DNA from: a virus
Direction: 5' to 3' (one strand)
Length of the DNA stretch: 64,000 nt
IMG/VR virus record: IMGVR_UViG_3300045988_177924
The translations under genes and the position numbers were made by a program. How positions within the stretch are numbered: position 1 is the stretch's first letter; each line of letters begins with the position of its first letter. A model generated the notes under the pieces. That model was given only the letters and a program-made list of their open reading frames with translations, was not told where the DNA came from and searched no databases. Positions 1 to 64,000 of the stretch are shown here, one piece after another.

Positions 1-1
1 T

Positions 2-154
2 AAGCAAGCGGAAGAAGCTTTGCGAATGTGCAAAGAATATTTGCGTAAACAAGAGTTGATTGCTGAACTTATTAAAGAATATAAACGTAAAGGGATTCCT
101 TCAGAAGAAATAGAGGAACTGCTTGCTCCTGAGTTTAAGGAGAGCAGCACTTGA
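2..154 (+). CDS. 3' end of an ORF entering from the left edge (partial; possibly small terminase subunit)
   Basis: Frame is open from the window edge to TGA 152-154 (...RMCKEYLRKQELIAELIKEYKRKGIPSEEIEELLAPEFKESST*). The stop overlaps the TTG start of the large terminase (TTGA). Function is guessed from position only. Confidence 0.3.
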   Translation, partial: KQAEEALRMCKEYLRKQELIAELIKEYKRKGIPSEEIEELLAPEFKESST

Positions 155-1827
155 TTTCAGTCTATGGGAATCTCACAGATAACGAAGTAAATATTCGCAA
201 ACAAGAAAGTTTTGAAAGATATAATCGGTTAATTCAATGGGGCCGCAAGCACCCCACGCGATTTATTGAAAAAATTCTTGGAATACAATTGTTGGATTAT
301 CAACGGTGGATTATTATGGGCACCTGGACGGCAGAAAAAGCCGCTTGGGTATGTTCACGAAACGCGGGTAAAACATTTTTGGGAGCGGTATATTTGATGG
401 CGAAGGCTATTTTGTTCCCACAATTTAAAATAAATATCATGAACGTTTCGGGGCGTCAGTCTTTTGACACCTTTATGAAAATCGAAGATATTGCAAAAAA
501 GAATATTGCTTCATTATTGAATACGACAGACGTGTTTTTTGATGAACTCATCAAGAGCAACGCTAATACCGACGGGTTTACCCATAGCCAAAAGGGTTAT
601 GAGTGTAATCTGTATAACGGTTCGCGTATTAGGGCGCTTGTGGGTAAACCAGAGACCGTCGTCGGTGTTCGTTCTAATATTAACTTCTATGACGAGGCGG
701 GAAAGATTCCACAGGCATTTTTCGATTTAACAGAACCTTTTACAGCGCAAAACCGCGACTTTAAAACTGGTTCTGGTTTTGACGCGTCGGTTTATCCTAA
801 GGATATACCAACACAGTGTATTTACTCGTCGTCAGCCGAAGACATTAATACCCATTTATGGTCAATGTATAAACTTTGTGCTACAAATATGATGATGGGT
901 ATACCTGGATATTTTTGTGCAGATGTCAACTGCGATATTCCACTTGCACCGAAACTCAACGGGAAACCAATGTCACCATTGCTTAAACAAAGTGAGATAG
1001 ATGACGCGCTAAAAAGCAATGAGTCTCGAGCAATGCGCGAGTATTATAACATATTCGATAACACGGGTGGTATTGACGCGTTAGTAAAACGACAAGATAT
1101 TTTACGAAACGAACAAGACTATTTACCAATCTTTAAATCAGAAGGTCCAGAACACCATTATGGTTTATTTTTTGACCCCGCATTGCAACAAGACAACAGT
1201 TTTGTGCTTATTGTTGAATATTGGAAAGACAAAAAACGCGGATGGATGGGTAAAATTGTTAATGGTATTAACCTTATCGAAAAATTACCAAACGGCGATA
1301 AGAAGCCCTTGCGTTCTCCTGAACAATTAGAGTGGATTCGCAAGCTTATTGTAGCATACAATGGGAAATCACCTGAGTACGAAAACGTTATGTTTTATGT
1401 TGACGCTGGTTCCGGTGGTGGTGGTCGTAGTTATGCTGACAACCTAATGCTTCCTTGGACAGATCGTGATGGAGTAGAGCATGCGGGGATTATCGACTTA
1501 ACTGATGATACAGCCAAAGAACAGGCAGAAAAATTCAGGCAAGCTAAGGATGTTTGTCGAATCATTGAGCCTCGTAAATGGCGTCCTACTATGTTTAGCG
1601 AATGCGCTGAAATGATTATCAACGATTATCTTATTTTCCCTATGCCCGTACCAAAACAAGGTGTTTGGGAAAAAGATGGCGAAAAATATGAACTTTCAAA
1701 AGAAGAATTAAGAGCATTGCTTGAAATTGATCTTATGAAAGAAGAACTTGTAGCAATTGTGAAAACAAAGACTCCGAGTGGTGATGTAAAATACGGATTA
1801 CCACCCGATAAGTCTCGTAAAATGCAT
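151..1827 (+). CDS. terL: terminase large subunit, exon 1
   Basis: TTG start 8 nt after AAGGAG. Walker-A-like VCSRNAGKTF near aa 67-76, and size and layout are typical of TerL. The uninterrupted ORF runs on to 1854 (..MHEQHCALAA*), but the conserved C-terminal nuclease motif is missing there and reappears in frame at 2067. Confidence 0.8.
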
Positions 1828-2066
1828 GAACAACATTGTGCACTTGCGGCATAATACATAAACCGCTCGATTAAATCTTGTCTAATTGACTTGGAGGTCC
1901 AGAAGTGGATAACAAGGCGGAAGTCAATGACACCGTGAACGACTAAACGACGAGAGCCCGCGTTAGCGGGTGTGCGCTAGTCTGAACTCGCGATATAACA
2001 ACAGAAACGCGAGAGAGGGGATGAAGAGCCCCTCCGCTTAGAAATAAGTCTTAAAGTAACAGAATG
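1828..2066 (+). ncRNA. putative ORF-less group I self-splicing intron interrupting terL
   Basis: 239 nt between ...SRKMH (exon ends with U1827) and DDRCYTCVLAAHH.... P1 candidate tgcaU(1823-1827)/Gtgca(1838-1842) has a U.G pair at the 5' splice site, and the last base G2066 could be omega-G. R-element-like gtgaacGACUAaacg (1935-1949), P8-like hairpin cccgc-gtta-gcggg (1957-1970), then UAGUC (1978-1982) pairing with GACUA as P7. P4/P5-like hairpin ttgactt...aagtcaa (1886-1927). 3' hairpins at 1987-2013 and 2015-2034. Confidence 0.6.
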
Positions 2067-2261
2067 GATGATAGATGCTACACCTGTGTGTTGGCAGCTC
2101 ACCACTTAGCACAATTGCGAAGAGAAGAAATTTTAGGTTCGGCTGAACCAACTACAAATATGGATGTTTTGTTTAGTAATCGAATTGCTCAAGGATTCAA
2201 GCAAAGACAAAGCGCCAATCCGTTTAGTGGATTCACTAATCCATTTGGGCGGAGAAGATAG
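2067..2261 (+). CDS. terL: terminase large subunit, exon 2 (C-terminal end of nuclease domain)
   Basis: Joining 1827 to 2067 keeps the frame and gives ...DKSRKMH-DDRCYTCVLAAHHLAQL.... This recreates an H-D-D...LA motif like the last catalytic Asp region of terminase nucleases. The ATG at 2064 has no RBS of its own. Confidence 0.6.
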   Translation, partial: DDRCYTCVLAAHHLAQLRREEILGSAEPTTNMDVLFSNRIAQGFKQRQSANPFSGFTNPFGRRR

Positions 2262-2281
2262 AAGCAAAAGGAGGCAGAAGG

Positions 2282-2695
2282 ATGATCTGTAAAATAATTT
2301 TCGATCATACTGGGATTGACATAGAAAATCTCTTAGATAAAATTGGGAAAATGGGCTCTTTTATGCTAATAAAAGGAGTAATTTATTTCCAAACACTGGG
2401 AGAGTGTTCTAAACAAAAATTAAAATCTGCTATCAAACGCAGTGGCGTGTCGGATTGTGTAATTTTGGAGATTACAGAAGACAGCCTTTGTAATGAGGGC
2501 GGATATGTTGCTGATTGGGCGCGTGAGCATTTTACTAATCTTGCAACCAAACGGGCGATAGACGAATTAAATAGCGAGAAATATCGGAAGAAAATGGAAA
2601 TCGAGGCACTTAAACTTGAGTTAGCCCAAGCCTTGGCTTCCGGCCAATTAATCGCAGTACCGAAACATCAAAAGGAGGATTGCACCAATGGGTGA
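2282..2695 (+). CDS. hypothetical protein (137 aa)
   Basis: ATG preceded by AAAGGAGG. The 3' end overlaps the next start. No recognisable motif. Confidence 0.7.
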   Translation: MICKIIFDHTGIDIENLLDKIGKMGSFMLIKGVIYFQTLGECSKQKLKSAIKRSGVSDCVILEITEDSLCNEGGYVADWAREHFTNLATKRAIDELNSEKYRKKMEIEALKLELAQALASGQLIAVPKHQKEDCTNG

Positions 2696-4640
2696 AGCCA
2701 ATAAGACCACAAACAAAGGTGGCCGTCCAAAGAAACAAATTCCCATTACCGAACAAGAACAACCGCAAGACTCCAAGTTGTTGATGACGACAGGAGGCGC
2801 TGGGACCGAAGTTAAAGATGTGTTGCAAGGCTGCACGGATTTCTTTAATCGGTTTTTAGGAGATGTTGATTCCAACAGTGTTCTTGGTCAAGGTATTTAT
2901 AATTTAAATCAATATAATCCATTTTTACAAAATACACGATTGAAGACGTTGGCGGGTCTGCCAATTGAGATGAGCAAAGATGGTATTATCAATGCGTTAA
3001 AAAACCCTCAATTCCACGAGGAAGATATTCGTGGGGCAGCGGCTTCATTATCGTCAAGCCAGTATTTGTATTATAAAATACTTCGTCAAGCGGGTGATAT
3101 CCCTCTAATGAAGTATGTTAAATATCCGCCTTTTTTAGAAGCATCTGAATATAAAACGGAAAAATTCAAAAAAGATGACGACTTTGTGGACGAGTGGCTC
3201 GAAAAATTCGATATAGTGAACACTTTTAAACGCATTGCGATTGAAGTGAAACGCGAAGGTAAGCCGAGTTATTTGTTGCGTAGTCATGTGACAAAAAAAG
3301 GTGGTAAAAAGATTGTAGATTATGCGGCGTTGCAAAAACTCCCGCCACAATTTGTCAAACTTACGGCAATTGGGGAACATGGTTTTGTAGCAAGTTTTAA
3401 TTTAATGGTCTTTATGAATCCAGCATTTGTTCCTGATCAATACCCCGCTTTTATTCAAAGAGTGTGGAGTGATATGATCAATAATAAAATTGCAGTCTTC
3501 GATCCTAAGAAAAATTCATACAAATTGGACATTGCGAAAGCGACTAACTACGCGTTCGTCGATGAGGACGGCAATTCTTATGATACATTGCTGGAGAGGA
3601 CTGAAAAAAGGACATATATGTTCTGGGTCCAATTACCTCAAGATTTGTGTTATACTTTCTGTAGCGATACCTCTACAGCTACCGCAGCGCCTGATACAGC
3701 AGGTCTATTTATGGATTTGCAAGAATTGACGGATTACTCGGTACTGGCGGGACTTATTGCTAGTACACCTTTGACGTCGTTGCTGACGGGTGAAATTGAG
3801 CTGATCCCTAATCCATCAACCGGTCGTGATCAGACGGCAATGAACCCCGAAACGGTTTTAAAATTCCAAAACTTGTTTAACAGTATGACGAGCACTAATA
3901 CGGAAGCGTTCTTTGCTCCGTTGAAGAATTTAAAATTGCAAAGTCTTAATAACGTTCCTAACAGTAGTGACATTAAGACTAAAGCGGTTTCAAACTTTAT
4001 TAGTGTCGCGGGCGAAGGGGGCAATATTATCGCTACTGAAAAACCGAGTATTGCGCAGGTAAAAACTGCTAATATGCTTTCGGCTGCCCAATATGATTTT
4101 GTGGTGAAACAGTTTAAATCAGCACTTAACAATATTGTTCAAGAATGTATAGGTGCCGATTACAAATGGAAAGTGGATATCTTTGGGGATATTTTCTCTG
4201 AACAAAATCAGAAAAAGTATTTGAAAGAACTGGTTACCGCAGGTATGAAAGGTTTGGTTCCTAAACTTCTTGCTTACGAGGATATAACTGTTAAAGACTC
4301 TAAAGCAGCAGAATTGTATTTGGACTCAATTGGATTCTATGACAATTTAACAACGCTCACGCAAGTTGCGGCCTCAAAGTTAAATACACAACAAGAAAAG
4401 TCAGCCGACTTAAACACTAACGAAGATGGTTCGGCTAAGAAAGTTGGCCGTCCCGCATTAGAAGATGAAGATATAGAGTCTGATGAGACTGCTGCGTCAC
4501 GCGAAAAAGGCGAAAACACAAGCGAGAATAAGGATATATATGCCGCAAAACGGTGTGCAATTTGCGGGGCAGAATTAGACAACGAAGATGATGTTCTTTG
4601 CGATGATTGTTGCGAGGCATATCTCGAAGAGCACAACTAA
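2688..4640 (+). CDS. putative portal protein (650 aa) with Cys-rich C-terminal tail
   Basis: AAAGGAGG 9 nt upstream of the ATG. Size and position just after terL are typical of portal. C-terminus reads RCAICGAELDNEDDVLCDDCCEAYLEEHN. No motif-level proof of portal fold. Confidence 0.5.
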   Translation: MGEANKTTNKGGRPKKQIPITEQEQPQDSKLLMTTGGAGTEVKDVLQGCTDFFNRFLGDVDSNSVLGQGIYNLNQYNPFLQNTRLKTLAGLPIEMSKDGIINALKNPQFHEEDIRGAAASLSSSQYLYYKILRQAGDIPLMKYVKYPPFLEASEYKTEKFKKDDDFVDEWLEKFDIVNTFKRIAIEVKREGKPSYLLRSHVTKKGGKKIVDYAALQKLPPQFVKLTAIGEHGFVASFNLMVFMNPAFVPDQYPAFIQRVWSDMINNKIAVFDPKKNSYKLDIAKATNYAFVDEDGNSYDTLLERTEKRTYMFWVQLPQDLCYTFCSDTSTATAAPDTAGLFMDLQELTDYSVLAGLIASTPLTSLLTGEIELIPNPSTGRDQTAMNPETVLKFQNLFNSMTSTNTEAFFAPLKNLKLQSLNNVPNSSDIKTKAVSNFISVAGEGGNIIATEKPSIAQVKTANMLSAAQYDFVVKQFKSALNNIVQECIGADYKWKVDIFGDIFSEQNQKKYLKELVTAGMKGLVPKLLAYEDITVKDSKAAELYLDSIGFYDNLTTLTQVAASKLNTQQEKSADLNTNEDGSAKKVGRPALEDEDIESDETAASREKGENTSENKDIYAAKRCAICGAELDNEDDVLCDDCCEAYLEEHN

Positions 4641-4659
4641 ATAAAGGAGGAAGTTAATC

Positions 4660-5163
4660 GTGAGATTACATGAAGAAACTTATAATGCGTTAAATGAGCT
4701 AATGAAGATGTGTTTTGAGATGAATGCTGTTGCTGACAATATCTACTATAATATGGCAAATCTGTATTATAATCATTCAGCAGAGTTATTCCATCATAGT
4801 TATGCACACGCTTGGGGTCAAGTTGCGGATATGATTAGCGACGAAATGCTCAAATTAAACGCGAGACCAATTAGGCTACCCGTGGAGGGAGCAAATGAAG
4901 AATATGATAATCTTGAACTCATGATGGTCGTCAATTTGGCTGCTGTTAATAAGGTTTTTGAGAAGTGTAAGGAAATCGTAGATTTGGCGGATATGCTGGA
5001 CGATGTGGACATCAGAATTTTTGGAGAAAATTTACTTAATGGTGTATTGTTGAATTATGTAAAACAATCAGACGAGTGGCTTAAGGTTATAAAAACCGTA
5101 CCGGCGTACCATTTTGATATTCACTTTAGCGATTATACACACTTCATTCCTATTGTCGAATGA
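4660..5163 (+). CDS. hypothetical protein (167 aa), helical
   Basis: GTG start 9 nt after AAAGGAGG. Function unknown. Confidence 0.65.
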   Translation: MRLHEETYNALNELMKMCFEMNAVADNIYYNMANLYYNHSAELFHHSYAHAWGQVADMISDEMLKLNARPIRLPVEGANEEYDNLELMMVVNLAAVNKVFEKCKEIVDLADMLDDVDIRIFGENLLNGVLLNYVKQSDEWLKVIKTVPAYHFDIHFSDYTHFIPIVE

Positions 5164-5171
5164 GGTAAATT

Positions 5172-5882
5172 ATGGGTCCTGGAGAAATTGTAAAATTAAT
5201 TATTGAATATGGTATTTATCCTGTTCTTATGGGAATTCTTTTGTGGCTACTTTTAGCTATACAAAAACGGCAAAACCGTGCAGCAGAAGAACAGGAGAAA
5301 CGCCTAACAGGTCTTATCGATTCGAGTGTTAAATTAGCCATACACGATTCTAAAAAACATGGTCCAATAGAAGAGGCCGACAACCGTAAGGTTGCGACCT
5401 ACATTAAATCTCAATTAAACACAATCGTTCAGGAAAATGGTGCAAATCGCGCCTTTTGTGTAGCATATCATAATGGCGGCACATATCTAAACGCGCGTAA
5501 TTTTTCTAAATGCAGCATAGTGGCTGAAAGTGTGGATAACCAAACAAGACCGTTTATGATGGATTATCAAAATGTCCAACGGGCTTTGTTTATTGAGTTG
5601 GATAATGAGTTGGCCACAAAGGGCGAATGTTATATTGATGATATTGAGTCGATAAAAGATAGAAACCCTGGTAGTTATCATTTTTTAAAGTGCTGGGGTA
5701 GTGATGCTATTTATTTCAAAGCTTTGGTGGATAACACTTCTGATGTTGTGTTAGGGTTCATTGCGGCTGAATTTAATACAAAAACGCCCGAGGATAAAGA
5801 AGCTTTAAAATTATGTTTGAGTAAAAGAGCTCAACGCATTTCTGGAGCCCTTCAATTTTCTCACGCTGAATCAGAAATATAG
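5172..5882 (+). CDS. hypothetical membrane-anchored protein (236 aa)
   Basis: N-terminal hydrophobic segment YGIYPVLMGILLWLLLAI followed by a soluble domain. GAGG RBS. Confidence 0.65.
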   Translation: MGPGEIVKLIIEYGIYPVLMGILLWLLLAIQKRQNRAAEEQEKRLTGLIDSSVKLAIHDSKKHGPIEEADNRKVATYIKSQLNTIVQENGANRAFCVAYHNGGTYLNARNFSKCSIVAESVDNQTRPFMMDYQNVQRALFIELDNELATKGECYIDDIESIKDRNPGSYHFLKCWGSDAIYFKALVDNTSDVVLGFIAAEFNTKTPEDKEALKLCLSKRAQRISGALQFSHAESEI

Positions 5883-5899
5883 TAAGGAGGCTGAAACTT

Positions 5900-7360
5900 A
5901 TGAATCCAATGGTGTTTAGCCTAGAGGCCGATAGGATTAAGTTAAAGAAAATACTTGGTAGTAATTTCTTACAACTTGAGATGAAGGCTATTTCAGAAGG
6001 CGAAAATCGTAATCACAGTAGCTTCTCTTTAGAAGCGATGCAGGGGGCTCTTCCCAGTTTTAGAAACAAACCAATTTTGGGATATTTTAATACAAAAGAG
6101 CAAGATTTTGAATCTCACAACGGCACTTGGAAAAGAGATTCTGAGACCGACACACCTTATTGGGACACAACTATGCCCAACGGTGAGAGAATATTAGGAT
6201 TGATCAGAGAGTCTGATTCTATCTCTATAGAGCCTGATAATAAGGGGAAAAATTGGATTGTACTTACATGCGCTCTGTGGGTACAATACGCTTTGCCTCA
6301 AATTAAAAGGTTGCTTAAAGATAAGAAAAAGAAAGTCTCTGTTGAGATCGATATAAAGGACTACGAGGATAGGGATGGTATCAGATATATCAATAAGTTT
6401 GAACTTCTGGGCATCACTATATTAGGTTCGAAAAACGGGAAACCAGTTACGGAAGGTATCGAGGGTGCATCGGCGTCAGTCTTGGATATCATCGATAATG
6501 AGGTTTTCAACAGACAGAAGACGGCATTGTGTTTTGCCTACAAAGAATTGGATGGCGACGCAATGGAAGTCGAAAAATCTAACAAGGAGGATAGCGAGCA
6601 GTTGGACAATGAATTGACTTTACAGGAAGAAGCCCAAGTCGTTAACTGTAGTGAAGGTGAAGTGGCGCAAGAAGAGTGCCCAGTTGCACCGGAACAAGAA
6701 GACGCTCAGTGTCAAGATTGCCATATGGACGACGATAACGACGACGATCAAGATGACGATCAAGATGATGACGATTCAGATGACGACAAAGGTACCGATA
6801 ATCCTGAACCTGCATATTCGGAATGTCCCTCTGGTGAAGAAGGTGCAGAACCTGCTTATTCGGGAGAGCCCGAAGGCGACGGCGAACCTGCCCCTAATCC
6901 AGAAGCAGAGCTTTTGATGAAATGCGGCGAACTCGAAGCAAAAAATTGCGAACTTATGAAACGCATTGAAGAGCTTGAGTGTAAGATGGCCGAAAAAGAA
7001 GAAGCTTATTCTAAATATTTCGATTATGACGAGATCAAAGAACAACTCGCTAAAGCCAACCAAGCGCTATTTGCTATTGAGTGCGAGAAGCGTGTGGCAG
7101 AAGCGCACGAGCTTTTGGATGACGAAAACGTCAATAAAGAGCAATGTGATGCGATTTTCGATAAGTGCGCACGTGGCGAGTATGCTTCGTCTGACGCATT
7201 GCGTGCAGAAGTAGCATTGGCAGTCTTTAACGCGAACAAGGGCAGTAAAACTCACAAAAAAGAGACGTTTACCACACCTATCGCAAAACCCGTAGAAATC
7301 AAATCTGAGAAGAATATGAGTGCTATGGACAAACTAAAACTGTATGTTGGAAGAGAATAA
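5900..7360 (+). CDS. putative scaffolding (possibly protease-scaffold) protein with poly-acidic linker and coiled-coil C-terminus
   Basis: Lies between the portal-region genes and the capsid gene. Has an extreme acidic tract DDDNDDDQDDDQDDDDSDDD, then a heptad-like charged C-terminal half (ELEAKNCELMKRIEELECKMAEKEE...). Confidence 0.4.
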   Translation: MNPMVFSLEADRIKLKKILGSNFLQLEMKAISEGENRNHSSFSLEAMQGALPSFRNKPILGYFNTKEQDFESHNGTWKRDSETDTPYWDTTMPNGERILGLIRESDSISIEPDNKGKNWIVLTCALWVQYALPQIKRLLKDKKKKVSVEIDIKDYEDRDGIRYINKFELLGITILGSKNGKPVTEGIEGASASVLDIIDNEVFNRQKTALCFAYKELDGDAMEVEKSNKEDSEQLDNELTLQEEAQVVNCSEGEVAQEECPVAPEQEDAQCQDCHMDDDNDDDQDDDQDDDDSDDDKGTDNPEPAYSECPSGEEGAEPAYSGEPEGDGEPAPNPEAELLMKCGELEAKNCELMKRIEELECKMAEKEEAYSKYFDYDEIKEQLAKANQALFAIECEKRVAEAHELLDDENVNKEQCDAIFDKCARGEYASSDALRAEVALAVFNANKGSKTHKKETFTTPIAKPVEIKSEKNMSAMDKLKLYVGRE

Positions 7361-7415
7361 TCAGCATACGAAAAATAATACATTTTATTTAATTATATAA
7401 AGGAGAAAACTTATT

Positions 7416-7976
7416 ATGGCAAAAGTGTTTAGAGCGGCTGAAATGATGTCGGAAGACGTTCAGTCCTATGTAATTTCCTGCCAATACCAAGCTAACAGCG
7501 TCGACGCTCCTATCGAAGACGGCGCGTTTGTTAAACTTGGCGAACTCAAAGACGATAAAACTTATGTTGCAGCTGGCGATAAAGATTACAACGTTTATCT
7601 CGCTGCTGCGCCGACCGCTGTGACCGACGAAGTTGTCGTTATCGATTATCCTGGCGTTTCTGAAGGAGCTATCTCTGGTAACTCTTATAGAATTGGCGTC
7701 AAACTTTTTGACCTTGTAGCACCTGCTGGCCGTCCTGTTCGTGCTCGCAGACTTGCTCTCCATGACAGATTCTGGCTTGGCGAAGGCAACTTTAATGGTG
7801 CTGTTGTCGTTGGCAACATCGCGGGTCTTGAAGCAAACAAAACGACCCTTAAAGACAGTGGTGCGCAAACTATTGTTGAGGGTCAACTCAATGTCAAAAT
7901 TCACCTCGGCAAAGATTTCAACTATGGCCAGTCGGCCAATGGCAAACTCTATCTTTGCGAAGTCGTTGGACTTTAA
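7416..7976 (+). CDS. abundant head-associated structural protein (186 aa; decoration/auxiliary capsid protein candidate)
   Basis: Strong initiation region aattatataaAGGAGAaaacttattATGGCAAAA, shared with two other structural genes. Sits directly upstream of the capsid candidate. Confidence 0.35.
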   Translation: MAKVFRAAEMMSEDVQSYVISCQYQANSVDAPIEDGAFVKLGELKDDKTYVAAGDKDYNVYLAAAPTAVTDEVVVIDYPGVSEGAISGNSYRIGVKLFDLVAPAGRPVRARRLALHDRFWLGEGNFNGAVVVGNIAGLEANKTTLKDSGAQTIVEGQLNVKIHLGKDFNYGQSANGKLYLCEVVGL

Positions 7977-7995
7977 TTAAGGGAGGACTACAGCA

Positions 7996-9093
7996 ATGAT
8001 GGAACATTTCAATTTTAATAGTCAAGACGACAATTTCAACGCAATCATCAATTCGATCGTTGAAAGTGCTCAAGCTCATTATGAAGCAAAATCTGAGCCC
8101 TCGAAAGACGACCTCAGACTCCAAAACGAAGCAATCGTTAAATACGCGCTTGAAGGCACCCGTTTCGAAGCTAAATTCGAGCAGGAAGGCCTTGCTTGCA
8201 TGAAGAATCCTCAAATCACGAAAAACGAAACCGTTCGTAGCAACTTCGAAGCTGTTATCGCTGAAGTAGTCAATGCGATCGCTCCGTCGGTTACCAGTGC
8301 GGATTATTCGAGATTCCTTGCTGAAGTTCGTCAAATCGGTTGGGGCGACACTGGTCGTTTCATTATCCGTTCTAACGAGCTCTTCAAAGTCAACGAAATC
8401 GCAGAAGGTGTAAACCGTGGTGTATTGCAACCCATCTTCGATAACGAAGTTACGGTTAACCCCTCGCCGATCGAAATCGCAACGGCTATTGACTGGTATG
8501 CAGTCGCGGCTGGTGTGTTCGATTGGGGTGACTTCGGTCTCCGTGCTGGTCGTTCGTTCGAAGCATATATCTTCCTGAAAGTTATTGCTGCTATGACTTC
8601 GGTCACGGGCGATATGATGGGCGCTGGTTATATTGCTAACGGCTACACTCCCGCTAACTGGACCGGCCTTGTTCAGAAAGTTTCGGCGGCAAACGGTGGC
8701 GCTCCCGTTTATGCAATTGGTTCGCTTGGTGCGTTGATGAAAGTCAACACCACGGGTGCTAACGGCCTTGGCCTTCAATATTTTGTTGGCGAAGATTATC
8801 TCTCCAAGGGCTATCTTGATAAATTCCTTGGCGCGAGAATGATTCCCGTTGATCCCGCTCTCGTTCCGACAACCATCAATACGACGGCTGACCTTGCGGT
8901 TCCCGATAACAAGATTTATCTGGTTGCGGCAGATGCGTACAAACCTGTTAAGATCGTTTTCGAAGGCACTTCGATGACGGTTGAAAGAATCCCCGAAGAA
9001 ACCACTGACAAGAGATACGGTATCCGTATTCAAATGAGGGTTGGTGTTTCGGCGATCGTTGGTTCGAAATTTGGTCGTATCGATCTTCAATAA
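7996..9093 (+). CDS. putative major capsid protein (365 aa)
   Basis: GGGAGG RBS. Position after the scaffold-like gene, size, strong codon regularity (the antisense strand is open across the whole gene) and a hairpin terminator immediately downstream. Confidence 0.55.
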   Translation: MMEHFNFNSQDDNFNAIINSIVESAQAHYEAKSEPSKDDLRLQNEAIVKYALEGTRFEAKFEQEGLACMKNPQITKNETVRSNFEAVIAEVVNAIAPSVTSADYSRFLAEVRQIGWGDTGRFIIRSNELFKVNEIAEGVNRGVLQPIFDNEVTVNPSPIEIATAIDWYAVAAGVFDWGDFGLRAGRSFEAYIFLKVIAAMTSVTGDMMGAGYIANGYTPANWTGLVQKVSAANGGAPVYAIGSLGALMKVNTTGANGLGLQYFVGEDYLSKGYLDKFLGARMIPVDPALVPTTINTTADLAVPDNKIYLVAADAYKPVKIVFEGTSMTVERIPEETTDKRYGIRIQMRVGVSAIVGSKFGRIDLQ

Positions 9094-9112
9094 TTAATTT
9101 AAAGTCTAATTA

Positions 9113-9132
9113 GGGCCTCCTTTTGGAGGCCC
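9113..9132 (+). terminator. hairpin terminator after capsid gene
   Basis: gggcctcc-tttt-ggaggccc, a perfect 8-bp GC-rich stem followed by ttgttg. Confidence 0.6.
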
Positions 9133-9180
9133 TTGTTGAGACTTATTATCTTAGATTTTTAGTTCACAAGGAGACTTATT

Positions 9181-9873
9181 ATGGCAAATAACAAGGAAGC
9201 TACCCAGACGGTAGAAAAGGCAATAAAAGAAGAAAAGGTTGTAAAAACTGAAATTAAACCTGATAACAAACAGGAAGAAATAGATTTTTTGCGTAATCAA
9301 AACGCAGAACTTCAAGATGCAATGAAGTCTTTGATGGCTCAGTTTGCAGAATTGAAGAATAATATAGCGACGCCTGTTGCTCAATCGACGAGTTATAATC
9401 GTAATGACGAAGTGACGATTGTCCATCTGTTTGATAATGCGCCTGGTATTACCACACACATCGATCTGTCAAATTATTCTATTGATATGGCAGCATTCGG
9501 CGAAGTAAGAACTCTTACGGTTCAACAATTTGAAGAGTTGGTCGGCAGATATCGCTCTTGGTTTGATCGTGGTATTATTGCTGTCGGTGCTGGTTCGGAA
9601 TACTATGCACGTCGTAACAATCTTAAAATGGCGTCTGAGTCGTTGATAAGCTCTGAGTTTATTCGCAAACTTGGTACACTTCCTATGAATGAAGTGCAGG
9701 ATATTTATGAAAAAGTTTGCGATGGTCAAAAAGATTTCATTGTAAGTTACTGGAAACGTAAATTCATTGAAAAAGCACCGGAATTCAGAGATTTGAAAAA
9801 GTTGCAGATTCTTAATGGTTTTACCAACAACGCGTTCGAGTACGAAATCCTCGAGCTAACTACTAACAAATAA
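9181..9873 (+). CDS. hypothetical structural protein (230 aa) with N-terminal coiled coil
   Basis: Initiation region AGGAGActtattATGGCAAAT resembles those at 7416 and 13790. Charged heptad-like N-terminus. Confidence 0.6.
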   Translation: MANNKEATQTVEKAIKEEKVVKTEIKPDNKQEEIDFLRNQNAELQDAMKSLMAQFAELKNNIATPVAQSTSYNRNDEVTIVHLFDNAPGITTHIDLSNYSIDMAAFGEVRTLTVQQFEELVGRYRSWFDRGIIAVGAGSEYYARRNNLKMASESLISSEFIRKLGTLPMNEVQDIYEKVCDGQKDFIVSYWKRKFIEKAPEFRDLKKLQILNGFTNNAFEYEILELTTNK

Positions 9874-9892
9874 TTTTTAATAGGGGGTCGTT

Positions 9893-10585
9893 ATGATTCT
9901 ATTTGAAGATATTTTTAATCGCGCGGTGAATTTATTCGATGACCCCGATATTTTACGTGCTTATGAACTCAACCCCGTTGAATTTTCAAAAACAATGAGA
10001 CCATACTTGATTAACGGCTTAGGGATGTTTGCAAATCCCACAACAGTTTCCTCAAGGTTTTCTAATTATACAGAAGCTCAAGGAAGGTTAGAGGTTTTTG
10101 ACGGCAACGGTGGCGCTAGTTATACTTTGTCTACGACTCCGCTGGATAATGCGGTAATGAGTTTTTTCATTGGAAAAACACCCGATCCACTGGCGGAGTA
10201 CAATCCCGAAACCAAAGTCGTGACATTCTCGCACGACGTGCCAAACGGAACACCTTGTTCGGCTGAGTGGTATTATGCTGGCGAGTTTGCGGCAGATTTC
10301 ACAGGGTTTTCGTCAAACATTTCGTCTGCGTTTATAGAATCGCGTACGAAAGATATTTTAGCACACTGTTTGCTTTTGGGGTGGGCTGAGAATGAAAAGA
10401 ACTTCATGTTGGATATTCGCAATATTTTAACTGATACAGATTTTAAATTACATTCGCCGGCCAATTCTGTAAGAGCAAAAACCGAGTGGTACCAAAATAT
10501 CCGTGAAGGTTTAAATGATTTGACACAGAAGTTATCATGGGATTTATGGTCAGGAGCAATTGGAGGTAAACAAATTGGCAAATAA
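9893..10585 (+). CDS. hypothetical head-tail region protein (230 aa)
   Basis: GGGGG RBS. Lies between the capsid and tail genes. Confidence 0.6.
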   Translation: MILFEDIFNRAVNLFDDPDILRAYELNPVEFSKTMRPYLINGLGMFANPTTVSSRFSNYTEAQGRLEVFDGNGGASYTLSTTPLDNAVMSFFIGKTPDPLAEYNPETKVVTFSHDVPNGTPCSAEWYYAGEFAADFTGFSSNISSAFIESRTKDILAHCLLLGWAENEKNFMLDIRNILTDTDFKLHSPANSVRAKTEWYQNIREGLNDLTQKLSWDLWSGAIGGKQIGK

Positions 10586-10898
10586 GTTAATACTACCCTT
10601 AGAGGCAAAAAAAGATTACCTTCACAAACTGAGTAAGCGATGTATAAAAATTCTGTATCTTATTGAAGATGAAACCAAAAACACTGTTCAAGATGAACAT
10701 AGAATCACTGCGGATGATTATATTGTAAGCCAGTTGTTTGAGGTGAATTCGGCCAATATTTTATTTGATGGTGCTTTGGTTGATGTAATTGTAAAACTAA
10801 ACGGTATTCGAGATTATAAAAATCTCCCTTATTCGTTGGTGCGGAAACAAATTTTTGAAACCAAAGGCATTATCGATCATTTGTTAAAAAGCTTGTGA
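10575..10898 (+). CDS. hypothetical head-tail region protein (~107 aa)
   Basis: The ORF track starts at TTG 10560. I prefer TTG 10575, which lies 7 nt after GGAGGT. The start is uncertain. Confidence 0.5.
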   Translation: MANKLILPLEAKKDYLHKLSKRCIKILYLIEDETKNTVQDEHRITADDYIVSQLFEVNSANILFDGALVDVIVKLNGIRDYKNLPYSLVRKQIFETKGIIDHLLKSL

Positions 10899-10917
10899 TA
10901 ATGAGGAGGTGGTGCGA

Positions 10918-12060
10918 ATGGGTAAAGTTTATGATACTACAAACAGACCAAATCCTTATAATTTGATTTCACAAACTCCACGCAATTACGTACCTCAAAA
11001 TTATTGGCTAAAAGAAATTCAAGATAAGGTAGATGCCGACTGGGATTATCGTCCCAATCGTGCATTGATTGAACAAGAGACGGCAATTGGGACAAACCAG
11101 TTCGTCCCCTTGGAGGTCGTTTTACAAACAGTTAAAACCGATAAAGGCGTTCCGATTTCTGACGACTGGCGTCGCGTGGTATTTCGCGATGTGCACTATC
11201 AATGTCCCTTGGGATTAAAATTTAAATTTTCATTCCAATATGATATTGATGAGCCAGAGGAAAACAAGAGTATTTGGTTAACGACTAACCGTAATACCGG
11301 TGGCGCAACCGCAAGCGCCATTATTGCGCGATGCAACGGTACTTTAGGTAGCGAATACTTAGACGCTCAAGGTATAACACATTATCATTATGAGCCTGCA
11401 GTTCAAACAAAAGAGCTTGCTGGCGTTAACATAGTGTATAATCAGACAGCGGTAAGCCAATCATCGGATTTAACCGTAATTGTGCAGCACAATGAGTTTA
11501 CGCGTAAATATTATGTCAACCAACGGTTTATTGTTGGATATGATCAAGTTTATCGTATACAAGCAATTAGCAAATTTGCTTCAAATCGCACATTTGTGGA
11601 TGATGATTTAGGAACAATTATTCTGTATTTTGAAGTTGTCCAAAAATCTGAATACGATAATTTTCAAACGCGCATTGCGTATAACCAAAAAGAAAGCGTT
11701 GTTGTTGAAGAAACTGGCACAGAAACGGATTATCAAATCCGATTAGACGAACCATCTGTTATTCCCGAAACGCTTTCAAATGAGCCGTTGATATTTAAGC
11801 CTGTGGTATATGCTTCTGGTGTATCTACCGATACGCCGGTTGTAACTACGTATCAACTTATGAATGCCTCTAGTCCACCACAACCCGTTGACGATTCAGT
11901 TAGAGACAAATATGTCAAATTTGAGCAATTGGAAGGTAATAGCTTTTCGTTGCAAAAATTAAAATTCTATCCGGCGGGGAATTTAGAAGTTACCTGCAAG
12001 GCAATTCTTGAAGGTGTGGACGTGACATATAAATTTAATATTTCACTAAGGGGGTTATAA
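10918..12060 (+). CDS. hypothetical structural protein (380 aa)
   Basis: ATG 10918 lies 7 nt after GAGGAGG. The track start GTG 10909 falls inside the RBS. Confidence 0.6.
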   Translation: MGKVYDTTNRPNPYNLISQTPRNYVPQNYWLKEIQDKVDADWDYRPNRALIEQETAIGTNQFVPLEVVLQTVKTDKGVPISDDWRRVVFRDVHYQCPLGLKFKFSFQYDIDEPEENKSIWLTTNRNTGGATASAIIARCNGTLGSEYLDAQGITHYHYEPAVQTKELAGVNIVYNQTAVSQSSDLTVIVQHNEFTRKYYVNQRFIVGYDQVYRIQAISKFASNRTFVDDDLGTIILYFEVVQKSEYDNFQTRIAYNQKESVVVEETGTETDYQIRLDEPSVIPETLSNEPLIFKPVVYASGVSTDTPVVTTYQLMNASSPPQPVDDSVRDKYVKFEQLEGNSFSLQKLKFYPAGNLEVTCKAILEGVDVTYKFNISLRGL

Positions 12061-12066
12061 GGTATT

Positions 12067-12759
12067 ATGGCAGGATATCAAGGTAGTTATGATGAGATGA
12101 GCAACTATAATAGGTTTACCAACCTTGACAGCATCGAGTGGAAAATCATATCCCATTTGTTGTATAGTCAAACGAAAAATGCTCAAAATATTTGGAAAAT
12201 CTTAAAGTATCCAACCATGGATTGTTTGTTTAAAGACAATGTTTCACTCGAAGAGCGTTATGCTCTAATCGACACTGAAGATGGTCAAGAAACAAATAAA
12301 AGAGTGTTTTTATCCAGATATGTTGACGACGCGTGGACTGAACAATGTGCACATCTCCATATTTATATAGACGGCATTTTCCCGACTAACCACGAGGTTG
12401 CTGTAGTTAATATTGCGTTAGAAACAATTTCACACAGCAAGATTATTAAAATTATGGGAGATGCCGACGCACAAGATATAAACCCCTTACTTCCCAATCC
12501 GAATCCCAACGATTCGGATAAAAAAGGAGAAGCGGTGGTTTTATATAAAAATCGCGAGAGCGTTCTGTTAAAGAGCGTGATTGCAGAGTTGAACGGTTTG
12601 TATTTGGATGGAATTGGGTACTTCCAGTTTAACCAAAAAACAAATTATTATAACAACTCACAACAAAATTTGTGGAATGGTCGAACCTATCTGGGCCACG
12701 TTACCAAGATGGCAATGTTGGTATCAGGATTAGCGGAAGGACCGAATAGCAATTTCTAA
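12067..12759 (+). CDS. hypothetical head-tail region protein (230 aa)
   Basis: Long ORF tightly packed behind the preceding gene. Confidence 0.6.
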   Translation: MAGYQGSYDEMSNYNRFTNLDSIEWKIISHLLYSQTKNAQNIWKILKYPTMDCLFKDNVSLEERYALIDTEDGQETNKRVFLSRYVDDAWTEQCAHLHIYIDGIFPTNHEVAVVNIALETISHSKIIKIMGDADAQDINPLLPNPNPNDSDKKGEAVVLYKNRESVLLKSVIAELNGLYLDGIGYFQFNQKTNYYNNSQQNLWNGRTYLGHVTKMAMLVSGLAEGPNSNF

Positions 12760-12832
12760 AGGATTTCAATAGCTTAAAATGAGCGCAATATATTAATAGC
12801 TACTGAAATATAAGGATGAGAGGGAGGATAGA

Positions 12833-13756
12833 ATGGACAGATATGGGTGTTTGAACGAAAAAATAGCCAACGAAATTCAACAGTATGAGGCTACGTATTT
12901 TACCTATGATGAACCCGTTCCCTTTTGTGGGTTACAAATTTATCCAATAATTATGCGGAACTACAACGATTTTATGTTGGTAAATCCGTGTTTAACGTTG
13001 AATAAAAACGAAACCCTTGAAGGCCTTAAACAAACTCATCTAGATTTTTTGATCGGAAAACTTAATGATCAAGAAGAAGGACAACTTTGGACTCTTCGTT
13101 TGAGTAAGTTGTTTGAGTTGATTTTCCATTTAAAAGATGGGGTGTGGTGCCCTCAATGTGGCAACACAATGACTTACGCCGAGTTTATAACTCAACACAG
13201 AGAAATTCTCACTCAGGAAAAACCAGAAGAGGAAAAGTTGGTGGCTTGTCCCAAGTGTGGTTCAACACAACTTGAGGCAATGATACGGTATGTTGCAGAT
13301 CCGGAAACGAAGAAGTATAAGTTAGTCGTAGCGGGACATTCAATCGACGCTGCGGCGTTTGAGCGTTTAAGGCAAATTGTAATGTATCAGAATTTACCTG
13401 ATTATTATGATGACAGCAAGATTGATCCTGACTTGAAGGCTGACTACGCAGAACGTATCAGAATCAAAAGCCAAAAGAGTGGAAAAGCGACCACTGAGAA
13501 AAAGATGGTGTGTGTTTCGGCTAAAACCAGCTATAAGCTGAGCGAGCTGTATGATATGCCAATCCGAAAGTTCTTGATGTTGTTAACGACGGTCGATGAT
13601 GTAATCCAATATGAGGCCACTCGTGTTGGTATGATGACCGGAATGGTTTCAATGAAAGAACCGCCTGAACATTGGATATATAAAAAAGAGACAGATGTTT
13701 TGGGCGACGCTTACAGGACTCTTGATGAATTCAAGGGTGAAATGTCTCAAATCTAA
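12833..13756 (+). CDS. hypothetical protein with CxxC...CxxC zinc-ribbon (307 aa)
   Basis: GGGAGG RBS. WCPQCGNTM ...(~30 aa)... ACPKCGSTQ forms a four-Cys ribbon signature. Confidence 0.6.
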   Translation: MDRYGCLNEKIANEIQQYEATYFTYDEPVPFCGLQIYPIIMRNYNDFMLVNPCLTLNKNETLEGLKQTHLDFLIGKLNDQEEGQLWTLRLSKLFELIFHLKDGVWCPQCGNTMTYAEFITQHREILTQEKPEEEKLVACPKCGSTQLEAMIRYVADPETKKYKLVVAGHSIDAAAFERLRQIVMYQNLPDYYDDSKIDPDLKADYAERIRIKSQKSGKATTEKKMVCVSAKTSYKLSELYDMPIRKFLMLLTTVDDVIQYEATRVGMMTGMVSMKEPPEHWIYKKETDVLGDAYRTLDEFKGEMSQI

Positions 13757-13789
13757 AAACATAATTTAATTATATAAGGAGAAACTAAT

Positions 13790-14806
13790 ATGGCAAAATA
13801 TTTTTTAGGCTCCGTTGGTAGCGCTGAAGCTTTCCGTATGGTTAATGGCCAACCGAAAATGGCTTTCGTCGCAAAGACTTTGACGGACTCTTCGATTTCT
13901 GTCACGATCACGAAAGACGAACTTCGTGGTGGTACTGGCGCACCTGTTGTGACCAACTTCTTCCACGATCCTGCAGTGGCAATTACGCTTACTGACATTC
14001 TTTTCAAAGAAGGTTATGTTGAGGCACAACTTGGTACCAACTTCACCGCTTCTGCGGAAGCTTATCAGAGCGAAACCATCAAAGCGGCTGAAGCCGGAAA
14101 ACTCGTTTTGAGCAAAACCCCTGTTGATCTGGGTGTTTTAAAATGCAGTGACGGCGGCACCATTATTGCTTGGTATTCCGAAGAAGGGAAAGACGACTAT
14201 AAGGCCGTTATTATTTCTGCTGTGGATGCTGGTACGAAAACCTTGAGCGACAGCGGTATCGAAAATGGCAAAACCTATTGCGTACGTTATCTTGCGTCTG
14301 ATAACAATGCCCTCGAAGCAATCGTTAAGAGCGATATGATTCCTCATGAACTTGCTCTTATTATTACGGTTCCTATTTTTGCAGGCGATGCTTGTGCGGC
14401 TTCTAAAGGCAGCAAGGCTGGTACGCTCACCTTCGAAGTTCCGAGATTCCAACTTGATGGTGGCCAAGAATTCACGTTCAATATGAGCTCGAATGCCACG
14501 ATGAACCTCAATGGTACTGCTATGGTTATGACCGAAGGTTGTGACGTTAATAGTGGTAAACTCTTCCGCATGATCGAGGTGATTGAGGGTAGAGTTGTGG
14601 AAGACATCATGATTGATGAAGCAACGGCAAAAGTTGGAGCATCCAAAGAAGACGTCGTTGTTTATGCACTTTATAGCGATAAAAAGATAGCCGTTGTGAA
14701 CAATCCTGAACTTTCTGGTGCAGCGATTGGCGAAGACGGTATTTTGAAAGCTGGTGAACTTACCGCTGCTGCTCTTGGCAAGACTGCGAGCTATACGATT
14801 GAATAA
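13790..14806 (+). CDS. putative major tail (tube) protein (338 aa)
   Basis: Same strong initiation region as the 7416 gene (aattatataAGGAGAaactaatATGGCAAAA). Position after the head-tail genes, and the last large gene before a terminator. No motif-level proof. Confidence 0.4.
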   Translation: MAKYFLGSVGSAEAFRMVNGQPKMAFVAKTLTDSSISVTITKDELRGGTGAPVVTNFFHDPAVAITLTDILFKEGYVEAQLGTNFTASAEAYQSETIKAAEAGKLVLSKTPVDLGVLKCSDGGTIIAWYSEEGKDDYKAVIISAVDAGTKTLSDSGIENGKTYCVRYLASDNNALEAIVKSDMIPHELALIITVPIFAGDACAASKGSKAGTLTFEVPRFQLDGGQEFTFNMSSNATMNLNGTAMVMTEGCDVNSGKLFRMIEVIEGRVVEDIMIDEATAKVGASKEDVVVYALYSDKKIAVVNNPELSGAAIGEDGILKAGELTAAALGKTASYTIE

Positions 14807-14808
14807 TT

Positions 14809-14994
14809 ATGAGTAAATATCACAATTGCCTTCACGCCGAGGGCGATGGATTTGATTGTTTTAAATGTTCAATTTTTATTGAACAAAAACAGGATAATTC
14901 AATTTGCCCTTTTCAGCGTTATTGTCACAACGAAAAACGCTGGGTTTCTACAAATTGTAAGGACAATTGTAAAAATTTTCAGTCGGCAAATTGA
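14809..14994 (+). CDS. Cys-rich miniprotein (61 aa), paralog of 47131..47334
   Basis: ATG lies 2 nt after the stop of the preceding gene, so it is probably coupled and has no own RBS. Has 7 Cys and ends ...CKDNCKNFQSAN, compared with ...CPTECKKFQSKKG in the paralog. Confidence 0.45.
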   Translation: MSKYHNCLHAEGDGFDCFKCSIFIEQKQDNSICPFQRYCHNEKRWVSTNCKDNCKNFQSAN

Positions 14995-15008
14995 TTTTAA
15001 GGATTTTT

Positions 15009-15047
15009 GGGGTCGTACATTTGTGTATGGCCCCAATTTTCTCTTTT
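15009..15047 (+). terminator. rho-independent terminator
   Basis: ggggtcgtaca-tttg-tgtatggcccc (11-bp stem including two G.U pairs) followed by aattttctctttt. Confidence 0.65.
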
Positions 15048-15051
15048 ACAA

Positions 15052-15067
15052 ATAGACACGTGTCTAT
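15052..15067. promoter_or_regulatory. perfect 16-bp palindrome (possible operator or second hairpin)
   Basis: atagacac|gtgtctat, located between the terminator and the holin-like gene. Confidence 0.3.
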
Positions 15068-15140
15068 CCTAACTATGAAAACAATCCCACAGCGTGTGGG
15101 TACAAATAAAAATATCATTTTATTTAACGAGGTGGAATCC

Positions 15141-15467
15141 ATGAGTAATGTAGATATTGGATTAATCGTCTCACTTGTTAGTGTTGTCGTTGCTGCGATT
15201 ACTGCTATGGTTGCAATGTTTACAAAACTGAAAAAGAAGTTTGGCGAATTAGCAAAAGATGGCAATTGGAAAAAACTTTATCCTATGATTTTGCGGGCTA
15301 TGGCAGATGCCGAAGCCACTGGGCAATCTGGGGCAGAAAAAAAAGAAATTGTTATGGCAGCTGTGGATTCTTTTGCGAAGGAATTAGGTGTTCAATATGA
15401 GGCTGATCAAATTTCCGACGCAATTGAATTTATTATTGATTTTTCAAAAAAAGTAAATAAGAAGTGA
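15141..15467 (+). CDS. putative holin, LL-H-like family (108 aa)
   Basis: ATG follows GAGGTGG. One N-terminal TM segment (IGLIVSLVSVVVAAITAMVAMF), then ..GQSGAEKKEIVMAAVDSFAKELGVQYEADQISDAIEFII.., which matches my memory of the LL-H holin C-terminal pattern. The track ORF (14991) extends upstream across the terminator and is not believed. Confidence 0.5.
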   Translation: MSNVDIGLIVSLVSVVVAAITAMVAMFTKLKKKFGELAKDGNWKKLYPMILRAMADAEATGQSGAEKKEIVMAAVDSFAKELGVQYEADQISDAIEFIIDFSKKVNKK

Positions 15468-15477
15468 GGGGAAAATT

Positions 15478-15684
15478 ATGGGACAAAAATATGAAGGCAC
15501 ACTGATTATTCAAACCAACGATAATTATAGTCCTACGGGCGAATATCGTTTGGAGTCAATACCTGATCTGGCATCCGAAGAAGACATCCTGAAAGGTAAA
15601 AAAGCTTATGGAGCACAGGGCGTGGTATTGAACGGGTCTTATGTCGCACCGGAGAAAGATCCTGAACCTGAACCTGCGGCGTAA
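15478..15684 (+). CDS. small fibre-associated protein (68 aa), tandem paralog A
   Basis: MGQKYEGTLIIQTNDNYSPTGEY... is nearly identical in its first 22 aa to the next gene. Confidence 0.6.
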   Translation: MGQKYEGTLIIQTNDNYSPTGEYRLESIPDLASEEDILKGKKAYGAQGVVLNGSYVAPEKDPEPEPAA

Positions 15685-15744
15685 ACAACTATCGCAAAAG
15701 CATCCACACTATTGGTTATGGGTGATTTGGCAGGAGGAGAAAGT

Positions 15745-16065
15745 ATGGGACAAAAATACGAGGGGACGCTAATTATCCAAACTAATGATAATTATAGTCC
15801 AACAGGAGATTATGTATTAACCCCTCTTGGCAATCAGGCAGATGCGGCCAAGGTTTTAAAGGGTTATTCAGCTTACGATTCGTATGGAAAGGTAATTAAT
15901 GGTACTGGAGAACTTGGTTCGATCGAAAACCCCATTATAGCCAAAACCGAAGAAGAGATGAACAAGCTGAATGTGAGTGAGTTTTTTGGCAAATTTGTTA
16001 AGTATGTGGGACCGACCACGGAAAAATATGTTCAAAACGCTTACTATATAATTACAGAGGGTTAA
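15745..16065 (+). CDS. small fibre-associated protein (106 aa), tandem paralog B
   Basis: ATG 15745 follows AGGAGGAG. MGQKYEGTLIIQTNDNYSPTGDY.... The track start at 15712 is upstream of the RBS. Confidence 0.6.
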   Translation: MGQKYEGTLIIQTNDNYSPTGDYVLTPLGNQADAAKVLKGYSAYDSYGKVINGTGELGSIENPIIAKTEEEMNKLNVSEFFGKFVKYVGPTTEKYVQNAYYIITEG

Positions 16066-16068
16066 AAG

Positions 16069-16539
16069 ATGATTCAAAGAATTATGATTGCTGATTATAA
16101 TCAGCTGCTTAACACTCCAATTGAGAACAAAGATCTGAGTTCTTTTTCTCCGAAGGACGCAAGCGATAATAAAATCTATCATCATCTTGGTGCCACAACG
16201 GAGAAATTAGAACACAACGGTCTATATCGTTCAGATGGTTCTAATTGGATAGCCTTGGATTCAACCGAGGAACTACAAAAGTATCAACAAAAATTAACAG
16301 CTGGTTCTGGAATTACAATTGACGAAAATAACGTTATTTCTGCTTCGGGCGTTACCGCAGGGGCTGTTCAAGTGAGTACACGCGAACAACTACCCACTGT
16401 TGGCGATGTTGGTGGTGTGTACTTTGTATTATCAGAACAAGCAACCTATTGCTGGGATAAGGAAGAAAAATCTTATAAAAGCATGGGACAAAATTACGAG
16501 CATTTTATTTTCAATGGCGGAGACGCGTTGAATGAATGA
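16069..16539 (+). CDS. fibre-like structural protein (156 aa)
   Basis: Contains LTAGSGITIDENNVISASG, a phrase typical of fibre shafts. Tightly coupled to its neighbours. Confidence 0.5.
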   Translation: MIQRIMIADYNQLLNTPIENKDLSSFSPKDASDNKIYHHLGATTEKLEHNGLYRSDGSNWIALDSTEELQKYQQKLTAGSGITIDENNVISASGVTAGAVQVSTREQLPTVGDVGGVYFVLSEQATYCWDKEEKSYKSMGQNYEHFIFNGGDALNE

Positions 16540-16565
16540 CAAACTTATTCCAAAAAGGAGAGTTT

Positions 16566-17831
16566 ATGGAGAAACAAATACGTACTACTTTAATTTTACG
16601 TAATGACACCAGCACCAATTGGGCTGCTTCCAAGCTTGTTTTGAAAAAAGGTGAAGTTGGTTATGATACCGATTTACACATTTTCAAGGTTGGAGATGGC
16701 ACCAAAACTTGGAGCGAAATTACCATTTCATTTGTGGATTTGGCAGCCGTCGAAAAAGCAATCGGCGATGCTACCAAAAATTTGCACACAACCGATGTTT
16801 ATCAGAAAGACATCGCGTTGGGTGGTGACAAAGCGGCAGCGCTTGCTGAAATCACAGCACCTGTCAAAGGTGATATTGCGATCATCAGGGAAGCGTTGGC
16901 TGGTGGAAAATATCAGTATACCGCATATGTACGCGGCGAGACCAACTGGGAAGCCATGGATGGCAATTACGACGCAGGTAATGTCTATTTTAAAGATGAT
17001 ATCACAGCAACCACAGCGTTTGGTATTTATGCTCCTGACGCATCTGGTTCGGTTGTGTTGCCTGCAAGTGGTAAGTCTGTAGAAGAATTCTTAAAAGGAG
17101 CGCTCGCAAAGGCTAATAACACTCCTACGGTGAAACAACCGTCGGTTTCAATCAGTTTGACTGGAGCTGGAGCAAAAGAAGTTGGTAGCGAATTCACTCC
17201 TGCATATACGGTAAGTTTTAATAAAGGTAGTTATCAATATGGCCCTGATACGGGCATTACGGCAACCTATGCGGTCAGTGATACGGCTTCGCACACGGCT
17301 ACTACAGCCACGGGTTCGTTTGCTAAGTTTACAGTTGGTGACAGCACTAATTACAAGGTCAGTGTTGTTGCTACGCACACGGCTGGTGCTGATCCTAAAA
17401 ACAATCTTGGTGTGACTGAGGGTGTAGCTGGTAAAATTGCGGCTGGCACAAAGAATGCTACTTCGGGTGCTGTTACTGGTTATAGAAACAGCTTCTGGGG
17501 TGGTGTCAACTCTAAAGAAGGCATTCCCACGAGTGCGATTATTAGAGGTTTGGCTGGTAAGAAAGGCGGCGCAATTGCGGCAGGTAATACGGGCGATGCT
17601 CAAGAGGCTGTTGGTGACATGCGTGTTATCATAGCTGTTCCTGCACCGAGAACCATCAATTCAATCAAAGACGTTAACGGATTGAACGCAGAAGCGTTCA
17701 GCGCATTTACCCATGTTACTGTGGATGTAGAAGGCGCGAATGGCTATGAGGCTAAGTCGTATAACGTATATTACAAAGATAATGCTGCAGCTTGTGACAA
17801 AGCGAATAAGTGGCATTTCACCGTAGCATAA
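16566..17831 (+). CDS. tail fibre protein with Mtd/HylP-type N-terminal domain (421 aa)
   Basis: ATG 16566 follows AAAGGAG. N-terminus RNDTSTNWAASKLVLKKGEVGYDTDLHIFKVGDGTKTWSEI fits the phage fibre N-domain motif (..W....L..GE.g.d.d...fK.GDG.t.w..l). The start is aligned with paralogs at 19569, 21383 and 24320. Confidence 0.6.
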   Translation: MEKQIRTTLILRNDTSTNWAASKLVLKKGEVGYDTDLHIFKVGDGTKTWSEITISFVDLAAVEKAIGDATKNLHTTDVYQKDIALGGDKAAALAEITAPVKGDIAIIREALAGGKYQYTAYVRGETNWEAMDGNYDAGNVYFKDDITATTAFGIYAPDASGSVVLPASGKSVEEFLKGALAKANNTPTVKQPSVSISLTGAGAKEVGSEFTPAYTVSFNKGSYQYGPDTGITATYAVSDTASHTATTATGSFAKFTVGDSTNYKVSVVATHTAGADPKNNLGVTEGVAGKIAAGTKNATSGAVTGYRNSFWGGVNSKEGIPTSAIIRGLAGKKGGAIAAGNTGDAQEAVGDMRVIIAVPAPRTINSIKDVNGLNAEAFSAFTHVTVDVEGANGYEAKSYNVYYKDNAAACDKANKWHFTVA

Positions 17832-17849
17832 TAGAGGGAGGTATATACT

Positions 17850-19547
17850 ATGTCAATGGATTTTGGTAAATTAAATTTTGCTGTTGGCTTTAATAGGACT
17901 TCTGCTTTCCCACTGGATGCTAATAGCTATTTTGAGAATTATAATGACGCCGTCACTGCTGCTGCGGGTGCCGCAGAAGTAGGCAGTGCAGATAGTGCAT
18001 ATTATATTGGTCAATTATTGATCGTTAAGGATACCACCGAAGGTGTTGGTCTTTATCAAATCAATGCAGGTAAAACCCTTACGAAGTTTGGTCAGGCTTC
18101 TAGCGCAGACGAACTTGCAGGCAAAATTAGTGCACTTGAAGCACGTTGCGCGGTAATCGAAGGTAAACTCATTCTTGCGACAACGGAAAAAGATGGTTTC
18201 CTGTCGAAAGAAGACAAAGCAAAACTTGACGGTATTGCCGCTGGCGCACAAGTTAACGTTCTTGAAGGTGTTAAGGTCGACGGCGTTGATGTTGAAATAG
18301 TCGACAAAAAAGTAAACATTGATTTAAGTCCCTATGCTAAGACTACGGAAGTTGAGGCTGTGCAAGCTATTGCAGACGCCGCAATGCCTAAAGCAGGTGG
18401 TGCTTTCACTGGCGCTATAACAATTCAAGCTCCGGCGGAAGATATGAACCCCGCAACGAAGAAATACGTTGATGATGCTATTAGCGGTATAACCGAATTT
18501 GAATTCAGCGTTGTTAATGCACTTCCTCAGACTGGCGAAAAGGGTATTATATATCTTGTAGCGCATGCACACGGAACGGGCGACATATATGATGAATATA
18601 TCTGGGTAACCGATAAGTTTGAAAAGATTGGTAATACAGATATTGACTTGTCTTCTTATGTAACTGATGACGAACTTACAGCAGAAATCAGTAAGCTGAC
18701 TCTTGCACAAGTAGCTATTGGGGCTGGTAAAACACTCAAAACTATTAAACAAGAAAATGGTAAGGTTACAGTTGAACTTCAAGATATTGCAATTACTCAA
18801 GCTCAGGTTGAAGGGTTAGCGGACGCATTAGCAGGCAAACAGGCTGCTAACGCAAATCTCGATAAGTTAAACGCTATAACTGGTACTGGTCTTGTTAAGA
18901 AAACTGCTGACGGTTACGAAGTCGACAATTCTGCATACATTACTGGGGCAGCTCTTGATGGTTATGCTAAATCAGCAGATGTCACGAGTGAAATCGGCAC
19001 AGCGGTTAGCGGAGTAAAGGCTGAACTCGAAGGCGAGATTAATAAAAAACAATCTATTATCGACGCTGACCACAAATTGAGTGGTGCATTGATTGAAGGA
19101 GCCGTAGCGAACGCGGGTGTTGCTGATTCGGTTAAAAACATTTTAACGGCCGGTGGTAAAACTTATAACGGCTCTGAAGCTGTTGAAATTACTGCTGCTG
19201 ATCTTGGCGCACTGACCGAGATCCCCCAAGCCACAACTGATGCTCTTGGTGGTATCAAACTTGGACACACGGAAGGCGGAAACGAACACGCGGTTGTGTT
19301 GGACGCAGAAGGGAAAGCTTATGTTACGGTTCCCGTACCTGAACCCCTTACGTATAACGTCCTTGTTAACGGTGGTCTTGCCATCAATGAGCAACGCGAG
19401 TTCTCAATTGCTCCCGGTGGCGTGTTGACGGCGATGATTGGGGATGGTCAAGTGACTGACGCAAAAATTAGTGCGTTGAATGTGAACAAGCTTGTCCAGA
19501 CGGACGGAGATGAGCTCATTCTTAATGGCGGCACCGCAAACGCTTAA
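17850..19547 (+). CDS. tail fibre protein (565 aa)
   Basis: GGGAGG RBS. Ala/Gly/Thr-rich shaft. Shares the module AMPKAGGAFTGA.T.QAP...MNPATK.YVD...NTDIDLS.YV with the next gene. Confidence 0.6.
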   Translation: MSMDFGKLNFAVGFNRTSAFPLDANSYFENYNDAVTAAAGAAEVGSADSAYYIGQLLIVKDTTEGVGLYQINAGKTLTKFGQASSADELAGKISALEARCAVIEGKLILATTEKDGFLSKEDKAKLDGIAAGAQVNVLEGVKVDGVDVEIVDKKVNIDLSPYAKTTEVEAVQAIADAAMPKAGGAFTGAITIQAPAEDMNPATKKYVDDAISGITEFEFSVVNALPQTGEKGIIYLVAHAHGTGDIYDEYIWVTDKFEKIGNTDIDLSSYVTDDELTAEISKLTLAQVAIGAGKTLKTIKQENGKVTVELQDIAITQAQVEGLADALAGKQAANANLDKLNAITGTGLVKKTADGYEVDNSAYITGAALDGYAKSADVTSEIGTAVSGVKAELEGEINKKQSIIDADHKLSGALIEGAVANAGVADSVKNILTAGGKTYNGSEAVEITAADLGALTEIPQATTDALGGIKLGHTEGGNEHAVVLDAEGKAYVTVPVPEPLTYNVLVNGGLAINEQREFSIAPGGVLTAMIGDGQVTDAKISALNVNKLVQTDGDELILNGGTANA

Positions 19548-19568
19548 TAATTTGGAGGAATAAAAACA

Positions 19569-21260
19569 ATGGCAACTACTACACTTAATACAAGAATTGC
19601 TTTAAAATATGATACTTTAACCAATTGGAACGCTTCCGAATTCATCCTGAAAAAGGGTGAGGTCGCAATTTGTTCATTGGCGAATAGTGAGACTGCCGAA
19701 CAATCCACGCCTCCTGCGGTATTGTTCAAGGTGGGCGATGGTGTTCACAAATTTAGAGAGCTTCCGTGGGCGAGCGGTCTTGCTGCCGATGTTTATGGAT
19801 GGGCCAAAGCGGCGACCAAACCATCCTACACCCCAGGTGAAGTTGGTGCCGATAGTGCTGGTTCAGCGGCTAGTGCATTAGCCAGCGCTAAAGCTTACAC
19901 AGATCAACAAATTGGGGCTCTTCCAGCACAAGCTGAATACATGCTTGAAACCGGAGCTGCTGATGGCTCGCTTGTTCTGAAAAAGGACGGTGTCGCAGTT
20001 GGTGATGCTGCTGTTGTTAAAGGCTGGGCTACGCTGCTTGCCAAAGCTCAGAAAGGTGTCGATGACGCTGCTGCTGCCGCAGCTGCTGCACAAGCTGCAC
20101 AATCTACAGCAGACGGTAAATATTCAAAACCTAAGGACGGCATTCCTAAAACAGATTTAGCACAAGCTGTTCAAACCTCTTTAGGTAAAGCTGACACTGC
20201 TCTTCAGAATCACCAGACAGTTACTCTTGAGTCTGGTACTAACAACGGTACAGTAAAGATTACCGTTAATGGCACTGCTACTGACAATGTTGCTGTTAAA
20301 GGTCTTAAGAGCGCGGCTTATACCGAAAGTTCTGCTTATGCAACTGCGGCACAAGGCACGAAAGCTGACAATGCAATGCCCAAGGCTGGTGGCGCGTTTA
20401 CAGGTGCTGTAACGGTTCAAGCGCCTACGGCAGAAATGAACCCTGCAACCAAACAGTATGTTGATACCGCAATAAATGCTGTTAAACAATTTGAATATCA
20501 AGTTGTTACTGAGCTACCCACTGCTGCACAAGCAACAATGGGCAAGATTTATCTTAAGGCTCATTCGCACAATCCGAGCGACGGACAGCCTGATAGTTAC
20601 GATGAATTCATCACAGTTCAGTCTGGGTCAACTTATAAGTGGGAGCGTATCGGCAATACAGACATTGACCTTTCTGGATATGTTCCTACAACAAGAAAAA
20701 TCAACAACAAAGCACTTTCAAGTGACATTAACTTGAGTGCTGCTGATGTTGGCGTTAATGAAACAGCATTTCCTGGCTTGAACAAAACTGGTACTGTTAC
20801 TGCTGTTAAGATGAACGGCACAACAAAGAATCCAGCTTCTGGTGTTGTTGACCTTGGTACTGTTATCACCGCTCACCAAGATATTTCGGGTAAACAAGAT
20901 AAGTTGACCGCTGAACAACTTAATGCAGTCAACTCTGGTATTACCGAAGCAAAAGTTAGCACGTATGACGGTTATGCAACCACTATTGCTGGCAAACAAG
21001 ATAAACTTTCGACTGCACAACTCGGCGCCGTTAACTCTGGTATCACTGCAGCAAAAGTTGGCACTTATGATGGTTATGCAGATAAGATTACTGCTCTTGA
21101 AGGCAAACCTGGTCTAGATAAAGTTGGTACCGTTACTAATGTTAGCGCCGGAGTTGGTTTGAAAGTGACTGGCACCGCTACTGTTGCTCCGAAAGTCGAA
21201 ATTGACGATTCGGTAGTGTTCGTGTTTGACTGTGGTTCAGCTACGGTAAATATCGACTAA
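19569..21260 (+). CDS. tail fibre protein with Mtd/HylP-type N-terminal domain (563 aa)
   Basis: N-terminus KYDTLTNWNASEFILKKGEVAI...VLFKVGDGVHKFRELPWA. Modules are shared with 17850, 21383 and 24320. Confidence 0.6.
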   Translation: MATTTLNTRIALKYDTLTNWNASEFILKKGEVAICSLANSETAEQSTPPAVLFKVGDGVHKFRELPWASGLAADVYGWAKAATKPSYTPGEVGADSAGSAASALASAKAYTDQQIGALPAQAEYMLETGAADGSLVLKKDGVAVGDAAVVKGWATLLAKAQKGVDDAAAAAAAAQAAQSTADGKYSKPKDGIPKTDLAQAVQTSLGKADTALQNHQTVTLESGTNNGTVKITVNGTATDNVAVKGLKSAAYTESSAYATAAQGTKADNAMPKAGGAFTGAVTVQAPTAEMNPATKQYVDTAINAVKQFEYQVVTELPTAAQATMGKIYLKAHSHNPSDGQPDSYDEFITVQSGSTYKWERIGNTDIDLSGYVPTTRKINNKALSSDINLSAADVGVNETAFPGLNKTGTVTAVKMNGTTKNPASGVVDLGTVITAHQDISGKQDKLTAEQLNAVNSGITEAKVSTYDGYATTIAGKQDKLSTAQLGAVNSGITAAKVGTYDGYADKITALEGKPGLDKVGTVTNVSAGVGLKVTGTATVAPKVEIDDSVVFVFDCGSATVNID

Positions 21261-21276
21261 TTTTTTCTAAATTCAA

Positions 21277-21612
21277 AAACTTAAATAATCGACGGGGGTG
21301 TAGCAACCCCCGTCGAGCTTTGAGTGAAATCGATCTCAAAGCTCTGTTTCGGCTTAATTTGAAATTGATAAAGGAGGCCCAAATGGCTACTGAAAAAAAA
21401 ATAAATTCACGAATTCAACAAAAACATGACGTCGCTGCCAATTGGGCAAAAGCGACAAACTTTATTCCTCAAAAAGGGGAAATTATTATATATGACGCAG
21501 AATACAATGCAAGTGGAAGTGAAACCCAGGCTGTTAGATTTAAAATCGGTGATGGCACTAGAACGGTTAATAATCTCCCATTTGCTGTTATAGATTATAA
21601 CAATAGAATCAC
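21277..21612 (+). repeat. fibre-cassette leader, copy 1 (two hairpins + RBS + first ~75 codons)
   Basis: About 80% identical by eye to 24214..24550. The similarity covers the non-coding hairpins as well as the coding N-terminus. Confidence 0.75.
21290..21343 (+). terminator. tandem hairpins (terminator-like) upstream of fibre cassette 1
   Basis: cgacggggg-tgtagcaa-cccccgtcg (21290-21315), then agctttgag-(10 nt)-ctcaaagct (21316-21343). Only a weak U tract (ctgtttc) follows. Confidence 0.4.
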
Positions 21613-22072
21613 TGCTCTTGAGAGCAAGCCTGGTTTAGACAAGGTTGGTACTGTCACATCGGTGAAAGCCAATGGAACAAATTTTAACCCTGACGCAACA
21701 GGTAAAGTTGATTTAGGGAACTTGGGTGGCGGTTCGGGACCTCTCACATTCGCTGATGTCGTTGTTATGACAGAGGCTGAATTTTCTGAAGCGTATCTGG
21801 CTGGCACTTTACAAGATGATAAATTATATTTAATTGAAGGCGAAACAGGAACGGTAAATTTTGTTTCTACCGCTGACCATATAGTTTATAATAATGCTAA
21901 TTCAGGGCTCACAGCGACGAATTTACAGAGTGCTGTTGATGAAATGTGCCAAAGATTACTAACAACTGCACAATTAAATAAACTGATTGCTTTATTAGAC
22001 AAACTCACTGTTGCTAATGATTCCGTTACCTTTAATACAATAGTTAAAGCAACAACCTTTGATGTTCAGTAA
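21383..22072 (+). CDS. short tail fibre protein with Mtd/HylP-type N-terminal domain (229 aa)
   Basis: ATG 21383 follows AAAGGAGG. MATEKKINSRIQQKHDVAANWAKATNFIPQKGEIIIYD...VRFKIGDGTRTVNNLPFA. The track start at 21320 lies inside the hairpin. Confidence 0.6.
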   Translation: MATEKKINSRIQQKHDVAANWAKATNFIPQKGEIIIYDAEYNASGSETQAVRFKIGDGTRTVNNLPFAVIDYNNRITALESKPGLDKVGTVTSVKANGTNFNPDATGKVDLGNLGGGSGPLTFADVVVMTEAEFSEAYLAGTLQDDKLYLIEGETGTVNFVSTADHIVYNNANSGLTATNLQSAVDEMCQRLLTTAQLNKLIALLDKLTVANDSVTFNTIVKATTFDVQ

Positions 22073-22083
22073 TGAGGTGAGTT

Positions 22084-24189
22084 ATGCCTATTTATATTTA
22101 TAAAGGGAATAGTCAAATTAGCACAAATGCTGTAAGAAATGATAAAGTAGTTAAAGCAATTTACGCCAAAGAACAAGGACAAGAAGCTGTGTGTGTATGG
22201 GGTGGTGGCGTAAATCTTTTGCCTTTTGCGTACACTAAAGATGCTACTTCGGTAACGATTACTGGATTAAGGACCGGTCTTACCTGGGAGCACTTAACCA
22301 TTCCTGAAAGAGTTGAAAATTTACCAGTTACTCAAATAACATCAAACGCATTTAAGGATAGCACAACACTTCAATCAATTGAATTGCCCAATTCCTTAAT
22401 TAGTATTGGTAATGATGCTTTCAATGGCTGTACCGGGCTTACGAGCATCACAATCCCCGACAGTGTCACAAGCATAGGCTCTGATGCCTTCCGTGGTTGC
22501 ACAGGTCTTACTAATATAATAATCCCTAATGGTGTGACGTATATCAGCGCTGCCTTTAGAGATTGTGCATCGCTTGAAAGCATAACGATTCCGTTTGTTG
22601 GCGCCTATGACCCAGAGGGGTTTGGATACGATGAGGTGTTTGGCTATATATTTGGATATACTACGACAAGCAGTGAGTCCTCGGTACCAGGAGCGACTTA
22701 TCAATATTATTATGGTGGTTCTTCCAGGTATTTTTATTACTACATACCATCAAGCATAAAGTCCGTAATTATAAGAGGGGGAAACATTCCATCCTGTGCT
22801 TTCAAAAATTGCACCGAACTCACAAGCATAACAATCCCTGACAGCGTCACAAATATTGGCGATGATGCCTTCTCGGGTTGTACTAGTTTGACAAGCATAA
22901 CGATTCCCGACAGCGTGACGAGCATCAGCTCTAATGCCTTCGCGGGTTGCACGGGGCTTACGAGCATTACAATTCCTGATAGCGTAACGAGCATAGACCG
23001 CAATGCCTTCGATAATACAGCATGGTACAACAATCAGCCTGACGGTCTTGTATATGTGGGTAAATTCGCTTATAAGTACAAAGGCGAGATGTCAAGTGAT
23101 ACCTCGATTGTTTTAAAAGAAGGAACATTAGGTATTAGTAATTATGCCCTTAGTGATTACAGAGGTCTTACGAGCGTTACAATCCCTGACAGCGTGACGA
23201 ACATTGGTGATTCTGCCTTTTGGGCTTGCTCTAATCTTACGAGCGTAACAATAGGCAACAGTGTGACAAGCATCGGCGATGATGCCTTCTCCGGTTGCAC
23301 CAGGCTTACGAGCATAACAATCCCCGACAGCGTGATGAGTATCGGCGATGATGCCTTCTATGGCACTACTTGGTACAACAATCAACCTGATGGACTTGTG
23401 TACGCAGGTAAAGTCGCTTATAAGTATAAAGGAACTATGCCAAGCAACACCTCGATTGTATTAAACGAAGGAACATTGGGCATTGCCGATTTGGCCTTCT
23501 ATGGTTGCAGCAGCTTGACGAGCATAACTATCCCAAACAGCGTGACGAGCATCGGCGAGCGTGCCTTCGATGGTTGCACCGGACTTACGAGTGTGACAAT
23601 CGGAAATAGCGTGACGAGCATCGACGATGAGGCTTTCCGTAATTGCAGTGGTTTAACAAGCATCACAATCCCCGACAGCGTGACGAGCATCGGCGTTCAG
23701 GCCTTCTCTGATTGCACAGGGCTTACAAGTGTGACAATAGGCAACGGTGTGAAGAGTATAGACTATTGGGCCTTTCTTCGTTGCACGGGGCTTACGAGTA
23801 TCACGATCCCTGATAGTGTGACGAGTCTTGGCAAGCAGGTTTTCCAGGATTGTGCTGGGCTTACGAGCGTGACAATTGGAAACGGCGTTACGCGCATCAG
23901 AAGGTATGCCTTCGATGGTTGTACAAGTTTGACCAATATAACGATTCCTGACGGTGTGACGAGCATCGACGTTGCCGCCTTCTGTGATTGTACTAGTTTG
24001 ACACACATAACGATTCCAAACAGCGTGACGCGCATTGGCGGAATAGTCTGCCGTAACTGCACTGGTCTTACAAACATTATATTTAAGGGTACAAAAGCAC
24101 AATGGAATGCAATAACAAAGAGCACTTCGTGGAACTCCAACACAGGTAATTATACGATCCATTGTACAGATGGAGATATACCGAAATAA
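22084..24189 (+). CDS. BspA-type leucine-rich-repeat protein (701 aa)
   Basis: About 20 tandem ~23-aa units of the form LTSITIPDSVTSIGDDAFSGCTS, the hallmark of BspA/LRR_5 repeats. Ends with the typical ..F.GTKAQWNAI.. tail. No signal peptide seen. Confidence 0.8.
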   Translation: MPIYIYKGNSQISTNAVRNDKVVKAIYAKEQGQEAVCVWGGGVNLLPFAYTKDATSVTITGLRTGLTWEHLTIPERVENLPVTQITSNAFKDSTTLQSIELPNSLISIGNDAFNGCTGLTSITIPDSVTSIGSDAFRGCTGLTNIIIPNGVTYISAAFRDCASLESITIPFVGAYDPEGFGYDEVFGYIFGYTTTSSESSVPGATYQYYYGGSSRYFYYYIPSSIKSVIIRGGNIPSCAFKNCTELTSITIPDSVTNIGDDAFSGCTSLTSITIPDSVTSISSNAFAGCTGLTSITIPDSVTSIDRNAFDNTAWYNNQPDGLVYVGKFAYKYKGEMSSDTSIVLKEGTLGISNYALSDYRGLTSVTIPDSVTNIGDSAFWACSNLTSVTIGNSVTSIGDDAFSGCTRLTSITIPDSVMSIGDDAFYGTTWYNNQPDGLVYAGKVAYKYKGTMPSNTSIVLNEGTLGIADLAFYGCSSLTSITIPNSVTSIGERAFDGCTGLTSVTIGNSVTSIDDEAFRNCSGLTSITIPDSVTSIGVQAFSDCTGLTSVTIGNGVKSIDYWAFLRCTGLTSITIPDSVTSLGKQVFQDCAGLTSVTIGNGVTRIRRYAFDGCTSLTNITIPDGVTSIDVAAFCDCTSLTHITIPNSVTRIGGIVCRNCTGLTNIIFKGTKAQWNAITKSTSWNSNTGNYTIHCTDGDIPK

Positions 24190-24213
24190 TGATTAACATC
24201 AATAAATACACAT

Positions 24214-24550
24214 AAACTTAAATAATAGACGGGGGTGTGGCAACCCCGTCGAGCTTTAAGTGAAAACGATCTTAAAGCTTTTATTTTCGGCTTAATTTGA
24301 AAACGATAAGGAGGCCCGAATGGCTGCTGAAAAAAAAATAACTTCTAGAATACAACAAAAGCACGACACTGCTGCCAACTGGGCAAACGCAACGACTTTT
24401 ATTCCCAAAAAGGGAGAAATTGTGATATATGATGCGGAATATAACACCAGCGGAGTCCAGACACAAGCAGTGCGTTTTAAAATTGGCGACGGTTCGAGAA
24501 CGATCAACAATCTCCCGTTTGCCCTAATAGATTATGACAATAGAATTACT
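24214..24550 (+). repeat. fibre-cassette leader, copy 2
   Basis: Direct repeat of 21277..21612 with the same hairpin/RBS/N-terminus order. Confidence 0.75.
24228..24288 (+). terminator. tandem hairpins, the second a good rho-independent terminator
   Basis: gacggggg-tgtggcaa-ccccgtc (24228-24250), then agctttaag-(10 nt)-cttaaagct (24252-24279) followed by tttattttc. Confidence 0.6.
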
Positions 24551-25702
24551 AGTCTCGAAAGCACGGTCAATGGACTAGGCACTGCTGCTCAAAAAGACGT
24601 AGGGTTCTTTGCTACCGCAGCACAAGGCACAAAAGCAGACAACGCTGTACCCAACACAAGAAAAGTTAATAATAAAGCTCTAAGTACAGACATTAAACTA
24701 GAACCAAGCGATGTGGGTGTCACAGAATCCGCGTTCCCTGGTTTGAATAAAACTGGTACTATTACTGAAATTAAGATGAACGGTGCAAGCAAGGGTACTA
24801 GCGGTGTTGTTGATTTGGGAACTGTTTTAACATCCTCTGACAATCTTGCAAAACTTGATACTGAAAACACCTTTACCGCTAAACAGACAATAAATTCTGG
24901 TTATGGCACTGTCAGCTTAAAAACACAGGGATATGTGGAAATAAACGCATCCTGGTTAAGCGGAAACTTGGGGGGTTTGTTAGGCATAAAACGTGACGAT
25001 ACAAGTGGTAGAATATATGCCGTCGCTACGAAGAACTTAGGGCTTGTTAGCGCTATCAGGATTAATAATTCTACCAAACAACCCGATGGCGACTGCGTTG
25101 TCGACCTTGGAACTGTTTTAACTACTCATCAAACTATTAAAACACTAAAAACAAATAACGATACAGCACAAGAAGTAAGTGCAAGTGAAGCTATTTCAGG
25201 GTCAGGAACAATAAATCTACACAAAGTTGCAAAAACTGGCAATTATAATGATTTATCTAATAGGCCAACGATTCCAACAGATACTGGTGCCACGAGTGTA
25301 GAAGTGACTGGAACAGGTAATGCTGTTACTGCGGCGTCTTACAACGCTACAAACAGAAAATTAACCTTAACAAAAGGTTCAACATTTCTCACAAGTCATC
25401 AAGATATAAGTGGAAAGGCAAACCTTGCTGGAAATAACACGTTCACAGGAGGGCAAACAATAACAGGGCAAACTTCTGGCGGATATTCGGTAGACGCAAG
25501 CGGATATGTAAGAGGCAGTTGGTTGCAATCAAGTGTTAAGTCAAATTATGGTAGGGGAACTGGAATGGTTTGTGTATTTGACAGCTCAGGCTGGATATAT
25601 TACAGGACACCGAGCGAGATTTTGACCGAAGCTGGCGGTGCCAAGGCAAGCGATATACCCACCTTCGAACTTTCGGGAGACACGTTAATTATCAACTTCT
25701 AA
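24320..25702 (+). CDS. tail fibre protein with Mtd/HylP-type N-terminal domain (460 aa)
   Basis: AAGGAGG RBS. MAAEKKITSRIQQKHDTAANWANATTFIPKKGEIVIYD...VRFKIGDGSRTINNLPFA. Shares the module NNKALS.DI.L...DVGV.E.AFPGLNKTGT.T..KMNG....SGVVDLGTV with 19569. Confidence 0.6.
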   Translation: MAAEKKITSRIQQKHDTAANWANATTFIPKKGEIVIYDAEYNTSGVQTQAVRFKIGDGSRTINNLPFALIDYDNRITSLESTVNGLGTAAQKDVGFFATAAQGTKADNAVPNTRKVNNKALSTDIKLEPSDVGVTESAFPGLNKTGTITEIKMNGASKGTSGVVDLGTVLTSSDNLAKLDTENTFTAKQTINSGYGTVSLKTQGYVEINASWLSGNLGGLLGIKRDDTSGRIYAVATKNLGLVSAIRINNSTKQPDGDCVVDLGTVLTTHQTIKTLKTNNDTAQEVSASEAISGSGTINLHKVAKTGNYNDLSNRPTIPTDTGATSVEVTGTGNAVTAASYNATNRKLTLTKGSTFLTSHQDISGKANLAGNNTFTGGQTITGQTSGGYSVDASGYVRGSWLQSSVKSNYGRGTGMVCVFDSSGWIYYRTPSEILTEAGGAKASDIPTFELSGDTLIINF

Positions 25703-25750
25703 GGTAACATAGTACACAAGGTAATACACAAGGAAAACAAGGAGAAACGA

Positions 25751-26482
25751 ATGGAAGCAAAATTCCTCAAACGGTTAAGTGATTATAAGTACGCTCTCGT
25801 ATGCGATTTGGCGCAATACGAGAGCGGCTTTGCTCTTTTAGATGTATCAACAAATGCCCTCATAGAGGTGCAACAGATATCCGTATCTCGAACGACAGAT
25901 CAGCCTACCGGTGAAATGTATCAAATGTTCGACGAGATGGTCAATGACTTCTTGGATAGGTACAATCTTCAGGCAGAAGATTTAATTATTATTAAAGAAC
26001 AACTGCCTATTAACTGCGGACCACACTCAACGGCTCAAACATTACAGGCCCTTGCGGCGGCACACGCAGTTTTCAATATCAACACTTATTTAAGAAAACT
26101 CTATACTTATTCCAACGGTATTCATTCGATTTCTGTGAAGACATATTTCAAGAAACTTCTAGGGATTGAGAAACCGCAAAAAGACGACATCCGTGCGGCG
26201 GTATGTAAATATTACGACATCGATCCCGAATCGATTACGCGCGACGAATCAGACGCCATCGCACTTTGGTTCTGTCTTCGAGGTGCCAAATGGAATAAAG
26301 ATATAGACGACCAAATTAAACTTGAAAAAAAACATCGCAAAACTTTGACAGCAAATCATGCCATCAAAGATGTCGATAATGAAATAGAAAGATTGGAGGG
26401 ACTCAAATGGGACGAACAACAGTTTACAACGCAAATCTCACTCAAGCTTGGCCTTCAGTCAGTAAGCCAAACAGACAATTAG
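25751..26482 (+). CDS. RuvC-like Holliday junction resolvase (243 aa)
   Basis: The acidic catalytic positions line up with RuvC: ALVCDLAQYESGFALLDV (first Asp strand), LIIIKEQLP (Glu), DESDAIALWFC (terminal D..D, cf. RuvC ADAADALAIA). Confidence 0.65.
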   Translation: MEAKFLKRLSDYKYALVCDLAQYESGFALLDVSTNALIEVQQISVSRTTDQPTGEMYQMFDEMVNDFLDRYNLQAEDLIIIKEQLPINCGPHSTAQTLQALAAAHAVFNINTYLRKLYTYSNGIHSISVKTYFKKLLGIEKPQKDDIRAAVCKYYDIDPESITRDESDAIALWFCLRGAKWNKDIDDQIKLEKKHRKTLTANHAIKDVDNEIERLEGLKWDEQQFTTQISLKLGLQSVSQTDN

Positions 26483-27399
26483 TTAAAGAGTTTATAGATT
26501 ATTGCAAAGCGAATGACCGCAGTGCGCAAACCATCAAGCAGTATGAGGCTCAGTTGAAGGTTTTCTTCTGTTGGAATTATACCGAGAATGAAGACAAGTT
26601 TTTCATCGATCTCAAAAAGCGAGATTTTGTGAGATACATTGGTTATTTGCGCGGGCTCGGTTTGAGTTCTAATAGGGTGGCTTCTTTAAAGTCCGCCATC
26701 AGCAGTCTGTCGAACTGTATTGAGGTTTTGGACGAAGATTTATATCCAAACTTTAGGAATTTAATCAAAAGCCTTGAACCGGTGCACAAAGAACCAGTAC
26801 GCGAAAAAACGGTGTTGACCGACGAACAAGTCGAAGAGTGTTTAGACAAACTCTTGGCACAAGGTCAGTGTCAAATAGCCTGTGCACTCGCATTAAGTTT
26901 TGCGTCGGGAATGAGAAAGGCCGAATTGACCAGGATGAAGGTTGAGTTTTTTGATGACGCACATTTAATTCTTAATGGTAAAATGTACAAAACGGGTGTC
27001 ATTAAGACAAAAGGACGCGGCTCAAACGGAAAGCAGATTCCTAAATATGTATTAAAAAATAAATTTCAACCCTATTTTGATGCTTGGATGAAACAGCGCG
27101 AGGAGCGCGGAATAGAATCGCCATGGCTATTTGTGACTACCAGTGATGGCAAATTTGTTCAAGCAACGGTGTCGCAAATGAATACGTACGCTGAGAAGAT
27201 TGGTGCGTTGATGAATGTGCCTTTTTATTTCCACTGTATGAGACATTTGTGGACAACTAATATGCAAAAAGAAGGTATTTCGGATTCGGCTATTGCTGAA
27301 ATCCAATCTTGGGATTCTCTTGAAATGGTCAAGAGATATTCAGATATTCCGACAGAAGAGCGTTGGGCTCAATTTTTTGTTGGAGACGAAGAGGAGTGA
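26407..27399 (+). CDS. tyrosine recombinase / integrase family protein (330 aa)
   Basis: GGAGGG RBS. SAM-like N-domain (TIKQYEAQLKVFF). Catalytic signature ASGMRKAEL (Arg), FHCMRHLWTT (H-x-x-R), SWDSLEMVKRY (Trp/His position and nucleophile Tyr). Overlaps the resolvase gene by 76 nt. Confidence 0.85.
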   Translation: MGRTTVYNANLTQAWPSVSKPNRQLVKEFIDYCKANDRSAQTIKQYEAQLKVFFCWNYTENEDKFFIDLKKRDFVRYIGYLRGLGLSSNRVASLKSAISSLSNCIEVLDEDLYPNFRNLIKSLEPVHKEPVREKTVLTDEQVEECLDKLLAQGQCQIACALALSFASGMRKAELTRMKVEFFDDAHLILNGKMYKTGVIKTKGRGSNGKQIPKYVLKNKFQPYFDAWMKQREERGIESPWLFVTTSDGKFVQATVSQMNTYAEKIGALMNVPFYFHCMRHLWTTNMQKEGISDSAIAEIQSWDSLEMVKRYSDIPTEERWAQFFVGDEEE

Positions 27400-27401
27400 A
27401 T

Positions 27402-28058
27402 ATGGAAAACAAGGTTTTATTATCAAATATAGTATTAAAATGGCTTCGGTATCGCGAAGCGTTGCAAAAGGGGGAAGCGACCGCCGAGCAAGCGGAAGAC
27501 TTTGACAAAATCTTCCCTCAAATTTTGGTAAAAGATTATTTACCAATGGCCCAAAAAGAAAACTTGGTTGCACAAATTGTATGGTATACTTTTGATAAAC
27601 AAGCAGACGAGACTTATATAGATTATATGACCAATTTTGAAATTTGTTTAATTTTATATGGTCTATTGGGTTATACAACCATCGAAAATGATTTACAAAT
27701 GGCAGCGTTAAGCTCGGCGATTGTAGACATATTATATGAGTGTGGTTTTGTAGATAAAATTTTAAATTTTTGTAAGAAAGACTACGACCGACTGTGCACA
27801 ATGGCCGATCGTGCGGTGAACTTTAGAACGGGATTAGAATTGATTAATTCTATCGCGACGTTTGACCCGCAGCAATTACAAACAGTTACAAAAGAGTTAA
27901 AAAACACTGTGGGAGGATTGCAACCCGAAGTGGTTGAAAACTTGATTAAAATTGCTCACATTAACGATCCGGTGACATTGGCGGTAGCCGATGCTTTGGA
28001 TAGGTATGGAGTTTTGCAAAGTAAAGAAGAAATTATAACAGAAGAGAAGCGGGATTAA
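27402..28058 (+). CDS. hypothetical protein in tail-assembly-chaperone position (218 aa)
   Basis: ATG 27402 follows GAGGAG and lies 2 nt after the recombinase stop. Sits immediately upstream of the tape measure gene. Function is inferred from position only, and no frameshift partner ORF was seen. Confidence 0.3.
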   Translation: MENKVLLSNIVLKWLRYREALQKGEATAEQAEDFDKIFPQILVKDYLPMAQKENLVAQIVWYTFDKQADETYIDYMTNFEICLILYGLLGYTTIENDLQMAALSSAIVDILYECGFVDKILNFCKKDYDRLCTMADRAVNFRTGLELINSIATFDPQQLQTVTKELKNTVGGLQPEVVENLIKIAHINDPVTLAVADALDRYGVLQSKEEIITEEKRD

Positions 28059-28112
28059 GGGCGGATTGGAACCACATTGCCCCGCGCTCATTCATAAAGA
28101 GAGGAGGCTATT

Positions 28113-31100
28113 ATGGAAGGAATGGACTATACTCCCATTTTAACAAGCGTTGGTTCGGCTGATAGTGCAATTATTGCGATGCTCGAAGATTCGCAACTTA
28201 CCGCAGAGAATTTAGGGACGACAGCCGCATATTTAACAGACACTTTAAAAACAACAACTGATAAACAGTTAGAGGCTGCAGTTCAACAACAAAAAATCAC
28301 ACAAGCCCAACAAAAGGCGCTTGCTTGGATTCGAGATAATTTTGAACAATTTCCTGGTGAAGTAAGGAAAACTCTTAAAGACACTTTTTCGAGTTTGTCA
28401 ACACAGATGGCCAAATTGCCTCCCGCTGTAGTCCACGAAGCTACTCGAACGTTAGTGTTGCCGTTGGTTGATAAAATTATCGGTAGCTTAAACGATGAGG
28501 AAATTGGCCGCTTGGCTATGGCGAAGATAAATCAGGGTTTAGGTGTGGACAACTTAAACAAGTACTCTGCTGGTTATAGAGCAATCTTTGAACAAATTAA
28601 CAAAGAGTACAAATCGGTTTTAAAAGATTCTACTGACCTTAGTGAACAATTTAAAAAAGCCAAGAAAGCACTTGCTAACACCACTTTAGCGGACTTTTCA
28701 TCCACGAGTGGCTCGCCAGCGGTGAATAGAGAAATTGCCACATTGCTAGATATGGCAAAAAAGGCCAAACAACAAAAAAATCCCGATTACAATCCAACGA
28801 TAACCAACAAGGATGTTACTGGTAGTGCTCGTAGAGTAACAAAGGTCGCAGAAAAAATACAACAAAACGCTTTCTCGACGCAGAAAGAAGCGGAAAGTAT
28901 TATTCTTCAATATTTTGATCCCAAAAAATTGACTCAAGAGGGGAAAAATCGTGCCAAGCAAGCCGCGGAATATGCTGCTAATATGCAAAAAGCGGGATAT
29001 GGAGTAAGCTTCGCCCAAGATAACGGTTCTCAAGAGATTAAAGTTATTGTTTATGACAAAAATAGTGTCAATGCTTTCGATAGAAAGGGAAGGGTAAATC
29101 GTCAAAATGCCGCCATTGCTTCTTTTGCGGTTGGGGGCTTAGATAAGCGAAATGACGATTATGTAATTGATCAAGCCAAGAGAGTGAAAGTGTCGGATGC
29201 CGAGGCTCAAAAATTTGTTGAGATGTCTCAACATGCTCCCAAAACAATCGCAAGTGCGCGTAAACGTATTGGGGACATTAAAAACGAAACTGTTCACAAA
29301 TCAACCTCAAAGTTTGATCGACAAGACAACCTGTATGGTGTTGGCGCAGATAAGGCGTTAGTTGAAAGCAGAACTCGTTTTGAGAATGAGGCGAAACGTT
29401 TAGCAAAATTTGAGAAAGATCAAGGTTCTACCATGACCGAATCGGAACTCGTTAAGTTGTTTTCTCAAATGTTTGTTAGCTTTGCTGGATTTGGGGAGCG
29501 GGATATTGGCGTACAAAAGAGTTTACGAGACCAACAAATGAAAAACGGTCTCTCAGACGCAGTTATACGAGAATTTAATAAAAACTTTTCTTGGTTACCT
29601 TTGGTTGGCTCAATGGGTGAGGAAGATTCTGGCCACTATCGACTGTGGGGCGCCAAAGAAATGAAGGACAAAATGGCCCTCGTAACTCGTAAAATACAAG
29701 GTCGTGATATCCAGCCTTACGCTAAACAAGGTAAACCCGAACGTGTACAAAACATAGAAGTTGACGTCAACCGTTTGTTTGATCAAGTTGACGATTTGCT
29801 TAATAGCGCAGACGACAAAAAACGCGAGGCGGCGCAACTCCTTGATAAAAATCGTGACTTAATCGAGGGTTTGGTTGATGGTATGGCCCTGGTGTCGAAA
29901 GATCAAATTCAAAATTTGGACACAATTCGAGAGGGCGTATCGGTTAAGATTTCTAAAGCCGATTTGTTCAAATACGGGTTAAAAGGCAAGAAGAAGAAAA
30001 GTGCCGAAAACAGACGAAAAGCCTATCAAAAACTTTTGGCGGCCGAAGGCCGAGAGGCCACGGATGATAATGTTGATTTTTATATTGATCCTGAGACAGG
30101 AGATGTAACCTTAACCGGGAAAGAGGTGGTTAGGGCGCATACGGGTACAAAAGCCAATAGTGCCTACGGTAACTTACGTGTCGTTTATCGTGAAGTAGTT
30201 CCAGAAGTTATTAAGGCTATTTCCACAATAACAGGAGTTGAATTAATGCCCGAAAAAGACTCGCGCGCGACTGTGGTGTCAGCAAGAGAAGAAACCAGTT
30301 CAAGAAATATCGGACCGCTTGTAACTAGGGCTATAGACAACGCGATAAATGAACTAGATAAGAGTCAGATTGAAGCCAGTGTGAACAAACTTGGTACCAC
30401 AAACCTGTCGACCAACATTGGACAAGCCTTAGTTGACGTTTTGTTGAAAAAATTGAGCTTTAGCGATGCTTTGGACAAGTACGTGGGCTCAAACGTATCG
30501 GCTCGTACCAAATTTACGGGTGAAACCTTATATCTGTTAGATGAGTTGACGGGCGGAAAAAATGGATATGAAATTGTTGATGGGAAATTACAAACTAAGG
30601 CCCTTGCGTCTAGCTTTACTGATGTTGTTGGCGCACGTTATGGTGAATATGAACCAAGAGGTGCGGCCAGCTTGCCAACAAACTGGGAAGTAGAAGATCT
30701 TGAACGTTCGGCTCGTGCAGCCGGTGTGGAAATAACCCCCGAAAATAGTGATTTTTTACGCACTGTTCAACTTGTTGCTTTTGGAGCAACCGCAAACGAT
30801 ATCGAAGAAAAAAAGAAACTTATACGAGACTATAATGAACATATTGAGCGTCAAGCTCAACTAATAGGTTCGCGAGCGGGGTTAAACCCTGATTATATCA
30901 ATCGAAATGCGGGTGTTAACACAATCGTTGTTGGCTCAAAAGACATATATGGCAATCAAGCACACTTTATTGACATAAACGCACTTCGTCGCACTGAGAA
31001 ATTAGACAACGGACAAAGTGATCCCGAACAAAGAGGTGAAACCATTTGGGGTAAACTTGATGAGCAGTTGCAATCTATAGACCAAACTCAAGCAAAAATT

Positions 31101-34100
31101 TTGGTTGATTTGGGCGCGGATATGGGAGAAGCGCGATATTTCGATTTGGGCAAATACACTGATGAAATTGGAGATTATAACGAAAGTTTAGAAAGTTTAC
31201 TTGACGCGGTTCGAACGGGGAAAACAGCGTCCGAAAAGAAAGACTTGCTAACCGCTGTCTTAAAGGCAGAGGCTTACAACTTTGAAAACACTGGCGGGGC
31301 TGTTAATGAACAATTCTTAGCAAAAATGGCTCGCCACCAAGAAGAGGCAAGGAAAGCGGCTCAAGAGAGATATGATAAGAAATATAAGAAACGTTTAGCG
31401 TACTCTACGTTTTATGGCGAAAATACCAATATTGTAGCGACAGATACTACGAATGAAGTTGACGCCTTGCAAGAACGCATGAAGGATAGCGGTACTTATG
31501 TCGATAAAGAACATATTAGAGCAAGTGTCGCGCTTGGGTTGAATGCCTATAAGGGTGATGATAATGATGCTTTTGTAAAAAACTTAGCGCAATATTTGCA
31601 ACTTTTTGCAGAACAGGGGCAAGACAAAGCTATCGAATCAGCTCTCGCCAATCAAAACTTTAAGAATTTTGCCGAAATGGTCGATTTTGCGACCAATATT
31701 TTTACCACGGGAACCTCAGAACATGAGAATTTTTATGGCGGCACGAATCCTATTTTAAGTCGCGGTGTTGAAGCTGTATTGGGGAGGCAGCCTTATAGCC
31801 AAGCCATTAACTTACAATACGGAGGGTTGGTCTTTGGTAAAGAGGGCCTAGGAACAAACGTAATCGAAAGTAACCGTGGTCTCAACAAATTGATCATGGG
31901 GGATTTTGACGGTGATAAATTATACACCGCTTTAGTTCAACTTCGACAGGCTGCCCAGCTAATAGGCGCTACTTCCGAACAGTTTGGCTGGTTAGACGAA
32001 ACCTTGGAAAGAGTCAAACGTTATAATGAATTTTTATATAGAGTTATAGGAAAGAATATTCCGGCTATTACCTCATCCGACGCCGACTCATCGGTAATTC
32101 TTGATTTGGCGAAAAATCAAGTGTTAAACGATAAGCAAATGGCAATAGTGCGTTCCTATCAAAACCAGGCGAAAGACAAAACGGGTAACTGGTCCAACGT
32201 TGCAAAAGGTGCTCGAAATGTTTTAGAGTTACAAAAGTTGGGTACGGGTGCTGTTGTAGGCGGAGATTTGAATTCAACTATCGACTTTATTAAGGGGTCG
32301 TTTGTTTTTGAAGCACTAGAACAAGCTGAGCAAAATGCGATTTCTTCTAAGAAACTTTGGGACGTTGCAATCCAAGATATGCAAACCACGCTTGGTTCCG
32401 ATTTGGATAAAGTTGATGAACAAACGTTCGCTGAGCAACTTGACAAGTCTTTTAATATCGCGATTAACAAAGTTATTGATGAAGTTTACAAAAATAAAGC
32501 AAATGTGAACGATGTGATTCAAGCCGGTGCGGAACAAGGAATCTATAAAGACAACAAATTAGAGGCCTGGCGTTCCCAACGAATATTGGGCACTTTGGCG
32601 ATGAGCAAAAACGTTTCAGCGTACAAAGCTTTGGAAGAGTCTGGTATTTCCCCAGGTGACTTGGAAGCAATTGCTCAAATTGTTAAACCGGGCCGGAATT
32701 GGGAAAGTTTCAGAGGTCAACAAGGTGACTTTCAAAGTCAGTTACTGGACCAACTGAATCAAGGCGCTTTTAACCAATTTGGCTTTAGTGTAGACACATT
32801 AAAGGCATTTGGCGGCAATTTAGATGATGATTTTTTAGCGCAGGCTAAACAAGCACACGGGCGATTCCGTGAAGAAACAGGTCCTACAGGGCTTGGTACG
32901 GCAGCTGGAGAACTTATCAAAGCTATTAACAAATTAACGGTAGCAGAGACAAAAGTTGATAAGACAGGATTCGACCCTAAAATTGTTAGTATATTAGAAG
33001 AAATTCGAGACTTGCTTGCTAAACAAGGCCGAGGCGGTCTTAACGGACGTTATGGGCAGACCTATATGACACCAACGGGTATTGTCTCGAGTTTAAATCC
33101 TTCTTCGATCGATGAATCGGCTTGGGGTTATTTACAGGGAAGAATGTTAGGGTTTAAGGGTTCAAATATCGATTGGACAAAACTAAATGTCAAAGAAAAG
33201 GCAAAACAGTTTGGCTACGCGGATATAGAACAATTTAAACAAGATAGAGAAGGTGTAGTTAGTACGTTTATAGGAACACTAGCTCACGCATTTTCTGAAG
33301 GTGAGATTAAACAGGATCCTGAAATTTTTAAACAAGCAACAAAGGATTTTACACAAGCTTTATCAATGCTGTTTGATAAAAAGGATGTCGACAAATATTT
33401 ACTTGTTGCAAATGAATATGCACAAAGGGGTTATAACGCATACGACCGATTAGCTGGACCAGACGCGTATCGTGCGGCGGAAGAACGGGTGCGATTAAAT
33501 GAGAATTCTGATGTGGTAAAAGGTAAGACTGACGCCATTTACACAAGTAAGCGTATGGCTGAAAGTGGTCAAGAATATCAAGTGTTTAATGTTGTTGACT
33601 TTAAAAACAAGGCTAAAGTTGATGCTAATAGTATAGAACAGGTCTTGATTTATGTCGAGATGTACCGCCGTATTAAACAAGATTTGGATAAATTGGTGCG
33701 AGAAATTGGAGAAGACGCTGCTTTGGAAAAAATGAGCAAGCAGACACTCTTGTCGGCTGATACATTACGCCAATTACACGAATCGTTGGATGTTAGTGCT
33801 CAAATTGTCCAAAATTATCAAGGGAAAACCAAAGTGTATGATGTCGCAAATGTTCCCAGAGACATTGCGCAAGCTCTGGTGGAGGGGCGTTCTTTAACGG
33901 CAGAACAACAAAAGATTATAAATAATGCTGCCACAGCGTCGTCGCCACTGACACAAACCATGTCGCCTGATTTCCAAAAAAAATATTATAAGCTCACCGG
34001 TGAAATTTTTGGGGTAGATGGGTATAGTAAAAATACGGTTGATTATGAGAAAAAAATAGCTGAACAAAAAGCTCTTGAGGAACAATTAAATAAAGTTCAA

Positions 34101-37100
34101 ACAGAGCAAGGCGAAGAATCAACCGTGTTTAAGAAACTCACACAATATTACAACAATCTTCTCGAAGAAATTAAGGCTCTGGAAGAAATTCGCAAACGAC
34201 AGGTTCAAGAATTAAAACTTACCAAAGGTATGAAGGGGTCGGTGACACGCACGACTCGCAATCAAGTTCAACAACTTCTCGAAACGGGAGATTTACACTT
34301 TGGGTATGAAAAAATTCTAAAAGATGATGAGAAACAGCGCTTACTTGCCCAAAAGCAACGAGAAGCCGTATTGAACCAGTACAAACGCTATAACGATCAG
34401 ATTGCTAAGACGGAAAAGGACATGTTGGTTTTGGACAAACAATCTAGAACCACACCGAGTAAACTCGAAAGAGGAATTCAAGCCGATAGAGGACAAATTG
34501 ATATACTAAAGGCTGAACTCAAAGAGTTAGTTGAAAAACGTAATCTGCTTGTTGAAAACAATAAATTGACACAGGCAGAAACCGCCGAAGCCGATGCTCA
34601 ACTTCAAACCAAGAGAGAATTAAACAGGCTTAAGGTTGCTGGAATGGCCAAGGGCGCCGGGAATTGGTTAGATGTTATTGGAAGTGGTGTTAAAAATACC
34701 ATTACGAGAATGTTCGATTACAATGGTGTATATCGTATTCTGAATCGTATAACACAAGGTTTGCGTCAGCTTGTGCAACAGGTAAATGAGCTTGATGTTG
34801 CAATGTTCAACTTGCAAGTTGTTAGTGGTGACAGTCGTCAAGAAGTTTCAGCATTAATTAATGATTATGGCAAACTTGCTCAACAATTACACACTACTAC
34901 AACTCAAATTGCTGCTTCGGCAAACGAGTGGCTTAGACAAGGTTATGAAGCAGGACAGGCTAACGAGCTGATCAAAGCTTCAACATATTTGAGCAAATTA
35001 GGCATGATTGAGGCTGGCCAAGCTACAACTTATTTGACGTCTATGATCAAGGGCTTCAAATTAGAGGCTGCCGACGCAGTTAATATTGTTGACAAGTTAA
35101 CCGCTGTTGATATGGAAGCGGCTGTTAGCGCTGGTGGTATTGCTGCAGCAATGCAAAACGTTGCAACAACTGCTCAGTTAGCGGGGTTATCCATTGATAA
35201 AACAATTGGTTACTTGTCAACCATGATTGAAGTTACCCAACGAGACCCTTCCTCTATGGGTATGGCTTTGCGCACGGTTTTAGCGCGTTATGGTAATGTT
35301 AAAGCAGGGACTTTCACAAATATGACGGGTATAGAAAGTTCCGATGCTGATTTAGAAAATGTTAACGATATTGAAAAAGTTTTAGGCAAAGTAGGAATAC
35401 GCATTCGCGAAAATGCACAAGAGTTTAGAGATTTCGGAGACGTAATTGATGAACTGAGTGAAAAGTGGCAAAAATACGATTCTGTTACTAAAAACGCGAT
35501 TGCTACTGCTATGGCTGGTGTTCGTCAACGTGAATCTTTCTTGGTTTTAATGGAAAACAAAGATAGGGCTGACGAGTTGGAAGATGTGTCATCTTTATCA
35601 AAGGGCACCGCCGACACAAAATATGCTGCTTACCAACAGACGTTAATGGCAGCAAAGGCCGATTTACAGACGTCACTACAAAGTTTGGCAAAATCAATAC
35701 AAGACAGCGGATTACTTATTGCCTTTACCAAGTTGGCTAATATTTTGATTAAAACGGTTGTTCCTGGGTTTAACGCGCTTGCTTCTATGCTATGGGCGCG
35801 AAATTCGTTTAAACTAACAGAACAAATCAAATATAGTTTAAACCAACGTAAAACAACTTCCGCAGCCTCTCTCGGATTTTTTGCACAAAAAACACAACAA
35901 GAAGCATTAAGAAGACAAGAGTGGCAACAGGAGTTTTATAAAAAGAAAGAGGGCACTAATCAAACGTATGTTGACAGGTTATTGGGGAAAACATCACCCA
36001 AGACTGCGCTTTCGTCGTTTACTAATGTGTTGAATGATGCGTCTACAGCAGTACGTGGTTTTACGGGTGCCATAAATGGCTCACCGGTTCAGTCCACAAC
36101 CTCTTCTCAAGCACCATCGAAGACGCCTGTGGTAGATCCAAGGCGTCTGGTGTATACCGAGGCCGGCGAGTGGCCTAGTGTAGATGAATACGCCAAAGGT
36201 TCTAGGTTTAGACGCCTTAATAGGGCAAAAATTCGTAAAGATTTACAAAGCGGTCGCATAACCACTGTTGACGCGAGCAATATTAAACAAAAATATAAAC
36301 AAATAGCAAAAGAAGATCGACAACAAGCCAAAGCACTTTTAGGCCAGCAAATTACAGGGAACGTAGCAGGTGCGGTTGGCGCCGGTGTCACCTCTGCATT
36401 AACCACGGGGTTTAACCAAGAGGGTTCCGCAGGGGCGAAGGCGACTGCTGGAGTTACAGCTGGTGCTTTGACAGGTGTTGGTGCATTATTTGGTCCAATG
36501 GGAGCGGTTATAGGTTCCACTTTGGGTTCAATATTGGGACCGGTTTTTGCTAAATTGGTTGACAAAGAAGAAAACGAACGTAAACAACGTGCAGAAGCAG
36601 CTCAGAAACAATTGGACGCTTTAAATTCATTAAACAATACATTTGATGAAGTGCATGATTATACCGAGAAAGAGTATTTAACTTCAGAGGCCATTTTAGC
36701 TATTAAAGAGCGAGTTGACTCTATTGACGAGCAGATGGCTACAAGTGGTTTAAGTTTCGACGATTATCTTAAACAAGCTGCTACCCAACTTGGATTGGGT
36801 GAGGATTTTCAAACTATAGAAGATATTCGTGAGCTATTAACCGCTGCTGATGAGAAAACTCGTCAAAAGGCACAAGAGGTGTTTGACTTAGCCCAAAGTA
36901 TGGCCAAAGTACAAACAACGCAAGAGTCCAAGGCAGTGTCGGATATGTCATATGATGAGAAGAGAGTTTATTGGCGGGCATTAGACAAAGAGTATATTAA
37001 ACAAGCGTTTATTACATCTGGTCTGGAGCAAATGTCGCTTCGTCAGTTGTCTCAAACAAATCTTGATGACGCAATCAAACAAGTTGCCGCACAATTTGAA

Positions 37101-39440
37101 AAATTGGAACTTACGCCCAAGTCGTTTGCTCTTTATGACTCGAAAGGAAATGTGACAGAAGAGGCTGCGAAGTATATTACCGATCAATTGCGTAAATCCG
37201 ACAGGATGCAGGAGTTACTGCAAGGTTCTGTTTTGACGCTTTCTGAGGCTTTACAGGATAAGGACAAAAACGCCAATGTGATAGAATCTTTTGCGTCGGC
37301 TTTGGGGGTTTCAACGACGCGTCTTGAAGAGATGTCGAAGCAACTGGGGGCGCTTAAATTATCTGATTTGGTTAAATCCTCTTCTCAGTTACGCGAAATG
37401 CTCAACGGGTTGTACAGCATTCTAGACAGTTATTACGAAACGGGGTATTTGGACTTAGATGCTCAGGAAAAAATTATTTCTAATTATCCCGAATATGTTG
37501 ATTTCATTTCAGATCCCAGCAAGATTGTTGACCACATCAACCAAATAACGGCGGGTGTGAAAGAGTTGCATATAAGAAACTCTTTAAACGATTGGGCAAA
37601 AAACGAAAAAAATGCCGAGATTTACGTACGTGATTTTCTCAAGAGTTACCAAAATGGTGATTACAAAGGCTTGTTTACGGACAAAAGGTATTTTGGCGAA
37701 CTTAGTACTCCCGAACAAATGCTTCAGCGCATCGAGCTCCTGCTCAACGCCGATGACGAGAACGAGGCTGTTTTAAATGCCGTAAAAAACAATATTACAC
37801 AAGGTATGAAGAACCATGAGGCTATAGCTACAGCTTTAGCCGAACAGCTAGATAATTCTAAGAAACTTGAAAGTGTCAATAAGTATTTGGATAAATCTTA
37901 TGAAAAACAAATTAACGCACTAGAAGAACAAAAATCTGCACTAGAGCAAATCAACAGTCAACGGGAATATGAAAATAAACTTATTGAGGCTAAAATTAAA
38001 CTTGAGAACGCTCAAAACGAAAAGAAGAAAGTGTGGAGAGAAGGCGTTGGTTGGGTTTACGAAGCAGATACTGCCGCAATCGCAGATGCTCAAAAAGAGT
38101 TGGAAGATTTGGACAATGAGAAAAAAATTAACGAATTACAAACTCAAATTGATGAACTGCAGGCACAGCGCGAATATCTTGGGGACATTGCCAGTACCCA
38201 AGAGCTTGAGGGATTAAAAAAGGTTTATGAAAGTTGGCAAAAAGAAATAGGTATTAGTAACACAGGACAGGCACAGGCATTACATTATTTTGCTGAGGCT
38301 TATACCAAAATTCAACGACTAAACCTTGATACAACTCAAACAGGCTCCGACGGCAAGAAGACAGAGGATTATTTAAAAAATATCTCGGATAAACGCATTG
38401 AAGCCTTGGGTGCTGCCAAGGGAGCTTTTGAAGCAGGCATCACTGAAGCACCAGCATCGCGACAAGATTATACAGTAGCCGCTGTTGAGCAAGTTAACAA
38501 ATACAATAGTAAACTATCAGATTTTAAAAAAAGTGCTGATAAGTATTTGGAAGCTGGCGGTTCAAAAGAAGAATTGGCAAAAGAACTGGGGCTTACAACG
38601 GATGATAAAGGGACTGCAGTAGACAAACTCGACGCAATGCTAAATCGTGAAGAAGTGAAATTGGCGCCTGTTCGAGGAGCATATTTTGACTGGGATGGGC
38701 GGAAAAATATTTATGCGACTTGGCAACCGAGTCAAACCACCGATGCAGGGTGGAAAAAAGCCAAATCCAAAGACACGTACGTTTTACTAAACGGTGGAAA
38801 ATGGGCTCGTGTAGATCAAGCGTTTGGCATTTCGGAAAACAAAGGGTTGGACGACCCTAAATATGCTGGGCTATTTTTTGTTGAACTTAAGGGCAAAGAT
38901 CAACTTTTTTGGAATTCTGGGAATGGCATGTACAAAGCCTCTTTAAACGAAAAGGATTATGCGCAGACCCAAGGTGTTGATGATAGCGCGCCCGTTTCGT
39001 TCCCTACTCTAGAGGGCGGTTTTAACAAAGGTTACGATCTCGATCGCACTAAAAAATGGTTAGCATTAGAAGGCTTTGGGGCACACGCCGATGGTACTCT
39101 ATCTACCGCCGGTGGCCTCTCTCTCGTCAATGACGATCCTCAATATGGTCTTGAAGGCATCATTACTCCTCAAGGTACTTTGACGGCTCTTCCGTCGAAG
39201 TCTGGAGTTGTTCCCGCCGACCTTACGCGCAACGTATGGCAACTGGGCGAGGTTGCTCCTAACCTGATTAAACAACTTGTGGACATCAATGGCAAGTTCA
39301 GTCACACAACAGGGTTCGGAACCGACGAATCGTTTAATGTTGAACATCTGGATGTTCATATGGTTGCTCAACCTGGGTTTGATATGGATGACTTTGTGCG
39401 ACAACTTCAAGCTGCACGTAATCTCACAAGACATTCTTAA
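28113..39440 (+). CDS. giant tail tape measure protein (3,775 aa) with ~2,200-aa N-terminal extension
   Basis: GAGGAGG RBS. TP901-type TMP core is recognisable at aa ~2190-2530 (..TQIAASANEWLRQGYEAGQANELIKASTYLSKLGMIEAGQATTYLTSMIKGF..VDKLTAVDMEAAVSAGGIAAAMQNVATTAQLAGLS..). Glycine-zipper hydrophobic segment at aa ~2750-2817. Long coiled-coil C-terminal third. Confidence 0.8.
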   Translation: MEGMDYTPILTSVGSADSAIIAMLEDSQLTAENLGTTAAYLTDTLKTTTDKQLEAAVQQQKITQAQQKALAWIRDNFEQFPGEVRKTLKDTFSSLSTQMAKLPPAVVHEATRTLVLPLVDKIIGSLNDEEIGRLAMAKINQGLGVDNLNKYSAGYRAIFEQINKEYKSVLKDSTDLSEQFKKAKKALANTTLADFSSTSGSPAVNREIATLLDMAKKAKQQKNPDYNPTITNKDVTGSARRVTKVAEKIQQNAFSTQKEAESIILQYFDPKKLTQEGKNRAKQAAEYAANMQKAGYGVSFAQDNGSQEIKVIVYDKNSVNAFDRKGRVNRQNAAIASFAVGGLDKRNDDYVIDQAKRVKVSDAEAQKFVEMSQHAPKTIASARKRIGDIKNETVHKSTSKFDRQDNLYGVGADKALVESRTRFENEAKRLAKFEKDQGSTMTESELVKLFSQMFVSFAGFGERDIGVQKSLRDQQMKNGLSDAVIREFNKNFSWLPLVGSMGEEDSGHYRLWGAKEMKDKMALVTRKIQGRDIQPYAKQGKPERVQNIEVDVNRLFDQVDDLLNSADDKKREAAQLLDKNRDLIEGLVDGMALVSKDQIQNLDTIREGVSVKISKADLFKYGLKGKKKKSAENRRKAYQKLLAAEGREATDDNVDFYIDPETGDVTLTGKEVVRAHTGTKANSAYGNLRVVYREVVPEVIKAISTITGVELMPEKDSRATVVSAREETSSRNIGPLVTRAIDNAINELDKSQIEASVNKLGTTNLSTNIGQALVDVLLKKLSFSDALDKYVGSNVSARTKFTGETLYLLDELTGGKNGYEIVDGKLQTKALASSFTDVVGARYGEYEPRGAASLPTNWEVEDLERSARAAGVEITPENSDFLRTVQLVAFGATANDIEEKKKLIRDYNEHIERQAQLIGSRAGLNPDYINRNAGVNTIVVGSKDIYGNQAHFIDINALRRTEKLDNGQSDPEQRGETIWGKLDEQLQSIDQTQAKILVDLGADMGEARYFDLGKYTDEIGDYNESLESLLDAVRTGKTASEKKDLLTAVLKAEAYNFENTGGAVNEQFLAKMARHQEEARKAAQERYDKKYKKRLAYSTFYGENTNIVATDTTNEVDALQERMKDSGTYVDKEHIRASVALGLNAYKGDDNDAFVKNLAQYLQLFAEQGQDKAIESALANQNFKNFAEMVDFATNIFTTGTSEHENFYGGTNPILSRGVEAVLGRQPYSQAINLQYGGLVFGKEGLGTNVIESNRGLNKLIMGDFDGDKLYTALVQLRQAAQLIGATSEQFGWLDETLERVKRYNEFLYRVIGKNIPAITSSDADSSVILDLAKNQVLNDKQMAIVRSYQNQAKDKTGNWSNVAKGARNVLELQKLGTGAVVGGDLNSTIDFIKGSFVFEALEQAEQNAISSKKLWDVAIQDMQTTLGSDLDKVDEQTFAEQLDKSFNIAINKVIDEVYKNKANVNDVIQAGAEQGIYKDNKLEAWRSQRILGTLAMSKNVSAYKALEESGISPGDLEAIAQIVKPGRNWESFRGQQGDFQSQLLDQLNQGAFNQFGFSVDTLKAFGGNLDDDFLAQAKQAHGRFREETGPTGLGTAAGELIKAINKLTVAETKVDKTGFDPKIVSILEEIRDLLAKQGRGGLNGRYGQTYMTPTGIVSSLNPSSIDESAWGYLQGRMLGFKGSNIDWTKLNVKEKAKQFGYADIEQFKQDREGVVSTFIGTLAHAFSEGEIKQDPEIFKQATKDFTQALSMLFDKKDVDKYLLVANEYAQRGYNAYDRLAGPDAYRAAEERVRLNENSDVVKGKTDAIYTSKRMAESGQEYQVFNVVDFKNKAKVDANSIEQVLIYVEMYRRIKQDLDKLVREIGEDAALEKMSKQTLLSADTLRQLHESLDVSAQIVQNYQGKTKVYDVANVPRDIAQALVEGRSLTAEQQKIINNAATASSPLTQTMSPDFQKKYYKLTGEIFGVDGYSKNTVDYEKKIAEQKALEEQLNKVQTEQGEESTVFKKLTQYYNNLLEEIKALEEIRKRQVQELKLTKGMKGSVTRTTRNQVQQLLETGDLHFGYEKILKDDEKQRLLAQKQREAVLNQYKRYNDQIAKTEKDMLVLDKQSRTTPSKLERGIQADRGQIDILKAELKELVEKRNLLVENNKLTQAETAEADAQLQTKRELNRLKVAGMAKGAGNWLDVIGSGVKNTITRMFDYNGVYRILNRITQGLRQLVQQVNELDVAMFNLQVVSGDSRQEVSALINDYGKLAQQLHTTTTQIAASANEWLRQGYEAGQANELIKASTYLSKLGMIEAGQATTYLTSMIKGFKLEAADAVNIVDKLTAVDMEAAVSAGGIAAAMQNVATTAQLAGLSIDKTIGYLSTMIEVTQRDPSSMGMALRTVLARYGNVKAGTFTNMTGIESSDADLENVNDIEKVLGKVGIRIRENAQEFRDFGDVIDELSEKWQKYDSVTKNAIATAMAGVRQRESFLVLMENKDRADELEDVSSLSKGTADTKYAAYQQTLMAAKADLQTSLQSLAKSIQDSGLLIAFTKLANILIKTVVPGFNALASMLWARNSFKLTEQIKYSLNQRKTTSAASLGFFAQKTQQEALRRQEWQQEFYKKKEGTNQTYVDRLLGKTSPKTALSSFTNVLNDASTAVRGFTGAINGSPVQSTTSSQAPSKTPVVDPRRLVYTEAGEWPSVDEYAKGSRFRRLNRAKIRKDLQSGRITTVDASNIKQKYKQIAKEDRQQAKALLGQQITGNVAGAVGAGVTSALTTGFNQEGSAGAKATAGVTAGALTGVGALFGPMGAVIGSTLGSILGPVFAKLVDKEENERKQRAEAAQKQLDALNSLNNTFDEVHDYTEKEYLTSEAILAIKERVDSIDEQMATSGLSFDDYLKQAATQLGLGEDFQTIEDIRELLTAADEKTRQKAQEVFDLAQSMAKVQTTQESKAVSDMSYDEKRVYWRALDKEYIKQAFITSGLEQMSLRQLSQTNLDDAIKQVAAQFEKLELTPKSFALYDSKGNVTEEAAKYITDQLRKSDRMQELLQGSVLTLSEALQDKDKNANVIESFASALGVSTTRLEEMSKQLGALKLSDLVKSSSQLREMLNGLYSILDSYYETGYLDLDAQEKIISNYPEYVDFISDPSKIVDHINQITAGVKELHIRNSLNDWAKNEKNAEIYVRDFLKSYQNGDYKGLFTDKRYFGELSTPEQMLQRIELLLNADDENEAVLNAVKNNITQGMKNHEAIATALAEQLDNSKKLESVNKYLDKSYEKQINALEEQKSALEQINSQREYENKLIEAKIKLENAQNEKKKVWREGVGWVYEADTAAIADAQKELEDLDNEKKINELQTQIDELQAQREYLGDIASTQELEGLKKVYESWQKEIGISNTGQAQALHYFAEAYTKIQRLNLDTTQTGSDGKKTEDYLKNISDKRIEALGAAKGAFEAGITEAPASRQDYTVAAVEQVNKYNSKLSDFKKSADKYLEAGGSKEELAKELGLTTDDKGTAVDKLDAMLNREEVKLAPVRGAYFDWDGRKNIYATWQPSQTTDAGWKKAKSKDTYVLLNGGKWARVDQAFGISENKGLDDPKYAGLFFVELKGKDQLFWNSGNGMYKASLNEKDYAQTQGVDDSAPVSFPTLEGGFNKGYDLDRTKKWLALEGFGAHADGTLSTAGGLSLVNDDPQYGLEGIITPQGTLTALPSKSGVVPADLTRNVWQLGEVAPNLIKQLVDINGKFSHTTGFGTDESFNVEHLDVHMVAQPGFDMDDFVRQLQAARNLTRHS
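31782..31916 (+). other. double-psi-beta-barrel RNA-polymerase-like catalytic signature inside the TMP ORF
   Basis: aa 1224-1268 read GRQPYSQAINLQYGGLVFGKEGLGTNVIESNRGLNKLIMGDFDGD. Compare beta-prime/Rpb1 NR(A/Q)P(T/S)LH...NADFDGD and the RdRP/YonO-type GDxDGD. Confidence 0.45.
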
Positions 39441-39458
39441 TGTATTTTAACTTATTTC

Positions 39459-39492
39459 ACGCAGATTCCCCATTTATTAGGGGATTCTGCGT
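39459..39492 (+). terminator. hairpin terminator after tape measure gene
   Basis: acgcagattcccc-atttatta-ggggattctgcgt (13-bp stem, one mismatch). An A/T-rich tail follows. Confidence 0.55.
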
Positions 39493-39607
39493 TGAAATAA
39501 TAAAATCTTCATTTTATTTGAAGGTTGATAACGAGTTTTTAGCGACGTTCTCGAAAAAACGTCTCTTCCAAAATACTTTAGGGGGCTTAGTCCCGAAGGA
39601 GTGAAAC

Positions 39608-42600
39608 ATGAGTTATAAATTAACCCAAACGGGGCAAAAAGTTCAAGAACTGCTCAATCAGATGCAGAACGATGGGCAATCACAAGTCACTGATGCGGTG
39701 TTGTATTCTGAGCAGGCTCTCAATGAAAAAGAACAAGCACAAGCAAGGAAAAATATAGGGGCCGCTGCTGAAAATCAAATTCCCACCGGAGCGGTGTTGT
39801 ATTCCCAACAACAAAACCTCACAGGTGACCAACAAGCGCAAGCGAGAACTAATATTGGTGTGCCTAACAAGGTAAGTGAATTAGAAAATGATGCTCACTA
39901 CATTACCGAAAGCCAAGTGCCCATTGCTCTTCCTCAAAAAACTGGAGCTATACAAAGTGGTGTCTTACCCACATCTGGGTGGAGCACCTTTGACAAAGAG
40001 TGGGTACAAACCACACTACCTGCAAATAGAAGGTGGCATGATGTGGCCTATGGCGACGGTAAATTTGTCGCGGTTGCAAGTGATAGTGACAAAGGTGCAT
40101 ACTCAACTGATGGTATAAGTTGGACAGAAATGAGTATGCCTGCAAACCGTGATTGGTACAGCGTAACATACGGTAACGGTAAGTTTGTTGCGGTCGCACT
40201 TGGAACAGATAAAGGTGCATACTCTACCGATGGTATAAACTGGACAGAATTCACAATGCCCGCAAGCCGTGATTGGCGAAGCGTAACCTATGGCGACGGC
40301 ACGTTTGTTACAGTAGCACATAATAGTTCCGTGGGCGCATACTCGCCTGACGGCATCACTTGGACTACAACGACTTTGCCCGCAAATCGATATTGGTACA
40401 GTGTAACCTATGGCAACGGAAAGTTTGTTGCGGTCGCAGAAAATTACAATAGTAGCGCGTGTGATAAAGGGGCATGTTCTAATGACGGAATAAATTGGGT
40501 TGAAGTTACTTTACCCGCACGCCAACGGTGGCGGTGTGTAGCCTATGGCAGTGGTAAATTTGTTGCGATGGGGCTAGATTCTAGATACGGAGCATACTCA
40601 ACTGATGGCATCAATTGGGGGCGAATGTCTTTGTCTGCAAGCCGTAGTTGGCTCAATATAACATATGGCGATGGTAGATTCGTGTCGCTGGCGAGTAGTA
40701 GCGAAAAAGGTGCATACTCTACTGACGGCATAAATTGGGTTGAATTTACTTTGCCTTCGACGGAATTTTGGAGTGGTGTAACCTACGGCAATGACAAGTT
40801 TGTAGCCGTGGCGTCACAGACCAACAAAGGGGCAAGTGGCCCAAAAGTAACCTATTTAATTACCGACACTTTCATAACCGCCAACAGTGATATCCTTATG
40901 GAACTCACAGATGAAGGCGGAGTAAAGTCCTATTCAATGGAAGCAGGCAAGATAACGGTTATCCGCGACACAGTGCCTACACAGCCTATCCCGTACACCT
41001 ACAAGGTCAAGCAGACGAACGCAAGCGGGCAGTTTACTTTGGTAAACCACTATGTGCCCCAAAAGGTAAGCGAATTCGAAAACGATGCGCATTATGTCAC
41101 CCAAAACCAGGTGCCAGTTGCTCTTCCTCAAAAAACTGGTGTAATACAAAGTGGTGTCTTACCAACAACCGGGTGGAGTCCGTTTGATGGAGACTGGCAA
41201 GACACAACGATGCCTTGGGAGCAACCCTGGAACGATGTGGCCTATGGCGATGGCAAATTTGTCGCTATAGCCGAACAAACATCACGCGGAGCTTATTCTG
41301 AAGATGGTATAACATGGAAACAAATGAACATGCCAGTTTCGGCCTATTGGAGCAGTATAGCTTATGGTAACGGGAAATTTGTTGCTGTTTCGTACAATCA
41401 TTCAACAGTGAGTGCTTATTCGCTCGACGGTGTAAATTGGACTCAAACAACGATGCCTGCGAGCGCCAACTGGTGTAGCGTGATTTATGGGGCGGATAAA
41501 TTTGTTGCGGTTGCCAATCCAAGCGATCGTGCGGCATACTCTTTAGACGGCATCACTTGGGTTGAGACAACGATGCCATCTAATTCTCCTTGGCTCGACA
41601 TCGCATATGGTAATAATAAATTTATTGTAGTTAGTTATGAAGGGGGTAATTTAGCTTACTCAAACGATGGAATCACTTGGGAACAAACCACCATGTTTCC
41701 ATATGCCGGCTGGAGAAGCGTTGCTTATGGCAATGGCGTATTTGTAGCTGTTGAACGTGACAGTAATAATGCGGCCTATTCTTCCGACGGGATCAACTGG
41801 ACGATGACAAAATTGCCAGCAAGCGGGTTTTGGGGGCATGTGGTCTATGGTAATGGTTTGTTTGTGGCAACCATAGGAGATGGCTCTGCCGCCGCGTATT
41901 CTCGCGATGGTATTAATTGGACTTCGTTAGGTAAAACAACTAGGGATTATTGGGATGTGGCCTATGGTGATGGCAAATTTGTTGCTGTGTTTTATGGCCA
42001 AGAGGGGGCATATTTAAAAATTGCTCCTGGGGTTGTGTACACTATTCGTGATAATTCGATTACAGAGACTAGTGATGTGTTAATGGAAGTGTCAGACAGT
42101 GGACAGATTCAAGCACACGGAATTTCAAAATATAACATCACTATTATTCGTGACACAGAGCCCACAGCTTCAATTCCATACACTTACAAAGTTAAGGAGA
42201 CAAATAATCAAGGGCAGTTTACCATTGTTAATAACTATTTGCCAGACATCCCCACAAAGGTGAGTCAATTAGAAAATGATGCCCACTATATTACCGAATC
42301 TCAGGTTCCTACTAAAATTAGCCAATTCGCGAATGATATGGATTATGCCACTGTAGGGCAAATACCGACAAAAGTGAGCCAACTTAATAACGATCAGAAT
42401 TTCACTGATAACATTGGTACCATCACCCAAATTAAAATTAACGGCAAAGTTAAAAATCCACAACCTAGTGGTCTCATCGATTTGGGCAATATTACACCAG
42501 AGCCTACGGATTGGACAACGGTGCCTATCACTACGGCTTTAGAAAACGGGAAAACTTATGTTGTTAAACTTGACACGACACCTTACCCATTGACCGCAAT

Positions 42601-44527
42601 CTTCACAATGAGCGAAGCTCTGGATGCTATTGACGCTAATGTTGTTGGTGGCACCCAGCAGGGAACAGATGGTGCATCCACATATGAACTGAAGTCTGCA
42701 ACCATCACGGTGAAAGATGGTAAGTTGACTGGACTCAAATCGACCAACCTGGTTTCTAATGCTAATCCCGGCGCGGCGAATTTGGCTTACAGTGAGTCCA
42801 CGTTTGCTGATTTGGGAATTACACAGTATCACTATATTGAATTGCTGAACTCTGTTGGCGGCGGAATGTCTGGCAAGGGGGTAAACTACACCGCGATTAA
42901 AGACACTCTGGCGATAGACAAATGGACAACTGATGAAATTCACGTTGAGGGAGAAATCTTACCTACGGCAGAAATTGTGTTGATGACCTTCGATAGCACT
43001 GTGCAACACACCATCGACAAGACGAAAGAAAATACCTTGTTAATTGGTCACGCAACGGCGGACGAGTTGAAAAATATTGGGTATTGGGCTTTTGATGGAC
43101 AATCTTTGGTTGTGAACGTAATCTCCTCTACCGACCCAGACACCAACACTCCTCTTCCGGTGCTGTTTAGTGAAACAACTGATACGTATTTTAAATATCT
43201 TTACCAGGAAAGGAATACTACGTTGGCTACATTATATGTATATAAATCAAATTACGATACGTATACAGCTGGGGATATTGTGCTTGTGCTTAGTGCGGAT
43301 GTGGCCAGTGGTATTGATTGGTTAAAATGTAGCACGTTAACACCCTCTTCGGAGCTTGCAGGAATGTCGGCAGTTAATTTTTACGGATATACGTTCCCTT
43401 CGGATTTAACAGGAACCTCTATTACCATAGATGTTTTGTGCACAAAAACAGATAACCCTGATATACGCAAAACTTTGCTGATGCCGTATATGGGCGCCGA
43501 AGAAGTCGCCCCTGGCGCAATGCTTCATATGTATATTTATGAACCAGCTACAGCAGAGGAGGCGCAGGCCTTCCCAATGGCTTTTATGGCTTATGTATTT
43601 ACCTCAAACATACCTGAGCTTGCACCGGCTGGGACGATAATTGTATTCGGCGGAGATCAAAGTTCGGGGAGTGATCCCAAATATGTGTTCTCAAAGCTTT
43701 TTTCTTTGACTACTGCTGGGATGGCGCCCGTAACCTACACATATTTAAACGAGAATATTAAACTTGAATCTGCAATTAAAGTATATTTGAACGACAGTGA
43801 AAATATTCAAATCATTGACAGACAAGAGGGGTATGTTCAGTTCAAGCGTGCTAAGGTGGCAGACATTCCGTTTAGTATGGAGATCCTTGACACGGAAGAA
43901 GAAGGGTTGTTGCGACTGTTCAATTCTTATATGCCACAAAAGATTAGTGCATTCCAAAACGATGCCAAGTACTTAACGGCCCAGAATTTGGATTATAGTT
44001 CTCCAATATCTCTTGATAAGGCGGAGGACGGGACGGTTACGATTGGTATATCATCAAGCGGTAACACAGCATTTGCTCAATATTCTTCTTCGCCGACAAG
44101 CGGTACTCTACAGGTCGACAAATGGGTTGAAGAAAGTGGGTATTATACTTATACTATTTCGGATTATTCTATTTATTACGACACTGATATCATCTTGAAC
44201 GTGAATACGCCAGTAGCATTGTCAGCGTTGAGTTTAAGCAGTGACACACTTAAGATTAAAGCCTTGACTAAGCCTACCGAGTCGATTGATTATTCGTACA
44301 AAGCTTTGCGCACTAATCGAAGTGGTCAATTCACAATTGTTAATAGTTATATGCCAACTATGCCAACCAAGGTTAGCGAATTGGAGAATGACAGTGGTTA
44401 TATTACGCAGCTAGTGACTGAAACATTGCACGGAACCAAACGATATAAAACATTTGAAGATTTAACCGATTGTGTATTAGAGTTGGGACAATACGACGCG
44501 GAGGGCAAGTATGTATATTGTGTATAA
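39608..44527 (+). CDS. giant modular tail fibre / adhesin (1,639 aa) with two 7-bladed propeller-like repeat arrays
   Basis: AAGGAG RBS. Five joint motifs KVS(E/Q)(L/F)END(A/S)xY(I/V)T. Two arrays of seven ~42-aa units W..V.YG.GKFVAVA....GAYS.DGI.WT...(M/L)P (Asp-box-like), at nt ~40030-40840 and ~41200-42015. Confidence 0.7.
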   Translation: MSYKLTQTGQKVQELLNQMQNDGQSQVTDAVLYSEQALNEKEQAQARKNIGAAAENQIPTGAVLYSQQQNLTGDQQAQARTNIGVPNKVSELENDAHYITESQVPIALPQKTGAIQSGVLPTSGWSTFDKEWVQTTLPANRRWHDVAYGDGKFVAVASDSDKGAYSTDGISWTEMSMPANRDWYSVTYGNGKFVAVALGTDKGAYSTDGINWTEFTMPASRDWRSVTYGDGTFVTVAHNSSVGAYSPDGITWTTTTLPANRYWYSVTYGNGKFVAVAENYNSSACDKGACSNDGINWVEVTLPARQRWRCVAYGSGKFVAMGLDSRYGAYSTDGINWGRMSLSASRSWLNITYGDGRFVSLASSSEKGAYSTDGINWVEFTLPSTEFWSGVTYGNDKFVAVASQTNKGASGPKVTYLITDTFITANSDILMELTDEGGVKSYSMEAGKITVIRDTVPTQPIPYTYKVKQTNASGQFTLVNHYVPQKVSEFENDAHYVTQNQVPVALPQKTGVIQSGVLPTTGWSPFDGDWQDTTMPWEQPWNDVAYGDGKFVAIAEQTSRGAYSEDGITWKQMNMPVSAYWSSIAYGNGKFVAVSYNHSTVSAYSLDGVNWTQTTMPASANWCSVIYGADKFVAVANPSDRAAYSLDGITWVETTMPSNSPWLDIAYGNNKFIVVSYEGGNLAYSNDGITWEQTTMFPYAGWRSVAYGNGVFVAVERDSNNAAYSSDGINWTMTKLPASGFWGHVVYGNGLFVATIGDGSAAAYSRDGINWTSLGKTTRDYWDVAYGDGKFVAVFYGQEGAYLKIAPGVVYTIRDNSITETSDVLMEVSDSGQIQAHGISKYNITIIRDTEPTASIPYTYKVKETNNQGQFTIVNNYLPDIPTKVSQLENDAHYITESQVPTKISQFANDMDYATVGQIPTKVSQLNNDQNFTDNIGTITQIKINGKVKNPQPSGLIDLGNITPEPTDWTTVPITTALENGKTYVVKLDTTPYPLTAIFTMSEALDAIDANVVGGTQQGTDGASTYELKSATITVKDGKLTGLKSTNLVSNANPGAANLAYSESTFADLGITQYHYIELLNSVGGGMSGKGVNYTAIKDTLAIDKWTTDEIHVEGEILPTAEIVLMTFDSTVQHTIDKTKENTLLIGHATADELKNIGYWAFDGQSLVVNVISSTDPDTNTPLPVLFSETTDTYFKYLYQERNTTLATLYVYKSNYDTYTAGDIVLVLSADVASGIDWLKCSTLTPSSELAGMSAVNFYGYTFPSDLTGTSITIDVLCTKTDNPDIRKTLLMPYMGAEEVAPGAMLHMYIYEPATAEEAQAFPMAFMAYVFTSNIPELAPAGTIIVFGGDQSSGSDPKYVFSKLFSLTTAGMAPVTYTYLNENIKLESAIKVYLNDSENIQIIDRQEGYVQFKRAKVADIPFSMEILDTEEEGLLRLFNSYMPQKISAFQNDAKYLTAQNLDYSSPISLDKAEDGTVTIGISSSGNTAFAQYSSSPTSGTLQVDKWVEESGYYTYTISDYSIYYDTDIILNVNTPVALSALSLSSDTLKIKALTKPTESIDYSYKALRTNRSGQFTIVNSYMPTMPTKVSELENDSGYITQLVTETLHGTKRYKTFEDLTDCVLELGQYDAEGKYVYCV

Positions 44528-44551
44528 AAAATTAGATGGGAGGAATAAAGA

Positions 44552-47035
44552 ATGGCAACATTAGGAAGTCTGCCCATCGGGGCGAAAATAAAAGTACCTC
44601 ATTCGGTAATAGGGGATATCATATTTCTCAAGTGTGACCAAAATCACGAGGGATATCCCGAAAACTCAACGACGCTTATTACGGACAGCATTATTTTATT
44701 CCGTCCGTTTGATGCAAAAGAGCCACAGAATGACACTTTTGCACAACAGAGGAATAAAGAAGGAAACAACCGCTATTCTGTATCAAACATAGACCAATGG
44801 TTAAATTCATCAGCTTCTGCCGGCAATTGGTATTCGCCACAACACTCCAAAGATCAGGCTCCAGACAGCTGGAGTGTTGCAACTCAAAATTTTTATGCTG
44901 CAGATGCTGGATTTCTGAGGGGGTTTAACGCACGGTTTGTTTCAGCACTTAAAGATACTACGATAACAGTTGCGCGAAGCACAACAGAAGACGGGGGCGG
45001 TTATGATACTCTTGTAAGGAAAGTTTTTTTACCGTCAAAAGCAGAACTCTTTAATCAGGCCGAAAACTCAATTATGGAAGGCTCATTGTTGCAGTATTTC
45101 CAAGCAAACACCGATGATATAAGAATAGCTATTATGTCTAGATACTGTGCGGAAGACAACAACAAGCGGGCAGAACAATTAGGCGAATCGATTCGATATT
45201 TACTTGAGGCGGGGAAAAATGGAGCATACCGGTTGAGAACGCCACAAGCTAGCCACGGTTCTTTCGTTAGATACGTAACCACTTCGGGTGCATTATATCA
45301 GAATGCGGCATTTTCTACTTATGAAAGTGGTATTCGCCCAATGTGTAATTTGGCTTCCGACACTTTCGTCTCTGACCAACCCGATAGCGACGGAACTTAT
45401 CAAATTGAAGATCCGCCTATGGAAATTTCTGGCAATGAAGAACCGTTGGGCACATTTGTTTTTCCATTTGTTTATAAGTATAATATACTTAACGCAACCG
45501 GCGTTACCGTGGTTGAAAAACTAAATCAAACACAAGTGCGCAGCTATACTGCCACCAGCGACGAAGAACAAACTTTCGCTTTAACTAATGAGCTGTGGGC
45601 TACTGTGTCAAATGGAGACAACTTCATTCAGATTACCGCCACAAAAGATGACAAAACAGTTACACAAACAAAGCATTTTATTAAAAACTCGACTTTGCAA
45701 CTAAAATACACTGTGAGTCCATCTACAACGACACAACCGACCGCAATCAACGTAGAACTAGACTATGCCAAACCATTTGGCGCAGATTTAGAAGTGTTAG
45801 TATGTAACAACGGCAACGATGAACAACCCACTTGGGAAGATATGACCACGGCGGTCAAAATGGGGGCAAATCACATTTTTAAAAACACCGCGAAAACAGC
45901 CACACAATGGAAACCCATGCTTCAAGTTTCTATAACGCGCGATTCATCAACCGGCGACATAAGATTACGCGGTATTAAAACCGTATTTAACAAAGACCTT
46001 GATCAAGGACGACTTGAAAACATATATGGTGTAGACTTTGTTGGTTCTGAGGATCCAAACGCCCTTGTACGAACGGACGATGCTGTTGGTTTGAATGTAA
46101 CGGTCGGCACTTCAGAAATCACGAGCGATTTCGACAACTGTTATCCTTGGAATAATATCAAAGAGATCACCGACGAATTTGGGAACGTGTTTATCAAGAT
46201 ACCGAAATTCTATAGCAAAATTACAAAAAACGCGGACGGCACCTATAAGCACCAACTTTCTGGCATAAAACATGAAGGTTATGACACATTGTTTAAAGTT
46301 GGGGATAAAGAAATAGACTACGTCTTGGTCGGCAAGTACGAAGGAAGTGGCTCGTCGTCAAAAGTATGGTCGAAATCGGGACAAACGCCGCTTGTAGATA
46401 TTACAATGGACGACTTCCGTAACGGGTGTAAGGCGCACGGCGCAGGCTATCAGCAGTACGACTTTTTGATTGACCTTATCTTGAAAGAATTGTGGCTTGT
46501 CGAAATGGCGACTACAAACTGTCAGTCGATTATGTATGGATATGTCAATGGCTCCTTATCAACGAGTAACACGGGCACAACTGACAGCGTTGCCACTCCG
46601 TCCGGTTCACCAGAAAGCAATACCGACGGCGAACACGCTTGTAAATACCGTGGTATAGAAAACCCGTGGGGTAATATCTCTAAGTGGTGCGACGGTATAT
46701 CATTCAGCGGCTCATCGGTGTATGTATGTACAGAACCAAACGCCTATTCTGCGGGCAAGACTACGGATACTTATGTACTATATGGTGAAAGAGCGGTTAC
46801 CAGCGGTTGGGTAAAGACTGTTGCCCCGCTTAAGGAAAACTCACTTATCCAATACGTAACAAACATCGGTGGCGACGAAAGCACTTATTATAGCGACAAG
46901 TCGTATCAAGGCGGAACCGTTCTCTATTGCGGTTACATCAGCACGAACGCTGGCTTGTGGTCTTGGAATGGTGGCAAATCTGCGTCGTACTCAAGCTACA
47001 GCCTTGGTGGTCGCCTTTGCTATAAACCTGTTTAA
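44552..47035 (+). CDS. receptor-binding protein with C-terminal C-type-lectin/FGE-like domain (827 aa)
   Basis: GGGAGG RBS. The C-terminal ~335 aa are a diverged paralog of the 932-bp repeat domain (..YRGIENPWGNISKWCDGI.. ...GGRLCYKPV*). The N-terminal part has a ..YRLRTP...GIRPMCNL pattern. Confidence 0.6.
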   Translation: MATLGSLPIGAKIKVPHSVIGDIIFLKCDQNHEGYPENSTTLITDSIILFRPFDAKEPQNDTFAQQRNKEGNNRYSVSNIDQWLNSSASAGNWYSPQHSKDQAPDSWSVATQNFYAADAGFLRGFNARFVSALKDTTITVARSTTEDGGGYDTLVRKVFLPSKAELFNQAENSIMEGSLLQYFQANTDDIRIAIMSRYCAEDNNKRAEQLGESIRYLLEAGKNGAYRLRTPQASHGSFVRYVTTSGALYQNAAFSTYESGIRPMCNLASDTFVSDQPDSDGTYQIEDPPMEISGNEEPLGTFVFPFVYKYNILNATGVTVVEKLNQTQVRSYTATSDEEQTFALTNELWATVSNGDNFIQITATKDDKTVTQTKHFIKNSTLQLKYTVSPSTTTQPTAINVELDYAKPFGADLEVLVCNNGNDEQPTWEDMTTAVKMGANHIFKNTAKTATQWKPMLQVSITRDSSTGDIRLRGIKTVFNKDLDQGRLENIYGVDFVGSEDPNALVRTDDAVGLNVTVGTSEITSDFDNCYPWNNIKEITDEFGNVFIKIPKFYSKITKNADGTYKHQLSGIKHEGYDTLFKVGDKEIDYVLVGKYEGSGSSSKVWSKSGQTPLVDITMDDFRNGCKAHGAGYQQYDFLIDLILKELWLVEMATTNCQSIMYGYVNGSLSTSNTGTTDSVATPSGSPESNTDGEHACKYRGIENPWGNISKWCDGISFSGSSVYVCTEPNAYSAGKTTDTYVLYGERAVTSGWVKTVAPLKENSLIQYVTNIGGDESTYYSDKSYQGGTVLYCGYISTNAGLWSWNGGKSASYSSYSLGGRLCYKPV

Positions 47036-47060
47036 TTCAAGAGCTACTAATCAACAAAAT

Positions 47061-47092
47061 GTCTGGGTGGCTAAGTTAATTAGCCCCCAGAC
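47061..47092 (+). terminator. hairpin (terminator candidate)
   Basis: gtctgggtggctaa-gttaa-ttagcccccagac, a 13-bp stem with one bulge. No clean U tract. Confidence 0.4.
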
Positions 47093-47130
47093 GACAAATA
47101 AAACAATACTTTTATTCGGGAGGCAATGAT

Positions 47131-47334
47131 ATGCCAGACACAAACCGTTTTAATAAAAAATGTAAATTTTTAATTCCCGACGGGAATTTTTATTTGTGTG
47201 CCGCAACTGAAAGCGACCGCATTAAGAATTGCATCTCATTTTGCCCAACCGAGTGCAAAAAATTTCAAAGTAAAAAAGGTAAAACAGCCGAGGATTCCTC
47301 GGTAATTGAAGGAGGAACAAATGGCAGTTTATAA
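47131..47334 (+). CDS. Cys-rich miniprotein (67 aa), paralog of 14809..14994
   Basis: GGGAGG 7 nt upstream of the ATG. CKFLIPDGNFYLC...CISFCPTECKKFQS. Overlaps the next gene by 14 nt. Confidence 0.6.
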   Translation: MPDTNRFNKKCKFLIPDGNFYLCAATESDRIKNCISFCPTECKKFQSKKGKTAEDSSVIEGGTNGSL

Positions 47335-50233
47335 ACCTACTTATTGTTACCCTTATCTTGAACCCGTGGATTTAACCATCCCGGATGGTGAAAAATATTT
47401 TACTTGCCAAATTGACACGTCGAATATTGCAATCACGGGTTACAAGATTGAGGTTTACGACGAAAACAATACACTGGTATTTCCACACAAGGATAATAAA
47501 AATAAGATTAGCCCCGTTAGCGAATTATCAAGTGTAACAAATATAGATGGTCTAAATGGCAGCGAATTGCGTATTCCATTTATTCAACATTTTGAACCAA
47601 AAATTACCGCATCGTATAACGCTATTTATTTTAAGGCGACACGGTATGTGGATTATTACCGAGAAGAAATATGGAACACCGGTAAGACATATAAAATAGG
47701 CGATAATGACCAACTCTGTGAGGAAATTGAGATAGACCCCAACACAAAAAGTAAGATCTTAAAACCGGTTGAGATTGATGGTTCCCTTATATTTGTTGGA
47801 GATACGTTTTTAGCAAAAGACTCAATCTACACCGTAACCGCATCAGGCGCTACGGCTGCCCCTGCGCTGACAGAAATTGATATTATCTACGTTAAAAGTG
47901 GATATACATACGCGGGAAGTATTTTCCAATATAAAGATGGAAAGTTGGTTGAATCTATAGACGGCGTATGGGTAGATTGCGATGGAAACGCTTTATCCCT
48001 ATCTAATCAAGGTAAGACATATAAATGGCAAATAACCTTATACTCTGGTTCTAAAGGAGCTACTCTAGAACCGCCAATGGCCGGTTCGGGGGACCCAGGT
48101 CCTCAAAACCTTGTTGCACGTACCATTAACTACGATGCAATGGCCGACTCTGAATTTGACACACTGTTGACCAGTGGAACAATTCTGGGCTCGACCGAAG
48201 ATAGGATTCAAGGTCCAATAAGTGATAAGATTTATGCTAAACAATGGTTACAGTTGTTACGGAAAGACGGTGACAAGTGGGGGCAAGTTGGCACGCGCAC
48301 TTATATAGAATCATACAGCCAGAGTCTAGGGCATATTTATCCTGTTTCGGGTGATTCTCGTGGTTTTGACAATAGTGATTTATATGATACTAAAACCGTG
48401 ATAGTAAACGACGAAGAAAAAACGATTCCGCCTGCGACTCATTTTGCAGTTTACAAATACTCTAACGATCCTAATTCTATAACTTCACAAAACTCGGTTG
48501 ATGAATCAATTAATTTTGTTTTGACAAATTACGGAGCTTCTCATACCACAGGGAGTTATTCTTATGAAGTGACTGGTAGCACGCAAAAAGAGGCTTTAGC
48601 AAACATTAAGGAATTTAATGAGCAATGTATCGCAGACAGGTCGACCCCGCTTTGTAAAATTAGTGATGATGGAACTTCGGGAGTTTATAGTGGCAAATCT
48701 GTTCTTATTTGGAACAAATCGGGCACAACTGGCACAACTGGGAACCCGCTAACTGGTTATTTCACTATTGGTTTTTCCCTTGTGAATGGTAGTAATAATG
48801 AAAAAATCCCCAAATTTGTGTTTGACATGGTTTATGCTTATCGTAAGGTTTCTTCTTACATCGGTAAAGTGTTCTTTGTCAAAGAGGGCTCTTTCGCGAA
48901 CGAGAATATAGTATCAAAGGCAGAAGCGACAGGAGAACAGGATGTTGCATCTTTGGGCTTCCCAATTCCTTTCAATGAAGAAGAACCTTTGGAAATTTAT
49001 CCTGATGCACCCGACGCAACTGGAAAACTCTATGGTGAAATTTACAAAAACAGTGTTAAAGATGAAATAGGCACCGTTTACGTCTCTCCGTTTGTTGGAT
49101 TACAAGCGGGGGCAAGACTCTATGTTTCCGATGGGACAGTTATTAAAGCACAAACTGTTGACACGACGACTTGGGCAGTAACCTATGGTGTCACCGCACC
49201 TGCTTCGACGAGTGCTTATTCTTCTACTAATCCATTGAAGTACGAAATTCGTACTAACTTTAAATCAAGTGACGAAACGCCGTTTTATGCTTATGATTCG
49301 CCGCGTCTCGTACCTTGGGTTTTAGAACATCTAGCGGTTGCAAACGAGCATGGACATGAGTTTCTATTAGAATCCGGTGGAGAAATTTTAACAGTGCCGA
49401 TTTTGTGTTCACAAAAAGTTGATCGCCGTTATATCGAAGTCGGTGGTCAATATTTACAAGCACAAAACAAATCCTGGACTTCATATCGTTGGCTATTGGT
49501 CGACGCATATGGTAATATCATTCAAGACACTGGCAAGCAATATGATGGCGCCATTAAAACAACCTTCTATGGATTAGATGGACCTACGTCTAAAGCAGTT
49601 GCGCAACATCAGGCGATACCTAATGTCTATTACATTGTGTTAATTGTAGAAGACGAACTTGGCAACGTGTTGTTAATGGGTATTAAGATTGAGGTTACTA
49701 TCGATCCTACCGACTTGATAGCACAGTTTTCAAGGGAGTTTGATTGTAAGACACATTCGGTGAAATTAGGTATTCAAGATTATGGTTACCCCGCTTTATC
49801 AAAGGATAAAGATAATACAGCGATCAAACTTGGTGATGCTGATGGTGTGGTAACACATAAAGGGGTACCATCATATGTTGGCTTACAAGGGGTTGACAAG
49901 GGGACAGGCAACACGGGGAATTCTGTGACAACGCCCTCGTGGAAGGCTGCTTCAAAAATGGCACTCCCCTTAGAAGGAGCGCAACTGAAGCGATTCTTTA
50001 AATACAAAGCCAATCAGATTACTGATATCACACAAACTCCAAGCAAAATGGTCGCTAACAAGGAAGGCAACATAGAATTCCACACACAGGTGGAGTTAGA
50101 TGCCAACTTCTGTGGCGACATCTTCACATATGTGGTTGATATCGGTGACCGTTTTGGCAATACAGATAAATTACGCATTTCATTGGCGTTACCAGAGAAC
50201 TTTTTAACATTACAAGGGGGCGATAAGGCATGA
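47321..50233 (+). CDS. large tail/baseplate structural protein (970 aa)
   Basis: ATG 47321 follows GAAGGAGG (the track start at 47306 is inside the RBS). No recognisable motif. Stop overlaps the next start (ATGA). Confidence 0.6.
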   Translation: MAVYKPTYCYPYLEPVDLTIPDGEKYFTCQIDTSNIAITGYKIEVYDENNTLVFPHKDNKNKISPVSELSSVTNIDGLNGSELRIPFIQHFEPKITASYNAIYFKATRYVDYYREEIWNTGKTYKIGDNDQLCEEIEIDPNTKSKILKPVEIDGSLIFVGDTFLAKDSIYTVTASGATAAPALTEIDIIYVKSGYTYAGSIFQYKDGKLVESIDGVWVDCDGNALSLSNQGKTYKWQITLYSGSKGATLEPPMAGSGDPGPQNLVARTINYDAMADSEFDTLLTSGTILGSTEDRIQGPISDKIYAKQWLQLLRKDGDKWGQVGTRTYIESYSQSLGHIYPVSGDSRGFDNSDLYDTKTVIVNDEEKTIPPATHFAVYKYSNDPNSITSQNSVDESINFVLTNYGASHTTGSYSYEVTGSTQKEALANIKEFNEQCIADRSTPLCKISDDGTSGVYSGKSVLIWNKSGTTGTTGNPLTGYFTIGFSLVNGSNNEKIPKFVFDMVYAYRKVSSYIGKVFFVKEGSFANENIVSKAEATGEQDVASLGFPIPFNEEEPLEIYPDAPDATGKLYGEIYKNSVKDEIGTVYVSPFVGLQAGARLYVSDGTVIKAQTVDTTTWAVTYGVTAPASTSAYSSTNPLKYEIRTNFKSSDETPFYAYDSPRLVPWVLEHLAVANEHGHEFLLESGGEILTVPILCSQKVDRRYIEVGGQYLQAQNKSWTSYRWLLVDAYGNIIQDTGKQYDGAIKTTFYGLDGPTSKAVAQHQAIPNVYYIVLIVEDELGNVLLMGIKIEVTIDPTDLIAQFSREFDCKTHSVKLGIQDYGYPALSKDKDNTAIKLGDADGVVTHKGVPSYVGLQGVDKGTGNTGNSVTTPSWKAASKMALPLEGAQLKRFFKYKANQITDITQTPSKMVANKEGNIEFHTQVELDANFCGDIFTYVVDIGDRFGNTDKLRISLALPENFLTLQGGDKA

Positions 50234-52713
50234 AAGGAAATATAGAAAAAATTTACGGCGTAAACCTTGTTGGTTCTCAAGATCCCAATGCGCTTATACG
50301 TGTGGATGATGCAGTGGGATTGAATATAACAGTTGGCACCTCGGAAATCACAAGCGATTTTGATAGTTGCTATCCTTGGAGCGATATTGAAGAGGTGACA
50401 GACAAATTTGGGAATGTTTTTGTTAAAATCCCAAAGTTTTACAGCAAAATCACGAAAAACTCGGACGGAACTTACAAACATCAACTGTCAGGAACGAAAT
50501 ACGAGGGCTTTGATACGTTGTTCAAGGTCGGAGAAAAAGAGATTGACTATGTAATGGTTGGGAAGTATGAGGGAGGTGGCTCGTCGTTCAAAGTTTGCTC
50601 GAAATCGGGACAAACGCCGCTTGTGAACACCACAATGGATCAGTTCCGTAATGGGTGCAAGGCGAACGGTGCAGGCTATCAGCAGTACGACTTTTTAATT
50701 GATTTGATTATCAAAGAGTTGTGGCTCGTGGAAATGAAAACCACAAACTGTCAGTCAATTATGTACGGTTATGTGGTGGGAAACCAATTCAAAGGAATCA
50801 CGGGTACTACAGACAGCGTTGCCACTCCATCGGGTTCGCCAGAGAGCAACACTGACGGTCAACACGCCTGCAAATATAGGGGAATTGAAAATCCGTGGGG
50901 CAACGTATGGAAATGGTGTGATGGCATATCGTTCAGTAACAACTCAGTGTACATATGCACAGAACCAACCTTTTATGAAGCGGCAAAAGTCACAGTACCT
51001 TATGTATATTACGGCACTTGTCCGTCAGACAGCGGATATGTTAAGACCGTGGCTCCGCTCGCGGAAGGCTCGCTCGTTCAATATGTTACTGCGGTTGGAG
51101 GGGACAGAAACACTTATTATTGTGACTCGTCTTATAAAGGTGGAACCGTTCTCGCCTGCGGTGGGGGTTGGAGCAATGGTGGGGTCGCTGGCTTGTGGTG
51201 CTGGCATGGTAACGTTTCTGCGTCGCTCTCGCATCCTGACTTTTGTGGTCGCCTTTGCTATAAACCAGTTGCTTCCTTTAACCCCCTGCGTAACCGTCTT
51301 AATTGTATGGTTAAGAGCAACTCCACTATGCTCGATTGTGTTGGACTGCCTATGTTCCCATTAGCGACAACAACTACCGAAGCGTTTTACTTACAACCTG
51401 CATCGTGGGCCGATTCCGAAACGGGTGACTTAACCAAATATGGGAACACAGAACTCGAATACCTCAATTACCCTCATCCTTTTGACACCCTCACCGGGGA
51501 GCAGATGAGATATGACAACATTAACGAGTACATTAATACAAAAAATCCACGCACAATTGGAGAATGTTGTTTGCAGCCCATTGCTACCTTGGGTTGGCAA
51601 CCACAAACCTGGACGGGATTAACGGATTTTAATGGAAGCTACGTTTGGACCGATGGAGCTCGCGTGTATTACTCGAGTTCATCTCAACAATACCAATTAG
51701 AGCCCTACACTTCAGTTTGGACGCCCAAAAAATGGCAAGGTCCGTTAAATTATTTTGACCTTGATGGAAATAACATTTGGAGCGACGGGTCGACGATTTA
51801 TTACTCAGCAAGCGTTGAAGAACAATATGAACTTGTTCCAAATACTTCTACTTGGATACTCAAAACCTGGAAAGGGTTTACACCTTTACAAGGCGAGAAT
51901 ATCTGGACCGACGGAACAAATATATATTACTCCACTAAAACGAAAGTGAATTATCAATTAGACAAGACCACCTCGACGTGGAATAAAAAAACTTGGGGAG
52001 GATTGTTGACGGATTTTGAGGGTAAGAACGTGTGGACAGATGGAGAGAACATATATTACTCCTATGGCAATTTTCAATATCAGCTCGATCTATCAACGTC
52101 TACTTGGAAACAAAAAACATGGAGTGGAACCAAACCCGAGGCTATAAGTATCTGGACAGACGGAACCAATGTTTATTCTTCCGCTGGTCAACACCAATAT
52201 CAATTAGACAAAGCAACATCTACTTGGAATCCTAAACCCTGGACGGAGTTAACATCGTTCTATGGATTTAATGTTTGGACCGCTCATGGTAATGTATATT
52301 ACTCTGAAGGGGATAAACAATATCAATTGCAAGTGCCAAAAACGAATCAATACAACGTTTGGACCGACCTAAAACGAGTTCAGGTTGTCACTCCGGCGGG
52401 GCCGCGCGTGGTACAAACTAACGAACCCGCAAAGTGGGATGATACAAAATACTGGGTAGAAGGTTGGGATAAAGAAACAGATACTCATATGGTACAAGTC
52501 AAACGTCACCCACAACTAACCAATAAAACACTCAATATTGATTGTTATATGAAAAACATTGATGATTTATACACAGGGTTGGAAACTTGTACTCTCTCAT
52601 ATGAGGACGGCCCTGACGGTAATTCTGGAACGTGGTATCTTAAAAAGCCAGATGGTTCGACCTACATTACGCTCAAAGTCACACAAACACAAAAGCAGGA
52701 GGGGCAATCATGA
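50230..52713 (+). CDS. receptor-binding protein: N-terminal C-type-lectin/FGE-like domain + C-terminal six-unit WTDG..IYYS propeller-like array (827 aa)
   Basis: aa 36-345 are encoded by the 932-bp perfect repeat. nt ~51590-52330 encode six ~40-aa units (..QYQLD..TSTW..K.W.G...F.G..(V/I)WTDG.N(I/V)YYS..). Confidence 0.65.
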   Translation: MKGNIEKIYGVNLVGSQDPNALIRVDDAVGLNITVGTSEITSDFDSCYPWSDIEEVTDKFGNVFVKIPKFYSKITKNSDGTYKHQLSGTKYEGFDTLFKVGEKEIDYVMVGKYEGGGSSFKVCSKSGQTPLVNTTMDQFRNGCKANGAGYQQYDFLIDLIIKELWLVEMKTTNCQSIMYGYVVGNQFKGITGTTDSVATPSGSPESNTDGQHACKYRGIENPWGNVWKWCDGISFSNNSVYICTEPTFYEAAKVTVPYVYYGTCPSDSGYVKTVAPLAEGSLVQYVTAVGGDRNTYYCDSSYKGGTVLACGGGWSNGGVAGLWCWHGNVSASLSHPDFCGRLCYKPVASFNPLRNRLNCMVKSNSTMLDCVGLPMFPLATTTTEAFYLQPASWADSETGDLTKYGNTELEYLNYPHPFDTLTGEQMRYDNINEYINTKNPRTIGECCLQPIATLGWQPQTWTGLTDFNGSYVWTDGARVYYSSSSQQYQLEPYTSVWTPKKWQGPLNYFDLDGNNIWSDGSTIYYSASVEEQYELVPNTSTWILKTWKGFTPLQGENIWTDGTNIYYSTKTKVNYQLDKTTSTWNKKTWGGLLTDFEGKNVWTDGENIYYSYGNFQYQLDLSTSTWKQKTWSGTKPEAISIWTDGTNVYSSAGQHQYQLDKATSTWNPKPWTELTSFYGFNVWTAHGNVYYSEGDKQYQLQVPKTNQYNVWTDLKRVQVVTPAGPRVVQTNEPAKWDDTKYWVEGWDKETDTHMVQVKRHPQLTNKTLNIDCYMKNIDDLYTGLETCTLSYEDGPDGNSGTWYLKKPDGSTYITLKVTQTQKQEGQS
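50335..51266 (+). repeat. 932-bp direct repeat, copy A
   Basis: Matches 56531..57462 at a constant offset of 6,196 nt. I checked both junctions base by base. Interior identity is inferred from three identical translated frames in the ORF track. Confidence 0.85.
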
Positions 52714-53762
52714 AAGAAGGACTAAATAGATATTGTGAAATTTCGTTCTCCGGTCGCCCCGCAGAGTCTGAAACATACGACGTATTCAATGCAGATACAG
52801 AAGTTTATACCATTGGATATGATACCAAACAAAAAGTGTCTTATTTTTATCAAAAACAGTGGGATGGCAAAACTATTCAAGAGAGTTTGGAAAAGCCTAC
52901 AAGTTATACCAATTTGTTTAACGACAAGGGCGAAATTGGTTATTTGATAATCACAGATGGAACCTTCCATGCAGAAACCGATTATGGGGTATACAAAATA
53001 GCTTCTGGTACACCAGGCAACTCTTATTCAATTTACAAAAAAGAAGTTGCCGACGGTATTACGTACTATTCGCCGGTGGCTATTGGTACTACTCAAACAA
53101 CGGTGTACGACTTCAACGTCACCGCTGGACGAGAATATCAATACATCGCTTACTCTGCAGAAGGCAATCCAACTGCAATTCAGAAACTGGAACAACCAAT
53201 AAAAGTAGATTGGGATTGCTGGAGCTTAACAGAGCTCACGCCCGTCAAAATAGACACAGCCAGCCCAGCTATCAAAAAAGCTTATGTAGCAAACCCCACT
53301 AACGTTTGGTTGTTCAAATATGACGTAGAATCAGGCGATCAAGCACAGAACATTTCTAAAACAGAACAAAAGACGCTTGGTCAGTTCCCAAGGTTTGCTC
53401 ACGGTCGCCAGAATAACATTTCCAGTTCTGTAAGTTGTTATCTGGGCAGTGAAATTATCAATCTGGGATGTTTAACCGAGGAGGAGAAGATTCCGTATGC
53501 ACAAGGCTATTTGGAAAGACTTCCTTGGAAATCTCATTTGACCACCAACCAAAAGGTTATGATGCTGCAAGAATGGCGTAAAATTGTGGCGTCGAAAAAT
53601 CCAAAATTAATCAAAGACCGCAAGGGACAAGCCTTCATTGTGCAAATCACCAACGGTTCAAACAAACCAACCGACAACATCGGTTATCAGCCCGACAAAA
53701 TCAATTTCAGTTGGACACAAATTGCCTCACTGGATGACACGATTATTACGGGCGGCAATTAA
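52710..53762 (+). CDS. putative distal-tail/baseplate component (350 aa)
   Basis: AGGAGG RBS, coupled to neighbours. Position just before the hub-like and spike-like genes. Assignment is positional only. Confidence 0.3.
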   Translation: MKEGLNRYCEISFSGRPAESETYDVFNADTEVYTIGYDTKQKVSYFYQKQWDGKTIQESLEKPTSYTNLFNDKGEIGYLIITDGTFHAETDYGVYKIASGTPGNSYSIYKKEVADGITYYSPVAIGTTQTTVYDFNVTAGREYQYIAYSAEGNPTAIQKLEQPIKVDWDCWSLTELTPVKIDTASPAIKKAYVANPTNVWLFKYDVESGDQAQNISKTEQKTLGQFPRFAHGRQNNISSSVSCYLGSEIINLGCLTEEEKIPYAQGYLERLPWKSHLTTNQKVMMLQEWRKIVASKNPKLIKDRKGQAFIVQITNGSNKPTDNIGYQPDKINFSWTQIASLDDTIITGGN

Positions 53763-53793
53763 AATTTTTCTTCAATTCTTTAGGAGGTGCAAA

Positions 53794-55053
53794 ATGGCTC
53801 GAATTATAAAAACTATTGGTTTAGCGAGCGGAGATGTATTATCATTAAGTGTTATGAGCGGGGATACTTACTTAGATTCCAACGTGAGTATCCCAGAGCT
53901 TAACGATTTAATCAACTCTCCGATTTTGCGCCCCCGATATAGAATTTTTCTTCTTCATCCCGATGAAACAGTCGATTATCAAATTCCCGATGAAGATATT
54001 CTATTAAGTGGTTCGTCTTATAGTGAACAATATCAAAATGGTCAACGTCGTTCGTTGTCGTTTTCGCTCTATAATACGGATAAAAAATATACCCCCTCAG
54101 TCCACACCCTATGGGCGGAAACTAAATTCGCTCTCGATTTGGGTATTGAAAAAGATGACGGGAGCATTATCTGGAAACGCAGCGGTGTTTATGTGGCCTC
54201 GTCACTGACGCCGTCGGAAGATCCAGACTCCCAAACCGTTGCCGTACAGACTGGTGACAAGTTTTCGATTTTCGAGGGGAAACTTGGTACGCTTGAGACC
54301 AGTTACGAGATTCCTACAGGGACAGACATTGAAGATACAATTAGAGGGATTTTGCTCGGTTCAAAGGGTAATGGATACCCTTTGGATCCAGCCCCTATTA
54401 TTTATCATTCAAGTTTTAAAGGGAAGAAAACTCAAGCTAAAATTAGCAAATCTGCGGGTGAGACTCTCGGTAGTATTTTGCTGGAATTGGCTAACCAGTT
54501 ATCAGCAGAAATGTTTTATAACTCTAATGGTAATTTAACAATATTACCGACACAGGAAACCACGCTGGATATAGACAAACCTGTTATCTGTGAATTAACT
54601 GACAGCAATGGAGATTTTTCAGGGTTGTCGTTTGGATTACAGGTTAATAACATTGTCAACCGTGTCGTTGTTATAGGGGCAACAGTAGATGGAAAAGTTT
54701 ATACTGCAATTGCAGAAAATGACGATCCTACTTCACCTCTTTGTTATCAACGAATTGGTTACAGAACTGGACCGGTTGTCAACGATAGTAACATTACATC
54801 GCAAAGTTTGGCTGACGACAGGGCAAAATATGAGCTGAGAAAACAATTGATTCTCAAGTCGTCAGTAAGTACAAACATCAGTTTTAATCCTCTATTGTCG
54901 GTTAATAATTTGATCGAAATCACAGATGAGTTTTTTGGATTAGACCACGAGAGGTTTTTGTTACAAGGTGTATCGTGTAGTTTGGACTATTCGGGGGCAA
55001 TGTCGATTACAGTATCAAACGTGCGCAATTTACCATTTGCATCACGAATCTAG
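53794..55053 (+). CDS. putative baseplate hub / tail-tip protein (419 aa)
   Basis: ATG 53794 follows TAGGAGG (the track start at 53638 lies inside the previous gene). General resemblance to gp27/Tal-N-type hub proteins, and directly precedes a spike-like gene. Confidence 0.4.
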   Translation: MARIIKTIGLASGDVLSLSVMSGDTYLDSNVSIPELNDLINSPILRPRYRIFLLHPDETVDYQIPDEDILLSGSSYSEQYQNGQRRSLSFSLYNTDKKYTPSVHTLWAETKFALDLGIEKDDGSIIWKRSGVYVASSLTPSEDPDSQTVAVQTGDKFSIFEGKLGTLETSYEIPTGTDIEDTIRGILLGSKGNGYPLDPAPIIYHSSFKGKKTQAKISKSAGETLGSILLELANQLSAEMFYNSNGNLTILPTQETTLDIDKPVICELTDSNGDFSGLSFGLQVNNIVNRVVVIGATVDGKVYTAIAENDDPTSPLCYQRIGYRTGPVVNDSNITSQSLADDRAKYELRKQLILKSSVSTNISFNPLLSVNNLIEITDEFFGLDHERFLLQGVSCSLDYSGAMSITVSNVRNLPFASRI

Positions 55054-55063
55054 GGGGTAATTT

Positions 55064-57469
55064 ATGAACAGAACAAGTTATGACTTTCTAGATGTGTTAA
55101 AGGGGACGATTGACGATAAGGTATCCACCCTTGACCAGACTATCTATTGTAAAGTAGTTGGTGTTAACGAGGATTATACGTTGGATGTCACCATTGTACC
55201 CGATGAACACACTCGTGTTAGAAATGTCGTGAACGCTTCAAAATATGAATTTAAGATGGGCGATTATGGCATCCTATATAAGATTGGTAATAATTTAGCT
55301 AATGCGTTCATTATTGCTAAATTGGGGCCGTCGTATGCCGATAATCAGCCCTTGAGTAAACAAGTGGCCGATGAGAATGTTGGCAACAATAATTCTGGGG
55401 GGACGGCGACCGTTGCTCTTAAAGACAAAGGGTATGCCACCAAAACATATGTAGACGCGCAGGATGATAAGAAACTTGATAAAACCGGTGGCACGATCAC
55501 GGGTCCTTTAACTATTGGGGGCGACCTTACTGTTAATGGTACGACCACGACAGTCAATAGTAACACGCTGACGGTCAAAGATAAACTTATTGAGGTTGCC
55601 AAAGACAACACTACAACGCTAACTTCCCCTGCGGGTATTATTGTTCCTAAATATAACGGGACAGATTACGGCGCGTTGGTTATTGACAGCGATGGTAATG
55701 CTAAAGTTGGCGACGTTCAACTCACCGCCGGTGGAGATATTGATGTCAATCACAGCGATCTTCAAACGCTTGCAACCCGCACGGGGCTTCAGGATGATCA
55801 ACTGGTAAAATGGGATGAAGAGAAGAAAACGCTGGTTCCTGACACGACGGTGGCTTCTAATGCTTCGTCGGCACTTTCTAAAGCGAATGCTAACACAACG
55901 GAGATCACAAACATCAAAAAAGGCACGACGAGTGTTGGCAAAGCGGATTCCGCAGACAAGCTATCAACAGCGCGAACAATTTTTCTCATAGGGGATGCAA
56001 CAGGCTCGACAACATTTGACGGTAGCGCCAATAAAGATATCAATGTAACCCTATCAAAAACTGGAGTTACGGCAGGAACACATAACACTGTAACAGTTGA
56101 TGCCAAGGGTCGGGTGACCGCCGCTTCGAACACTCAGGCAAGTCAAGTGACCGAATTTGTAGGCAATGGCACCGATACAATTGTTGATATTGCACACACT
56201 TTCGGTAAAGACGTCTTGGTTCAGGTGTTTTTAACTGGACAACAAGTTGGGGCGGATACTGTAGACGAATTAGTGAGCGTAGATGTGTTTACAGCCAACA
56301 ATAAGGTTAAGCTAGTGTTCGCAACCGCTCCAAAACTTACTGAAAGATTCAAAGTTGTAATTTTAAGCGGTGGCAGCGTCGGTGGCAGCGGCGGTGGCGG
56401 TGGCAGCGGCGGTGGCGGTGACAGTAGTGTCGGTGACCTCGCCAAAATCTACGGTGTCGATTTAGTTGGTTCGAAAAACCCAGATGCACTTGTTCGCACC
56501 GATGACGCTGTTGGCTTGAACGTCACTGTCGGCACCTCGGAAATCACAAGCGATTTTGATAGTTGCTATCCTTGGAGCGATATTGAAGAGGTGACAGACA
56601 AATTTGGGAATGTTTTTGTTAAAATCCCAAAGTTTTACAGCAAAATCACGAAAAACTCGGACGGAACTTACAAACATCAACTGTCAGGAACGAAATACGA
56701 GGGCTTTGATACGTTGTTCAAGGTCGGAGAAAAAGAGATTGACTATGTAATGGTTGGGAAGTATGAGGGAGGTGGCTCGTCGTTCAAAGTTTGCTCGAAA
56801 TCGGGACAAACGCCGCTTGTGAACACCACAATGGATCAGTTCCGTAATGGGTGCAAGGCGAACGGTGCAGGCTATCAGCAGTACGACTTTTTAATTGATT
56901 TGATTATCAAAGAGTTGTGGCTCGTGGAAATGAAAACCACAAACTGTCAGTCAATTATGTACGGTTATGTGGTGGGAAACCAATTCAAAGGAATCACGGG
57001 TACTACAGACAGCGTTGCCACTCCATCGGGTTCGCCAGAGAGCAACACTGACGGTCAACACGCCTGCAAATATAGGGGAATTGAAAATCCGTGGGGCAAC
57101 GTATGGAAATGGTGTGATGGCATATCGTTCAGTAACAACTCAGTGTACATATGCACAGAACCAACCTTTTATGAAGCGGCAAAAGTCACAGTACCTTATG
57201 TATATTACGGCACTTGTCCGTCAGACAGCGGATATGTTAAGACCGTGGCTCCGCTCGCGGAAGGCTCGCTCGTTCAATATGTTACTGCGGTTGGAGGGGA
57301 CAGAAACACTTATTATTGTGACTCGTCTTATAAAGGTGGAACCGTTCTCGCCTGCGGTGGGGGTTGGAGCAATGGTGGGGTCGCTGGCTTGTGGTGCTGG
57401 CATGGTAACGTTTCTGCGTCGCTCTCGCATCCTGACTTTTGTGGTCGCCTTTGCTATAAACCTCTTTAA
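55064..57469 (+). CDS. central spike / fibre protein with C-terminal C-type-lectin/FGE-like receptor-binding domain (801 aa)
   Basis: N-terminus (..IYCKVVGVNEDYTLDVTIVPDEH..MGDYGILYKIGNNLANAFII) resembles OB-fold spike N-domains (gp5/Gp138-like). Fibre shaft follows, then a poly-Gly/Ser linker SGGSVGGSGGGGGSGGGGDSS, then the repeat-encoded domain. Confidence 0.55.
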   Translation: MNRTSYDFLDVLKGTIDDKVSTLDQTIYCKVVGVNEDYTLDVTIVPDEHTRVRNVVNASKYEFKMGDYGILYKIGNNLANAFIIAKLGPSYADNQPLSKQVADENVGNNNSGGTATVALKDKGYATKTYVDAQDDKKLDKTGGTITGPLTIGGDLTVNGTTTTVNSNTLTVKDKLIEVAKDNTTTLTSPAGIIVPKYNGTDYGALVIDSDGNAKVGDVQLTAGGDIDVNHSDLQTLATRTGLQDDQLVKWDEEKKTLVPDTTVASNASSALSKANANTTEITNIKKGTTSVGKADSADKLSTARTIFLIGDATGSTTFDGSANKDINVTLSKTGVTAGTHNTVTVDAKGRVTAASNTQASQVTEFVGNGTDTIVDIAHTFGKDVLVQVFLTGQQVGADTVDELVSVDVFTANNKVKLVFATAPKLTERFKVVILSGGSVGGSGGGGGSGGGGDSSVGDLAKIYGVDLVGSKNPDALVRTDDAVGLNVTVGTSEITSDFDSCYPWSDIEEVTDKFGNVFVKIPKFYSKITKNSDGTYKHQLSGTKYEGFDTLFKVGEKEIDYVMVGKYEGGGSSFKVCSKSGQTPLVNTTMDQFRNGCKANGAGYQQYDFLIDLIIKELWLVEMKTTNCQSIMYGYVVGNQFKGITGTTDSVATPSGSPESNTDGQHACKYRGIENPWGNVWKWCDGISFSNNSVYICTEPTFYEAAKVTVPYVYYGTCPSDSGYVKTVAPLAEGSLVQYVTAVGGDRNTYYCDSSYKGGTVLACGGGWSNGGVAGLWCWHGNVSASLSHPDFCGRLCYKPL
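56531..57462 (+). repeat. 932-bp direct repeat, copy B
   Basis: See copy A. Identity ends 7 nt before the stop codon of this gene. Confidence 0.85.
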
Positions 57470-57481
57470 GAGAGGGATTAT

Positions 57482-57503
57482 CAAGGGGGATACCTCCCCC
57501 TTG
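57482..57503 (+). terminator. hairpin terminator after spike gene
   Basis: caaggggga-tacc-tcccccttg (9-bp stem) followed by gcgtgtttc. Confidence 0.5.
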
Positions 57504-57606
57504 GCGTGTTTCGATAGTATAAACAAAATATATATAGTAGGGATGGAGTTAGCCCAAACTTGTACGCCTGTGGATTCGGCGTAATTCACATTTCTGTCAT
57601 ATTAAG

Positions 57607-57635
57607 TTGACAAATCAATCAGAACTATGTATAAT
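57607..57635 (+). promoter_or_regulatory. consensus sigma-70/sigma-A promoter
   Basis: TTGACA, 17 nt, TATAAT, both hexamers perfect. Lies 53 nt upstream of the GTG start at 57688, in the largest non-coding gap of the right half. Confidence 0.7.
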
Positions 57636-57687
57636 AAATATATATTAAATAAAATTACACATTTATTGCCCAAGGAGGTGACACCGC

Positions 57688-59082
57688 GTGAAGAATTATA
57701 GTGACATCACAGAGAGTCTAGATATCACGACAAAGCAATATGTTGATCAAGGTTTATCTTCTAAGGCAGACATAAGCGAATTGGATAAACGCGTTAAGCT
57801 TTCGACAGCTAACGCAACCGTAGGCGCAACGGACAAACCGATTTATGTAAAAAACGGCACCGCAATGGTTGCTACCGACGTGATGAAAGAGGCTTTTCTG
57901 CAATGGGGTGGAAAAAACTTTTCCGCTGATTATGGACCTCTTGACGCCGCCTTAATCTCCGACCTTGGGGCTGACAGGTTTGCTTTTATACCCGCAGCCA
58001 AATGGCAGGTTGAATATTCACGCGACAATGGTAGGACTTGGCAAGATTATGGTGCTACTGACGTGCAAAAATTATCTTTAACGTCGGTGGGTACCAGTTT
58101 GTCCATTGGTAAAGCGACTTCTGAAAATAAAGCGACTGCCGATTATAAGCTACGGCTTACATTAACAACCACAAATACTGTTTATTCCGTATTAAACAAA
58201 TTTGCAATAGATGTGTCGACAAATGGTTCAACAGGGTGTTATGTCACCATCGAAGGGCGCACTAAAGCAAATGTAGACGCGGGGGCTAATACTTGGGTGA
58301 CATTTGCGGAAAATATCCCTGTATCTGGTTGGTCAGGCTGGAACATCATTAACACCTCAGGAATTACAACACACGGGAATACAAATAACCAGTATGCAAA
58401 TTTAAGGTTTACTTTTGGGTGTACAGGCGGAAGTTCTACATATTCTGGGTTGCAAATTCGTCGCCTAAAAGCATTCGGTGGTGTTGGTTGGCAAACACCG
58501 TCAAATATGGCAAAATATGGTTCTTTGTATCGGTACGATTATTCACAAAATGCTTTGTTCCCTGCTGATGTGTATATTCAAAATAATATAAAAGTTGCAA
58601 GTATTAACGATGTACACAACGGAACTCTTACCATACAAAAGAACGGAGAGAAAGTTCAGACTTTCAGTGCAAACCAAAGTTCGTCCGTGACAGCAAACAT
58701 AACAGTTCCTACAAAAGCAAGTGATGTCAATGCTTTGTCACTTGACGGCGGAACTATAAACAAGAGTAAGACTATTAAAATGGACGCCTCTGCTAATTCT
58801 GATGGGGCGAACTTAAAATGGGGAACAGTTAATCACAAAAATCCTTACATCGGTTATGCTTCCGACCAAGTAGATGGGACATTTGTTGTAGGAAGCTTGC
58901 TTGGTACTAACTATGCTTCTGGTCTTGCAATTGGTGGAGGTTCTGGTAATTTATTGTGGAAAGGAACAAAGGTAGCTACAACAAGCGATATAACGGCCCA
59001 CAGCAACATCGTCGCCACTCAAACGACGTTGGGACATATTAAGATGTACGTCGAGGGCGACACATTATATTTAAACACATAG
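57688..59082 (+). CDS. tail fibre-like protein (464 aa)
   Basis: GTG start 9 nt after AAGGAGG. N-terminal TTKQYVDQGLSSKADISELDKRV is typical of fibre N-termini. Confidence 0.55.
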   Translation: MKNYSDITESLDITTKQYVDQGLSSKADISELDKRVKLSTANATVGATDKPIYVKNGTAMVATDVMKEAFLQWGGKNFSADYGPLDAALISDLGADRFAFIPAAKWQVEYSRDNGRTWQDYGATDVQKLSLTSVGTSLSIGKATSENKATADYKLRLTLTTTNTVYSVLNKFAIDVSTNGSTGCYVTIEGRTKANVDAGANTWVTFAENIPVSGWSGWNIINTSGITTHGNTNNQYANLRFTFGCTGGSSTYSGLQIRRLKAFGGVGWQTPSNMAKYGSLYRYDYSQNALFPADVYIQNNIKVASINDVHNGTLTIQKNGEKVQTFSANQSSSVTANITVPTKASDVNALSLDGGTINKSKTIKMDASANSDGANLKWGTVNHKNPYIGYASDQVDGTFVVGSLLGTNYASGLAIGGGSGNLLWKGTKVATTSDITAHSNIVATQTTLGHIKMYVEGDTLYLNT

Positions 59083-59089
59083 GTGAGTT

Positions 59090-60379
59090 ATGGCATTAAA
59101 AGCAAACAATGTTTTAATAAAAAGTATTGAGGCGAATAATAATACCACTGTTGGCACGGCGAAGCCGATTACGTGGAAGACATCTTGGTCTCAACCATTT
59201 GTAGGATATGGCGATTACGTGTGGACTGATGGCATAGACACATATTATTCACGCGCCGCAGCACAATATATACTTAATAAGTCTACTTCTACTTGGAACG
59301 CAAAAACCTGGAATGGGTTCACAAGTATTGCTGGTGATCGTATATGGACTGATGGTACCGATATTTATTATTCAAACGGTATAGAACAATATATACTTAA
59401 TAAGTCTACTTCCACTTGGAGCGAAAAGACTTGGAATGGGTTAACAAGTTTTGTTGGTGATCGTATATGGACTGATGGTACCGATATTTATTATTCAAAC
59501 AATAGAACACAATATATACTTAATAAGTCTACTTCCACTTGGAGCGAAAAGACTTGGAATGGGTTAACATATTTTGATGCAGTGTATATTTGGACAGATG
59601 GAACAAATATATACTATTCTTCGGACACAAGCCAATATCAATTGGATAAAACAACTTCCACGTGGAGTGTAAAAACATGGACAGGATTGACATCGTTTCG
59701 CGGATGGTATATTTGGACTGATGGTACTAATATTTTTTGTTCAAACGACCAAAACCAATACCGACTTAACAAAAGCACATCTACATGGGAGCCTCAAATC
59801 TGGAACGGGTTAACCAATTTTTTGGGTCAACGTGTCTGGACCGACGGCACTAATTTTTATTACTCAAAAGAGGACGATCAATATCAGCTCTATCCCCCTA
59901 CTCCCATCCATTATTGCTACAAAGGCGACACCTGTCAATGGGTTAAACCATATACTATCACCATCAAGGTAACCGGGACTCCCAATGCTAATATTAAGGT
60001 CATCATCTATCGCTCGAGCAACGCAAAAGGACAAGAGCCGAGTGCGGTTTACGATTCCTCCGGCGGCGAAAGCTCGTATGTGATAAATGTAGCGTCGACG
60101 GCCGCCGACGGTCAGCAAATAGTTGGGTATTATGGTGACACGCTGTATGTTAAGGCACAAAGTTATTCTAGCGGTTCCTACCGTTATAACATTAGTGGAC
60201 AATCCTATACCGTTACTGGAGATGGACAAATCACCGTTAATGTAAGCCACTCCGCAACGTGTTCGTCGTGTAACACATCGGCACTTAAAAATATTTGTAA
60301 TACTCGGTGTAACACAAATTTGAAGCACATTGGCATATGTAGTGGTACATCTAAAACATCTGGCATATGTATGGTGTAA
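59090..60379 (+). CDS. WTDG..IYYS propeller-repeat protein with Cys-rich C-terminal tail (429 aa)
   Basis: Six ~41-aa units QY.LNKSTSTW..K.WNGLT.F.G..IWTDGT.IYYS. The last 41 aa are ATCSSCNTSALKNICNTRCNTNLKHIGICSGTSKTSGICMV (6 Cys). Confidence 0.7.
   Translation: MALKANNVLIKSIEANNNTTVGTAKPITWKTSWSQPFVGYGDYVWTDGIDTYYSRAAAQYILNKSTSTWNAKTWNGFTSIAGDRIWTDGTDIYYSNGIEQYILNKSTSTWSEKTWNGLTSFVGDRIWTDGTDIYYSNNRTQYILNKSTSTWSEKTWNGLTYFDAVYIWTDGTNIYYSSDTSQYQLDKTTSTWSVKTWTGLTSFRGWYIWTDGTNIFCSNDQNQYRLNKSTSTWEPQIWNGLTNFLGQRVWTDGTNFYYSKEDDQYQLYPPTPIHYCYKGDTCQWVKPYTITIKVTGTPNANIKVIIYRSSNAKGQEPSAVYDSSGGESSYVINVASTAADGQQIVGYYGDTLYVKAQSYSSGSYRYNISGQSYTVTGDGQITVNVSHSATCSSCNTSALKNICNTRCNTNLKHIGICSGTSKTSGICMV
59264..59632 (+). 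repeat. three tandem 123-nt coding repeats (propeller blades) with long identical stretches
   Basis: Units start at 59264, 59387 and 59510. Units 1 and 2 share an identical ~45-nt 3' part, and units 2 and 3 share an identical ~60-nt 5' part. Confidence 0.8.
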
Positions 60380-60393
60380 TATAGGAGAGTGCT

Positions 60394-60711
60394 ATGCAGT
60401 CAATTACGTATTTATTAACCGATAACATTTATAACGAGTTATTGCGTCTAACAACACAACTGAGTGACAGTGTGGACAACTACAATTGGTTGTTTAAACT
60501 AACAGACGCAACCAAACAACAACTCGGTGTGACTCAAAAAACGCTCGACGATGCTTTTCAATTTTATACTAGCACATTAGAGGCGTATCATAAAAAAATT
60601 GAAGAGTTGTTTCATTTGTTGCAATTTTATTATCCCAATATGGTGCGCATCGAACCACAATACGATGGCTTAATTATAAAAAGAGAAGTTTTAGTATGGG
60701 TGAACGATTAG
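60394..60711 (+). CDS. small helical protein (105 aa) between the Cys-tailed protein and the radical SAM enzyme
   Basis: GGAGAG RBS. The 3' end overlaps the radical SAM start by 16 nt. No motif. Confidence 0.6.
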   Translation: MQSITYLLTDNIYNELLRLTTQLSDSVDNYNWLFKLTDATKQQLGVTQKTLDDAFQFYTSTLEAYHKKIEELFHLLQFYYPNMVRIEPQYDGLIIKREVLVWVND

Positions 60712-61823
60712 ATAAACAGGTAACAATAATATTTCATATCACTTCAAATTGTAATTTGAGATGTACCTATTGTTATCAACAACATTGTGATACAAAACAA
60801 ATTATTAAACTCGAAGACGCAAAAAAGGTGATTGATTGTTTGATCGACCGAAAGCTTAGTAAGTCAACACCTTTTGATGCGTTGGTGTGCGATGATTTTG
60901 ATAATGTGATGCTAAACTTTATTGGCGGAGAAGTAACTCTATATATGTCGATAGTAAACGATATATGTGATTACTTTTTCCGCCAGTGCCTCGAGCACAA
61001 GTTTTACGATCTTGTGTCTCGTAGCCGTATTACTATTGACACCAACGGCACGACTTATTTCAACACAGATGTTCAAGATTTTATTCACAAATATAAAGAT
61101 AAATTACTCTTTGCAATAACTATCGACGGACCTCGCGAGTGTTTTGATAAGTGCCGACGAGATAAAAACGGCAATTCGGTGTTTGATAAAGTTGAAAAGG
61201 CCGTTAAACAGCATTTTAGTGATTTTGGATGTGAAACGACTACAAAACTGACATTCGCGCCCGATAATATTCAATACTTTTTTGAAAGTTGCAAATATCT
61301 GGCCTCACTAGGTTTTACGCATTTAAAACATAGTATTGATGTCAACTATATCCCAGATGACAAGTTTTTAAAAGAATATAGGCAACAATTGTTAAAAACT
61401 ATTGAGTGGATTAAAGTTACCCACACTCCATTAACGCTTTCCGCGCTGGAAGTGGAATACACCAAAAACTTGCAAATATGCACTTGTGGATTGGCTACAA
61501 AAGCAGGCTTCACAATTGATTGGAATGGTGATATTTATATTTGCTTCAGATTTTGCGAGGACAGTCAAGGGGCGAAGAAGATTCCTATTGGCAATATCAA
61601 CACGGGTATATCCAATACTGCGTTTTTAGAACAAATGCAGTGTCGCAATTTTAATAATTATAAAAAAGAGTGTTTGGATTGCGAATGTTCGAGCGCTTGT
61701 AGTGTTTGTCCGGCGGATAGTTATTATATGTACGGTGATATCAATAAACCATTTCAACGGTGTGCTCTCACCAAGCTCGAAGCCGAAATGTCAAAAATAT
61801 ACAAAGCAAAATTAGGGAAATAA
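60696..61823 (+). CDS. radical SAM enzyme with C-terminal SPASM-type Cys cluster (anSME/peptide-maturase family, 375 aa)
   Basis: SNCNLRCTYCY (CX3CX2C) at aa 17-27. GGEVTLY (GGE SAM-binding motif). C-terminal CTCG..(x11)..NGDIYICFRFC...IGNI...CLDCECSSACSVCPADSY, typical of SPASM auxiliary Fe-S domains. Confidence 0.85.
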   Translation: MGERLDKQVTIIFHITSNCNLRCTYCYQQHCDTKQIIKLEDAKKVIDCLIDRKLSKSTPFDALVCDDFDNVMLNFIGGEVTLYMSIVNDICDYFFRQCLEHKFYDLVSRSRITIDTNGTTYFNTDVQDFIHKYKDKLLFAITIDGPRECFDKCRRDKNGNSVFDKVEKAVKQHFSDFGCETTTKLTFAPDNIQYFFESCKYLASLGFTHLKHSIDVNYIPDDKFLKEYRQQLLKTIEWIKVTHTPLTLSALEVEYTKNLQICTCGLATKAGFTIDWNGDIYICFRFCEDSQGAKKIPIGNINTGISNTAFLEQMQCRNFNNYKKECLDCECSSACSVCPADSYYMYGDINKPFQRCALTKLEAEMSKIYKAKLGK

Positions 61824-61844
61824 CCCAACCGGAGGTAAACAATA

Positions 61845-62852
61845 ATGGCAACCAATTATAAGATAAACAATGTCGATATCGACGAAATATATGAAACATT
61901 TGAGACTTCGGTTGCAGAGCAATATGGCGTGACAGATAGCAAATTTACCGATTCTACCGCCAAATTTAAGGGAAACGGACAACCGTTGAAAACCGCCATT
62001 GGAAAAACATTTCCCACAAGCGCTGGTACACATTTAGGTGGTTCAAATACCTGTACTCAATACAAAGTAAATGGGCAGCCTATCGATGTAGCCCTTAAAG
62101 GCTGTAGACCCATAGGGATTCCATTAGCAACGTTATCGCCAGGCACTCACTATGTAAACCGTGTAAACGGGGAGACCTGGCTTTCAACAAGTGCTAATTC
62201 CGCAACAGGAACACGCCTGAATTATAACCCCAAATATATTTTTGTAGAAATTCAAGGCGGCGGCGGCGGTGGAGCAGGCAGTTCTGGTGTCTGGTGCTCT
62301 GGCGGTGGCGGAGGAGGTGGTTATACTTTCACGGGTATAGCACTTCCTGAAAATTCATATATAAAAATAGTTGTTGGCGAAGGTGGTCACCGTGGAGAAA
62401 ACAGAGAAGATGGTCACGACGGTGGAACTTCTTACTTATATAATGCTAATGGTAGCATTATTTTACAGGCTAATGGTGGTGGAAAAGGAAGAAAAACTGA
62501 CGATGGTCAAGGGACACCAGGTACTTATAGTGGTGGTAATGGACTGAATGGCGGTTATGGTGCTGTTAAAGAACACGCAGGTGGAGGAACAGCTTCTACT
62601 ACATTAACTTATGATAAACCAGAAGGTACCACATTTGTGCGTGGTGGTAAATCAGGGGGTACAACTGGTGGTAACAATCACGGTGGAGGCGGTGGAGCAT
62701 CTGCCTTTGCTAACGGTGCAAATGGTGACAGTAGAGAAAAACCATCGTCGCCAGGTATTCAAGGAAGTGGTGGCGCTGGTGCTGGGTTCCGCGCAGGTCG
62801 TGCTAATCCAGGAAGTGCTGGTGGCGAAGGGTTGGCGAATATTTACTATTGA
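61845..62852 (+). CDS. glycine-rich fibre-associated protein (335 aa)
   Basis: GGAGG RBS. EIQGGGGGGAGSSGVWCSGGGGGGGYTF..VVGEGG..GG..GGGG tracts like the glycine-rich domains of phage tail proteins. Confidence 0.55.
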   Translation: MATNYKINNVDIDEIYETFETSVAEQYGVTDSKFTDSTAKFKGNGQPLKTAIGKTFPTSAGTHLGGSNTCTQYKVNGQPIDVALKGCRPIGIPLATLSPGTHYVNRVNGETWLSTSANSATGTRLNYNPKYIFVEIQGGGGGGAGSSGVWCSGGGGGGGYTFTGIALPENSYIKIVVGEGGHRGENREDGHDGGTSYLYNANGSIILQANGGGKGRKTDDGQGTPGTYSGGNGLNGGYGAVKEHAGGGTASTTLTYDKPEGTTFVRGGKSGGTTGGNNHGGGGGASAFANGANGDSREKPSSPGIQGSGGAGAGFRAGRANPGSAGGEGLANIYY

Positions 62853-62861
62853 GGTGAGTCT

Positions 62862-63365
62862 ATGGCAGTCAGCGAAAATATTACAAGTCAATATTATAAA
62901 GTATTAGAAGACGATTGTTTTGTCTATAACGGCTTCGTCTTTGTCACAGTGGCTCGATACCCTAGCCAAGAAGAACGAGAACGCGAAAAAGCAAGAGAAG
63001 AGGAATTATCGATATTCATGTCGAATGTTAATAATCGATATTTAACACTGGTTGCAGAGAACGATGCAAACGAATCCCTTACCGAGGAAGAAGCCGAACA
63101 TACCGCAGAAATTGAGCGTGTTCTCTATGCGGTAGAAAACTTTGCGGTTATTGTTGCTTCTCAACAACCGGCGATAATTTCTATTTCAGACAGTGTGAAA
63201 CAAGAGTTGATAGAACTTGGATACAAAGACGAGTTTCTTTCCGATCCGATAGTTATTCTCGACCGAATTACTGTCAACTGTGGTAGATATGACGGTAAAC
63301 CACTCACTCTTGAGTATTTATATAACAAACTTAAGCCACAATTGGCAGAATTTACTAATGTATAA
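62862..63365 (+). CDS. hypothetical acidic protein (167 aa)
   Basis: GAGGTGAG RBS. No motif. Confidence 0.6.
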   Translation: MAVSENITSQYYKVLEDDCFVYNGFVFVTVARYPSQEEREREKAREEELSIFMSNVNNRYLTLVAENDANESLTEEEAEHTAEIERVLYAVENFAVIVASQQPAIISISDSVKQELIELGYKDEFLSDPIVILDRITVNCGRYDGKPLTLEYLYNKLKPQLAEFTNV

Positions 63366-63376
63366 AAGGAGAATCT

Positions 63377-63661
63377 ATGGACTGTACTTTATATTTAAAT
63401 AAGCGCAAAGAAACCTTGCAACAACAGTTGGCTCAAAAAGATGTTTTGCAAGAACAGTTTGAGCAAGCGCAACTACAGATCAAACAACTGCAGGAAACCT
63501 GCCTGAAACTTAGTGTTTTATATTCGGAAATTAACGAAGCCGAGATTGCGCAGGAAATGGCGGTTATCGACGAGCTGCTCGCAAGTGCGGCAATCGACAA
63601 ACGTAAAAAGAACTCTTCGACCAAAGTCGGAGATAAAAGCGATAATTTATCGGAGGTATAA
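63377..63661 (+). CDS. hypothetical coiled-coil protein (94 aa)
   Basis: AAAGGAG RBS. Gln/Glu/Leu-rich heptads. Confidence 0.6.
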   Translation: MDCTLYLNKRKETLQQQLAQKDVLQEQFEQAQLQIKQLQETCLKLSVLYSEINEAEIAQEMAVIDELLASAAIDKRKKNSSTKVGDKSDNLSEV

Positions 63662-63664
63662 GAG

Positions 63665-64000
63665 ATGGCTATTATAGGCGAGAAAATTACTTTGGACAAA
63701 ACCCTAGTCGGCAACATCGCGCGTAATCAAATGGAAAGCAAAATGGAACTGACGACGAGAGGAGCCTTATATGTTGGCACCGGCCAAGCGAATTCTGTTA
63801 CACCTGATGGTGGTGGAAACGCGGTACCAATCCCCATAACTTCACATATTGCGCCCAATGGAGCAAGCGACAACGGAAAAGTGTTGGTTGCTGATGCTAA
63901 AGAAACTGTGGGGTGGAAGATTACTAAAATCACAGCCGATAATTTAGAGGGTGGACGAGTTGTGCAAGCTACAAACGCTGATCAAGCGACTAAAGCAGAC
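63665..64000 (+). CDS. 5' part of a further fibre-like gene running off the right edge (partial)
   Basis: ATG 63665 lies 3 nt after the previous stop, with GGAGG upstream. My hand translation MAIIGEKITLDKTLVGNIARNQ...VVQATNADQATKAD is open to the window end. It is absent from the ORF track because it has no stop in the window. Confidence 0.55.
   Translation, partial: MAIIGEKITLDKTLVGNIARNQMESKMELTTRGALYVGTGQANSVTPDGGGNAVPIPITSHIAPNGASDNGKVLVADAKETVGWKITKITADNLEGGRVVQATNADQATKAD

Follow-up and report, generated by a model that had tools for sequence, protein, structure and literature searches.

The locus examined here raises the question of why the gene for a phage large terminase (TerL) should end ahead of its nuclease motif, with a separate open reading frame (ORF) following shortly afterwards, and of what the stretch between the two might be. 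In the window—the whole stretch of 64,000 nucleotides analysed—the interrupted TerL ORF extends, according to the ORF list, on the + strand from TTG at 151 to TAA at 1854 and encodes 567 residues with the C-terminus ...KSRKMH-EQHCALAA*, i.e. it ends before Asp560. It is followed by an ORF of 65 residues at 2064..2261, which opens with ATG and starts MDDRCYTCVLAAHHLAQ / MDDRCYTCVLAAHH...; no Shine-Dalgarno sequence was found in the upstream stretch of the window, GTCTTAAAGTAACAGAATG, in contrast to the two genes that follow at 2282 and 2688 (AAGGAGG and GGAGG, respectively). An earlier note, made from the letters alone, had claimed that the first ORF lacks the C-terminal nuclease motif, that the second one, devoid of a ribosome-binding site, encodes the C-terminus of TerL, and that the removal of an ORF-less group I intron restores the protein. 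The present results agree with this reading as a whole: the positions 1828-2066 very probably represent a compact intron of group I that lacks a homing-endonuclease gene and is inserted between codons 559 and 560 of terL in a phage of gut Clostridia, its splicing being predicted from the fold and from the intron family. The gene is arranged as follows.

151..1827, + strand: terL exon 1, codons 1-559, covering the ATPase domain and the greater part of the nuclease domain, last codon CAU (His559); based on the ORF list, PHROG matches, the alignment with T4 gp17 over Walker A/B, and homologs
1828..2066, + strand: predicted group I intron of 239 nt without an ORF; borders from intron-less alleles, match at 1869-2024 to R2 (the covariance model built in this analysis), 21 bits with RF00028, and a minimum free energy (MFE) z-score of -3.49
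2067..2261, + strand: terL exon 2, DDRCYTCVLAAHHLAQ... up to the stop (codons 560-623); its product is homologous to the C-terminal part of TerL proteins that have no interruption

Concerning the host gene, ORF 151..1854 has large-terminase matches in PHROG, and a PDB sequence search with TerL gave an alignment with T4 gp17 that covers the Walker A/B region, the ATPase region alone and not the nuclease part being aligned; Pfam did not find a terminase domain in the exon products. Joining 1827 to 2067 keeps the frame and yields a product of 623 residues in which the HDD motif is restored, as had been proposed. The search with this spliced protein returned 629 homologs, among them P0001 (94% identity) and P0002 (85%), both of 623 residues, with 100% query coverage and without any interruption; the comparison with intron-less homologs suggested in the earlier note thus gives a match from end to end. 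Dozens of further homologs, of 623-630 residues, run through the junction as a continuous ...K(M/L)HDDRAY(T/C).... In an alignment of 43 homologs, D342, D418, D560, D561 and R562 are invariant and H559 is nearly so, both exons keeping all the invariant residues. Exon 2 is the true C-terminal end of TerL. In the AlphaFold2 model of the spliced protein (mean pLDDT 83.9), a confidently predicted helix, 561-583 (pLDDT > 90; block pLDDT 93 and 91), starts with D561, and Foldseek matches the model to the full-length large terminases T4 gp17 (E 3e-15), D6E, HK97 and Sf6, as well as to the nuclease domain of G20c (TM 0.72). The gene has the make-up of a phage large terminase: an ATPase (Walker A/B) in the N-terminal part and, in the C-terminal part, an RNase H-like nuclease whose acidic residues are conserved. 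The HDD motif is probably catalytic, supplying a metal-binding Asp (D560/D561) of that nuclease, judging from its invariance, from where the model places it and from what is generally known about nucleases of TerL. Longer homologs also occur, namely P0114 (1010 residues), P0115 (779 residues) and P0116 (773 residues); the first of them carries the intein/homing-endonuclease Pfam domains PF05204 and PF14528, indicating that the TerL family has been invaded by inteins, too.

It could be asked whether TerL is simply made as two polypeptides, of 567 and 65 residues, which assemble, the spacer being an ordinary intergenic region. The ATG at 2064 does open an ORF over exon 2, but, in addition to having no ribosome-binding site ahead of it, this ATG is formed by the last three intron bases, and relatives lack it or have it out of frame (the intron of L001 ends ...ACGUG, and the introns at a second site described below are in phase 1). 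Moreover, the spacer holds a conserved, covarying ribozyme fold, and most homologs are single chains rather than proteins naturally ending at ..MHEQHCALAA next to a separate gene, which makes a two-polypeptide terminase extremely improbable. With a group I intron left unrecognised, on the other hand, gene callers give precisely a truncated terminase of 567 residues plus an orphan ORF of 65 residues, and many such truncated entries from this TerL family are already present in protein databases; they stop either directly past the His (..HKQHCALAA and similar) or past HDDRA. The gain from recognising the intron is therefore one of annotation.

The insertion site lies between the codons for His559 and Asp560 of the HDD motif. 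The claim that a 239-nt insert, 1828-2066, splits terL at this place is confirmed by intron-less alleles, which fix the borders to the base (L011, L004, L005, L007, L009, L012 and L214). All but the last are viral contigs, L011 with 98.6% protein identity, that read continuously ...CA(C/T)|GA(C/T)GAT AG..., the predicted spliced junction of the window being ...AAAAUGCAU|GAUGAUAGA.... The ligated junction was not found in viral contigs, and the metagenome scan gave one contig, L214 (OIEN01000143.1; 95% nucleotide identity), with exactly the predicted junction CGTAAAATGCAT|GACGATAGATGCTA. Since G1828 and G2067 are the same base, the window alone leaves the border ambiguous by 1 nt; in group I introns a U precedes the 5' splice site, and this rule, together with the introns of relatives that start with A, settles the ambiguity. 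A megablast of the positions 1-4700 of the window against GenBank phages gave no match, and blastn of the intron gave one weak record only.

An insertion of another kind (an error of assembly, a miniature transposon or an intron of group II), for which nothing specific speaks, would have to account for the fact that the insert occurs at the same base in assemblies made independently of each other, from IMG/VR, Logan, ENA and GenBank MAGs. The borders are without terminal inverted repeats or target duplication, and there are neither group II features nor Rfam matches in whole-window scans, so the chance of such an origin is practically negligible.

The insert, on the other hand, contains the canonical P3-P9 core of a group I intron, including both domains (P4-P6 and P3-P8) and the pseudoknot of P3 with P7, as well as P1 with its U.G wobble, P10 and the terminal guanosine. 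The individual elements are listed below, all of them on the + strand.

1823-1827 / 1838-1842, + strand: P1, UGCAU (5' exon) with GUGCA (internal guide), the wobble U1827.G1838 being at the 5' splice site
1834-1837 / 2067-2070, + strand: P10, CAUU with GAUG (the first four bases of exon 2), directly adjoining P1
1846-1849 / 1863-1866, + strand: P2, hairpin GCGG/CCGC with the conserved loop CAUAAUACAUAA that contains UAA 1852-1854; 3/4 pairs compensatory
1876-1882 / 1949-1955, + strand: P3, enclosing P4, P5, P6, P6a and the 5' strand of P7; 7/7 pairs compensatory
1890-1893 / 1913-1916, + strand: P4, inside P3
1898-1901 / 1906-1909, + strand: P5, inside P3
1918-1920 / 1933-1935, + strand: P6, inside P3; paired in 100% of cells, with swaps
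1923-1925 / 1929-1931, + strand: P6a, inside P3; paired in 100% of cells, with swaps
1941-1945 / 1978-1982, + strand: P7, GACUA with UAGUC, pseudoknotted with P3
1957-1961 / 1966-1970, + strand: P8, hairpin CCCGC-GUUA-GCGGG within P7; pairs compensatory
1987-1992 / 2008-2013, + strand: P9, in the peripheral 3' domain (1987..2049)
2015-2020 / 2029-2034, + strand: P9.1, in the peripheral 3' domain
2036-2040 / 2045-2049, + strand: P9.2, with a GAAA loop; site of the GIY-YIG ORF in L006 and L008
2066, + strand: terminal guanosine (omega G), just before the 3' splice site

The guide CAUUGUGCA (1834-1842) shows unbroken complementarity to the ligated exons UGCAU|GAUG, and the in-frame stop UAA 1852-1854, corresponding to intron nucleotides 25-27, is situated inside the loop of P2. 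Thermodynamic folding recovered every non-pseudoknotted helix (MFE -71.4 kcal/mol, z-score -3.49). The hallmarks pointed out in the earlier note—a P1 of tgcaU/Gtgca with U.G at the 5' splice site, a terminal G, and an R-like element followed by a P8-type hairpin and by UAGUC closing P7—could all be located, the R-like element being GUGAACGACUAAAC. The U.G pair is present in 8/8 same-site introns, a G ends 10/10 of the same-site introns with a reliably located 3' end, and P7, presumably the guanosine-binding helix, is paired in 30/30 cores, with A-U replaced by G-C in 4 of them. Note that the 3' end of L205 was judged mis-located, the pattern match being probably inside its endonuclease ORF, and this sequence was left out of the full-length alignment.

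Some traits of the core are unusual: P4 is short (4 bp) and J3/4 is long (7 nt), while P7.1/P7.2 are absent, G1956 alone separating P3' (1949-1955) from P8 (1957-1970). Because P7.1/P7.2, the criterion of subgroup IA, are not there, the intron does not match the usual phage IA2 type. A longer P4, UUGACUUG/CAAGGCGG, was ruled out, its 3' bases covarying with their P6 partner instead.

In order to compare the fold among relatives, about 30 related cores were collected from other phage contigs by a scan for the conserved J3/4-P4 stretch, the contigs of truncated TerL entries being fetched as well; the same alignment with the pairing partners slid served as a control. In the alignment of 30 cores, 93.2% of the cells are paired, versus 38-45% when slid, with 24/33 pairs compensatory. 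For the eight full-length ORF-less introns at the same site the values are 95.6% versus 32-46%, with compensatory changes in 33/61 pairs, including those of P1 and P10 with the exons. The third alignment (A5), of 11 sequences outside the model seed, gave 97.7% versus 39-53% and 22/28 compensatory pairs; it was derived from R2 matches and is thus fitted to the model, so that its pair counts lean towards the structure. In P1, two pairs exhibit compensatory exon/guide changes, the variants being UGCAU/GUGCA, CCAU/GUGG and GCGCAU/GUGCGC; P10 varies from CAUU/GAUG in the window to CGUU/GACG in L008 and UGUC/GACG in L207; and P9.2 covaries as well, with GCUUA/UAAGU in the window versus GCUCG/CGAGU in L006/L008. 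Based on this strong covariation and on the intron-less alleles, the group I fold is not a chance pattern.

These data also bear on the idea of a group I intron that has decayed and lost its splicing, leaving terL as a pseudogene in a defective prophage or a phage remnant. The missing endonuclease gene would be in keeping with it, ORF-less introns being an expected stage of degeneration in the homing cycle (general knowledge; PMC3984707). Decay is nevertheless very unlikely here, given that all core helices are intact, together with the P1/P10 pairing to the intron's own exons, that L003 has the same 239 nt without a change and L010, a diverged phage, has them at 98.7% identity, and that every invariant residue is kept in both exons. 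In addition, the 64 kb around the locus are densely coding, with ORFs of at least 200 residues placed nearly end to end on the + strand.

Concerning the covariance-model searches, the Rfam model of group I introns (Intron_gpI, RF00028), recommended in the earlier note as a check, did not bring the expected support: applied to 501 nt of the window, it gave 21 bits, a value below the gathering score of 50 and weak on its own, with E 0.0037 valid for 501 nt only. Whole-window Rfam scans at gathering and E-value thresholds reported nothing, and none of the 18 sister loci reached the threshold of RF00028, their sole Rfam match being an unrelated abiF RNA motif (RF03085, 46 bits vs gathering 37) at 1537-1573 of L032, upstream of terL in a related phage contig. 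Both RF00028 and the GISSD models under-represent phage introns (PMC11878797), and the shortfall is read here as a limit of the model, not as evidence against the fold. R2, for its part, matches the window at 1869-2024 with 137 bits and detects this core with 89-139 bits in 13 loci that were not part of its seed; in the non-seed loci L029, L031, L032, L202-L207 and L209, the matches (89-139 bits) lie directly 3' of the truncated TerL ORF. A second R2 match in the window, 6106-6257 (14 bits, E 0.19), was taken as chance, since it is inside ORF 5900-7360 and recurs at the equivalent place in the intron-less L214.

The ORF list contains no ORF within the 239 nt, i.e. the homing-endonuclease gene is absent, as claimed before. 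Relatives, however, do carry one. In L006 and L008 (4678-5964) the insert sits at the same base but amounts to 1287 nt, with a core 95.8% identical to that of the window, and its P9.2 loop is replaced by an ORF of 349 residues containing the Pfam domain GIY-YIG (PF01541, 47 bits vs cut-off 22.6); GIY-YIG ORFs are found downstream of the cores in L187 and L205, too. The spliced frame, the uninterrupted homologs, the covarying fold and these endonuclease-bearing relatives together support the reading as a group I intron. The window copy itself is, as judged from these comparisons, a non-autonomous, ORF-less member of a mobile lineage. Compared with the window, L010 has an intron 98.7% identical within flanking exons of 85% identity, the latter climbing to 92-95% around the site, and the core of L008 is 95.8% identical with exons of 83.5%; between the window and the intron-less L011, identity is 75% in the junction bin and 93.6% overall. 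Such a pattern, read as a sign of lateral movement, is what would be expected from homing with co-conversion, but general recombination would also give it.

A sister intron of the same family is located 10 nt downstream, past HDDRA and base 1 of the Tyr codon, in phase 1, in L029 (4640-5000), L032 (4630-4960) and L031 (4630-5900). These second-site introns score 109-128 bits with R2 and possess their own P1, e.g. GAGCGU/GCGCUC; the copy of L031 holds an ORF starting MKSGIYGIKN, which is GIY-YIG-like. Two introns of the same family within 400-900 nt were observed in L102 (3122-3808), L124 (1967-2979) and L162 (2339-2890, - strand), which suggests multiply interrupted genes. In L207, an IS605 OrfB / Cas12f-like TnpB gene (520-1467) is found directly upstream of a 5'-truncated TerL ORF of 381 residues still with the intron; the arrangement looks like an IS insertion into terL.

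With regard to the host, the nearest genomic copies of terL, L208 and L209, come from MAGs that bear the labels uncultured Clostridia, with 99% identity, and Lachnospiraceae, with 85%, the Lachnospiraceae copy having the intron (R2 111 bits at 4219-4375). The labels point to gut Clostridia as hosts. The lineage comprises phages of about 117-135 kb in Clostridia/Lachnospiraceae MAGs with SPbeta-like neighbour genes, the phage of the window being about 117 kb.

If the intron splices as its fold predicts, the guide of the pre-mRNA would pair with both exon ends, forming P1 and P10 and aligning the exons. A free guanosine held in P7 would then attack 3' of U1827, after which G2066 would take over the same P7 site and the 5' exon would attack 3' of G2066, the ligation of ...AUGCAU and GAUGAU... 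giving the mRNA for the 623-residue TerL. In the unspliced RNA, translation would reach no further than the UAA of the P2 loop, which precedes the core, leaving a protein of 567 residues without Asp560, Asp561 and the C-terminal helix. This product, an ATPase without the nuclease helix, might speculatively serve as a regulated, nuclease-dead isoform of TerL. Having no endonuclease gene, the intron is unable to home by itself; it represents the ORF-less form of the one bearing a GIY-YIG gene in P9.2 in close relatives, and its spread or persistence would probably depend on recombination with such endonuclease-bearing relatives.

That phage terminase genes can harbour group I introns is established (reviewed in PMC3984707). 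The ones in terL include term-IVS1 and term-IVS2 of B. cereus prophage, and phage K1E has one as well (PMC2504315); they are known from 5/52 Bastillevirinae genomes, SIOphi and phiAGATE being examples, and the SIOphi intron splices in vitro (PMC11878797). An early in-frame stop upstream of the core was noted for the introns of B. cereus-group phages (PMC2504315). The introns in terL of Bacillus phages and prophages (PMC11878797, PMC2504315) resemble that of the window in belonging to Firmicutes phages, in being inserted in frame at conserved codons, in having the early stop and, with regard to the family as a whole, in existing in versions with and without a homing-endonuclease gene. According to their descriptions, however, they are IA1/IA2/IA3-like, whereas the window intron is without P7.1/P7.2 and stays below the RF00028 threshold; by the same descriptions, both its host gene, the SPbeta-like TerL of gut Clostridia phages, and its place of insertion, His|Asp-Asp in the nuclease motif of the C-terminal part, set it apart from the Bacillus cases. 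Lactobacillus phage LL-H (NC_009554) also has a group I intron in terL, annotated as the joined CDS 1647..3785 with the HNH ORF168, but this one is found in the 5' portion of the gene, which encodes the ATPase, and is associated with an HNH endonuclease; with 15 bits and E 0.07 in the R2 search, it belongs to a different intron lineage.

The introns of T4 td and Twort orf142, of type IA2, share with the window intron the general mechanism, the R/S-like strands of P7 (ACGACUA...UAGUC) and the location at conserved codons of essential phage genes. Introns of this type carry P7.1/P7.2 between P3' and P8, where the window intron has a single nucleotide.

The same core family was found in two deposited phage records outside terL. 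In MW202674.1 (L216 2496-2658; R2 132 bits) it occupies a gap within a P22-type coat gene split into two CDS, and in Roseobacter phage CRP-118 (OR420741.1; L217 2510-2669; R2 112 bits) it splits the ribonucleotide reductase gp44/gp45; the intron is annotated in neither record. Compared with the window, both have other host genes, other P1/P10 guides and unrelated hosts, freshwater and marine, respectively. In total, at least three deposited records contain unannotated relatives of the window intron. It is conceivable, although on balance rather doubtful, that all of them represent a compact, widespread and uncatalogued lineage of phage group I introns, colonising terL, where it uses two sites separated by 10 nt, as well as genes for the coat and for ribonucleotide reductase in phages of unrelated hosts, and missed by the standard Rfam model. 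Its traits may be the lack of P7.1/P7.2, the invariant UCUAAUUGACUUGGA over J3/4 and P4, and the P9-P9.1-P9.2 tail. Should this lineage be real, it would merit a subgroup or a covariance model of its own. The family shows a blind spot of RF00028, in that an entire lineage of phage introns escapes scans based on Rfam, and the intron counts in phage metagenomes are therefore too low. It should be pointed out that, group I introns in terL being already documented, the find is well supported but fairly ordinary and leaves the current understanding of group I introns unchanged. The set of introns might nevertheless serve, as a small natural system, for studies of how introns home and switch targets at a catalytic motif; it comprises ORF-less and GIY-YIG copies, insertions at two sites separated by 10 nt, and alleles that have the same flanks but no intron.

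Several other features of the window may be mentioned. ORF 22084-24189 (701 residues) contains tandem 69-nt (23-residue) repeats at 22822-23888, in several arrays with 70-76% matches, which may, as a guess, be leucine-rich-repeat-like. A module of about 345 residues, with 75-97% identity, is common to ORFs 44552-47035, 50230-52713 and 55064-57469, where it is C-terminal twice and N-terminal once, and a stretch of 240 residues is common to 50230-52713 and 59090-60379; the ORFs sharing these modules could be putative tail-fibre or receptor-binding cassettes. Tandem repeats of 123 nt occur at 59262-59746, and a single ORF of 3775 residues extends over 28113-39440. Finally, an Asp-rich tandem tract (GACGATCAAGAT repeats) is present at 6731-6787, in ORF 5900-7360.

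Follow-up and report, generated by a model that had tools for sequence, protein, structure and literature searches.

The closest described system is that of the Thermus phage P23-45, in which the 5002-aa tape measure protein gp96 carries, in its N-terminal part, a crystallized, active, virion-borne two-barrel RNA polymerase (RNAP) that contains the DFDGD motif at positions 779 to 783 but otherwise shows no detectable similarity to RNAPs (Chaban et al. 2024, Nat Commun 15:317, PMC10770324). The gp96 and gp64 proteins of this phage cluster together, and their origin has been attributed to an ancient gene duplication (PMC10770324). P23-45-like Thermus phages are the only ones shown to fuse a virion RNAP to the tape measure protein, and in tblastn searches of GenBank phages, the relatives of gp96 were confined to Thermus phages. 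The initial annotation of the locus considered here, which reported an RNAP signature embedded in a tape measure protein, held that such a fusion had not been described; on this point it was wrong, because P23-45 gp96 is already a proven tape-measure-fused RNAP (PMC10770324).

Here, we analyzed a stretch of 64,000 nucleotides of viral DNA (IMG/VR virus record IMGVR_UViG_3300045988_177924; hereafter, the window). We propose that approximately residues 560 to 1560 of its giant tape measure protein probably constitute a highly diverged, single-chain two-barrel RNAP module, analogous to the virion RNAP of P23-45.

Domain organization of the giant tape measure protein

The tape measure gene and the domains of its product are as follows:

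28113..39440, plus strand: ORF of the giant tape measure protein, 3775 aa in one uninterrupted frame
29790..32792, plus strand: RNAP-like module, ~aa 560-1560 (approximate bounds), alignable in all three clades of the family
33255..33677, plus strand: PD-(D/E)xK (RecB/Cas4-type) nuclease-like domain, aa ~1715-1855, with the motif set kept in all clades
34872..35519, plus strand: PF10145 PhageMin_Tail (TP901-type tape-measure core), aa 2254-2469; Pfam E 2.9e-26
35706..35798, plus strand: hydrophobic, membrane-type segment, aa 2532-2562 (Kyte-Doolittle scan)
36453..36563, plus strand: glycine-rich hydrophobic, membrane-type segment, aa 2781-2817 (Kyte-Doolittle scan)

The protein starts with an N-terminal extension, which is followed by the RNAP-like module, the nuclease-like domain, a coiled coil, the tape-measure core, the membrane segments, and a C-terminal domain. 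The presence of a TP901-type tape-measure core in this chain, already recognized in the initial annotation, is borne out by the PF10145 match (93 bits, with a Pfam gathering cutoff of 33.2) and by matches to eight PHROG tape-measure families that span aa 1855-3511. Other features of the TP901-type tape measure proteins are present as well, namely, the position in the tail module, with tail genes as neighbors on either side, the length, and the hydrophobic segments detected with a 19-residue window. All the RNAP-like conserved blocks fall within ~aa 560-1560, and a single polypeptide joins this N-terminal module to the PF10145 core.

The nuclease-like domain contains the motifs GTLAHAfsE, GKTDAIY, VVDFKNK, and QVLIY, the last three of which recall the D...(D/E)xK and QxxxY motifs of PD-(D/E)xK nucleases. 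The segment of the window protein has no direct match in Pfam, whereas the equivalent segment of the relative P0016 matches PF12705, PDDEXK_1 (E 5.5e-8, 33.5 bits where the cutoff is 22). Taken as a whole, the chain probably unites a tape measure with two further parts, the RNAP-like module and the PD-(D/E)xK nuclease-like domain.

The tape measure family consists of three clades with ~20% mutual identity and comes from metagenomes only. No match was found in GenBank phages by megablast and tblastn with the window sequence, and prophage copies of the module, sought in bacterial genomes, were not found. Searched against 1.84 billion proteins, a profile of aa 560-1720 matched no more than 4 representatives, and a large-database search with the three-clade profile recovered one close relative and nothing further. 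In every clade member, the RNAP-like part is the N-terminal part of a PF10145 tape measure protein. The unsplit orthologs comprise 3771-3801 aa (L003-L005; 3782 aa in P0015), and the split copies of the gene are merely interrupted by a group I intron, with no real gene boundary; the fusion is therefore maintained among the relatives. The relatives of ~2270 aa were considered as cases in which the RNAP-like part is a separate protein, and this was ruled out, the gene in question being split by the group I intron.

RNAP-like motifs, profile comparisons, and structure prediction

The candidate elements of the RNAP-like module, in their order along the chain, are the following:

30138..30188, plus strand: candidate beta4 strand and basic loop of the beta-type double-psi beta-barrel (DPBB-B), HTGTK680ANSAYGNLR689VVY
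30297..30314, plus strand: SSRNIG motif, similar to PSRMNIG of the beta subunit; R731 and G734 invariant and N732 near-invariant (16 sequences)
31785..31793, plus strand: R1225-Q-P1227, candidate strand of DPBB-A; R invariant, P near-invariant
31902..31916, plus strand: D1264-F-D-G-D1268, candidate Mg2+-binding catalytic loop; D-x-D-G-D invariant in all clades
32172..32225, plus strand: bridge-helix candidate, K1354-DKTG-NWSN-VAKGARN-VL, aa 1354-1371, by resemblance only
32319..32354, plus strand: candidate for the trigger loop's N-terminal part, EQAEQNAISSKK, aa 1403-1414, by resemblance only

The signature that was originally reported is present as described: nt 31782-31925 translate exactly as GRQPYSQAINLQYGGLVFGKEGLGTNVIESNRGLNKLIMGDFDGDKLY, with GRQP-x35-GDFDGD at aa 1224-1268 (R1225-Q-P1227 and D1264-F-D-G-D1268, with 35 residues between). 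The counterparts of R1225-Q-P1227 are NRAPTLH in beta', FRNP in gp96, and NRRP in gp64. The catalytic loop varies among the clades as DFDGD, DYDGD, and DTDGD and, in P0017, reads NADYDGD, as in the multisubunit beta'-type NADFDGD. From R to D, the spacing amounts to 39 in each of the three clades; it is 38 in both gp96 and gp64, and E. coli (Escherichia coli) beta' has 35. At the sequence level, the protein thus displays two hallmarks of the two-barrel RNAP superfamily, the DxDGD loop and an R-x-P located 35-40 residues before it.

DxDGD occurs only once in the six frames of the 64-kb window. When the residues of the tape measure protein were shuffled, DxDGD arose in 8% of the shuffles, but RxP-x28-45-DxDGD in 0.12%, and in 0.015% with F/Y at the second position. 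The 40-aa block that bears the motif is the most conserved within the first 2275 residues (column identity 0.93), and no variation is seen at R1225, D1264, D1266, G1267, or D1268 among 16 sequences that represent the three clades, down to 18-22% identity. In the alignment of homologs, the RxP...DxDGD layout is therefore conserved like a catalytic site, in line with the expectation that accompanied the original report. Given the rarity in shuffles, the conservation of the block, and the invariance in three clades, the sequence comparisons indicate that the motif is more than a chance occurrence and is under selection.

An alternative, which we consider unlikely, is that RxP...DFDGD belongs to an unrelated fold, such as an acidic Ca2+/Mg2+-binding loop from a different enzyme or a structural domain for the tail or for ejection, and that the other RNAP-like motifs are short matches that have been over-interpreted. 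The frequency of DxDGD alone in shuffles is compatible with this explanation, and acidic DxDxDG-type loops are common metal-binding sites; the rarity of the composite motif, together with the same spacing and the invariant residues in three clades, argues against it.

Upstream of the signature, the initial annotation had placed the basic loop of a partner beta-type barrel at G669-K670, within GKEVVRAHTGTKANS (aa 669-683 of the tape measure protein). A collinear beta-like candidate motif does lie in the expected order, but this placement was ~10 residues off and was dropped, because hhalign and the cross-clade alignment both favor G678-T-K680 and R689. In this candidate loop, G678 never varies and the residues G686, N687, and R689 hardly do, and every clade has either K or R at position 680; in P0019, the segment reads VGDKLLGSGGIKDTI, which is the canonical GDK-x7-K. 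In the window protein, the counterpart of the beta-type barrel's second universal lysine lies off the canonical register (L688/R689, an offset of one); the beta4 strands of gp96, gp64, QDE-1, and beta carry K-G-x-[VI] in a structure-based alignment (PMC10770324). The best hhalign partner of the upstream region is E. coli beta, at GDK1065...GNK1073...PSRMNIG, with the basic-loop candidate set on PGDK1065-x5-GNK1073GVIS (P = 0.15) and SSRNIG aligned to PSRMNIGQIL. That these beta-type motifs were found by hhalign unsought and at the right place in beta weighs against an unrelated fold, although the comparisons of the flanking motifs are post hoc, which counts in favor of it.

In the bridge-helix candidate, K1354, G1358, S1361, R1368, and L1371 are invariant across the clades in the 16-sequence alignment, whereas N1362 is invariant only in the 9-sequence alignment A4 and is replaced by D in P0014. 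Its G-x-x-S-N resembles LGMCTN of QDE-1 and VGITAN of crAss gp66 in the published structure-based alignment. The trigger-loop candidate, in which Q1407, A1409, I1410, S1411, K1413, and K1414 are invariant across the clades, is comparable to QIITDRKK of gp96 and NLVDQSKG of QDE-1. Both blocks lie downstream of DFDGD, in the right order and with plausible spacing. Taken together with the upstream motifs, they set RxP...DxDGD within a collinear series of further RNAP-like signatures, in support of the original interpretation.

The profile searches proposed for the original claim gave a divided answer. The window sequence, searched as the whole ORF and as fragments against Pfam, PHROGs, and NCBIfam, had tape-measure matches only and no RNAP match, and it thus lacks significant profile similarity to a recognized RNAP family; in PDB sequence searches, the single sequence and the 16-sequence profile alike turned up nothing except coiled-coil noise. 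Distant members of the family, however, match RNAP models weakly but specifically. Of the 38,880 PHROG families, P0017 matches one alone, phrog_2987 ('RNA polymerase beta subunit'), and does so with the motif segment (E 1.1e-3 and 2.8e-4), and the sole NCBIfam match of P0018, again at the motif segment, is RNAP subunit gamma (E 0.06). These library matches are weak, involve single members, and could owe most of their score to the NADYDGD string.

In hhalign comparisons, the similarity of the window family to gp96, gp64, beta, and beta' did not reach significance (P 0.03-0.15), and the confident alignment, to DFDGD 779-783 of gp96 and NADFDGD of beta', covers little beyond DFDGD. With reversed and unrelated profiles as controls, the correct partners ranked top. 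Against beta', the positive control gp96 reached a score of only 31.8 and the window family one of 25.9; against beta, the scores were 20.4 and 20.1, respectively. Moreover, gp96, a proven RNAP, likewise fails the PHROG and NCBIfam profile tests. Because the proven enzyme is equally undetectable by the same methods, the negative profile results carry little weight.

Structure prediction did not confirm the double-psi beta-barrels. The AlphaFold2 models of aa 470-1560 and aa 1085-1480 had pLDDT values of 59.8 and 56.1, respectively, and in both, pLDDT was below 50 at the motif, with low-confidence helices rather than a barrel at aa 1209-1268. Foldseek searches with these models against PDB and BFVD yielded no match at E <= 0.001; among the non-significant PDB matches, the highest probabilities were those of RNAP second-largest subunits (B. 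subtilis beta, 0.44, and Rpb2). The models are too poor at the motif to be counted as evidence.

An unrelated fold would account for the lack of a significant profile or structure match of the window sequence to any RNAP and for the missing barrel at the motif in the AlphaFold2 models. These negatives weigh little, given that gp96 is equally undetectable and that the models are so poor, and the best or only library matches of two distant members are to RNAP subunits, at the motif segment. We favor the reading of the region as a diverged two-barrel RNAP module.

The co-resident RNAP and a possible role in early transcription

A PF05183 (RdRP-family) ORF of ~960 aa is located upstream of the terminase in 10 of the 10 related contigs (Pfam E 4.6e-12), ~1.3-4.5 kb from a recurrent contig end. 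In one of these ten contigs, L018, the terminase is 100% identical to that of the window; the window's own genome would be expected to encode a PF05183 RNAP as well, in a gene lying beyond the window. No significant similarity between the tape-measure module and this co-resident RNAP was detected by hhalign. An insert of ~265 nt in the neighboring RNAP gene matched no Rfam family, and a search for promoter-like repeats in the terminal 8.4 kb of one related contig revealed only chance-level repeats.

For the tape-measure module, we infer a two-barrel fold, catalytic activity, a location in the virion, and a role in early transcription. The beta-type barrel would span ~aa 600-745 and include the basic loop G678-x-K680...G686-N-x-R689 and SRNIG; a connector of ~450 aa would lead to the beta'-type barrel, with R1225-x-P and the putative Mg2+-binding D1264-F-D-G-D1268 loop, followed downstream by the bridge-helix-like (1354-1371) and trigger-loop-like (1403-1414) elements. 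The nuclease-like domain (~1715-1855), the coiled coil, the PF10145 core, and the two membrane segments would complete the chain. By analogy with gp96, the protein would be assembled within the tail tube and, at infection, ejected ahead of the DNA, with its hydrophobic part forming or lining a channel in the envelope. The polymerase module would exit last, meet the incoming genome, and transcribe the first genes without the host RNAP, a plausible target being the separate PF05183-type RNAP gene near the recurrent contig end.

Homology to two-barrel polymerases would also be compatible with a different function. The module could be a dead structural or DNA-binding plug, could perform another type of nucleotidyl transfer (the making of primers, synthesis on an RNA template like that of QDE-1, or polymerization of DNA like that of PolD), or could be released by cleavage to function in the producing cell, rather than being an injected DNA-dependent RNAP. 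The homology-level evidence is the same for this explanation, the adjoining nuclease-like domain hints at broader nucleic-acid processing, the second basic residue of the beta-type barrel is non-canonical, and QDE-1 and PolD show that the fold allows other template and product specificities (PMC10770324). Nevertheless, neither the three aspartates nor the RxP arginine nor the conserved basic residues vary across ~80% divergence, which argues that catalysis has been kept, and the sole characterized tape-measure fusion is an active DNA-dependent RNAP that is present at full length in virions (PMC10770324). We regard these alternative roles as quite improbable and retain the injected RNAP as the preferred interpretation.

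On a broader scale, the family might represent a second lineage of tape-measure-fused virion RNAPs outside the Thermus phages, independently diverged or evolved, a proposition on which we see the case as evenly balanced. This lineage would encompass at least three deep clades of uncultured long-tailed phages with genomes of ~110-130 kb, in which an ejected two-barrel RNAP plus nuclease would work in tandem with a QDE-1/YonO-type RNAP encoded near the genome end. If so, injection of a polymerase through a long tail would be a more general answer to the first-transcript problem, and the coupling of DNA entry to self-transcription via the tape measure would be recurrent and no oddity of thermophiles. 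The family would further provide very divergent sequences for the study of two-barrel polymerase evolution, including beta-like motifs lost in gp96, and an ejected protein in which a polymerase is newly combined with a nuclease-like domain. The case also points out that enzymes can escape standard HMM libraries and go unnoticed behind a tape measure annotation.

Comparison with known two-barrel and virion RNAPs

Compared with the multisubunit RNAPs, the beta motifs GDK...GNKG and PSRMNIG have collinear counterparts in G-T-K...GN-L-R and SSRNIG of the window protein, and NRAPTLH...NADFDGD of beta' corresponds to GRQPYSQ...GDFDGD. The differences are that here a single polypeptide is involved and that there is no significant global similarity; the canonical zinc-binding and trigger-loop sequences of beta' were not identified in the window protein. 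QDE-1, the eukaryotic RDRs, and YonO (PF05183) resemble the proposed module in having both barrels on a single chain and a DxDGD loop, although the module in the tape measure protein has no PF05183 match of its own.

The concept proposed here, delivery of a polymerase with the virion for transcription of the first genes, is embodied by gp66 of phi14:2, a crAss-like phage, and by the virion RNAP (vRNAP) of N4, and gp66 resembles the proposed arrangement also in that its two-barrel enzyme resides inside a protein of >2000 aa. Both phi14:2 and N4 are short-tailed, however, and their polymerases are capsid or ejection proteins rather than tape measures; the N4 vRNAP, moreover, is T7-like and not a two-barrel enzyme. 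PDB sequence searches with the module gave no match to gp66 or N4 vRNAP.

With gp96, homology was not detected, in that tblastn of the window module against phages was unmatched and the hhalign score of 26.3 (P 0.03) involved DFDGD only. The two proteins differ in several respects. The catalytic loop is located at residue 1264 here and at 779 in gp96, owing to an extra N-terminal region of ~450-550 aa in the window protein. The connector comprises ~450 aa (from SRNIG 734 to before RQP 1225), compared with ~75 disordered residues (605-679) in the clamp-less gp96, and, judging by this spacing, the window protein appears to depart from the clamp-less, short-connector architecture. The window family keeps the beta-like SRNIG and GN-x-R motifs, which gp96 lacks, and contains a PD-(D/E)xK nuclease-like domain, with no metallopeptidase domain detected by Pfam. 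The co-resident RNAP belongs to PF05183 and has no likeness to the module that hhalign detected, unlike gp64, which clusters with gp96.

Against the proposed reading, a connector of ~450 aa also poses the problem of how a tail tube could accommodate the module.

The overall organization is nonetheless shared with the P23-45 system. In both cases, RxP...DFDGD is found in the N-terminal part of a giant tape measure protein, ahead of the portion with the tape-measure and membrane regions, and there is practically no detectable sequence resemblance to the cellular RNAPs. Furthermore, as in P23-45, a second, separate two-barrel RNAP is encoded, here in the genomes of close relatives.

An RNA polymerase-like motif in a giant tape measure protein

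Judging from its sequence matches, the C-terminal two-thirds of the giant ORF is a genuine tape measure protein, with PF10145 and eight PHROG tape-measure families (the latter across aa 1855-3511) matched in one ORF. The tape-measure core thus lies in the same polypeptide as the RNA polymerase (RNAP)-like motif, as the initial annotation had proposed.

28113..39440, + strand: giant tape measure ORF, a single open frame of 3775 codons (source of the aa numbering)
aa 1225-1227 and 1264-1268: R1225-Q-P1227 and D1264-F-D-G-D1268, with 35 residues separating P and G
aa 2254-2469: PF10145, 93 bits against a Pfam cutoff of 33.2
aa 2532-2562 and 2781-2817: hydrophobic, glycine-rich membrane-type segments

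Translation of nt 31782-31925 yields GRQPYSQAINLQYGGLVFGKEGLGTNVIESNRGLNKLIMGDFDGDKLY, in which RQP-x35-GDFDGD is present exactly as initially described. DxDGD occurs once in the six frames of the window; among 20,000 residue shuffles of the tape measure protein, DxDGD arose in 8%, RxP-x28-45-DxDGD in 0.12%, and the F/Y version of the latter in 0.015%. More telling than these statistics as to whether the motif exceeds chance is its conservation: in 14 relatives (51-95% identity), the 40-residue motif block is the best conserved of the first 2275 residues, with a column identity of 0.93.

When a profile of aa 560-1720 was searched exhaustively against 1.84 billion representative proteins, only four matched, indicating that the RNAP-like module represents an isolated family. 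Divergent among these are P0016 (ARNPYSQ...GDFDGD) and P0017 (GRLPFMNG...NADYDGD; E 1.8e-10), the latter being nearer to the canonical β′ NADFDGD, and a search seeded with P0017 yielded P0018 and a more distant tape measure protein, P0019 (TRFP...GDTDGD). Every member of the family is the N-terminal portion of a PF10145 tape measure protein. In a 16-sequence alignment covering three clades, with 18-22% identity to the window, R1225, D1264, D1266, G1267, and D1268 are invariant, P1227 is nearly so, and the R-to-D distance is 39 in each clade; conservation of the DFDGD aspartates among homologs, on which the original claim hinged, is therefore borne out. A homolog of two-barrel RNAPs with a different or lost activity, which we regard as quite unlikely, would have had to keep these residues across such divergent clades.

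Downstream of DFDGD, K1354, G1358, S1361, R1368, and L1371, as well as Q1407, A1409, I1410, S1411, K1413, and K1414, are invariant across clades in the same alignment, and N1362 is invariant in a 9-sequence subset only. The motifs TGNWSN and QNAISSKK, located 90-150 residues past the aspartate loop, a spacing inside the range of the references, resemble, in the same order, the bridge helix (LGMCTN in QDE-1 and VGITAN in crAss gp66, both single-chain two-barrel RNAPs; Suppl. Figs 7-10, PMC10770324) and the trigger-loop N-terminus (QIITDRKK in gp96, the tape-measure-fused virion RNAP of Thermus phage P23-45, and NLVDQSKG in QDE-1). The structure-based alignments used for this sequence comparison take in gp96, gp64 (the second, non-virion RNAP of P23-45), QDE-1, crAss gp66, and Thermus RNAP (PMC10770324).

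Upstream, a basic loop of the partner β-type barrel had been placed at aa 669-683, which read GKEVVRAHTGTKANS. This assignment is probably right in essence, but its register is off by about ten residues: when hhalign compared the aa 560-800 profile locally with Escherichia coli β, it selected the stretch 1054-1121 from 1342 residues, pairing HTGTK680-ANSAY-GNLR689 with PGDK1065-MAGRH-GNK1073G, and SSRNIG734PL with PSRMNIGQIL. Residues G678, R731, and G734 do not vary at all, variation at N732, G686, N687, and R689 is slight, and each clade has either K or R at position 680. At the candidate basic-loop site, P0019 reads VGDKLLGSGGIKDTI, a canonical GDK-x7-K.

Fold and profile tests of RNAP kinship

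The window's own sequence produced no significant RNAP match in Pfam, PHROGs, or NCBIfam, and nothing significant in PDB sequence and profile searches. In hhalign comparisons, the window family scored 26.3 (P 0.03) with the gp96 family, 25.9 (P 0.027) with β′, and 20.1 (P 0.15) with β, all below significance, with controls at <=18.9 and confident columns covering little past DFDGD. AlphaFold2 models of aa 470-1560 (16 sequences) and aa 1085-1480 (9 sequences) had mean pLDDT values of 59.8 and 56.1, respectively, and values below 50 in the motif region. Foldseek searches against PDB and BFVD returned no match at E <= 0.001; the weak PDB matches with the highest probability were RNAP second-largest subunits, 6zfb_X (0.44) and Rpb2. 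In the structure and profile checks suggested at the outset, the window's sequence thus did not reach significance, and the modeling leaves the putative two-barrel fold unconfirmed, not refuted.

As a positive control, gp96 scored 31.8 (P 0.012) with β′ and 20.4 (P 0.28) with β in the same hhalign tests and had no RNAP match in PHROGs or NCBIfam; according to its authors, it lacks detectable similarity to known RNAPs past the motif (PMC10770324). Because a proven polymerase is equally weak in these tests, the methods used cannot discriminate. Two weak positive signals come from the distant clade: within PHROGs, the P0017 module matches a single family, phrog_2987 ('RNA polymerase beta subunit'), in the motif segment (E 1.1e-3; 2.8e-4 for a shorter fragment), and within NCBIfam, P0018 matches RNAP subunit gamma alone (E 0.06), at equivalent profile positions.

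An unrelated fold with an acidic loop that is RNAP-like by coincidence would agree with the insignificant scores, and less readily with the invariant motif and its similarly ordered flanking blocks; we consider it unlikely. Instead, the module is probably a highly diverged single-chain two-barrel RNAP fused to a tape measure protein that, by analogy with gp96, would precede the DNA on ejection. Established tape-measure biology and P23-45 suggest that the tape measure would leave the tail first, its N-terminal part last, and that the ejected module would transcribe the first genes.

Integrity of the fusion and its genomic setting

Most database relatives end at ~2270 aa, as if the RNAP-like part were a separate protein; this was ruled out by a group I intron (Rfam RF00028, 83.1 bits, E 4.9e-21) that interrupts the gene at ...NEWL in the related IMG/VR locus L001, followed by a 538-aa DUF7487/Mom-like ORF, probably a homing endonuclease, after which the PF10145 part resumes. 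Group I introns split the tape measure gene in many relatives. The window's copy has no intron, Rfam finding nothing in the window at the gathering threshold, and unbroken copies of 3771-3801 aa are present in three related loci (L003-L005) and P0015. Given that the split copies reflect intron interruption and that intron-less copies exist, the fusion is conserved.

L001 10896-13022: intron-bearing interruption within PF10145, corresponding to window ~nt 34935 (codons W2273-L2274-R2275)
Window 33255-33677, aa ~1715-1855: PD-(D/E)xK (RecB/Cas4-type) nuclease-like motif set, GTLAHAfsE, GKTDAIY, VVDFKNK, QVLIY

The nuclease-like domain separates the RNAP-like module from the coiled coil/tape-measure core, and its motifs are kept in all three clades. 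The orthologous P0016 segment passes Pfam PF12705 (PDDEXK_1; 33.5 bits vs. cutoff 22); the window's own segment has no direct match to PF12705.

Genes around the giant ORF, all on the + strand, form a structural module of terminase, portal, head, tail-fibre-like, and tail proteins.

16536-25702, +: five consecutive ORFs sharing an N-terminal tail-fibre/'tail assembly' type domain (phrog_19976 and related) and differing in their C-terminal parts; they resemble a set of paralogous fibre-like proteins and precede the tape measure gene
26407-27399, +: tyrosine-recombinase/integrase-like ORF (PHROG integrase, E 1.5e-31; the L001 ortholog matches PF00589), directly upstream of the tape measure gene, in the usual place of tail assembly chaperones
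60696-62852, +: an ORF with a weak radical-SAM match (PF04055, below cutoff at E 5e-5), then a glycine-rich-domain protein (PF21722, above cutoff), both at the far end of the structural region

The tape measure gene was absent from the 185,579 bacterial and archaeal genomes scanned, and the lineage with this integrase-like ORF was not found there as a prophage.

A probable second polymerase and comparison with phage P23-45

The same tape measure gene is found on related IMG/VR contigs (85-135 kb), almost all of them from a single metagenome. A scan for a second RxP...DxDGD ORF identified in them a gene of ~960 aa that lies just outside the window, 4-7 kb upstream of the terminase; it reads CRSPMIDSHEH...SDSDFDGD and matches PF05183 (RdRP, the QDE-1/RDR two-barrel family; E 4.6e-12, 45.8 bits vs. 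cutoff 23.8).

L019 1449-4331; also L018 and L020-L027: ~960-aa RdRP-family ORF, directly upstream of the window's start in related contigs
L018 ~2940-3210; also L022, L023, L024, L026, and L027: insert in this ORF

The gene is present in all 10 related contigs, including L018, the terminase of which is 100% identical to that of the window, and in four contigs only 1.3-1.45 kb separates it from the upstream contig end. In 6 of the 10, a ~265-270-nt insert breaks the gene precisely inside the DFDGD codons (...SDSD / insert / (F)DGDVVMS); its boundaries follow the group I intron pattern, with U as the last nucleotide of the 5′ exon and G as that of the insert, and no Rfam family was matched at E <= 1. 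The terminase identity (window 151-1854) is with IMGVR_UViG_3300045988_176671 (L018, L006), whose RNAP-like module, of the P0016-like clade, is just 36% identical to that of the window, pointing to strong mosaicism, or exchange of modules, in this phage group.

The PF05183 protein is likely a non-virion RNAP partner of the tape-measure module, and the lineage very probably encodes a pair of polymerases: a free-standing one close to a recurrent contig terminus and a cryptic one in the tape measure, a layout that parallels P23-45.

The initial annotation knew of no such fusion, yet one had been established by gp96, the 5002-aa tape measure protein of P23-45, with DFDGD at 779-783 and an active RNAP in residues 327-1124 (Chaban et al., Nat Commun 2024; PMC10770324). 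gp96 is present in virions at full length, and the pre-early genes that it binds and transcribes, at the left genome end, include gene 64 for the second RNAP; its crystal structure is that of a clamp-less 'flat' two-barrel enzyme (PMC10770324). The window's fusion is therefore not the first of its kind; it contains a candidate module with predicted activity.

The two families share no detectable sequence homology: relatives of gp96 among GenBank phages are confined to ten Thermus phage records, and the window's module has no match in any GenBank phage. Unlike gp96, the window family has an N-terminal extension, a long connector between the putative barrels, and retained β-like motifs, and it carries the nuclease-like domain where gp96 has a metallopeptidase domain (PMC10770324), none being found by Pfam in the window's protein. 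Furthermore, its likely partner polymerase belongs to the RdRP family, unlike in P23-45, and shows no significant similarity to the tape-measure module by hhalign, whereas gp96 and gp64 cluster together. If the prediction is correct, the module family would be evidence that standard annotation overlooks such enzymes and would constitute a second, very different lineage of tape-measure-fused RNAP with a putative extra enzymatic domain.

Follow-up and report, generated by a model that had tools for sequence, protein, structure and literature searches.

The stretch of DNA analysed here, 64,000 nucleotides from a gut-type phage and referred to below as the window, carries three consecutive genes on the plus strand that encode, in order, a tail-fibre-like protein of 429 aa ending in a cysteine-rich tail (59090..60379), a small protein of 105 aa (60394..60711), and a radical SAM/SPASM peptide maturase of 375 aa (60696..61823). 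The 105-aa reading frame begins 14 nt past the stop codon of the fibre gene, with AGGAG ahead of its start, and overlaps the ATG of the enzyme by 16 nt. The reading frames, the CX3CX2C site and SPASM cysteine cluster of the enzyme, and the 41-residue tail with its six cysteines, all listed in the original prediction, are confirmed from the sequence. The translational coupling proposed for the small protein and the enzyme is borne out as well, the overlap being present here and amounting to 8–28 nt in every relative that has the small protein.

The 429-aa protein (plus strand) is modular, with a conserved N-terminus of ∼13 residues, a repeat region, a conserved C-terminal module, and the six-cysteine tail. 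The repeat region (59156..59893) consists of six exact tandem 41-residue repeats with WTDG at residues 45, 86, 127, 168, 209, and 250 and the consensus WTDG...IYYS...QY.LNKSTSTW..K.W.GLT.F, and it probably forms a six-bladed propeller. It is an interchangeable part: close relatives of the protein range from 178 to 612 aa and all keep the N-terminus, the C-terminal module, and the tail, the relative of 178 aa (L004) being wholly without propeller repeats. The same repeats are seen without a cysteine tail in tail-region proteins of two unrelated phages (L013 and L014), for which no enzyme was found within the DNA examined. The protein has no family membership in Pfam, PHROG, or NCBIfam (the last at E <= 0.1). 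Its gene ends a block of tail-protein genes, following those at 44552, 50230, 53788, 55064, and 57688, the first four of which have PHROG tail matches; in distant relatives the target gene follows fibre genes bearing Peptidase_S74. Fixed ends and a swapped middle are also the layout of the adjoining tail-fibre gene. Both its position in the gene block and its modular architecture with conserved ends are those of a tail fibre, and we regard it as a putative receptor-binding component of the virion.

The module that carries the tail (59927..60253, plus strand) is β-rich and nearly invariant among close relatives (dN/dS 0.08), and is a candidate docking element resembling a leader. An AF2 model of the module together with the tail is likewise β-rich, at low confidence (pLDDT 51.8). 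Neither phmmer nor jackhmmer detected sequence homology between this module and the targets of distant relatives. A motif located 24 residues ahead of the first tail cysteine, YYGDTLYVKAQSYSSGSYRY (60128..60187, plus strand), is common to the distant targets, with the variant FYGDTLYVKKSQYSSGDYTY in the phage L186. A regular expression derived from this motif, defined post hoc on targets already seen, matched only targets of the window's clade among 11,547 six-frame ORFs (1.68 million residues), and the matches always lie 24–32 residues ahead of the first tail cysteine.

The tail itself, ATCSSCNTSALKNICNTRCNTNLKHIGICSGTSKTSGICMV (60254..60376, plus strand), is the proposed core for modification by the enzyme. 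Its cysteines are fibre residues 391, 394, 403, 407, 417, and 427, spaced C-x2-C-x8-C-x3-C-x9-C-x9-C-x2-end. Given that cysteine makes up 1.2% of the window proteome, the probability of at least six cysteines in a given 41-residue stretch is ∼1e-5, and a comparable density is reached elsewhere in the window only by the enzyme and one 61-aa miniprotein. All six cysteines are invariant in seven close phages (that of the window and L001–L006), whereas the other tail positions have a dN/dS of 0.80 as against 0.08 in the preceding module; that is, the residues between the cysteines evolve almost freely. Three CNT and two GIC motifs had been pointed out in the tail, and these are indeed encoded there, but they are not conserved (CNV, CHT, and CTT, or GVC, GMC, and SMC, take their places in relatives), and it is the six cysteine positions that persist. 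In L186 the cysteine spacing is almost that of the window while the loops are very different. The window tail contains neither Asp nor Glu (some relatives have one Asp, which is unconserved), no aromatic residues, and a single CXXXCXXX unit, CNTRCNTN. Tails across the clade vary between 4 and at least 14 cysteines and can include repeat units, such as CxxCSAVxTCG in L019. A range and repeats of this kind suit an enzyme that works processively along repeats better than they suit a single metal site.

The enzyme has the CX3CX2C motif of the radical SAM superfamily, the site of the SAM-cleaving [4Fe-4S] cluster, at C19-x3-C23-x2-C26 (60750..60773, plus strand). Its SPASM region (residues 264–356; 61485..61763, plus strand) holds seven conserved cysteines in the arrangement C264-x13-G-x4-C283, C326-x2-C329-x5-C335-x2-C338, C356, enough for two auxiliary [4Fe-4S] clusters, and all of these cysteines are invariant in 16 homologues. 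The SPASM model TIGR04085 scores 30.9 bits over residues 264–356 (cutoff 27), placing the enzyme among SPASM proteins; Pfam PF04055 gives 24 bits (gathering score 29.5, E 5e-5), and full-length NCBIfam radical SAM models match with E down to 1e-47. The best of these is TIGR04115 (163 bits, E 1.2e-47; curated cutoff 350), followed by the models for PapB (NF047865, 121 bits, E 4.7e-35, aligned over its full length; cutoff 340), QhpD (TIGR03906, 79.5 bits; cutoff 453), the SCIFF maturase (TIGR03974, 75 bits, aligned only from model position 99; cutoff 425), and the anaerobic sulfatase maturase, anSME (TIGR03942, 58 bits; cutoff 349). The family phrog_1802 also matches (E 3.5e-29). The enzyme scores under the curated cutoff of all specific maturase families tested, and membership of the anSME, SCIFF, QhpD, and PapB families was rejected on these scores. 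The HMM classification suggested in the original prediction comes out in its favour, placing the enzyme with maturases of cysteine-rich peptides and away from anSME, but the closest family is the one with CXXX-repeat targets and not SCIFF. Moreover, the fibre contains no [CS]x[PA]xR, the anSME target motif, and no protein of the window contains CxPxR; judged by its sequence, the enzyme is a peptide maturase and not a sulfatase maturase. The models for the SCIFF, QhpD, nif11, and CcpM maturases align to it only past their position ∼80–100, and the protein starts 18 residues ahead of the first cluster cysteine and stops 19 residues beyond the last SPASM cysteine. By these lengths the enzyme is a core only, with no space for an RRE domain at either terminus.

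The 105-aa protein had been put forward as a recognition or chaperone element. Its AF2 model is of high confidence (pLDDT 94.8) with the order β(2–7) α(10–34) α(38–44) α(48–79) β(83–91) β(94–103), and a PDB structure search with this model returned no neighbour (best E 0.4) and no RRE among the matches. The fold is confidently predicted and has no neighbour in the PDB, so the protein is not an RRE. Recognition by a PqqD-type fold is accordingly not what this protein provides: a PqqD-type RRE is ruled out both by sequence search and by the β-α-α-α-β-β fold. No relevant match was found in Pfam or NCBIfam and only weak matches, with no traceable genomic context, in BFVD, and the family comprises 8 real clusters among 1.84 billion (1.84e9) protein representatives, occurring only alongside this enzyme. 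A fusion of a cysteine-rich segment with the small protein was considered for L101, in which the reading frame is continuous, but that frame first matched a small-protein profile by circular reasoning; with an independently built profile the probability was 0.6%, and the frame is not taken as evidence of homology. Because the enzyme itself carries no recognition domain, a role as a substrate-presenting or chaperone subunit that binds the fibre is proposed for the small protein.

The three genes occur together at every locus examined of the enzyme's clade whose sequence covers the flank, over a range of 35–99% identity of the enzyme. In the seven close phages the gene immediately upstream of that for the enzyme encodes a cysteine-tailed protein, and the same holds for L186 (enzyme 52% identical to that of the window) and for L015/16, L017/18/25, L019, L102, L103, L100, and L101 (35–40%). 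A protein of ∼105 aa sits between target and enzyme throughout the clade, with the exception of L100 and L101, neither of which has a small ORF of its own. A search that started from the small protein alone led to L186 and the same three genes, with the enzyme 52%, the small protein 37%, and the target 41% identical to their counterparts in the window. The predicted co-occurrence of tail and enzyme thus holds both in near-identical phages and in all distant lineages of the clade for which upstream sequence is available, and no case of an enzyme kept with the tail lost was found inside the clade. No cysteine-rich protein adjoins P0022 (L104), a short enzyme of greater divergence, within the DNA examined. 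The other substrates once suggested fare less well: conservation of the Gly-rich protein next to the enzyme does not extend to the distant loci (L015, L017, L102), and the miniproteins at 14809 and 47131 lie 13–46 kb off and are unsupported. The nucleotide sequence of the region has no match among GenBank phages, and protein searches of the same phages return distant relatives only (<=29% identity, mostly in unannotated records).

The nearest curated family places this cassette in a wider setting. TIGR04115 is the NCBIfam "radical SAM peptide maturase, CXXX-repeat target family" and TIGR04114 the "Cys-rich repeat-containing protein", both defined in silico. Bona fide TIGR04115 enzymes form a sister clade with more than 400 phage loci; one of them, the L028 enzyme, is 31% identical to that of the window and scores 431 bits on TIGR04115 (cutoff 350), and the protein adjoining it passes TIGR04114. 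An ORF with at least 6 Cys per 41 aa lies within 2.5 kb of 33 of the 34 non-redundant phage enzymes of the sister clade, and such ORFs are far more frequent nearby (41/262) than at a distance (0/158; Fisher p = 1.6e-9). Clostridia genomes show the same pairing of enzyme and cysteine-rich protein. The two clades are alike in the CX3CX2C motif and seven-cysteine SPASM layout, in an enzyme gene adjoining a cysteine-rich, low-complexity target rich in Ser, Thr, Gly, and Asn, and in a small ORF (∼100–126 aa in TIGR04115 loci) that overlaps the start of the enzyme; TIGR04115 is also abundant in phages from the same kind of samples. They differ in that the window enzyme belongs to a separate clade (35–40% identity within it, ∼30% to TIGR04115 members), lacks the N-terminal extension of TIGR04115 enzymes, and is from a clade that was not found in 185,579 representative cellular genomes. 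The targets also differ, the partners of TIGR04115 enzymes having tens of CXXX units after an N-domain of ∼110 aa, whereas the window target has only 6 irregularly spaced Cys in 41 residues at the end of a 429-aa modular protein. The window fibre falls outside TIGR04114, yet a cysteine-rich neighbour as such is present and conserved. The small partner proteins have no detectable homology (hhalign probability 0.1%); they correspond only in position and in a similar order of predicted helices and strands.

Radical SAM/SPASM maturases are known from small secreted peptides and from the maturation of a few cellular enzymes, and three of these systems bear on the window. QhpD, the third-best family match of the window enzyme, is a radical SAM/SPASM protein that puts Cys thioether crosslinks into QhpC, which is not released but stays a working subunit. 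QhpC, a dedicated small subunit of quinohemoprotein amine dehydrogenase in the periplasm, has its crosslinks to Asp/Glu; that system is cellular and metabolic, whereas the window cassette is viral. Low-identity Paracoccus matches in the cellular-genome search presumably belong to the QhpD family. SCIFF peptides have six cysteines in forty-five residues, resembling the six in the ∼40-residue C-terminal stretch of the fibre, and are likewise served by a SPASM maturase; this is the comparison drawn in the original prediction. The N-terminal domain of the SCIFF maturase is, however, missing from the window enzyme, and the fibre matches no SCIFF precursor model. PapB, the second-best match, makes several Cys thioether rings within one short C-terminal core (freyrasin), joining Cys to an Asp/Glu side chain or to a C-terminal carboxylate-bearing residue, while the leader docks on an RRE (PMC12373016). 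The window system differs from PapB in that the tail offers no Asp/Glu acceptor, the enzyme has no space for an RRE, and the proposed substrate is a large protein and not a precursor peptide.

Taken together, these data argue for a three-gene, phage-borne maturation cassette in which the enzyme and the small protein modify the cysteine tail of the fibre, most likely by thioether crosslinks; we assign this reading a probability of about 0.58. The fibre-like protein would be produced late in infection, and translational coupling would keep the 105-aa protein in fixed proportion to the enzyme. The small protein would bind the conserved C-terminal module, the tail, or both, and present the 41-residue tail to the enzyme, which would split SAM to give a 5'-deoxyadenosyl radical and abstract hydrogen from one carbon atom in a tail residue. 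This carbon would then bond to the sulphur of a cysteine bound at one of the auxiliary Fe-S clusters, and as many as six intramolecular thioether rings of the kind known from sactipeptides and ranthipeptides would result. The tail, retained on the mature protein, may thus form a small polycyclic knob at the distal tip of the fibre, with a fixed cysteine scaffold and loops free to vary, that unlike a disulfide-bonded knob would be insensitive to reduction.

Alternatively, the tail may be the substrate of another chemistry, such as formylglycine formation, C- or S-methylation, epimerisation of neighbouring residues, or C-C crosslinking. The enzyme lies under the cutoff of every characterised family, and the SPASM families it matches span cyclophane-forming, sulfatase-maturing, and thioether-forming enzymes. 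The chemistry and product of TIGR04115 are not described in the literature found, subscription journals being largely outside its coverage. Even for PapB the regiochemistry is substrate-dependent (PMC12373016). Nevertheless, the strongest similarities are to the Cys-directed thioether formers PapB, QhpD, and the SCIFF maturase, and what stays invariant in the tail is the cysteines. Formylglycine formation is further disfavoured by the missing C/S-x-P-x-R and the weak anSME match (58 bits), and a cyclophane by the lack of aromatic residues in the tail. A chemistry other than thioether formation is accordingly considered unlikely.

A second alternative is that the tail is an ordinary zinc or iron site, or forms disulfides after lysis, and that the radical SAM enzyme acts elsewhere, its adjacency reflecting synteny only. 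The CxxC...CxxxC spacing could bind metal, a disulfide or metal knot also suits fixed cysteines with variable loops, and AF2 failed to resolve the tail, so that a compact fold held by metal or disulfides is conceivable; in addition, the portal and several other proteins of the window end in cysteine clusters with no enzyme close by. Against this, tail and enzyme stay paired in lineages whose enzymes are down to 35% identical, despite turnover of the genes around them and of the remaining parts of the target, and the nearest curated family is itself defined by cysteine-rich neighbours, as seen in those 33 of 34 phage clusters. Cysteine numbers that run from 4 to at least 14, are sometimes odd (the final 60 residues of the L100 target hold 7), and come in repeat units are also hard to reconcile with an ordinary site, as is the placement, directly after the target gene, of a translationally coupled protein from a tiny family restricted to this enzyme. 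Such a passive tail appears rather improbable.

The end of the late region is a common position for morons. A bacteriocin or RiPP moron, with the N-terminal part of the target as leader or carrier and a modified cysteine-rich peptide cleaved off and released at lysis to target other bacteria or the host instead of joining the virion, would suit the position of the cassette there (beside lysis genes in some sister-clade phages, such as L033, with an amidase, and L028), the hypervariable core with fixed cysteines typical of RiPP precursors, and the short precursors of 61–66 aa paired with the enzyme in some cellular relatives (L107, L115, L120), but it is similarly improbable, given that no protease or exporter gene was found near the cassette in the window, where the neighbours are tail proteins, that the propeller repeats recur in tail-region proteins of other phages, that the target shares its conserved ends and swapped middle with the neighbouring tail-fibre gene, and that the module ahead of the tail is under stronger constraint (dN/dS 0.08) than a disposable leader needs.

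If the thioether reading is carried further, a dedicated radical SAM enzyme and a partner protein exclusive to it would equip the far end of a receptor-binding tail fibre with several thioether rings indifferent to redox state, as a RiPP-type maturation of a structural virion protein in which fast-evolving loops on the fixed cysteine scaffold would tune adsorption, and the related CXXX-repeat proteins of hundreds of gut phages, with up to 91 Cys, would be heavily crosslinked structural elements; this extension is tentative and, on balance, doubtful. No report of a phage radical SAM/Cys-tail system, or of such crosslinking of a phage particle protein, was found in a literature search that left subscription journals largely outside its coverage.

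TIGR04115 and TIGR04114, an uncharacterised family, gain a concrete biological setting in phage late modules, and the cassette, with its 41-residue core and three genes, offers a compact system for their chemistry. Should the tail prove to be thioether-stapled, this would reveal a way for phages of anaerobes to brace external structures covalently where disulfides are unreliable, and it would represent a new class of post-translational modification in virion biology as well as a natural scaffold of fixed rings and free loops relevant to host-range engineering and peptide display. These findings suggest that phages may chemically staple a virion protein much as bacteria mature antibiotic peptides.

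The most likely reading of the three adjacent genes, to which we assign a probability of about 0.6, is a maturation cassette in which the radical SAM/SPASM enzyme, aided by the small protein, would modify the Cys of the fibre tail. All three open reading frames lie on the plus strand exactly where the original prediction had placed them: the fibre at 59090..60379 (429 aa), the small protein at 60394..60711 (105 aa), and the enzyme at 60696..61823 (375 aa). The small-protein gene starts 14 nt past the fibre stop codon with AGGAG in front, and its reading frame overlaps the enzyme ATG by 16 nt. The window represents the structural half of a large tailed phage, with terminase, portal, tape measure, and several tail proteins, and the cassette occupies the end of the tail-fibre block. 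The tape measure (28113..39440, 3775 aa) is unusually long, implying a very long tail. A phrog_5302 'tail protein' domain occurs in three products, C-terminally in 44552..47035 and 55064..57469 and N-terminally in 50230..52713; the 55064..57469 product has four Cys among its last 41 residues, ending in CGGGWSNGGVAGLWCWHGNVSASLSHPDFCGRLCYKPL. The adjacent ORFs 15478..15684 and 15712..16065 have a MGQKYEGTLIIQTNDNYSPTG segment in common, which points to local duplication. Two Cys-rich miniproteins (14809..14994 and 47131..47334, with 6 and 5 Cys), previously named as alternative substrates, and the portal (2688..4640), with its C-terminal five-Cys cluster CAICGAELDNEDDVLCDDCCEAY, are encoded far from the enzyme, and these Cys look like ordinary metal-binding motifs.

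The enzyme has a radical SAM site of the form C19-x3-C23-x2-C26 and seven SPASM Cys (C264-x13-G-x4-C283; C326-x2-C329-x5-C335-x2-C338; C356) in a pattern invariant among 16 homologues, and it passes the SPASM model TIGR04085 (30.9 bits, cutoff 27). Its matches in an NCBIfam search are peptide maturases, not sulfatase maturases. The scores are 163 bits against TIGR04115, the CXXX-repeat target family (cutoff 350, E 1e-47), 121 against PapB (cutoff 340), 80 against QhpD (cutoff 453), 75 against the SCIFF maturase (cutoff 425), and 58 against anSME (cutoff 349); since each lies below the curated cutoff, the enzyme is a member of none of these families. Models of maturases having an N-terminal recognition domain align to it only from model position ∼80–100, and it extends just 18 residues N-terminal to the first cluster Cys and 19 C-terminal to the last SPASM Cys, indicating a bare catalytic core. 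PapB normally uses an acidic side-chain acceptor (PMC12373016), whereas the 41-residue tail contains no Asp or Glu, and thus no such side chain, and no sulfatase-type motif. By analogy with the nearest characterised relatives, intramolecular thioether rings would be the most likely product. Some other Cys-directed chemistry on the tail, to which the enzyme's place outside the curated families might be thought to point, appears unlikely beside that analogy.

The tail itself was correctly described: the 41 residues encoded by nt 60254..60376, ATCSSCNTSALKNICNTRCNTNLKHIGICSGTSKTSGICMV, include six Cys. Cys makes up 1.2% of window proteins, so that the probability of at least six in a given 41-residue stretch is ∼1e-5, and an equal density is found elsewhere in the window only in the enzyme and one 61-aa miniprotein. 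Upstream, the fibre contains six exact repeats of 41 residues each. GenBank phages hold nothing close to the cassette, and IMG/VR holds six close relatives (loci L001–L006), whose enzymes are 96–99% identical to that of the window whereas their fibres, of 178 to 612 aa, are only 66–86% identical. All six keep the same C-terminal module (59927..60253 in the window) directly before the tail, with the six tail Cys at fixed positions. Among the seven close sequences, a small sample of non-independent pairs, dN/dS is 0.08 for the module, 0.71 for the whole tail, and 0.80 for its non-Cys positions, and 6/6 Cys are invariant. The CNT motifs emphasized in the original prediction are not conserved, being replaced in close relatives by CNV, CHT or CTT; only the Cys positions are fixed. 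Read from these sequences, the Cys of the tail form a fixed scaffold whose loops change freely; the module that bears the tail is strongly conserved, and the parts N-terminal to the module are interchangeable. In the neighbouring upstream tail-fibre gene (57688..59082) and its L001–L006 equivalents, both ends of the product are conserved (N-terminal MKNYSDITE..., C-terminal ATQTTLGHIKMYVEGDTLYLNT), whereas the middle is swapped and differs greatly in length (179–510 aa in relatives), a sign that cassettes have been exchanged in this gene and in the adjoining fibre gene alike. The AlphaFold2 model of module plus tail is of low confidence (pLDDT 51.8, below 50 in the tail). The propeller repeats of the fibre also occur in tail-region proteins of L013 and L014, two unrelated phages with neither Cys tail nor enzyme in the fetched DNA.

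Each locus encoding a clade enzyme at 35–40% identity (P0002–P0010) was inspected. The putative targets are a 186-aa protein with the C-terminal end VSCNAACSTSASSSCKTAICSRSIGEGSV (L015/16), proteins ending in eight-Cys tails (L017/18/25 and L103), proteins of 477 and 464 aa with repeated CxxCSAVxTCG units (L019 and L102), a protein of 1315 aa, encoded immediately upstream of the enzyme and having seven Cys in its tail (L100), and a short Cys-rich ORF reading on into a small-protein-like segment (L101). Except in L100 and L101, a protein of 101–112 aa with a FYYP-type motif fills the gap between target and enzyme, its ORF overlapping the enzyme start, and at several loci the gene before the target encodes a Peptidase_S74 tail-fibre chaperone domain. 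In L100 the 1315-aa protein gene (3-3950) has in-frame stop codons under table 11, and the enzyme gene fails to translate into the query protein, suggesting a phage with stop-codon reassignment. The L101 ORF (4436-5023) is continuous over 195 aa, with a Cys-rich N-terminal half and, at the small-protein position and overlapping the enzyme start, a helical C-terminal half tied to the small-protein family only by a YPN..R.E motif, homology being unconfirmed. A 331-aa protein encoded after the enzyme in L017 (7289-8284) and L103 (2135-3130) has an N-terminus, MKKSLTIATIVMVLVLAVSLTTATYAWFSATASATVES, that is hydrophobic over a long stretch and signal-like; in this it differs from the Gly-rich protein of the window.

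A profile search started from the small protein, which served as an independent check on the pairing, recovered a new small-protein family member, P0119, whose locus (L186) encodes a 531-aa propeller protein carrying FYGDTLYVKKSQYSSGDYTY as the motif and CMPQCTTSVKVNKCGSQCNKSEAAIAACGDNSSFNRMCLN as its tail, followed by small protein and enzyme (41%, 37%, and 52% identical to their window counterparts, respectively); the two tails have almost equal Cys spacing and very different loops. The module has no homology to the distant targets by phmmer. A motif, [YHF]YG[DE]...Y.SGSY.[YF], standing 24–32 residues ahead of the tail and defined post hoc once the targets had been seen, matches only window-clade targets among 11,547 six-frame ORFs from all fetched DNA. 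Outside the clade, a more distant short enzyme (P0022, 30% identical) stands without any Cys-rich neighbour in the fetched DNA, and the clade is absent from 185,579 representative genomes. Within the clade, tail and enzyme are co-inherited over deep divergence, which, together with the placement of the enzyme among peptide maturases, favours the predicted modification of the tail by the enzyme. The invariant Cys would also suit a metal or disulfide knot beside an unrelated enzyme, a coincidence that this co-inheritance makes improbable. Equally doubtful is a phage-borne peptide that is released rather than a structural feature, the tail being the end of a modular fibre within a tail-fibre block; in the preferred maturation cassette the modified tail would be retained on the fibre and carried on the virion.

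Related enzymes of a sister clade occur in more than 443 phage loci by profile search. At 431 bits the L028 enzyme is a bona fide TIGR04115 member, and it is encoded beside a protein that passes TIGR04114, the target model. When ORFs with six or more Cys per 41 residues were counted, 33 of the 34 non-redundant enzymes had one within 2.5 kb, and such ORFs number 41/262 nearby vs 0/158 at greater distance (Fisher p = 1.6e-9), the threshold being arbitrary and a few of the counted ORFs antisense artefacts. The partners (108–464 aa) have an N-terminal domain of ∼110 residues and then long CXXX runs with up to 91 Cys, whereas the window target has a short irregular six-Cys core on a large protein. 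They belong to phrog_6085, annotated 'unknown function', and are paired with bona fide TIGR04115 enzymes in hundreds of phage contigs (for example L087 3178-4572, L051 2903-4015, and L028 6247-7110, with many more in L026–L099); their role in phages appears to be undescribed. Cellular relatives at 27–34% identity among the 185,579 representative genomes are from Clostridia, beside CXXX-rich ORFs of 61–473 aa. After the window enzyme comes a Gly-rich protein (61845..62852; Pfam Gly_rich_2, E 5e-10; weak phrog_863 'tail fiber assembly'). Such proteins also stand beside canonical CXXX cassettes (L026 6282-8042, L028 869-2182, L033 1879-2784) and are absent from the distant window-clade loci L015, L017, and L102, which may reflect a loose functional association or mere tail-fibre neighbourhood.

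The small-protein family is rare, with only eight real clusters in an exhaustive profile search of 1.84 billion representatives. Its AlphaFold2 model (pLDDT 94.8) has the order β-α-α-α-β-β, with a three-stranded sheet packed on a long hairpin of helices, a fold that differs from the PqqD type and thereby rules out a recognition element of that kind. No significant PDB neighbour was found (best E 0.4, helical bundles only), and uncharacterised phage proteins of ∼90 aa match weakly (TM 0.55–0.71, E 0.02–0.07). A sister-clade ORF of 100–126 aa likewise overlaps the enzyme start, without detected homology to the small protein. Strict co-occurrence with the enzyme clade, position, and translational coupling suggest that the small protein is likely a subunit with a substrate-presenting or chaperone role, and we infer that it interacts with the enzyme and the tail.

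No report of this system was found in the literature, of which coverage was incomplete, and an earlier description may exist elsewhere. SPASM maturases of Cys peptides and their pairing with Cys-rich neighbours are already known, at least as in-silico families. What is new is an enzyme clade that is separate and apparently confined to phages, a private partner whose predicted fold is novel, a core of six Cys, short and irregular, ending a large modular tail-fibre-like protein, and, more widely, the common occurrence of the related CXXX system in late modules of phages.
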